39,179 bases of DNA from Chlorokybus atmophyticus (GCA_009103225.1 RHPI01000733.1:1-39179); one strand, 5' to 3'. Positions 1 to 39,179 are shown, numbered from the stretch's first letter. Program-made: numbers and translations. The notes: a model not told the origin generated them from the letters alone.

Positions 1-103
1 GCGGATGAGGACAAGCTTGGCATAGGGGGATACCTTTCTGCATTGTCCCCATCCCTTTGGTCAGACATCTGCCCAAGAATGAAGTTGTAAGTAAGTGAAG
101 TGG

Positions 104-691
104 TAAGTGCACAACCACACTAGTTGTGCACTTAAAAAGTGCTGAAACTTATGGTTTCTTCCTTGTTGATTTTAAGGTGCTATACTTGGGTTAAACAGCA
201 CGTAAAATGACTGCCCAACACCTCTCACAAGACGCTCGCTTGTTAACAAACCGTACGCGAAGCCACGCAACGGTTCACAAGCTATTTAAATTTGATTTTT
301 CTTCACTTTATACAACCCTGCTCAACTCACAATTGTAAATGACACAAAAAGGTGCCAAACCCTCGTTGAAAGAAGCCCTACAGGCTGATATCAACAAGTT
401 GTGAGTCGAGGGTTTGATATCGATCGCTCAGAATGAATCTGGCGGCCCCACCACAGAAGGAATGGCGGCCAAGACAGCCCAAGTTGGCGTTAGACTGCTT
501 CCTTGGGGTGGGAGAAGTGTGAACAACCACACACACCCCTTGGTTNCTACGCCGCCGGCCCCCACACCGCCGCCGCCGCTGCCAGGGCCGCTGCCAGAGC
601 AAAAGATGCTCTGGCTATGGCGGCCGCTGCGTTAGCAGCGCCGCCATGCGGCTGATATCGATGTGAGACATAAGTCTCACATCGATATCAG
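104..691. repeat. Cluster of short inverted repeats (hairpins)
   Basis: 104-115/123-134 TAAGTGCACAAC, 12-bp perfect arms with 7-nt loop; about 617-647 near-perfect stem (ATGGCGGCCGCTGC-gtta-GCAGCGCCGCCAT); 652-669/674-691 CTGATATCGATGTGAGAC, 18-bp perfect arms with ATAA loop. Confidence 0.85.
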
Positions 692-2506
692 TGTTAGCAA
701 TAAGCTAACACTACATTAAGGCCATAAAGGCCCTAATACGGCTCAATTGGCTGTTTATTACCAGTTGGGACCCTTATATCTAATTAAACAAGGGCGGGGA
801 ACCGCATAGCGACAGCACTCCGTTACAGCACCTCATTGCTCCGCAACAGTATTCTGCATGTCTATGTGTCATGCGCGTATAAGGCTGACCACGCAGGGCC
901 AATTGTACTTCCACTTATATATGATGCCCGCAAATGCTTAAAGCAAGAATAAAACCCGAACCTCGCTCGCGCGAATCAGTCGCACATCCACTATCGGTTG
1001 GCGACTAGTTGGTCACCCCTCCGCGGGGACTGTTGTGTTAATGCTGCGTCTTACAGGCAGCCATGTAGCAGGCCGTCAAGGAAAACGGGATGGCGAAGCA
1101 GGCACGCCGCTCACAACCCTCACTTACACGCGCAACGTGTACGTAGTGCTACCGTTGTTGCTACTGCATGCTTAATACGGTGGTGGGGGTGTTGTTAATT
1201 GTTCACAAGCCACGGCGTGATCGATTGCAACAAGATATCGTTACATATAGGTATAACGAGCGAACTGTGCGGCTTTACGATTTTTATTGATGAAAAGTTT
1301 TTGCTAGCTGCACTTTGTCTTTCTATGCTTGACAACATTGTGCTCTTAAGCTTTCAGCACGTGTAGCTATATAGGCTCCATCATGGGCCTTGCCACTACT
1401 TGCTATGGTAATGGCAAGTAGTAGCCGTGACATGGCTTTTGATGCTGAGCAAAAATTAGGTTTTACGTACAGTATTTGTGGGTGTGGGGGGGTGGGGGGC
1501 GGGGATGGGGGGAAGAGCTTTCTGTAGAAGCATATCTTAGGAACCGGCGTCCCTCGGAACGCGCTCTCACGAGAGGTTCGTACAGCGTGTTTTGCCGTCG
1601 CGCACGAATTTAAATCCAGAGTACGCTTGCCATATCTGCACCACTCCCACCTTCGATGCGCTTCTCTCTATGTCTTCGGGTGGTGTTATGGTGCGGGTGG
1701 AGTGGGGTTGGGTGCCACCCCCAATGCAGAGAAGTGCTTGCACGTCCACGGAAGCAATCGTTGCTTCTTCCGAGCACCCTCATAAGTAGATGTGAACTGC
1801 TATCATCACTGACTGTAGTAGCATGTGCCAACATTTACAGCAAGCATTTTATACCAACTTGGTATAAGATGCTTACGTTTCACATTGCCTTGTTGGCTTC
1901 TTGTTTGCATGTGCCATTCAAGCGGTGCCGTGTATACTTACTTCAGACATGCATTAAAGATGCCACGCATAACACAGTGCGTAACACTTTACTCCCGGCA
2001 CCACACAAGTAAATGAACTCAAAGAGTCTATTTCGCTAATAATAATAGTCTACTTAAATGAATCATGATGTGAAGTATTCAATATCTCTTGTTGCGATAG
2101 CATGTGGCATGAGATGCTCACTCAATTGCAGCTAGCATGCAGGCAGGCGCGGAGTACAATTACATGCATTAATATCGCAATGCCTCACATGGTGTAATAC
2201 TATGCCTCCGCAACAACTTCGTAGCAAGTGTCGTTCATTGTCAAATAGGCAGTGCACCAAATTGATTCCTCAATAAGTCGGACCTAGACAATGATGAAAC
2301 ATTGACGCCAACCTACTCATGCAGCTCATAAACATTATGTTCACAATCAGCAGTATCGCGCCAAGAGCAGATGTGGATGCAGCTGTACAGCTCTTGTCGC
2401 TCTGCGCAGCAGATGGTACTTGTGCATGCTGCTCCTGTTGACCACGAGGAGGTGAAGGGTACTGCTCCCGTAGATCAAGTTGGGTGGGGAAGGCGGGAGG
2501 TGGGAG

Positions 2507-3396
2507 CTAGGCCTCTGGAAAGGCACCGAACCAGGACTGTGCACGGGTGCGCATTGCTCCTTGAATCTCCCGTAGGTAGGGCAAGCTGTCAAAGTAGAAA
2601 TGCTGGTGGCCATGGCGGTCCACGGTGTAAGGGGTCGCTTGAATTGCAGCGTACATCCTGTGGAGGACGCTCACAGTGACCTCCGTCAGACGGACCATGT
2701 CGCTCAACAAGGTGTCCCAGGCAACCAGCAGCTGCTCCACCATCTGCACGCAGGCTGCATTGGCCGCCGCAAAGTCTGCGTCGCTGCGAAAGTTCTCCCG
2801 CCTCGGCAACATCCTCTCTGCCGTTTCTAACAACGATTCCACCTCACTCCGCGCACGCGCCTGCAACAACAGGGTGCCATCCGTGTGAATGCGGGTGTTA
2901 CTGTCGGGACGGCAGCGCAGGGGGTGATCTACGCATGCATGCGTCGGTGGACGAAGGTGTACATGTATAGGATGCAGGCATGCCGTGGTGCACGACGTCA
3001 GGCCGACGCTGATGTGAGTTTTGAGCCTATGATGGGGTGTCAACAGTGCAAGACGGGACTTGACCAGTCTGTACGATGAGTGTTGGAACAAATGTGACCC
3101 ACCATCATTGTACGCAGGCGGAGCTGCGCGTTCTGTACAGTCACACTCCGCCTATTGCCGCCGGCGACCTCGCCATTCACCTGATTCAACTCCTGCTGGG
3201 CCGTACGCAGGCGCTCCTGCGCCGAAACCAGCACCAGCGTGAGGGCGTACTCGCCCCTGGTCGAAGCTGTGGATCTGGAGCCGTCCTGCGACCGCAGACG
3301 CTGCTGTGTCATTGTCACTGTTGCGCTTCCGCGTGGAGCAACTGCCGCCTGCGCATTAACACTGAAGCCTGCCCCTCCGCCGCGCCGATGCGCCAT
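2507..3396 (-). CDS. Small helical protein of unknown function, paralog 1 (exons 3396-3103, 2860-2507; about 215 aa)
   Basis: ATG at 3396, phase-0 donor GTGGGT at 3102, acceptor TTGCAG at 2861, stop TAG at 2507. The segment LPRRENFRSDADFAAAN...AWDTLL aligns with paralogs 2 and 3. The C-terminal RTRAQSWFGAFP aligns with RTKVQQLFGVEP of paralog 2. Confidence 0.7.
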
Positions 3397-3632
3397 CGTT
3401 GGTGGGTTGCTTTGTCAGAGATCCCAAGCGCTTGAACTGCATATGCACATCACATGCGGGTGAGGTTGCTGTAGACACGGCATCACAACAGCATCGCGCT
3501 GCAAGGGTGGTGGAGCACACAACTGCTCCGCACATGGGTGTGTATCATGCGTGCAGTCAACCTTAACCTAGGGTGCAGCTTTACATACCCACGCACACAC
3601 AAACCCTTACGCGCTCACGCAGCGCCACTGGN

Positions 3633-4037
<405 letters not shown>

Positions 4038-4560
4038 CTGACCTTTAGGAGCTTGCCCGCATCCAGCTTGCCACTAACCCTCGTCCGCCGCCGAACTCTC
4101 CGCCGCGAATGCCACGCGGCAACCTGTGCGCACGCCAGGAGAGAAGGTGTTGAAACGACTTCGTGCACGCAATGCGCAATTGGCAGCGCAGCGATGCCGA
4201 TGTAGTCTCGCGCTTTTGATATCTGTCTTTCTATCGCGGATCGCGGAGGCCGCGATGTGCTGTTTCTATGACGTGTAGCAAGCAGGACGCGTCAATCAAT
4301 GCATTGCCTTGATGGTCAGGCCTTTTCAGCGTCACGGCACGTGCCGAGGCCTGGCAGCGAATGGTGTAGGCATCGTCTTCGTCGCGGACTCCTGACGACT
4401 GCCGTCCACCTGGTCGTCGTCTGCGGCATTGCAGCGAGGGCGGTCGGCGGAGATCACCCTGCTGGCGGGTGCTTTGGAGAAGTGAAGGCAGGCGACCTGC
4501 GCAGCTTGGGTTGGAGCTTGCTGGGCTTGCTACTTTACGGTTGGCGGCTTTGCAGCCGTC

Positions 4561-5280
4561 ATGCAGCGCGACGTCTGGGAGCTCAGCCCTCTACTCCAAC
4601 CCTTGCCCAGCCATAGAGAGGACTTCAACCAAATTGCGGAAGAGTGCTCGAGGGAGCTGGAAACTGGCAGGCACAAGGAGACGGTTGAGATGGTGCACGC
4701 CAAGTTCCACCGGCTAAAGGTAAGGCACAGTTTGCACAAGACATGCATGCAGCGACATTGAACACCTATGCTTCAGCGATCAGATCTTGGCCAACACATC
4801 GTGCTTCCATTAGAACAAATGGTCGTTGTCCTTACATCTGTCCTCAAGGCCTAGGCTTGTATATGATGGAAGGGCGAGCCCCCTTACTCACAGGCCCGCA
4901 TTTACCTGATGTAGCTTACAATGTGAAAGTCAGAAAATGAAAAGGAGCAGTGCCTTGACAAGCACCGTGCGCGGTGACGTGACTAACGTGACCTGCGCGG
5001 TGTCCTGACTGACAGCTGACCGAGGGTCGTGCTGTACATGGTGCATGTGTGTGTCGCTGCAGTCATGTTGGCTTACTGCTTCTTCTTTTGTTTGTGCCTG
5101 TGCTCAGATGGACATGTCGGAAGCTCTTGATGCTGCGGCAGCCAGCCTTTGCAAAGTCTGTCCCAGACTGGAGCAATTTGAAACGACGGCCCAGTTTGAG
5201 CGTGCGCAGCAATTATACCTGATGGTTGTAGATCATCATCACTCATACTATGAACGGAATCTACTGTTCATAAAAGAGGT

Positions 5281-5319
<39 letters not shown>

Positions 5320-5366
5320 NNNNNNNNNNNNNNNNNNNNNNNNNNNNNNNNNNNNNNNNNNNNNNN

Positions 5367-5456
<90 letters not shown>

Positions 5457-5697
5457 GCGCGCGCACGTGCGCCCGTGTGTGAGAGCGTGAGGGGCCAGTT
5501 GTCAGCAGTTACAGATGCAAGCGCTTGTGTGTGTGGCCACCCTTAACCTCTCTGCCTTTGAGCAGGTGTTGTCCAAGCTCGTGGGCCTGCTGCAGAAGGG
5601 ATTGAAACGTTTGAAGGAACGAGTGACTGACCTGTGCCAATGGATCAGAACCAAAGTGCAGCAGCTGTTTGGCGTTGAGCCTGTTACAATACTTTAA
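4561..5697 (+). CDS. Small helical protein of unknown function, paralog 2 (exons 4561-4719, 5108-5278, 5566-5697; 153 aa)
   Basis: ATG at 4561; GT at 4720 and 5279; AG at 5106-07 and 5564-65; all junctions phase 0; stop TAA at 5695-97. Exons 1 and 2 are 159 and 171 nt, identical in length to paralog 3. Confidence 0.8.
5283..5452. repeat. (CT)n microsatellite at the start of intron 2 of paralog 2 (contains N gap 5320-5366)
   Basis: CT run begins a few nt after donor GT at 5279. Confidence 0.95.
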
Positions 5698-7161
5698 GTG
5701 ATGTGTAGATGATACGCAATACGGCGTATGGTACGCAGGTGTAGGTACTTATCAACTGGCTCAAGCCCAGGCTGGCAAAGCATGACTGTCAGTGATAGCT
5801 GCCAATTGTCAAGCATCATGTCGTTGTTAAGCAGCATGCTGCTCAAACCAGTGTGTATAATGTGCTGAACAAGCTCAGCTTGTGTAATGCACGAAGCCGT
5901 AATTGCATCATCAAACATGCAGCTTCTCAGTCACCAGTGAGCATCATCTCAGTGTTGCGTAAGTACATCTTTGCACAAAATAACACCAAAGAGTGCACAT
6001 GCTGATGCTATGCTCATGCATGCGGGCTGGCTCAAGCCCCTAGTACATGATATATGCGATGCATCAAGTTGTGACATGCATGAGAGTATGAGACATGCAA
6101 CACGTGCAACACAAGCAACTCACCACACCACCAAGTGCTCATTTATACCACCGGGCTGTTCACCTACTTACTACTTACCTACCTTCATTGCCAACCCAAC
6201 CCCAATAAACATGCATGCATGCAGGTGTTACTCGCAATGACATGTACATACAATGCGCGAGGGATATGCTCATGCATAGTGATAATCACCGTCCCACAAT
6301 ACCACCAACATTCAATACTGCCATATAGTTCACCACCGGGCTACTCCACCAAGCCTAACTCACCACCTACTATTGCTAACACCCCGTTAGCCATGCAAGC
6401 ATGCATACATGCGCAGTCACCTGCAGCACGGCTGTGTTATGCTACGCTATGGTGTGCAACCCCGCACACTTACTTGCATCCATGGTAAACTTGTAGCATA
6501 GCCTTAGCAACCACAACCATAGAGCCCATGCACTCAACCCCGTGTTCACCCGCTACGGAAACGCATGCTGTACACAACAAACGTCCATCACAAATTCCAG
6601 ATCCTGCACATGTCTTGTGCCGCATCTAGCAAAGCAAAACTTGCCGGGCAGTTTGGTTTATGCGTCATGCTTTGCTGCATGTCACTGCAGTCGCCTTGCT
6701 GTTGTAACTTACAACAGCAATCTGAGAGGTCAGACATGTGCCCACGCTAACTTTTGGGTGTATTGTTATGGCAGTGTGTTGATGCATCTGATGTGCGTAC
6801 GTGCTTTTGCCCAGACAATCAACTTGTAAAAATAACACTGCAACAGCCAGCGCAACTCGAAGCGCATCTCATCTCAATGCAATAATCAAATGCATGCCCT
6901 CGTCATTCGGCACAACAGAGTTTTTGCACTTGTAAATCAATACCCCTGATGGCTTTCGCTGTAGCTGTATGTGCCAGTGCATTGGCGATAAAGTTTTTTA
7001 CTCTGCTGTTACAGCAACTTCTTCATCGCACAACCGCTGACCTGCAAACTTGTATCTATGTACAAACATGTACAGAACATTCGCATTTAGCTATTGCCTC
7101 TGGTACTGAGCCCCATGTGATGTGCTGCAGAGCCAACAACATCATTGCAACGGGGTTGGTC

Positions 7162-7374
7162 TCAGAGCAGGCGCCGTATCTCCGCTATTAGCTGAACAAC
7201 CTGCAAGACAATTGACACGCCTGCCGCAACTGCCTGCAGCATCTGTACAATGCCCGCCGCGACCTGACCAGGCAAGGCAAGTATTACGCTTGTTGGCATA
7301 CAGGTGCAGCATGCGCAGTCTACAATGCCCTCAAGTAATCCTGACTGGGGGTTTGATACACAAGGACACACGCG

Positions 7375-7422
<48 letters not shown>

Positions 7423-8306
7423 ACCTTTTGCAAGAAGTTGAGCATTTTGTCCCACATATTCACGTTTGCGTCGACCGCTCTGAGGAACCCATCGTGGGCT
7501 GCCGCAAATTGGGCGTCAGAGCTGAAATCTGTTCGTACGGGGGTGGCCTTGCACAGGGAGTCCTCCACGGAGTTGATAGTTGCCATAACTCTCAGCTGCG
7601 TGCCCACAAGTAAGTAAGAGCAAGCATACAGCTACAACTCTGCGTGCAGATGACGCATGCAGCAAAGGGCAACCAAGTGCTGCCTTTGCACGGCTTGCAA
7701 CTGCTTGCGACCAGTTGAATCATACATATATTTATGACGAAAATACGATTACTATTATGCGCACACAGTCACATACACATATGTACGAAAAGACAAATGC
7801 AAATTATGCTCCATACGACAGGTGTCTGCACCTTGCTGCATCGCCAACACCATAAGGGGCAGATCGCCCATAGTACATGGCTGTGTATCAATCCTTCACA
7901 CACACACACACACACACACACTGAACGCATGGGCTTGAAAGGCTGAAGGGCTCGCAAGTACTGTGAGATAGCGTCAGTCAATGTCTGTCAACTGTGTCTC
8001 ATGTTAGTGCCGCAGCATGCTAACCGTGCATAAACACAGCGTCTACATGATGCAGTGATGGCCTATAGCTGTTGTTTAGTTGACATGTGCCACCTGCCTT
8101 GCTGCAGCTGCAGCTGCCTTGCGTGTGCTCGCGTGCACTTCACTCACCCCGGTCTCTTGTATATTCGCTCGCACCCTCTCTAGTGTGGCCGGGTCCTGGT
8201 CGTTTTCCAGCTCCCTGACGTTCTCCCGCATGACGTTCTTGACCTCCTCCCTGGCATCATTCAGCGGGCTGCAGAGGGCGTCGACAACGCCCTCGGTGTG
8301 TGCCAT
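7162..8306 (-). CDS. Small helical protein of unknown function, paralog 3 (exons 8306-8148, 7595-7425, 7263-7162; 143 aa)
   Basis: ATG at 8306; donors GTGAGT at 8147 and GTGCTC at 7424; acceptors CAG at 7596 and 7264; stop TGA at 7162. MAHTEGVVDALCSPLNDAREEVKNVMRENVRELE aligns with exon 1 of paralog 2; SLCKATPVRTDFSSDAQF aligns with SLCKVCPRLEQFETTAQF. Confidence 0.8.
7379..7420. repeat. (AG)n, i.e. (CT)n on the gene strand, at the start of intron 2 of paralog 3
   Basis: Run lies directly after donor GT at 7424-7423 on the minus strand. Confidence 0.95.
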
Positions 8307-9826
8307 GACCACGGCGGCGCAGCCGCCGCTCTGCAGGACCACACACATGCACAGGCGCACCCATTGAGCATCGACGGCTTGTTGGAGAAGCAACAGCAAA
8401 GCATCTGCTGCGTGCTGCACGCATGCGCGCTCTCGTCAATGGGAAGCACGCTTGTACACACCCTACCTCTGGCCCAAGCGGGCGCCCTCAGCCTTGCTTG
8501 ACGACAACCCCGGCACCCCTTCGCCAACCCCTCGCCCACCCACTTCCGAAGCAGCGGTGCGGTCGTCTTGCCACGCGTCGGGCTGCTAGTCGTCGTGCCC
8601 GGCTTTCATGTTGGCCTTCTAGAGGCTGCAGCGCTGCTGGTGACTGAACCGACGCGTGCCCAACCCCTGCGAGACGCGGGTTGGTACAAAGGCCTGAACA
8701 GCTGATACGGCTGGTACTGAAGGCCTGCACGGCCCCAATGGCGCGGGCAGTTTGACGGGTTCACCAGTTAGGTTGCGTGCGCGCGGTCGGTTGCAGATAG
8801 CATACACATTATAGGCCTAAAACTTACACGATACCTTCCTTTGCAATAAGCATATACACAGTCGGTCGGGGTTCCTACTTATATATATGAACTTCGTGTT
8901 GTCTACGCATTGTCGTGGGACTGTAGCGATGGCGATGTCGACTGAGAGCGACTGTCTCTTTATGTCGATGCCTTTTTGCGTAGGCCGTCGCTGTGCGTCG
9001 ACGGTGACTCGTAGGCATGGCGGATATCGTCCGCGATCGTCGACATCGCTGCGTGGGTTATGTGACAACCATTTGGCAGAACGTTGTGTGATATTCTGAA
9101 GGTGTGCCGGTGCAATACGGTTGGTGTAGGCCCAGTCGTACGGTTTTCACACAGAGTGTAGCGGGAATGACCAGAATGGCCTGCTCTTTGCCGGCGGCTA
9201 AATGCCGACGAAACAACAGAGCAAAATCTAACTTGAGCGAAACAGTGCACCCACACGTCGACATCAACACACGCCGTTATCAGATAAAATGGTCTCCGCG
9301 TGTCCCCGTCGACGGACGAAGACAAGTCTGCCCTTGCCAACATCGACGCATCAAGACTTGTCATTCTTCGACGACGTAGACACATGCGCCATAACATAGA
9401 CTTTTTTGAGTCAATGGTTTGCCCATGGAAGCTGCTCGGGCGCACCTGCTGTACAGTTTGGCCTACTGTATTGACATGGCGTAAGTCACGTGCGCAGCGG
9501 TGAATATTGTGTTTTATGCTGCGTTTCTAGAGATGGCCATATGGGCTGCCAAGTTGTCATGCCTAGTGCCCGCGCGTAGCAGCCTTCATCGAGCAAGTTA
9601 CATCGAAACCATCGCCCGGCCTACCAGCATACCAGCGCGCGCACGTGACTGACCAGTAGTTGGGTCATGACTTCGGTAGTTGACGACCATAGCCTACATA
9701 GGCACCGCGCGTAGCTGTTCAGTTGTGAGTTCAGTTATAAGTTGTGTTCTATATCGAGTGGTGATTGCTGAAAATAGCCTCGATATGACCGCTAGCTTAT
9801 GTTCTGAACAGTCATGATTTAACTTG

Positions 9827-9832
9827 TATAAG
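9827..9832 (+). promoter_or_regulatory. Putative TATA box (TATAAG) in repeat A
   Basis: Present in both A1 and A2; lies 33 nt upstream of the sequence complementary to the putative self-priming site. Confidence 0.45.
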
Positions 9833-9984
9833 TAGTTACAGTGTTCATCGGATCAGCTAGTGACACTGTGAGTGAGAAAGCTAAGAGCTTGTGAAACGAC
9901 TTGAACTGCGAACACGTTATCCCGGTTACCAAGAAACCCCCTCACTGTGTGGGAGCCTGTGCATGCTCGTGTGTGCATCGTGCT

Positions 9985-10430
9985 TATCGAGATGCGTTGA
10001 CAAACCTACACATGCACATGTGTGCACGCCACCCAACACCAACGCCAAGAGGCTGCAACAACAAGACTAAGACCATCTATTGCCATCATGTCCGCGGGTT
10101 TTATACCCGTCAGGAATACACCTGTCTACTCTAGAAGCCACCACGTTTGCTACACTTATTTGAATGCTGCGTTCTAAAATACATCTTCTAGTTAACTCCA
10201 AGGGGCTATTTACTGAGTTTTAAACCGTCCAAATTGGTGCAATAACCACCGAGTTATGACAATTCTCGTGCAGGTCTGGAAGTTGCCAGACTCTGGACTC
10301 GAGTCCGGAACCTGTACGCGCCTGGAACTTTCGACTTTTGGACTCGAGTCCTCGCCTAGAGCCTTCTCGCGGCCATTCCTATTCAGAGGGCAAGCTGACC
10401 GTCCACCCGGTTATAGGTGTATCTTGAACA
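9985..10430. mobile_element. Nested 446-bp insertion in A1, probably a solo LTR of another family
   Basis: Absent from A2. Flanked by a 5-bp TSD GTGCT (9980-84 and 10431-35). Ends TATCGAGATGC...GTATCTTGAACA are a decayed TG..CA inverted terminus. Contains two GGACTCGAGTCC palindromes. Confidence 0.8.
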
Positions 10431-10599
10431 GTGCTTGTCATTGCTGTGAGCTTTATGTGCCTGGTTGCAGTGTGTTTGTTGGCATCAGCTAGGGCATAGT
10501 ATCCACGTGTTGCTTGCTCATTCCTTATTGAACAGTGTAATACATCATCCACTTATGCAAAGAACTGTGTATACAGCACTACCTATCGTAGTGCTATTT

Positions 10600-10613
10600 A
10601 CTCACAGCGTCAC
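10600..10613 (+). promoter_or_regulatory. Putative self-priming primer-binding site
   Basis: ACTCACAGCGTCAC lies 6 nt after the end of A1 and is complementary (13/14) to GTGACACTGTGAGT at 9860-9873. No TGG tRNA-type PBS directly follows A1. Confidence 0.6.
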
Positions 10614-11827
10614 CCTCTTTGCTCAAGTGAGTGCGTTGCATTCCGCATCAGATAGTACAGTCCGTATCTGGGGACACATCCATGTGCATTCGTTATCACT
10701 ATCATTACGTAGTGCACACACAAGCACTAGTGTGGTGAGTGGTAGCGGCATCAAGATAGGCAGTAGAGCACAAACACTCTACCCTGCATACACTTTCACC
10801 TATGGACTAGCTGTATCAGCAGGCCCACCCCGTTCTCTCCAATAGACGAGGGTGGCCTTAGCAGCAACAGCCCAATCTCTAATCTCACCTACGAGCGAAC
10901 TAGCGACGGGAGCAACAATCGTAGCAGCAGTGGCTCGTATTCTGTCTCCAACTTCACTCCGTTCCTGCCTACTCCTCGGCATTAAGCTTCCCCACTCTCG
11001 TCCGACAGTGACGACAACAAGGTGGAATCTTCCAGCTCAGCCACGTCCCTGCGCTTTTTCGGACGTGCTGGCACTACCTCGCTGGACGAATTTCATTCAT
11101 CATCAAGTTCCATTCCAAGATGCGACAGCAGGCTCTGAAGAATAAAGATTGGTCAGATGAGATGAGATCTCTTTTCACATTGCTGCTCGGTACCTGGACC
11201 ATGAAGCACATGATGGCTACAAGTCTGTTGCTGAACTGCATCGAGTTGATGGCTATGGCAAGCTCGCCAGTACCAAAGCATCTGCGTCATTGCACAGTCC
11301 AGCACCCGTCTTTCCACCTGCCACTCCCGCTGCAGTCACCGGGTTGTTCATAGCGGCCATTGACAGCACAGAGGAGGAAAGACCTGAGTTGGTGATCGTC
11401 AACCTGACCCCTGTAGAGATCGAGATCATGACGGCCGCGCGACGGGCCCGGATCCTTGATGCTGCCAATTTCGACAAACAACGAACTGCAGCCGTGGAGG
11501 TGGGCACACCCCTATCTTTGGCAACACCCGGCTCTCGCGCGGGAGGCAGTGCTTTCACCCTCGGGACAGTCGCACTCGCGCACCAGCCATCACTGTAGGT
11601 GCTGCCATCTCTGACTCTCCCCTTAAGGATCCATACGCTGCACTTTGTCGCACCTTCCCACTGCAGACCACTAGCAAAGTGGAGGAGTTAAGGCGGTTCC
11701 GAAGCAAGCCCAACGAGGACCCTCTACGCCTGTACTCAAAAATTGAAGGGCTGTTGAAGGACACTGACTAAATTGTCAGTGACGAGGCTGCTGCAGTAGT
11801 ATATGTCAATGAGTTGCATGCCACCCT

Positions 11828-11885
11828 GAGCGAGTCGACGCGTCTGACCCTGAACTGAGCTAGTCGACGCGTCTGACCCTGAACT
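11828..11885. repeat. 29-bp tandem duplication inside gag
   Basis: GAGC(G/T)AGTCGACGCGTCTGACCCTGAACT twice; not a multiple of 3, so it shifts the frame. Confidence 0.9.
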
Positions 11886-12258
11886 ACAGCAGGCCCTTAG
11901 CTACACGCTCAAGGAAGCTTTTGAGACTGCACAAGCCATTTATAAGCGCTTGGTGTATGAGAAGGCCGTGCTAAACACCAACCGCAGCGCCTCACAACCT
12001 GTAGCCAGCACAGCTGTTGAGCCTCCTCACCGCGAATGTGGCCGGGACGCTCCACCAGCACGCGACAAAGGGAAACGGTCAGCGCATACGGCTTTGCCTT
12101 CCCCTGTGCTGTGTCATCTCTGTGGACGGCATGGGCACTATCAAAAAGAGTGCACCGAAGAGTACGCAACTCTGATCTGCGACTACTGTCACAAGACAGG
12201 CCACTTAGAGTTAGTCTGCTGGCTCAAGTTCCCTGAGTTGAGACCCGTCAACAGCTAC

Positions 12259-12402
12259 GACGGCAACAACTCTGGTGGCTATAACAGCAACAACACTGGG
12301 AGCCACAACGGCAACAACTCTGGTAGCTACAACAGCAACAACATTAGACGCCACAACGGCAACAACTCTGGTGGCTACAACAGCAATCACACCGGAGGCC
12401 AT
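12259..12402 (+). repeat. Three 48-bp coding repeats (NGNNSGGYNSNNTGSH-like)
   Basis: Units start at 12259, 12307 and 12355, immediately after the zinc knuckles. Confidence 0.9.
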
Positions 12403-14835
12403 AACAACACCAATTATGCCAATGCTCGCAAGGAAGAGCAAGGCTACAGGGGGAAGAATCGCCCTCCTCAGCGTAAGGGACTGCATGGACGTCCGCGCTG
12501 CTGCTGTTGCCGCCAACCCGCCAGCTGATGACCATATGGCTGCCCTCATAGCGCGTATGGCACGCTTGCAGGAAGACAAAGAGCAGGACTACCGCGCCTG
12601 CTACTCTACCCGTTGGGCATGGATGGCTCCAAAGCGCACGGGAGACACCAGCACTCCGTCACTTATTCAACCATCCCAACGGGTTCAAGGGGAAGCCGCA
12701 ACATTGTCAGCAGCTACCTCATTAAAAGCCATCGGTGGTGCTGCACCAGCAGCAATAGTTACACCGGCTACGATGTCAACTCCGTCAATGTCAGCAGGAA
12801 CTACTCCAGTTGCACCAGAAGTTGGTAAAATAGCGAGCACTATAACGCCAACACTAGTGAGCACGCTGATGACAGCCACTGTTGTCACCAACCCTGCAGC
12901 AGTAGGTCGCACTGGTCCCGCTCCGACTGCAGGACCACCGGTGTCAGCGAGCGTTGAGACCACTCTCGCGCCACTGAGCGGCACTCTCGCCACCACCGGC
13001 AGTGTCATCGTTGAGCCCGTTGCCACTGCAGCGACGCGCGCAGCTACATTGCCCGCTCTTGACATCACTCAAGCTGTCGCACGAGGTCACCAAGCTGAGC
13101 GCGCATGGGAAACCATCATGGGTGGAGCAGATCCCACTACCATTGCTTTTGAGCGTGGAGGAGAGCGCACCACTCGCGTTGACCGCATTGATCGCGTCTT
13201 CCCACTGCCTGAATATTACACTCTGCAAGAACAGACTCAGCGGCAAGTGAAGGATGAAATCCTCGCCGACACGGCGCCTCCCATGCGAGATCGTGTCTTT
13301 GAGGTCAGAACACCTGTGCTGGAGTTGGCACTACAGCTGTTCTAGACTCTGCATAACGACATGCAGACTGCGCCATGCCAGCCCGCACCAGTCCGTCATG
13401 AACCCTTTTAGCCAAGCCCGCTGGACACGTATTGGGACCGGCAACCCAACATACAGCAGCACATCGCTGATACAGCCGACATGCCTCTGGGTGACGACGA
13501 AGCACTGAGACCCTTCAGTACCGTTCGGCTTCATAAGCGCTACACCGCTCTTGAACAGGGGTTCACCTGGCGATGGGACCAAGCGGCAGCAATCAATGCA
13601 AGAGCGCAAGCCCTTGTCAATGCTCGCGCTGGCGTTCTTCAACCCACGGTCGCTGGCCCATCATCCAGCACAACACCTCTCGTCGGTGAGCCCGACATTG
13701 ACGCGGCGCGGGCGCTGGCCTAACAAACAAAGGGGGGGATCGCCCCGTTGCTACCCGCCTCGTTGGAAGACTTGCCAGACAATCAGCGGGATTCACAGAG
13801 AGGCTACCTCACACCACAAGGGTGTACACAACGAGATGGAGCAGGCTCAATCGGAGAACAGCAATTGCGCACTGCCCTGTTACGACAAGCAACCATGCTA
13901 CATCGACAAGAAGGCATCGGCCTGAGACGGATGTTGGGAATGCGAGAAGGTGGCAATGCAACTCAAGCAAGACTAGTGACTTAGCTAGTCACCACTCACC
14001 CCGCAGTCCCTCTGTGCGCATTCGGCACCATATTGTTATGGTAGGACGCCTTCGTTCGCTACGGCAAGCCTATGACGAGGTTGCCTCGGCAGCCACGAAC
14101 ACCTTAGAAGAAACTAAAGAGGCCATACTGCACTTGCCAGGGGTGGAAGCAGTGCGGCAGCGCAAACGCATCGTAGCTGCTTATGAGCAGCATGTCCAAC
14201 AGCCAGAGATTTACCCCACTGTGCGGGCACGAGCAACAACGGTGCTGGAAGTGGGGGTGGTCAATGGCAGATGGGATGCTTACATGGCAGGGATCTTAAG
14301 GGTTCCCACCATCACCCACGGCATAAGAGCGTGGCTCTTGCGCGCAGTGTATCTCCAGCCCATGCCTCAAAATCACCGCTGGAGTGACATGGTCAACAAT
14401 CCAACAGCCACATGGGAAGGTACACGGGTCAGGGAGGCAGCTCATGCTGTACGCTGGATTAATGGGGAAGAACAGGCTGCACGGGAGGCGGGCCCACAAA
14501 CACCCGGTCCTCCAGGGTTTCCTCAACAGCCACTGGCTACGCCGCCAGGTATAACCCCGGCCACACAAAGGCGCAATCCCCGTGCAACACAACCAGGGCA
14601 ACCACAGGCAGCATCGCAAGCACCTAGGCCGTTGCGCGTATACCAACAGCCAAGACAAGGACGGTTCGGGCCAGGCCGCGGGCAAGGAGGTCTCCAAGAC
14701 CCAGCTGGTCGAGGGGCGCTTGCCGCACTGCGCTCGACACCACCGGAGGAGATTGCAGCAGCAGTCACCGCACGCACACGTTATCGACGAGTCAAGCGGC
14801 TGCGCATCCACGCCAACGCACCCATGATCGCCAAC

Positions 14836-15190
14836 CAATGCAAGCATGTCACTATCGATGGACGAGCACCCAAGCGTGTGATGCTGGACTTTGGAGCCCA
14901 GCCTGTCATTATCGGTCGTTACCTCGCGCGCGACCTTGGCACCACTAGCGCTGAGCTGATGCCATGCTCATACATGCTCGACACAGCAACCGGCAGCCGT
15001 GACAAGGTGATTGGCATCACCAAGCAAGCCCTCTGCATACGTTTGACAGGAGTGGACCCTTCCCACAGCACCGCGGTCATACAAAAGTGTGTAGTTACCG
15101 ACGCAGGATCCTTCGACCTGCTGCTGGGACAGGACTTCAACTTCCCTGTTGGCATGGGGCTGGACTGCTGGACAGAGAAGGCATGGTTTT
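14836..15190 (+). pseudogene. Retroviral-type aspartic protease domain
   Basis: VMLDFGAQ (catalytic Asp at 14887-89) and the downstream FDLLLGQDF motif, within ORF 13822-15477. Confidence 0.85.
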
Positions 15191-15599
15191 GTCCTCATTG
15201 GGAGGAGGATGGAGAGGATCAAGGTTATCTGCCTCCCGAACTGGTAGCTTGCACCCGCTCTCACCCAAGGACAGCTGCAATAACCACCTACAAGTCGTTG
15301 TCGATAACCACTAATAGGTCAGCAATAGCCACCCACAGGTCGGTTTCAACAACCATTGACAGATCAGCTGCGGTGGTCACTCACAACTCTGACCCAGACT
15401 CTCCTATCCCATATGACAAATGTCCGGAAGATGCCATTGAAAAAGTGGCCCACCAGAAATCAGCGCAACGCCGCTGACGCGCACAGGTGGTCGCACATCT
15501 ACGATTAACCAGACCGCGGCTCACTTCACGGTTCCCTCTCTACAAGGACCAAGCTGCAGTCCAAGAGCAACACTAGGTGGCCACTGGAGTGGTGGAGTT

Positions 15600-16530
15600 T
15601 CACATATTCCGTCGACAACAAGGCGTCACCGTGTTGGAATTGTTTAAAGGTATGGGTAGTGGCCTCGCCGCGGACCTCAACACCGGCGCGACGGTCACCA
15701 AGTACTTCTACTATAACCCAGTTTTACACGCACAGCTTGCCCTGAGCCACCACCTGCGCCACCTACACAAATGCTACCCGCAGCGACTGCCGCTATCGGC
15801 ACTGCAAGGCAGTCTGAAGGCACTGCGGATCACCTCCTGGCGGTGGGCAACATTGATCTGCTCATAGCAAGATGGGAGTGTCAAGGACACTCCAGAGCAG
15901 GCAGAGGCCAAAGGCTCGCTAATTCTCGCAAGCGACTGTCCCGGGAACTAATGCGTATCATTAATATCCTGCAGAGCAACCATCTGTCCAGGCCTCAAAG
16001 ATACATCATCGAGAATGTGCACTCCGAGGACGATCAGCACCATCACGTGGCCAACAGCTTTCGATAAGTTTGTTCTTTACTGGGACACCCTCTCAAAATC
16101 AATGCAGCGCGTCATGGCTCATCGCGTCCGCGCCAAGTGGACCAACCTGGCTACAATCGAGGATCTCTTTGCTGCTAAACATCTGCACAGCAGTTGTCCA
16201 CGCCATCTCACCGTCGACGCTATTTTGGACCCTGGGCGCATAGCACAACAAGTCACACGACACGATCACCAGCACTTTTACCAGTGCAACCAGCCTGGTC
16301 AACCACGTCGTGCGCTCCCCACTCTGGTGTCTAACCCAGGATCATACGCCTTCCGCAACCAAGGAGAAGGCATGGTGTTGGATTCCAACACAAGCCGACT
16401 GTAGAGACCCCGCGCGATGGGACTCTCTCCAAGCGTTATTGTAGGTTCCACGCTGACCAACAGTCAGCAATGTCAGCTGTTGCGACGCGCCATGGACCAG
16501 AACAGCATGGTCTGGTTATTGAAAGTGTGC
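15600..16530 (+). pseudogene. DNMT3-like C5 cytosine methyltransferase domain within pol
   Basis: Motif I TVLELFKGMG (15628-15657); motif IV IDLLIARWECQGHSRAG (Cys at 15879-81); motif VI YIIENV (ENV at 16011-19); motif VIII AHRVRAKWTN (16117-16146); motifs IX/X RAMGL...LLRRAMD (to about 16500). Motifs are in canonical order with two frameshifts. Confidence 0.88.
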
Positions 16531-16829
16531 TTTGCTCTCCACGACCGCGATGTGTTATTTCAAGAGCTCGAACACCTGGCGGGGGGGTGGGCCGATCGCG
16601 TGCAAGATTTCAAAGTGGCACACATCGCCCTCGAAATTGCTCATATGGAGGAGCAGGCAACAGTCATTATGAAGGATCTCAGTAGTCGCCAACGCTACCT
16701 CGTGGTCCCATGCCATTTGACCACTGGCCACAGGCCAAACGCGAGTACAGTTTGAGGCTTTTCTCAACAAGTGGAGGAGTCAATTGGACTTCAGCGTGAA
16801 GGAACTGGGCATTTGCTCAGCTTACCAGA

Positions 16830-17740
16830 TGGACATCGAGTTGGTGGACACCGAATTGATGTTTCAATGACAGTACGAACTCTCCAAGTTGGAAGAGGAC
16901 TTGGTGGAGCAGAGGTGCAAGGCTCTGCTAGATGCCGGTCTGATTAAGGAGTTCACAGCGGACTTTGCGGCCGCGACTGTCATGCCCCTGAAGAAGGATT
17001 CAACAGGCAATTGGACAGACCGACGCATGTACGGCGACTATCCCCCCCCTGAACAACAAAACCAAACAAGACAGGTATCCAATGCCTACTGCAGAGGGTA
17101 TCCTTGATGTAGGAGACTATACTGTCTTCAACATCCTGGGAATGCGACAAGGTTACAACCAGATCGCCATCAGGGAGGAGGACAAGCACAAAACCTCTTT
17201 CTGGGGCAACCGCCAGCTGTACCAGTGGAAGGTCATGCCCTTCGGACTGAAGAACGCTCCTGCCAAGTTCTAGCGCGTCATAAACAAAGCCTCGAAGGGG
17301 CTGGACTTCACGTGGTGCTACATTGACGACATTCTCATCTTCGATCGCAACAACAAAGAGCACCTACATCACATCGAGGAGGTGCTGAAGAGGCTCACAC
17401 GGATGGGGATGACGGTGCACCCCGACAAGTGCACTTTCTTCACTCGCAAGGTACCCTACCTAGGGCACATGATTGTGCCCCACAGTGTGTACGTACAGCA
17501 GGCAAAGGTGGAGGCTTTGGAAGCTATCCCTGCTCCAACGGACCTAACGCGCCTGCGCGCCTTTCTGGGCCTGGCCAACTACTATCGCCGGTTCGTGAAG
17601 GACTTTGCAAAGATCGCGCTCAACGAGCTTCTGAAGAAGGAAGTGGAGTTTGCGTGGAAGGAGCCACAACAGCAGGCGTTTGAGGAGCTAAAAGGCAGGC
17701 TCACCACCGCTCCCATCCAGCAACGCCCTGACTACAACAA
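16830..17740 (+). pseudogene. pol: Reverse transcriptase (Ty3/Gypsy type) plus connection region
   Basis: RMYGDY, RYPMP, GYNQI, YQWKVMPFGLKNAP, YIDDILIF (YIDD at 17319-30), KCTF, YLGH, LRAFLGLANYYRRFVKDF. Confidence 0.97.
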
Positions 17741-18100
17741 ACCCTTCATCCTCCACACCAACTGAAGCAAGCTTGGGATGGGGGCTGTGCTGGTGCAGCA
17801 CGATGAGAACAAGCACGACGGGTGTCGTACGCCAGCCAAAGCAACAACAGCGCTGAAGCCAAGTACAGCAGCTACGAGGGGGAGTGCCTCGCTGCAGTGT
17901 GGGCCATCTCCTTCTTCTGACCTTTCCTATTTAGTCGGCAATTCCAACTGATCACCGATCACCAGCCACTCAAGTGGTTGATGACCAACCAACATCCGAC
18001 AGGGAAACTTGCTCGCTGGGCCCTGTTATTGCAGGAGTATGACTCTAAGATCGACCACCGCATCGGACTCACCAACCAAGACGCCGATGGCCTCAGTTGC
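17741..18100 (+). pseudogene. RNase H (Ty3/Gypsy type)
   Basis: FILHTN*S..GMGAVLVQ, YAS, YSSYEGECLAAVWAI, FQLITDHQPLKWL, KLARWALLLQEYD, NQDADGLS. Confidence 0.95.
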
Positions 18101-18539
18101 AACTCTCACCCCAGTATCAACGATGCAACCGGAGCTCGGCACGAGCTCGGCCCTGCAGCAGCAGCCCCCACCTTGGCGGCCATGTTTGCGGTTGCTGCGT
18201 TACGTTCTGGGCGCCAGATCAGCACCACTGCCACCTCAACGGCAGATAAAATTCCTGCCCTTGAGTCCACTGGCCCCACAATAACCGCACCTATGGAGAA
18301 CGCCCACGCGGACGACATTAAAGTCGACGATACAGAGCTGGCACCCACCGACACCAGGCAGGATATATGGCTAAATAAGCCATCACTCTCCTTCCTTCAA
18401 AGTGACCAACTTCCCTCCAACATGAGTGCACGAGAGTAAGATCGTGTCAGTCAACGCACCCGCCACTATTAATGGGCGGATGACAAGCTTTATCGCCGCG
18501 TCCATGACAAAGGAGGTGCCAACACCAGCCACCCGCGAG

Positions 18540-19569
18540 GGTATCATCACTGCCCTCCACACTAAGCTTGGACACTTCGGTGACAAGCGTACAGTGAGCC
18601 TGGTAAGGGCGCAATATTAGTGGTATGGGCTATCCAAACAGGTGCAGGGGTTTGTCAGTCGCTGCCAATAGTGTGACATGGTACGCGCCAGCCTCAACAC
18701 ACGCAGCGCCACCTTGCACCCTCTCCCCATCTCCGGCCTTTTCTATCACTAGGGACTCTTAAGAGACTTTGCAACCTCGGCATGTGGCAACCGTTACATC
18801 CTGGACAGAATCGAGCATTTCGCCTGATGGTGGGAGCTAATGCCATTACCCGACAAAAGCAGCAGAGGTTGTCTCAGGCCTTCCTCTCCCATGTCCTCAG
18901 CCGGTTCGGCAGCTGCGCTAAGGTCATCACCGACCAGGGCACTGAGTTCAGAGGGGACTTCGACACCCTGATGGACAGATGCTACATTGATCATCGCCGC
19001 GCTTCGCGTTACCACCCCAAGCCGACGGTCTCGCCGAGCGGATAGTACAGACCATCAAGAAGGCACTCCGCAAGTACGTGCTGGAGTATGAGAAGAACAC
19101 CTGGGGCGACCACCTTCCGTGGGTGGCTTTTGGATACCTATTGTCAAAGCAGGCGGCTCTTCGCGAGTACAGCCCATACTACCTGCTGTTCAGACGTCCG
19201 CCATTGCTTCCCTTTCGTGCACAGCAGGAAGTAGACCGTGTGGTGAACAACCTCGACGATCCCGACTGGATGCACCACGACATTACCACCCGAGCCGCGC
19301 TGTTTAAACACACCGTCCCAATGGCCTTCAACATAATACGTATCGCACAGCACGGCGACACCCTGCGCTACGAGCGCGTGCGGAGCGGCTTCAACAACGA
19401 GCGCCAACGGCGGTTTCAAGCAAGGGACTTTGCCTACCGCATGGCAGCCACCAAGAACACGCTCGACACCTCTATGGGCCGCACCGTCTACAAGGTACTC
19501 AAGGTGTACCCCACAGGAGTACTGGACCTCCTCTGTCAAAATGGCAAGAGGTTGAAAGACAACATGTAA
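18540..19569 (+). pseudogene. DDE integrase with HHCC zinc-binding domain and C-terminal extension
   Basis: LHTKLGHFG...RCQ*CD; ITDQGTEFRG; YHP..DGLAERIVQTIKKALRK; WGDHLPWVAFGY; YSPYYLLF; RFQARDFAY...VYPTGVL. Confidence 0.95.
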
Positions 19570-19647
19570 AACTGCGCGCCATGTCAACTTCCGTGCATAG
19601 CTGGCTTTGCGCGCATGCAGCACCGTCACCCCGCCCGCAGCACACGC

Positions 19648-19779
19648 TGTAAACGCTGCGGCAGCGCCGGCGACAACGCACTCATGATGCTCTGCAATGA
19701 CTGTATCAAAGGCCTGCATTGCTATCGTCTGGAGCCCCCGTTGGACGCAATACCCATGGAGAACTGATGCGACGATTGC
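19648..19779 (+). pseudogene. PHD finger in frame with the integrase C-terminus
   Basis: CKRCGSAGDNALMMLCNDCIKGLHCYRLEPPLDAIPMEN*CDDC fits C4HC3 spacing, with one ligand Cys appearing as Arg and the conserved Trp as TGA at 19765-67. Confidence 0.85.
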
Positions 19780-19845
19780 CGCACCAATGGCCCTCCTCAC
19801 CTGCGTTAGCAACTGAGCTCTGGAGCTGGAACCTCCCCAGAAACT

Positions 19846-19856
19846 GAAGGGGGTGG
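19846..19856 (+). promoter_or_regulatory. Putative polypurine tract
   Basis: GAAGGGGGTGG lies 2 nt before TGTTGAC (19859) at the start of repeat B1. Confidence 0.55.
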
Positions 19857-20092
19857 CTTGTTGACTATGTGTCCTACACCATAGCATGTACACTAAGGAG
19901 AACACCGCCTCCACATGTACGTGTGATTCAGCGACAGCGGAGTAGCTTCGCCAAGCACTCCGCGCCATACGAGCTGGATTATCTTTTACTTTTGCTACAT
20001 GTTACAACATGTTGCAGCAACAGGGCTAGCAAGCATGTCTTTCCCAGCAGCGGCCCGAGACAGTGTGACCCTCGACTCGCCTCGACCCGACA
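19853..20092 (+). repeat. Terminal repeat B1 (240 bp)
   Basis: Colinear with 20674-20915, about 90% identical by eye; ends in CCCGACA. No B copy at the left end of the element. Confidence 0.93.
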
Positions 20093-20094
20093 GC

Positions 20095-20676
20095 TGTCAT
20101 GCCTAGTGCCCGCGCATACCAGCCTTCATCGAGCATGCCTACATTGCAACCATCACCCGGCCTACCAGCATACCAGCGCGCGCGCGTCACTGATTAGTAG
20201 CTAGGTCATGACTCCAGAGTAGCTCACGACCATAGCCTACATATGCACTGCGCGTAGCTGTGAATTCGGTTATAAGTTGTGTTCTATATCGAGTGGTGAT
20301 TGCTGCGGAATTAGCCTCGATATGACCATTTGCTTATGTTCTGAACAGTCATGATTTGACTTGTATAAGTAGTCACAGTGTTCATCGGATCAGCTGGTGA
20401 CACTGTGAGTGAGAAAGCTAAGAGCTTGTGAAACGACTTGAACGGCGAACACGTCATCCCGGTTACTAAGAACCCCCTCACTGTGTGAGAGCCTGCGCAT
20501 GCTCGTGTGCATCGTGCTTGTCATCGCTGTGAGCTTGGTGTGCCTGGTTGCAGTGTGTTTGTTGGCATCAGCCAGGGCATAGTCCACGTGTTGCTTGCTC
20601 ATACACCTCACGTAACAGTGTAACACATTTTCCGCTCATGCAAAGAACTGTGTAAACAGCACTACCTATAGTAGTG
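20095..20676 (+). repeat. Terminal repeat A2
   Basis: Copy of A1 without the nested insertion; starts TGTCATG 2 nt after B1. Confidence 0.93.
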
Positions 20677-20915
20677 GCTTGCTGACTGTGTGTCCTATAG
20701 CACAGCATGTACCTTAAGGAGAACACCGCCTCACCATGTTCGTGTGTCATTTAGCGACAGCGAAGCAGCTCCACCAAGCACTCCGCGCCATACGAGCTGG
20801 GTTATCTTTTACTTTTGCTACATGTTACAACATGTTGCAGCAACAGGGCTAGCAAGCATGTCTTTTCCTGCAGCGGCCCGAGACAGTGTGACCCTTGACT
20901 CTTCTCGACCCGACA
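20674..20915 (+). repeat. Terminal repeat B2
   Basis: Copy of B1 forming the right end of the element (…CCCGACA). Confidence 0.93.
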
Positions 20916-20989
20916 AATGTCGTAATAGTGCATGCCTCTGCGCAATCAGATATGGACACTACAGCGACACGAAAGACAACTAGGCAACT

Positions 20990-21888
20990 ATGGTGCGAAG
21001 AGGTGGGAAGCAAATCATGCATAAGGTTGACCTGCCTGGCATGGAGATGAATGCATGGCCCAAGCCCCCTTCGGAGCTGCGCAGTTACAACCCATGCGAT
21101 GCGCAAGGTCGCCGTCATCACCCGCACATCTTGTACTTATCCATTTTGTGTCTATTTTGTGGCGGTGGTGGGGCCGTTATGGGGCTGCATCGTGCAGGGT
21201 TTAAAGTTAAACACAAACAAAATTAGAAAAGATGATTATCCTGTCTAATTTTATCTCATATTCATATGTGGAGATGCTATGAAGGTGGACCTGTCACGGT
21301 ATGATGCGGTGCGGGCCAGCCCTCCTTGCAAGCTCTTCACCGGGGCGATCCCTTCCACCATGCGTAAGAAGAGTTCACACCTATGGGAGCACAACAAGTT
21401 GCTTGCACCTACACGCATGAAACTACAAGCAAGTACCAAACAATACATCATAGAAAACGTGATGGGCATTGCAAATTGCATGACTCCACACGTGACCCTA
21501 TGCGGGACAACGTTCCCACACCTGCCAGCCTTTAGACACCAGTTGTTTGAGACTCAGCCAGTGTTGACGTCCACCCTTATTAACTCGCACAGTAGTAAAG
21601 CTCTAGGCGTGCTGTCCACCCACAACTAGCGAGCAGCGAGCAAATGATGCTACCAGCAACAAGCAAATGTTTCCGGTTTATGGCCAGCCATCTAACAGAG
21701 GGAAGTTGAAAGGGTGGAAGTGTGCCATGGACACAGAATGGATGGCAAGCGAGGAAGCAATCCGTAACGCCATCCCGCCTTGTCTTGCTAAACACTTGGG
21801 CCGCCTCTTTCTAAAAAAGATGGGCTACTTTGTAGACTACCCGCCCACTTATGAACATTCTGCCGAGACCATAGCTGAAGCATGCTAA
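20990..21888 (+). pseudogene. Intronless phage/bacterial-type C5 DNA cytosine methyltransferase, decayed
   Basis: Motif I ILCLFCGGGGAVMGLHRAGFKV; DYP..F..ICGDAM; motif IV YDAVRASPPCK; motif VI YIIENV; LCGTTF...FRHQLFET; motifs IX/X WKCAMDTEWM...IRNAIPPCLAKHLG. Two frameshifts and several stops. Confidence 0.87.
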
Positions 21889-23135
21889 AAATGTACAACT
21901 CTAAGTGCTCTTGGGAACGTAAACCCTAGCACTACAGTGTGCACAACCCTTCATGTTTGGCATGCATTGTGCAGCAAACCATTTTAGCAGGGCCAAACTA
22001 TGCTAGACTAACACTGAAAAAACATATATACGGCACACAAAACGACATGTATCCCGTCATGCATACACACCAGGACTAGTAGGGCGGCGATTACATAGAC
22101 TATATAAGAGCCTCATGCTATCAACACGCATACCGCCAAGTCGTCTATCGACTCGCAAGTCTCACATTGAGGACGGTGTCATTATCCGGTGTGACAACAA
22201 TTGCCATTAGATTGTTTACAACAGCGATGTTACATTCGGTACCAACAGTTTATTGATACGGCCCAATCAAGGTAATTACAGAGGTTGGCGCATAAGGTTG
22301 AAAACGCGTCCTATTGGCCCACAAGCTCCCAGTACCAAATATTAGGCATATTCAATGTCACGGAATGAGCACTAACACAGCAAAAACACTCCCCAACAGA
22401 CCAGTTTGATTTATGTTCAAAAGTTGCTTTTTACAAACCTGCTTATTTTTATATTGGCCCCTTGAACAACTGCCGCCAAGCCCCCCTCACACAGTAGTGA
22501 GCATAAGAAGTCCCACAATTGTAATTGTCTGCCAGCAATCTTCTTATAGACTCCTATCTGCTGCCTTCCCACTTGGCCACGCATTGGCCAAGTAGCACCT
22601 TATTAGCTAGCTGGCTAGGTGTTCTTACATCCACACGTGCTAACCTCAAATACATGCTCCGCCACCTTAGGCTGTTGAGCTAACAGTCAAACCCATCACT
22701 TGAATACTCAGTGCCTGCTTATCTTAACAGAGCACCCTTACGCGGATGATACCAACGCGGAGTTGTTCTCACATAAGGCAATTGAGCATGTCACATCACA
22801 TCATGTGATTGCGTACTGATTCGCCCTGTGCTGGCTCCTTGCAATACTTGTACAATTTCGTGCCAAAGGCCCTTGGGCTTAGAGGCAAGTTGCAAACCGC
22901 CAAACAGTATGCATTGTACTCACACATGGAAGGAGCAGACACTTGCAACCTATGGTCATGCTATACTATAGCAATCAGCACACGAGAACGAGTAAAGCCT
23001 TGCCTTTTGGGCGTGACAGCGCGAGCATGTAGTGCTATGTGCATGGTGCGTTCGAGGCTGACAACATGGATGTACCTTGGGATTTCGGCTCGTAGCCATT
23101 TTCAGGGTTTATGTGTTGGGTTTTCTTGTGGAACT

Positions 23136-23197
23136 CATGTTTAGGTCGTCATGGACGTGAGGGAGGCCTCCCTCACGTCCATGACGACCCAAACATG
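23136..23197. repeat. 62-bp spacerless palindrome
   Basis: CATGTTTAGGTCGTCATGGACGTGAGGGAGG|CCTCCCTCACGTCCATGACGACCCAAACATG; 31-bp arms with one mismatch. Confidence 0.97.
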
Positions 23198-23699
23198 GTG
23201 TTTAAAGCGTATCTACAGTCAGATACCGAGCTGACAGCATATGTGAGGTACTATGGTATCATGCGCAGCTGTTTCGGAGTTGCGATTTCGGTAAGCCATA
23301 ACTTACAGTTGGAGTGGCGGTTTGGCCGTGGGTAGGCGTAAAATGCTGCGTCTTGAAGTGTGCTAGAAGAGGATGAGCTTGGAGAAGCAATGTCCTGAAC
23401 TATTTATCGTTTCACAACGCCATCATGACTGTTACTTTGCTGGTGCAGACCGATAGTTAGATAGTTGCAGTGTTAGTTGGGCTTTAGCTCTTGGCGGTGT
23501 TATATAAGGCTTTGCTAGCTTGTTTCCTAATTTAATTAGATGCAAATTAGCCTGCTGCAGTGCAAGCAACACCTTTCAGAAGAGGTTCTCGACTGAGCAA
23601 ATGCTTGTGCACATGCTTGCATGTATGGTATGTGTAATGCGGCTAGTGGTTACGCTTTAAGTGCTTAGACATACGTGAGATAGACAATTAACAAGCACT

Positions 23700-24396
23700 T
23701 GTGCGTGCTGCTACAACACAGACACGGTGTGGAACAGTTAGCTACAAATGTCTACATTGTAGATGTTGACATATGTAGGTGTCAATGAGACCGACATTAA
23801 CGTGGGCAAGTTGGCCACAAATGTCCAATACATGGATGTATCTATTACATAGGCAAAGACCTATAAAAAGACAAGTATGTAGATATTGCTGCTCCGATTT
23901 TGATAGTATAAAGACTCATGTCTGAAGAATATCCAACGAGTCAAGCACTGATATCGCACATAAGGGTGTGAGTGTCTTAGCAACAAATGTCCACATCGTA
24001 GAAGACAATGTGGATATCACATGTGCGCTTGTCTTGAAGGTCCTAGAAGATGCATATGTTCATTGGACAAGAGCAAATGCGGATATGGCTGGGAAGTATG
24101 ATGTTATTGCAAACCGCAATACGGACATTGCGAAATGGTATGCACAATCCATGGCCACGAGACCGTCTGACCAATACTATAAGACCAAGGTACAATCTCA
24201 TTCATTGCTCATACTCAGGGGTACGAAATTCTTCAAGATGATTGATGTGAACCTAGTAAGGGCAAGTACAAAAGTGCTTGTCACAAGATGGTTGGCCGCC
24301 TTCGATTACACTAGGGTCCGAACGAGGTGGAGACGCCCACTACCCATTGTGGCTAAGATAAGGCACAAGGGGTATATAAGTGAGCATGCTAAGTAG
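23700..24396 (+). pseudogene. Decayed intronless ORF with an internal peptide repeat (LATNV), function unknown
   Basis: RHGVEQLATNVYIVDVDIC (about 23720-23775), NVGKLATNVQYMDVSIT (about 23800-23850) and HKGVSVLATNVHIVEDNVDITC (about 23960-24025) are separated by frameshifts and stops; the last runs into ORF 23968-24396. Confidence 0.5.
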
Positions 24397-24569
24397 GCAA
24401 GGAAGGGGGATGGGAGACTTGGGCTTACCTTGCCTTGGCGTGCTTGCTCGTGTGGGCTTTCACGTGGGGTGTTCAGGTGAAAGGCCGTTCAAGGGGGTGC
24501 CAAAGCTGTTCAACCTCAAGGAGTTAAGCTTGTCTTGTGTGTGAGTGTGTACACTTGGTGGACGTGCTT

Positions 24570-24706
24570 ACACTTGCACGTGTGAGTGTATGCACGGTGC
24601 CAACACTTGTGTGTGAGTGCATGTCGTGCACTCACACACACTTGCACGTGTGAGTGTATGCACGGTGCCAACACTTGTGTGTGAGTGCATGTCGTGCACT
24701 CACACA
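24570..24706. repeat. 68-bp tandem duplication
   Basis: CACTTGCACGTGTGAGTGTATGCACGG... starts at 24571 and again at 24639. Confidence 0.9.
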
Positions 24707-25614
24707 CACACGGTGTGAGAGTACTAACACAAGTGTGTATACGTTGCTAACATTTGTAGGTGAGTGTTTCCACGGTGAGAGGGAGTGCTTGCACTTGTTT
24801 GCAAGTGCGTGCACGAAGTAGAGTGCTAGACCCTCTTAGGCCGCCTAAGAGGGCCTTGAAGAACTAAGTGTTCAAGCTTAAGGCGTTGCATCTATCTCGA
24901 AGCCAAGCATGCTACGAAGTGGCATAGCCTTGCGCAAGTTAAGAGTAAGTTGTAAGCTAATGCGCCATGATAGTCTGGTGTTGTAGTGAGAAGACTACGT
25001 GTAGCTCGTGCACAAGTGTGCATGAGGGCTTTGTAAGTTATATAGCGTGACTCATTTGAGGTACAAGTGTATGAAGCTTGGGCCGGCATTATCGTGTGTG
25101 CACGCATGTGGGTTGCTGTGCACGAAGCACGATGTGTGTGTCATTACTGTGACTTTCAAGTTGATGCACCGTATGGGCTGCCTTAGCATGTACATGTTGT
25201 GAGGAACGAGTCTGCTCTACACGAGTGAAGGGCTACTCTTCACGAGTGAAGGGCTAATTACAAGTCAAGTTGTGGTCATCTTGCACTACGTTCTGCAAGG
25301 AGACGCATCTTTCATGTGTGTGTCTACTCCATGTGATAGATGGTGCATAAGACAGCATGACATGGTCTCATGGTGTACAATAGCATGCGTACATGCATGG
25401 CAAGGGGGTTACGACGAATTTGAGCTACGATAAGGGAAGGCATGCTATGCGCACGACACACAAATGGCTACATTGAGATCAGCACGCATAGCACTACAGG
25501 CTTCATAATGCCTTGCCTCCGCGGAGTATTGGCATGCTTATTACGTTAGGTTAAAGTAATAGCATAATTCTATTACTATTACTGAACGTAAAGGATAGCA
25601 TAAGGAGGTCAAAC

Positions 25615-26058
25615 TTTGACCTGAGGTATGCTTGTTGGTGGACACGTTCAAAGCCAGGCAGCGACGCGAGGTTGCTGGTGGACGTCACGATTACTGTACC
25701 GCGAGCGACAGTAGCACGTGCAGCTGAGCAGGGGAAGGGGAGGAAGTACCACGACCACTACCCAGCTGACTCTTTCGTGCCGCTAGCTATGGAGACACAC
25801 GGTTGGTTGGGAGAGCCGTTTATGCAGCTGCGCACGGACTGTGCGCGCCAAGTTGTGCAGCTGCGGGGCATCGAGGCGAGATGCACGGTGTGCTTTGGCC
25901 CAATACCGCCAGCAAGCGTCGGTGACACTACAGCGCAAGCGATGACGATGTTGGCGCTCACCACCGCGGCAATCCGGCTCACCGAGAAACGCCTGGACGA
26001 TGCGGTCCCCGCGACAGCTCTGGCTGATGTTGCTGCTCTGACGCATGATGTTGTGTAG
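25615..26058 (+). mobile_element. Restriction-like endonuclease fragment, 3' remnant of an RLE-type non-LTR retrotransposon
   Basis: LLVDVTIT...AAEQGKGRKY...FVPLAMETHGWLG matches the D-x-K..KY..FxPxxxETxG pattern of RLE domains; no RT is seen upstream. Confidence 0.65.
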
Positions 26059-27940
26059 GTGGTTGTGTAGGTCATCTACACAACCATCTACACACCAACA
26101 GCGTTATCCGCATGAGTAGGCGTGGACATGAACGGTTGGGTATGATGTACAACTTGCCCACGAGCATGCGTTTCCATGAAATAGACTTTGTGATGGATGT
26201 TGTAGATAGTCAGCGCCATTGCTTCAGCTTTCAGGCGGTAGCAGCGGCGGCGGCGGAGGCGGTGAAGGCGGTCGGGAAGGAGGTGGAGGAGGTGGAGGTT
26301 TCCTGTTTTCAAGACAGGCAAGCGGTTTGTATTGGGCTGCTTTGGTTTGCATACTCAGCTGCAGCTGTGCTTGCGGCAGGCTATGCTTGTCGTGTGCAAC
26401 AACACACAGTTCTAAGCTTGAGTCGTTCCGGTAGGTGGTGTGGCAGTTGACACATAATGCATCGATTTGTGTGCTTAATCTCAACAATCAGGCAATAAAG
26501 CAATGCACACTATGCGCACCGTGACAACTTTGCGTGTGCGCCAGCTAGCACTCAATGTCAAGTTGACCGTGTACAAAACGCATGCCACGCAGTTCAGCTG
26601 AACGTATGAGTGTACAGCTGCATATGCATGCACGTGGCCCACATGTAACACTATGCACAGTATCACTGCCAGAGTGCGACCACCGAGTTAGTACTGCTTG
26701 CTAAGCACGCAGCTACTGTAGCTACTACTTCACCACAACTACCATGTATGTGTGCCCACGCCCATGATTATATGTGTATGCAACTGAGTGACTGTTGATT
26801 GACTGCTTGGCATACATGTGCGCTCATGTGCGCTCAAGCGCAATTTACAGTCACTGAGCCAAGAGACCATGTACAAAATGTCGCACCTCAGCACTATGTG
26901 TGTGTGCGTGTACATCCACAGGTTGTAAATGGGTATTTACAATGCAGCACATTCTAACAGACTGGAGCGAAGGGAAGTTCAGCGTTGACCATGTATAAGT
27001 GGTTTTTGAACAAATTTAATAGCAGTCGCGTGCATACGCGCAAATGGATGGAAGCTGTGCGTACACGAGATTCCGCGTGTGGGCACACATGCGCACACAC
27101 GTGCGTGCATGCGCATGACTCCGTGTCTGTGTATGACCGCTGGCTTCTGCACAACGCAAACGAAACTTCCACAAGTAGTTGCCATGTTGACTGACTATTG
27201 GAGTGACAATGGCCCTGGTTAGCTGGTATGTCGGGGTTATGAACAACCACCGGTTGACATTGTGTTGCATGCATTCAACTTTTGCTGCACACATTGCGGC
27301 TTTGGTTGGCATATTGATTGATTAGCGTTCTTTGCCAACACTGGCTTTGTCGACTTGAAGTGACTTCGCCTTTGCCATATATAACGTGCAAGAGTGCCAG
27401 ATGCAAACGGGCACGCCGCATCCGTTTGCAGTGTGCGCAGGCTGGAAGGAGCGGTGCAAGCGAGGATGGCGGTGTGGGTACAGGATATGCTGGCAGTAGT
27501 TGGAAACATGGTTTGTCGGACTGTGCTTAAGGTGTAAGTGGGTGACTGTGGGTGTGTGGGAGGAGGTGTGTGTGGGGATGGTGTCAGGGACTGCCGGATT
27601 GGCGTCGTAGTGAGCTGCGTGCACAGCACCCGTCAACCAAGCTTGCTGAGGATGTACTGAATGTTTGTGATCGGCTTCCAGGCATAAGCAGTTGCTTGTG
27701 AGTGTGAGTGTGAGTGTGTATACACGTACGCACATGTGCATGTGCATGTGTGTGCGTGTGCGTGTGGGCCAGCTAAGCACTCTGCTTTACATGTACAATA
27801 CTGCAGCGTCTAGTACAGTGCACGCTGGTCGCTATCCACATCTTCACAATCACATGCAGTCAGTCTGCACACGTGCTCTCTCACACTCCACCACCGCCCA
27901 GTGGCCACGCCGGCAGGTCTCCTGAGTCTGCCTCCACGAT

Positions 27941-27972
<32 letters not shown>

Positions 27973-27975
27973 CGG

Positions 27976-28117
27976 NNNNNNNNNNNNNNNNNNNNNNNNN
28001 NNNNNNNNNNNNNNNNNNNNNNNNNNNNNNNNNNNNNNNNNNNNNNNNNNNNNNNNNNNNNNNNNNNNNNNNNNNNNNNNNNNNNNNNNNNNNNNNNNNN
28101 NNNNNNNNNNNNNNNNN
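27976..28117. other. Assembly gap flanked by poly-G
   Basis: N run; G run at about 27942-27972. Confidence 0.99.
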
Positions 28118-28539
28118 GGGGGGGGGGGGCGGGGCGGGAGGCACTGCGCCCAATGTGGCGGTTATGTCTTTTGCATATATAGAAACAATGTGCACACTGT
28201 CTATCATCTTCTCCGTTGCTAGCAATGGTGGTTCACTCTGCGTGCATCACACAAACATGCACACATACACACGCGCTCTATACGGGACGATTGTATTGTT
28301 GAGATGCGAGAGGTGTAGACAACGCTGTAGTTGGTCCTTGCATGCAAGTAAAGGGAATGAGCTACCAAACATTCAGTGCACATGACCTACACTGCAGCTA
28401 TTGCTACGTATACCAGTTCCACCGCCAAGTCTGCGGGTTTTTAGGACGGACATGCCATGCAAGAGGATTGATATAGTCAATCTACTCAATCTACGATGTC
28501 ACACTATAGCTGGCCACTGCACCACACCGCACAAGCCTT

Positions 28540-31147
<2,608 letters not shown>

Positions 31148-31256
31148 CAAGTGGAGGCTGGCCTTACCAGCCGGACTCACAGAGAAAAAGAGAGAGCGAC
31201 AGATATAGGGAGACTTGAGGCCGGCTGTCAGGGCTAAAAGCCATGCGAGCGCTGCC

Positions 31257-31258
<2 letters not shown>

Positions 31259-31294
<36 letters not shown>
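31259..31294. repeat. (AT)n microsatellite between the divergent LRR genes
   Basis: TA run. Confidence 0.95.
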
Positions 31295-31300
<6 letters not shown>

Positions 31301-32010
31301 CAACTGTGCGCGGTTGCAGCTGTGCATTTAGTTATACGGTTAAAGGTTACCCCTGTCAGCACCGCGGGCCCGTCCCTCGTACCTACGCCGTGAGTAGAGC
31401 TGCGTAGCAAGCGGTAGGCAAGCTTACTACTGCTACAGGTACGCATGCTAGATCTTGTCAGTGGACGACACGTTTTGCAACAGTTAAATAACCATAACCT
31501 GCGCTTAACTTTGTAAGTTATATATCGCGCACACTTGCAGTGAGCTTGGAGTTGTATTGCACCCTGACCGGGGCAACGAGGTGTGTCTAGCTGCTCTCCG
31601 CCGCCTCTCATGTGAATACGTGATTCGACGGACGCGATTGTGCTGAGTCAGCTGCGATCGGCCCCACACGGCGTAGTTGCAATAATACTCGAATTGATGT
31701 ACCAGAGTCACCGCGGATGCGCAAGCCATGTACCGGACGACATCATAACCTAACGGCGTCGCCTGGACTGGACCTTGCCGCCACAGCCAATAACGACAAA
31801 GCACAGAGACAATTACCGTTAAAGCGGAACTGACCTCCGCCTGCCACAGGCTTCAAGCGCGTATTACTAACACGGGGCGCCCTGCTGCTGACAGGTTGCG
31901 CAGCTCCTACCGCAGGGTATAAACACGGCGCTCGCATTGCTTCAGCCCGACTGAGGCGTCAAGTCTCTCTCTGCGTCTAGCTGCTGGTCAGGCCGGTATC
32001 CCCAACGCCC

Positions 32011-35000
32011 ATGATGATGATAGCGGCGCCGGCAGCCTGGCTGCCTCTGATGCTGCCGCCGATATTGTTGTTGCTGCTCGGCTCAGGTAAGAGAGAGCGC
32101 TCTGCTGCTTGCCGCCCACAGCTCAACATCCAGAATCTAATTATCAATGACAGAGCCGCACAACAAGTTTTCGGCACACATGCCAATCAAAAACCCTGTC
32201 CATGGGCACGGGCGGAGTTGAGCGTTGTCTTTTTGTTTGCTTTCTGTGCATTGCGTAAGGCTGGGTGTTGTTTACCACGTGTGTTGCTGGCCTGAGGCTC
32301 AGGTGGTGTGTGCGGTTGACTGCCGGCAGCCAGTAAAACCGCATGCATATCTCCTGCGTTGCATTGCGCTGTGCTTAGGCTCTGGCTCCGGAGACGCTAA
32401 CTTGTTTGTATCCGTGTGCAGCCCGCGAGGCGTCTGCTATAACCAATCAGGAATGTAAGTCGATTGCAAACTGTGTTACATGCATGTAGTGTGCTACAGT
32501 GTAGCGGCTTATGTGCAACAGCCTTTGCATGGACACGGGGCAATGCAATGTCATTGAACTCACGCTTGCACTGGCTTGCAGTCTCTGGTCTCAAGTCACT
32601 GCAGGCGGCCATATACTACATTGATGGCAACGGCAACAAAGTGCCAGGGATCCCAAACTGGCCTGACTTGACCGCACAGCCCAGCTCTTTTGACCCCTGC
32701 ACCGTGGGCCTGGCCGGGATCGGATGTGACAACAGCGCCATCACTGTAGTGTGAGCTGATTTGTGTGCTCGGTGCTGAAACTTCCACCTGCCTGTGGCAA
32801 AAGCTCAGTTCCTTGACGCATGTTTTTGCAGGGACTTTACCGCACAGGGACTTTACAACGACCAGCCCTTGGACGGTCTCAACGACCTCCACAGTCTTCA
32901 ATACATGTAAGTGCGCAACACACATACATAAAGCTGTTTTGTGCAAACGTAGTTGAGTAAGTGGCGTCTGGAACAGCCTCATGCAGATGTGCGTCACTTA
33001 CCTGCAATAACAACCATGGTTGATGCGCAGATACCTATCTCAGAATCACTTCACCGGACCGTTGCCCGCGCTTAGCGCATACAACGCATTGTATATAATG
33101 TAAGTTTGGTAATTCTCAGCACGCCCCTATTGATTGCCTCTTTGATCGCTTGGTTGTCAAGTCGATCATGCATAGTTGGCATGCAAGAAATATCTGTGTG
33201 CAGACATGCTTCCGACAATAGCTTTTCTGGAGAGGTGCCGTCAGAGTGGAGCAACTTGATCGAGCTACGGGAACTGTAAGACTATGCTTGATTCATCACA
33301 TATGTATGCATCGACTTGGTCATTTCACATGTACATGCAGCTCCAAATCCAAGGTGACGCACGCACATACTATGCATGTACACATGTTGGTGTGCATGGC
33401 ATGAAAATCTTGAAGGTTGCTTGAGGGCACTCAGCTTAACCTGTCTGTTGTAATTTGCTGTGCAGCATACCATTGCATGTCACATGCACAGTGCACTTAT
33501 ACATTTCTGCCACATGTGTTGTTGATTAACATGCATACATGCATGCACAGGTCGCTTGGGCGCAATCAGCTTACCGGATCGTTGCCGAGCACATGGAAGA
33601 CTCTGGACAACCTTCTATATTTGTGAGTTGTGACTACATTGTAGCGTGCAGCATACCATTGCATCTGCACTTGTACACTCCCGCCACAAGCCGCCTGTGT
33701 TGTTGGCTGACATGCTTGTACAGGTATCTTGACAACAATCAACTTTCCGGGGAGTTGCCGAGCACGTTTGGCGGTTTTAACAACTTTATAAGTCTCCAAA
33801 GGCTGTGAGTTGTAACACATAGTGCATGCCGCAACACCCAATTTCTTATTGCGTATGATATTGTGCTTTTGTATGCGTTCAATCACCACGTTTCTTAACC
33901 TGGCGCATGATGTGCAGCTGGGTACAGAATAATGTTGGGCTATGTGGGAACATCCCGTTCACAACGTTCACCGACTTTGAATACGAGAACACTGGCCTTG
34001 GAAGTCCCTGCCCATCAACTCTGTCCCCAAGTCCTCCCCCTCCCCCTCCTCCTCCNNNNNNNNNNNNNNNNNNNNNNNNNNNNNNNNNNNNNNNNNNNNN
34101 NNNNNNNNNNNNNNNNNNNNNNNNNNNNNNNNNNNNNNNNNNNNNNNNNNNNNNNNNNNNNNNNNNNNNNNNNNNNNNNNNNNNNNNNNNNNNNNNNNNN
34201 NNNNNNNNNNNNNNNNNNNNNNNNNNNNNNNNNNNNNNNNNNNNNNNNNNNNNNNNNNNNNNNNNNNNNNNNNNNNNNNNNNNNNNNNNNNNNNNNNNNN
34301 NNNNNNNNNNNNNNNNNNNNNNNNNNNNNNNNNNNNNNNNNNNNNNNNNNNNNNNNNNNNNNNNNNNNNNNNNNNNNNNNNNNNNNNNNNNNNNNNNNNN
34401 NNNNNNNNNNNNNNNNNNNNNNNNNNNNNNNNNNNNNNNNNNNNNNNNNNNNNNNNNNNNNNNNNNNNNNNNNNNNNNNNNNNNNNNNNNNNNNNNNNNN
34501 NNNNNNNNNNNNNNNNNNNNNNNNNNNNNNNNNNNNNNNNNNNNNNNNNNNNNNNNNNNNNNNNNNNNNNNNNNNNNNNNNNNNNNNNNNNNNNNNNNNN
34601 NNNNNAACAATGAGGCTGGAACCTCCTCCTCCCCCTCCCCCTCCTCCTCCTCCTCCCCCTACTTCTCCTCCTCCTTCTCCTTCTCCTTCTCCTTCTCCTT
34701 CTCCTTCCTCGCCACCCCCGTTGGCCCATCGGGAGTGCAACAGGCAGCCAGCCACAGGGAGGTGGAAGCGCGAGGGAGAGGGTTCTGCTCTCACCCTCAT
34801 AAAACGCATCACCCATTGCCCGTGCGTCGCCAACAAGAGAGACTGCTGCTCCGAGTGCAAGCGTACAGATTGCTGCCTGTTCTGGTCGTTCAACAAGAGC
34901 AAGCAAGCCTGTGAGCTGTATGCTTCGACCACAAAGCCCTCTGTCTGCCTACCGTATGATGGCAACCTTCACGTGCACGCGGGTTCCAAGTGGGTGTCAG

Positions 35001-35017
35001 GCAAGCTGTGCGAATAA
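32011..35017 (+). CDS. Secreted LRR / proline-rich (SP, PPP) / PAN-Apple-like protein, copy B
   Basis: Exons 32011-32086, 32422-32454, 32582-32750, 32832-32906, 33031-33099, 33204-33275, 33551-33622, 33724-33804, 33918-35017 all join in frame with GT-AG. Plant-type LRRs (LSLGRNQLTGSLPSTW), one per phase-2 exon. C-terminal CCSECKRTDCCLFWSFNKSKQACELY is Apple/PAN-like. The proline-rich region spans gap 34056-34605. Confidence 0.85.
34056..34605. other. Assembly gap within the proline-rich exon
   Basis: N run. Confidence 0.99.
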
Positions 35018-37611
35018 AAGACTTGTGTGGCGCCGTGGCCAACTGTAATGACATGGTAGAGTGAGTAGATTGACTCCATCCTTGCATGATGTTCATCGGG
35101 ATGTTGATAGCGCGTTCCCTTTACTTGCATGCCCAGCTCAACTGTAGCATTGCCTACGTATACACCTCTCTCGCTTGCTATCGATACAACCGTGCCAAGC
35201 AGAGCGCGCGTGCATGTGTGCGGGCGTAGTGTGTGTTGGTGTGCATATGCATGCATGCACAGTGCACTACCATTGCTAGCAACGGAGAAGGTATGAAACA
35301 GCGCAGAGTGTCCACATACAAAGGACGGATGCAGGTGTGCACAGGGCGGGTACATATGGGTACATAGAGTCGTAGAGAGTGCTTAGGAAAGGCCCCGCGC
35401 ATGTGTACAAACACATATGCACATTAAAGTCCATAAGCCCCTTCAGAGTCCCAAACACAACGTCCATGCGTAACATGACAATGCAAGTATGCAAAGCGTC
35501 CTCATGGTCACCAACAACAATAGCCACCTGGTCCAGCACCAAAGTCAATGTTAACACCGCAGCACATGTGCTTGTTACTCAACTCCCAGTCCGCCAACAG
35601 CAGCGCCCCCGTCCACAGCTCATTGTGTATGACGACTTCGCACACCGTTTGCGAACTTGTGATACATAACAAGTTGTGGGTGCAGGCGTGTGGCACACGC
35701 CTTCACCCATCCACGACTGCACCCACCCGTACCCACGCATACGCATCCACACATCCACTTCTCTTTTACTTGCGGCACGACAGTGCGCAGTCGCGTGGCC
35801 ATCAGTTAAGAGCCTGATTCACAATGTTGGTCACGAGCGCCTCCTTATTCTCCTGTGAACTTGTGTACATGTTGTGTCCTCTGCGCGGGAAGAAAGACGA
35901 GGTTGTTATATGCATCGGCGTTGAGGGCGATGGCGGCGAAGACTGTGGCTGTGCGTGAGTGTGTTGATGTTAACGGTGCTGCGCACATGTGGTGGATGTG
36001 GATGTTGCGCTGGTGTCGGCCTGGACCTAGTGGGAGGGGGTGTGGTGAGTAGAGTACAGTGTTGGGCATGATGGACCGGGTGTGCAAGATGTGTGCCCAT
36101 GCCATGTTTACAGCATTGTTGTGGAGATGATTGCAATAGTTCATGTACAAACACAGTCGTACATGCATTTGTATGTGACAGTAGGTACTATGCGGGTTTT
36201 ATGGAAGGCAAGCGCATGTGTACACACATGCAAAATGGTAAGTGTGTTTGCGTGCACAACATACATGCACGAACACGAAGGTGACCCTTGCATCTATCAT
36301 GTTGGATGTTGTGCGATGCAGCTGCTTTGAACATCAGCATCGCACAAAGGTTGTGGGTGCGTGTGCATATGATTTTTACTGTACTGTCTGCAAGCAGGTG
36401 ATTAGTGTATTAACATGAGTGCATGTCAGCCACCCAATCTTTCCATTCATCAAAGGGCATATGCCCTGCATGCAGCACTAGGAGAGCGGCAGTGGTTACT
36501 TGCTAGCCATAAAATCGTTCTAGCTACTGTATCCAGTCAGCCATAGTGACAATCTCATTATAGTTGTGCAGGCGAGGTGGCTGTGTGAGTAGTAGATGCA
36601 TTGTTCACCATCATGAATGATCAACACTTGCAAAGCTGGACGACACTTATGAAAACGGTTTATAATTACCGCATCGCACGCACGGCATAGGCAACACGGA
36701 CACCATGCATGTACATGTGCTGTTTCTGTCTACATTGTTGCACGTGCATGACGTCAGGTGCATCAATATAATGGGTATTTTACACCATGCTTGTGTGCAG
36801 CACATGTGGGATAATGCATCTACTTTTAGCGGGTGCTGGGTGCAGCGATATGGGCTGCGAAAGACTCTCGCGCAAGCCTCAGAGGCTTATGTATCCGTTG
36901 TGCCGATGCTTAAATATAGTGTGTATTATACGTTGCTTTGAGCTTTTTGATCAAAAGCTCAAAGCAACGTATGATACACACTTCTTAAATTAACCACATG
37001 ACGTATGAGAGGTACGTCACACGCCCATTCAAGCACATGCACGCAGCAGCAAAGGCACTGCTCCGGCGCTTGACAGATTTCAATTATCAACACAGTCAGA
37101 GACCCTTGTTTGGTTTTGTATCTGACAGTGAAATTTTGTCTCGAAAGATGCACATTCCCCGTTTATCTGACGGAGATTCCCAGTTAATTCCCTGTCAGGT
37201 TGGAAGGATTCCCTGTTAGTGTTGCCAGGTATTGAGAGCAGCTAATCGTGCGCATGCAAGCGTGCAAGCAGAGAGCCATCTCCTGGCATGCAGGCGCCAT
37301 TGCCATGCATGTGGCCAGCGCCTTTGTCTGGTGATCAGAGTGGAGGCGTGTGTGCTGTGTACCGCCTTTGTCCTTCTCTTCTCTCCCTTCCTGACTCCGT
37401 GAGGGTCTTTGTCCTGCAAACATGCCGGAGCTGACGCCGTACACATGGATTCTCGGGGTATGTTTCGTGTGATGGGGGCGGTGATCTCGTGTGTGTGTAC
37501 AGGGTAAAGGGAAGGAGTCTTTGTGTATGTGTGCGCGTGTGTGTCTGCATGCATGCACGTGCATGTATATGTTTGGGCAAGACATGCGTAACGTATGTTC
37601 CTGTTTTGCAG

Positions 37612-38986
37612 GTGGGGACGGTGTTCTCTTATGCTTCTGCATTTGGCATCGGCGCCAATGACGTGGTAAGTTGAGCTCACTGTGCACAATTCTGCCCTCG
37701 CTGCATGCTGTCAACTGCCTTCCTGGAATGCGGCATGCAGAGATGCGTGTTGTGTACCCAGATGCATGCGCACAAACGCACACGCACATGTATACATACT
37801 GTCTCTCACCCTCACAGGCGAACGCCTTCGCGTCATAAGTGGGTTCCAAGGCCCTGACTATGCCGCAAAGTGTTGTCATTGCGTGAGTGTGCAGACTCAC
37901 GGGTGCAATCCTACTCGGATCCTCAGTCACAGACACAATCAGGGGACATACTGTATCTGTTTACTGACCTATCCTACTTATCTACTCACTCAGTCACTCA
38001 TGCATGCAGGTCAAAGATTGCCAAGCCCTCTGCCTTTGCTTCCACCCCCCAACTCCTCATGTACGGCATGTTGTGTGTCCTCATCGCTGCTGCCTTTGGG
38101 ACAACCTCGCTTGCCACTTGGGCTTCCCTGTGTCCACCACCCACACTACAGTTGGTGGTGAACAGGGTGTTGTGGGTATGACCCTCTCTATACGCGGGAA
38201 GAGCGCCGTCGTGTGGTCCGAATCATCCACCACAATCCCTTATTTTGCTGGCATGAGCGCCATATATGCCTCGTGGGGCACATCACCAGTATTATCTGGT
38301 GCCTTCGTGGTCATTTTGTTCAATCTTCTTCGCACCTTTGTGCTGACATCAAACAACTCATTCAAGAGGGCTTATTGGGTGCTTCCTGTCCTGGTCGGAC
38401 TCACCTTATTTATAGTGACCTTCTTCATCTTCCAGACTGGCAACAAGAACAAGACCTGGAACACGCCAGTATTTAATGGCACTGCGCTTTGGCAAAGCGG
38501 TGTGGACTTTCTGTTATTGTGGCTGCGGGCACCGCAGCCATTACGCTGGTGGTGATTATGCCATAACTCGCACGCAGCCTCATACGCGAAGACACGAAAG
38601 AGAAGCAGTGTGTGTGTGTGTGTGTGTTCCCCCACTGTCATCATCCCATTGCAGGTACCTTAGAGACCTCGCTGATCGACGCATGGAGGAAGCAGAACAG
38701 GCTGCAGTCAAGGCTAACACCAACACCAACACCAACACCAACACCAACACCAACACCGACCTCACAGAATCCAACACCCACATCCACACCAACAACAACA
38801 CAAAGTCCAACCCCAAGTCCATGGCCGAGATGTCTCGTACTGTCGCTGGTCAGTCTCAGCTCGACGTGGACATCGCCAACTACGGCGGCGGTTTCCACTT
38901 CCCGCTCGAGAAGCGCGTTGGGAAGGTGCTCACAAGTCTGTCGGAGAGCTGCGTGTGCAACAACCGCGTCGCACGAACAGTTCAGG
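37612..38986 (+). pseudogene. PiT/PHO4-family phosphate transporter pseudogene (PTB-like, partial)
   Basis: AFGIGANDV|ANAFAS*VGSKALT, TGAILLGSSVTDTIR, PVSTTHTTVG, SWGTSPVLSG. In-frame TAA at 37836-38 and TGA at 37884-86; frameshifts near 38128 and 38510; a long hydrophilic loop exon follows from about 38657. Confidence 0.88.
38715..38757 (+). repeat. (CCAACA)n hexamer repeat encoding poly-NT in the transporter loop
   Basis: About 7 copies of AACACC. Confidence 0.9.
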
Positions 38987-39179
38987 GTGAGTGGGCCTTG
39001 ATGTGTGTGTGTGTAATGCGCGGTCATGCACAGTCAATCTATGGCTTTCTGGTCAACCAGTGAAGACAGGTTGCTGTTCTGGCACAATGACATGTGCACG
39101 TGTGCGTACACATGCACACACCCACGTGTGATGTGTGCATGTGTGCGCGCGCGCACCCACCCACATGCACTCACATGCC

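Follow-up and report, generated by a model that had tools for sequence, protein, structure and literature searches.

Textbook classification assigns split direct repeats to retroelements that use a tyrosine recombinase, and two full long terminal repeats (LTRs) to those that use a DDE-type integrase; TOC1 is a DIRS-order element with split direct repeats. The element that starts at position 9555 and ends at position 20915 of a 39,179-nt stretch of Chlorokybus atmophyticus DNA (the window, meaning here the whole stretch) raises the question of how a DDE integrase and split repeats could be combined in one retrotransposon. Its terminal repeats are ordered A-internal-B-A-B, with A alone at the left end and B1-A2-B2 at the right, a layout claimed in an earlier note on this DNA and reproduced to the base by our analysis; two complete, identical LTRs at the element ends are absent, as they are in L007, one of the relatives described below. 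On the plus strand, A1 (9555-10593, delimited by similarity to A2) starts with TGTC and comprises the 3′ part of U3 with a TATA box, R and most of U5; B1 (19854-20092, similarity to B2) is the 5′ part of U3 and terminates in GACA; A2 occupies 20095-20674 (end 20674/6; similarity to A1); and B2 (20675-20915, similarity to B1) closes the element with GACA. No further copies of A or B were found in the 39-kb window. The outermost bases, TGTC at 9555-9558 and GACA at 20912-20915, correspond to the two halves of the perfect 10-bp palindrome GACAGCTGTC (GACA-GC-TGTC, 20089-20098) at the B1|A2 joint, where a 2-nt GC separates the end of B1 (20092) from the start of A2 (20095). This coincidence had already been read from the sequence in the earlier note; the palindrome is a putative integrase att site. 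A1 and A2 are 88.6% (439 columns) and 87.9% (165 columns) identical in their two alignable blocks and B1 and B2 90.5% (242 columns), so the A pair and the B pair have diverged about equally, as had also been remarked.

The window element is a degraded Ty3/gypsy retrotransposon and belongs to an algal clade with a Dnmt3-type methyltransferase and a PHD finger. Its domains were observed on a single strand throughout, in the order CCHC, PR, (DNMT), RT, RNase H, IN and PHD, which with gag upstream is the Ty3/gypsy order. On the plus strand we detected a gag fragment with CCHC zinc knuckles (11854-12525, by sequence analysis) that includes 24-bp tandem repeats (12254-12418), an aspartic protease (14848-15138; PF13650, E = 1.3e-6), a frameshifted C5 cytosine DNA methyltransferase of the Dnmt3 type (15577-16536; PF00145 and blastx to the DNMT regions of relatives), a reverse transcriptase with RNase H matched across several frames (16730-18100), a frameshifted integrase with HHCC zinc domain, DDE core and C-terminal region (18426-19566), and a C-terminal PHD finger (19570-19764; PF00628) found in relatives as well. 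The best PDB matches of the methyltransferase domain of a relative were DNMT3A/B/C. The window integrase matched PF17921 at E = 2.7e-4 and PF00665 only weakly, since the gene is broken, though its second D and E motifs are still readable (ITDQGTEF and ADGLAER); the rve domain match is strong in relatives, and D, D and E are kept when the integrase of the relative P0161 is aligned with those of Ty3 and PFV. The earlier note had rightly named a Gypsy element with a DDE integrase; the methyltransferase and the PHD finger had been overlooked, and their presence assigns the window element to the published Gypsy-Dnmt3 group.

Split direct repeats are the hallmark of the DIRS-order group (PMC8969392, PMC8557442), and an element of the PAT or Ngaro kind, moved by tyrosine recombination with a recombinase that was overlooked or acts in trans, might be suspected. 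However, the tyrosine recombinase domain PF00589 had no match in intact relatives or in the scanned ORFs and stop-free pieces of the element, which covered one minus-strand ORF and most of the plus-strand pieces; a DDE integrase with its zinc domain is present and conserved, and the order of reverse transcriptase, RNase H and integrase is that of Ty3/gypsy. The termini are TG...CA inverted repeats, and the 4-bp duplications described below are not made by tyrosine-recombinase elements; this explanation, contradicted by both domain content and duplications, is scarcely credible.

The A-internal-B-A-B layout of Gypsy-Dnmt3 elements has been noted once in the literature and never explained. KnitGypsy-Dnmt3 of Klebsormidium nitens carries a Dnmt3-type methyltransferase within a Ty3/gypsy polyprotein, and the legend of Fig. 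4c in that report ascribes to it the repeat structure of a DIRS element (A-coding-B-A-B) with the domains of a Gypsy (de Mendoza et al. 2018, Nat Commun 9:1341, PMC5890265). Both features, the methyltransferase inside a Gypsy pol and the DIRS-like repeats, are present in the window element. The statement in the earlier note that DDE-integrase elements always have two full LTRs is hence not quite true, KnitGypsy-Dnmt3 being the counterexample (PMC5890265). As to its suggestion of an undescribed replication mode, the layout was known, but the report gives no termini, duplications, att site, type of primer-binding site (PBS) or mechanism (PMC5890265).

Independent copies with the same layout were observed in a distant relative on algal metagenome contigs, whose integrase fragments share ~45-50% amino-acid identity. 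The complete A-int-B-A-B is present in L007, while int-B-A-B was read in L011, L006 and L015 and A-int-B in L010. Both informative A1 starts outside the window (L007 and L010) are TGTC, and right ends outside the window are GACA in 7/8 cases, the exception being L011, where the end of B2 is degenerate (CACGA|tatg). L010 is flanked by a perfect 4-bp target-site duplication (AAGC/AAGC), and the flanks of L007 (TGTA/TGCA) match at 3/4 positions. Five families, namely the window, family J, L005, L002 and L003, have the exact 10-mer GACAGCTGTC between polypurine tract (PPT) and gag, against a chance expectation of ~0.002 per family; within family J it is exact in L006, L011 and L015 and has one mismatch in L007.

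These observations bear on whether the window holds a canonical element that was rearranged just once or misassembled, with the 5′ LTR truncated at the palindrome and an LTR fragment added after the 3′ LTR. The window does contain a single copy, and that copy is old and broken, with ~10-12% divergence between repeats and later insertions and deletions. Nevertheless, several families and separate contigs hold independent insertions with this layout, palindrome and termini, the same order was reported for K. nitens (PMC5890265), and the A and B pairs are equally diverged. The layout is not a one-off, and this explanation, already contradicted, is very improbable. The earlier note had proposed independent insertions as a check and members with canonical (B+A)...(B+A) LTRs as a refutation; run on the relatives, the check was passed, and among the copies examined none has B upstream of A1, although only three left ends, that of the window included, could be examined. 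The assemblies of metagenome contigs L001, L002 and L003 are collapsed or in tandem and carry no information on ends, L005 is uninformative on ends, its left end lying outside its contig, and a Closterium locus (L004, from a subclade without PHD finger) has complex repeats and no palindrome, its structure being left unresolved. Searches for the window's own family were unproductive: an integrase-fragment protein search returned only four matches, all at ≤53% identity and no family copy among them; a search with an alignment of P0161 and window fragments, which made an unusable profile, recovered P0161 alone; exact scans of JGI metagenomes with a 20-mer from B and of viral contigs with a 21-mer from A gave nothing; and protein-guided scans yielded one short locus in metagenome contigs and none in viral contigs. 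The nearest proteins found are 35-53% identical to the window element; the closest cluster representatives come from metagenomes or Logan, and neither they nor the other protein matches included one from Klebsormidium.

Which repeat unit is the LTR depends on where reverse transcription would be primed. The PPT noted earlier before B1 was located on the plus strand as the purine-rich AGAAACTGAAGGGGG (19839-19853), which adjoins B1, and G-rich tracts adjoin B1 in all relatives. A PBS after A1 had also been claimed; a site is indeed there, although it is not of the tRNA type, which was dropped as no TGG follows A1, and is predicted to be self-priming. This putative self-priming PBS, ACTCACAGCGTCAC (10600-10613, plus strand), begins 7 nt past the end of the A1/A2 similarity and is complementary at 13/14 positions to GTGACACTGTGAGT (9860-9873, plus strand) inside A, the putative 5′ end of the transcript, whose start is predicted ~28 nt past the end of TATAAG (9827-9832). 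The window, L007, L015 and L010 each show a primer/PBS duplex of 13-14 bp in homologous position, with compensatory changes that retain pairing, and L003 and L002 have perfect 15-bp duplexes, that of L003 ~20-25 nt after TATAAA. Complementarity and covariation are clear in the sequences compared, whereas the transcription start is a prediction from TATA spacing and the polyadenylation site likewise only predicted. PPT priming at the start of B together with a self-priming PBS after A implies that the LTR defined by reverse transcription would be B+A, as the earlier note had held, with a U3 made of B and the first 305 nt of A.

The opposite assignment, in which A+B (TGTC...GACA) is the true LTR and the internal region came to lie within a tandem LTR pair by nested insertion or recombination, has in its favor the canonical TG...CA ends with a 4-bp inverted repeat and the resemblance of B1|A2 to an LTR-LTR junction. 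It is improbable given that the PPT always adjoins B1 and the putative self-priming PBS always follows A1, that no LTRs belong to the internal region itself, and that the arrangement is inherited across families.

With B+A as the LTR, the putative Tf1-like self-priming site fixes the end of U5, and A2|B2 thereby becomes an end-to-end U5|U3 joint. Measured from this PBS-defined end, the joint was observed to differ between copies: L011 has the exact U5 end joined to the U3 start; L006 has 4 additional nt, where the PBS begins; the window lacks ~6-8 nt, with TG/GTG microhomology; L007 lacks 133 nt, with GA microhomology; and L015 lacks ~430 nt. The loss in the window follows from CTATTT (10594-10599, plus strand), the last 6 nt of the predicted U5, which sequence comparison places after A1 and not in A2. 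The first base of B2 is in every case the base that follows the PPT, in the window the same as in B1. The spread of these joints is that expected of end-joined cDNA ends, as at 2-LTR circle junctions, and supports such an origin. Only the A side has lost bases at these joints, the B side never, a bias which simple end-joining does not require and which could reflect template switching by reverse transcriptase instead; the joint variants could also be inherited by subfamilies and not remade at each insertion.

Template switching could in fact replace the circle altogether, if reverse transcriptase made permuted DNA, longer than unit length or concatemeric, which integrase then cut at two palindromes without any ligated circle. 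The fixed start of B2 after the PPT and the variable end of A2, often with 2-3 nt of microhomology, fit a jump from a template end, and in contig L003 int-B-A units follow one another head to tail in perfect repetition, though this array may be an assembly artefact. However, the exact joint of L011 and the 4 extra bases of L006 at the PBS start resemble ligated full-length ends, and we could devise no specific switch that gives A-int-B-A-B over A-B-A-int-B. We therefore regard this route as unlikely, without setting it aside.

We favor, with a probability of roughly 60%, conventional reverse transcription followed by end-to-end closure of a circle, which the DDE integrase would open at the U3 palindrome. 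The transcript would begin in A, ~30 nt past the TATA box, its own 5′ end would prime the minus strand at the PBS just after A, as in Tf1, and plus-strand synthesis would start from the G-rich PPT at the first base of B. The ends of the resulting linear DNA have no conserved TG...CA, and the only conserved integrase-type sequence is ...CGACA|GC|TGTCA... in U3. The linear DNA would be closed into a U5|U3 joint, visible as A2|B2; integrase would then cut the palindrome of the 5′ LTR copy behind each of its two CAs, and the opened molecule would be inserted by a 4-bp staggered cut with loss of the GC spacer. The integrated product would be A-int-B-A-B, in which A1 would retain promoter, R and U5, and B1-A2 would provide U3 and R at the RNA 3′ end, so that the cycle could repeat. 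The earlier note had inferred a 2-LTR circle cut at an internal att site; A2|B2 does behave as a circle junction, while the circle, its cleavage by integrase and the start and end of transcription remain inferences from fossil copies, no circular DNA or de novo insertion having been observed. The alternative predicted product A-B-A-int-B was not seen in this small sample. That the att sites of a whole DDE-integrase clade in green and streptophyte algae have shifted into a U3 palindrome, and that its members must pass through a closed 2-LTR circle opened by integrase, is a broader claim, which we advance tentatively and rate somewhat below an even chance.

DIRS-order elements (PAT, Ngaro, SymbioDIRS-Dnmt3) share the A1-int-B1-A2-B2 order, their internal B1|A2 joint being that of the circularised ends, but they use a tyrosine recombinase and leave the target site unduplicated (PMC8969392), in contrast to the DDE integrase and TG...CA ends of the window element and the 4-bp duplications of its relatives. 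The self-priming Ty3/gypsy elements Tf1/sushi and Tcn1 have a PBS complementary to their own transcript start and not to a tRNA (PMC6317226), as predicted for the window element, but each has a full pair of LTRs, with the att sites at the LTR ends. In PFV and HIV-1, DDE integrase cuts the palindromic LTR-LTR junction of 2-LTR circles (PMC1180852, PMC1905944, PMC4372172). There, as proposed here, the palindrome consists of two att halves and its cleavage can regenerate an integration substrate; however, in retroviruses the U5|U3 joint itself forms the palindrome, and the route is a minor or disputed one, while in the algal clade the palindrome sits 99-240 bp into U3 and the circle route would be obligatory.

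The Gypsy-Dnmt3 clade breaks the link between repeat layout and integrase type, and copies of this kind will be misfiled by automated annotation. If the route inferred here is true, the clade would be a natural system in which the 2-LTR circle is a required integration substrate and not a dead end, a long-dismissed precursor route made obligatory, and split direct repeats would be explained without a tyrosine recombinase. An integrase recognising an internal palindrome would also bear on how integrases choose DNA ends and on the origin of DIRS-like layouts. For experiments in culturable algae, concrete handles are the 10-bp site and, as predictions, the primer and the joint.

Some details of the window concern this copy alone. 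Its flanks, AAGT (9551-9554, a candidate target-site duplication) and AATG (20916-20919), are not a clean duplication in this old copy: they match at 2/4 bases, or at 4/4 if one base was inserted. The right flank, AATGTCG, resembles the start of A, in our judgement by chance, as no other copy shares the resemblance. Comparison with A2 revealed in A1 an insertion of ~445 bp (9986-10430), lacking in A2 and without a second copy found within the window, which splits the repeat sequence into blocks 9555-9985 and 10431-10593 and is bordered on both sides by GTGCTT (9980-9985 and 10431-10436). The sole host gene recognised was represented by a PHO4 exon.

The element at 9555-20915 carries its repeats in the order A1-internal-B1-A2-B2, and repeat finding and blastn reproduced to the base the A-internal-B-A-B arrangement that had been read from the sequence alone in the earlier note. 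A1 comprises 9555-9985 and 10431-10593, B1 19854-20092, A2 20095-20674/6 and B2 20675-20915, and the same two methods detected no further copy of either block in the window. Identity between A1 and A2 is 88.6% and 87.9%, and between B1 and B2 90.5%. The element begins with TGTC and ends with GACA, B1 meets A2 at a perfect 10-bp palindrome, GACA-GC-TGTC (20089-20098), and the purine tract AGAAACTGAAGGGGG adjoins B1. Since this is an old copy whose flanks differ (left AAGT vs right AATG), its target-site duplication is unclear. The ~445 extra bases within A1 (9986-10430), missing from A2 and bordered on both sides by the 6-bp direct duplication GTGCTT, are a later insertion, possibly a small non-autonomous element, of which no other copy was found within the window. 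A short hairpin (CACTAC, 5-nt loop, GTAGTG) occurs at 10577-10593 and 20660-20676, where the A1/A2 similarity ends and just upstream of the A2|B2 joint.

The interior (10594-19853) is a gag-pol with many frameshifts and stops, its domains running in the order CCHC knuckles, aspartic protease, C5 DNA methyltransferase (PF00145), reverse transcriptase and RNase H, HHCC zinc domain and rve core, and C-terminal PHD finger. The integrase of the closest polyprotein, P0161 from a relative, aligns with those of Ty3 and PFV and retains D, D and E. On this domain content and alignment the window element belongs to Ty3/gypsy and has a DDE integrase, as had been claimed from the sequence alone. What had escaped that first reading was a Dnmt3-type cytosine methyltransferase (15577-16536), between protease and reverse transcriptase in pol, and the PHD finger (19570-19764), 3' of the integrase; the two together assign the element to the Gypsy-Dnmt3 group already in the literature. 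Its best protein matches are polyproteins with DNMT, PHD or both, and the P0161 methyltransferase best matches DNMT3A/B/C. In the gag region, immediately 3' of the zinc knuckles, five tandem copies of a 24-bp repeat (12254-12418) code for a repetitive peptide rich in Asn, Gly and Ser. Split direct repeats are still assigned in reviews to elements that use a tyrosine recombinase and make no duplications; DIRS-type elements indeed have the same split repeats, whereas here the enzyme is a DDE integrase and the relatives show 4-bp duplications. A hidden tyrosine recombinase behind the layout deserves little credence, none having appeared in the ORFs and stop-free pieces of the element that were scanned.

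The split layout is a heritable, clade-wide feature and not an accident. Family J, found through integrase fragments ~45-50% identical to that of the window in eukaryotic contigs of JGI samples 3300060284 and 3300060285, includes a complete A-int-PPT-B-A-B copy (locus L007; A pair 96.6%, B pair 98.3% identical) and three int-PPT-B-A-B copies (L011, L006 and L015) with the left end beyond the contig or lost. Three further copies of family J end on the right in a single B without A2-B2: L010 (L010:1723-11696) is A-int-B with both flanks seen, and in two the B follows the PPT and the left end was not seen (L013:9362-9482, L014:10589-10709). Every informative A1 starts with TGTC, and every right end is GACA except the degenerate one of L011. 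The L010 flanks form a perfect 4-bp duplication (AAGC/AAGC; chance expectation 1 in 256), and those of L007 read TGTA vs TGCA. In a third family (L005) the PPT is followed by B1 (99 bp), CACGACA-GC-TGTCAGG, A2 (1.9 kb) and a B2 ending GACA at the flank. In the collapsed contigs L002 and L003, too, the 10-mer GACAGCTGTC is found unaltered between the stop of pol and gag, which brings to five the families that share one order: pol, then a G-rich PPT, B of 99-240 nt, CGACA|GC|TGTCA, A and gag. The chance probability of the 10-mer within 1-2.5 kb is ~0.002 per family. Misassembly of the window copy and nesting carry little weight; the recurrence in family J and L005 argues against a one-off. The earlier note had expected independent insertions to start at TGTC, end at GACA and bear 4-5 bp duplications, a test that the relatives passed. 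Of the two forms it foresaw, A-int-B-A-B was recovered and A-B-A-int-B was not seen in this small sample, in which only three left ends were visible and no copy examined had a B upstream of A1. The L003 contig (L003:1-18357, ctg159469_5x_c) consists of 2.2 perfectly repeated head-to-tail units of 8262 bp (int-PPT-B-palindrome-A-PBS), which could be genuine tandem copies or a concatemer, an artefact of assembly, or the product of reading around an extrachromosomal circle. The GACAGCTGTC palindrome is absent from L004:8820-24712, a Closterium Gypsy-Dnmt3 locus of the subclade without PHD, whose repeats are complex and in which a gene is nested on the opposite strand.

A PBS had been noted after A1, and a PBS-like site does directly follow A; no tRNA-type PBS was detected downstream of A, and the site is instead 13-14 nt complementary to a segment within A. 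This holds for the window (9860-9873 with PBS 10600-10613, 13/14), L007 (1347-1360 with 1556-1569, 13/14 plus one G·U), L015 (527-540 with 738-751, 14/14) and L010 (2274-2286 with 2481-2493, 12/13), and 15-bp perfect duplexes occupy the same relative place in L003 and L002. Pairing is maintained by two-sided changes: between L007 and L015, T-A becomes C-G and C-G becomes T-A, the core of the L010 duplex shows G-C to A-T, and in the window the entire outer half differs with pairing retained. In the window the upstream segment begins ~28 nt beyond the last base of a TATAAG box, and in L003 the duplex begins ~20-25 nt past TATAAA, a spacing at which a transcript would be predicted to start. The arrangement resembles the Tf1-type self-priming known from the Tf1/sushi and Tcn1 groups (PMC6317226), which remains an inference because transcription start was not measured.

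With the predicted U5 end just before the PBS and the U3 start just after the PPT, A2|B2 is where U5 and U3 meet end to end. Relative to the U5 end predicted from the PBS, this joint is exact in L011, has 4 extra bases where the PBS begins in L006, and lacks ~6-8 nt in the window (TG/GTG microhomology), 133 nt in L007 (GA microhomology) and ~430 nt in L015, a copy probably dead on arrival since the predicted start site is included in the loss. B2 always starts at the base directly after the PPT, and the palindrome at B1|A2, a site that would be transmitted via RNA, is identical in every copy but for one point change in L007. A variable U5|U3 joint beside an invariant internal site would be expected if linear cDNA were end-joined into 2-LTR circles. 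All junction losses fall on the A side, which could reflect a recessed plus strand or template switching by reverse transcriptase, and the variants might be inherited instead of newly made. Template switching would also suit a route in which reverse transcriptase itself makes the permuted DNA without any ligated circle, an alternative that we consider unlikely though not negligible.

These comparisons establish, or strongly support, that the reverse-transcription LTR is B+A, that the two halves of the conserved palindrome within U3 serve as integration ends, that the group makes 4-bp duplications, and that the integrated copy has the 2-LTR form circularly permuted. The inferred ends of the linear cDNA lack a conserved TG...CA, B starting TGGCTTG in the window and AATGAG in J and U5 ending CTATTT and GTGAAG, respectively. 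In the circle route, linear cDNA would be ligated into a circle, integrase would cut after both CAs of one palindrome, leaving 3'-OH CA ends and 2-nt GC overhangs to be lost on repair, and the opened molecule would then be inserted; retroviral integrases cleave palindromic LTR-LTR junctions (PMC1180852, PMC1905944, PMC4372172). Cutting the palindrome copy in the 5' LTR would yield A-int-B-A-B, presumably able to cycle because it would retain promoter, R and U5 at the left and U3 and R at the right, and cutting the other copy would yield A-B-A-int-B. Cutting both, or a 1-LTR circle, would give A-int-B plus solo A-B; the A-int-B form exists (L010), and such single-B copies could equally come from B1-B2 recombination. 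We assign the full circle route a probability of about 60%: the 2-LTR circle opened at an att site inside the LTR, as first proposed, fits the layout, termini and duplications of the relatives, and circle, cleavage and insertion are inferred, no circle or new insertion having been observed.

The element joins a known, barely characterised kind, exemplified by KnitGypsy-Dnmt3 of Klebsormidium nitens (De Mendoza et al. 2018, PMC5890265); its nearest proteins in the collections searched are 35-53% identical. The layout itself is thus not entirely without precedent, because a DIRS-like split layout was recorded in one figure legend of that paper, which gave neither termini, duplications nor mechanism. 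The literature searched contains no description of the att palindrome, duplications, self-priming site or circle-like joint, and these features make the proposed mode directly testable.

Elsewhere in the window, a long (AG)n microsatellite (3587-4040), with a single N ahead of it at about 3631, and a (CT)n tract 1.6 kb downstream (5367-5488) together form a long inverted repeat. A second inverted-repeat structure of ~6.6 kb (28475-35075), with outer arms 89-90% and inner arm segments 73-77% complementary, includes a very AT-rich stretch (34001-35000, GC 27%) and may be a foldback element or a transposon with long terminal inverted repeats. No host gene was recognised in the window other than an exon-like ORF (38004-38552) with a match to the PHO4 phosphate transporter family.
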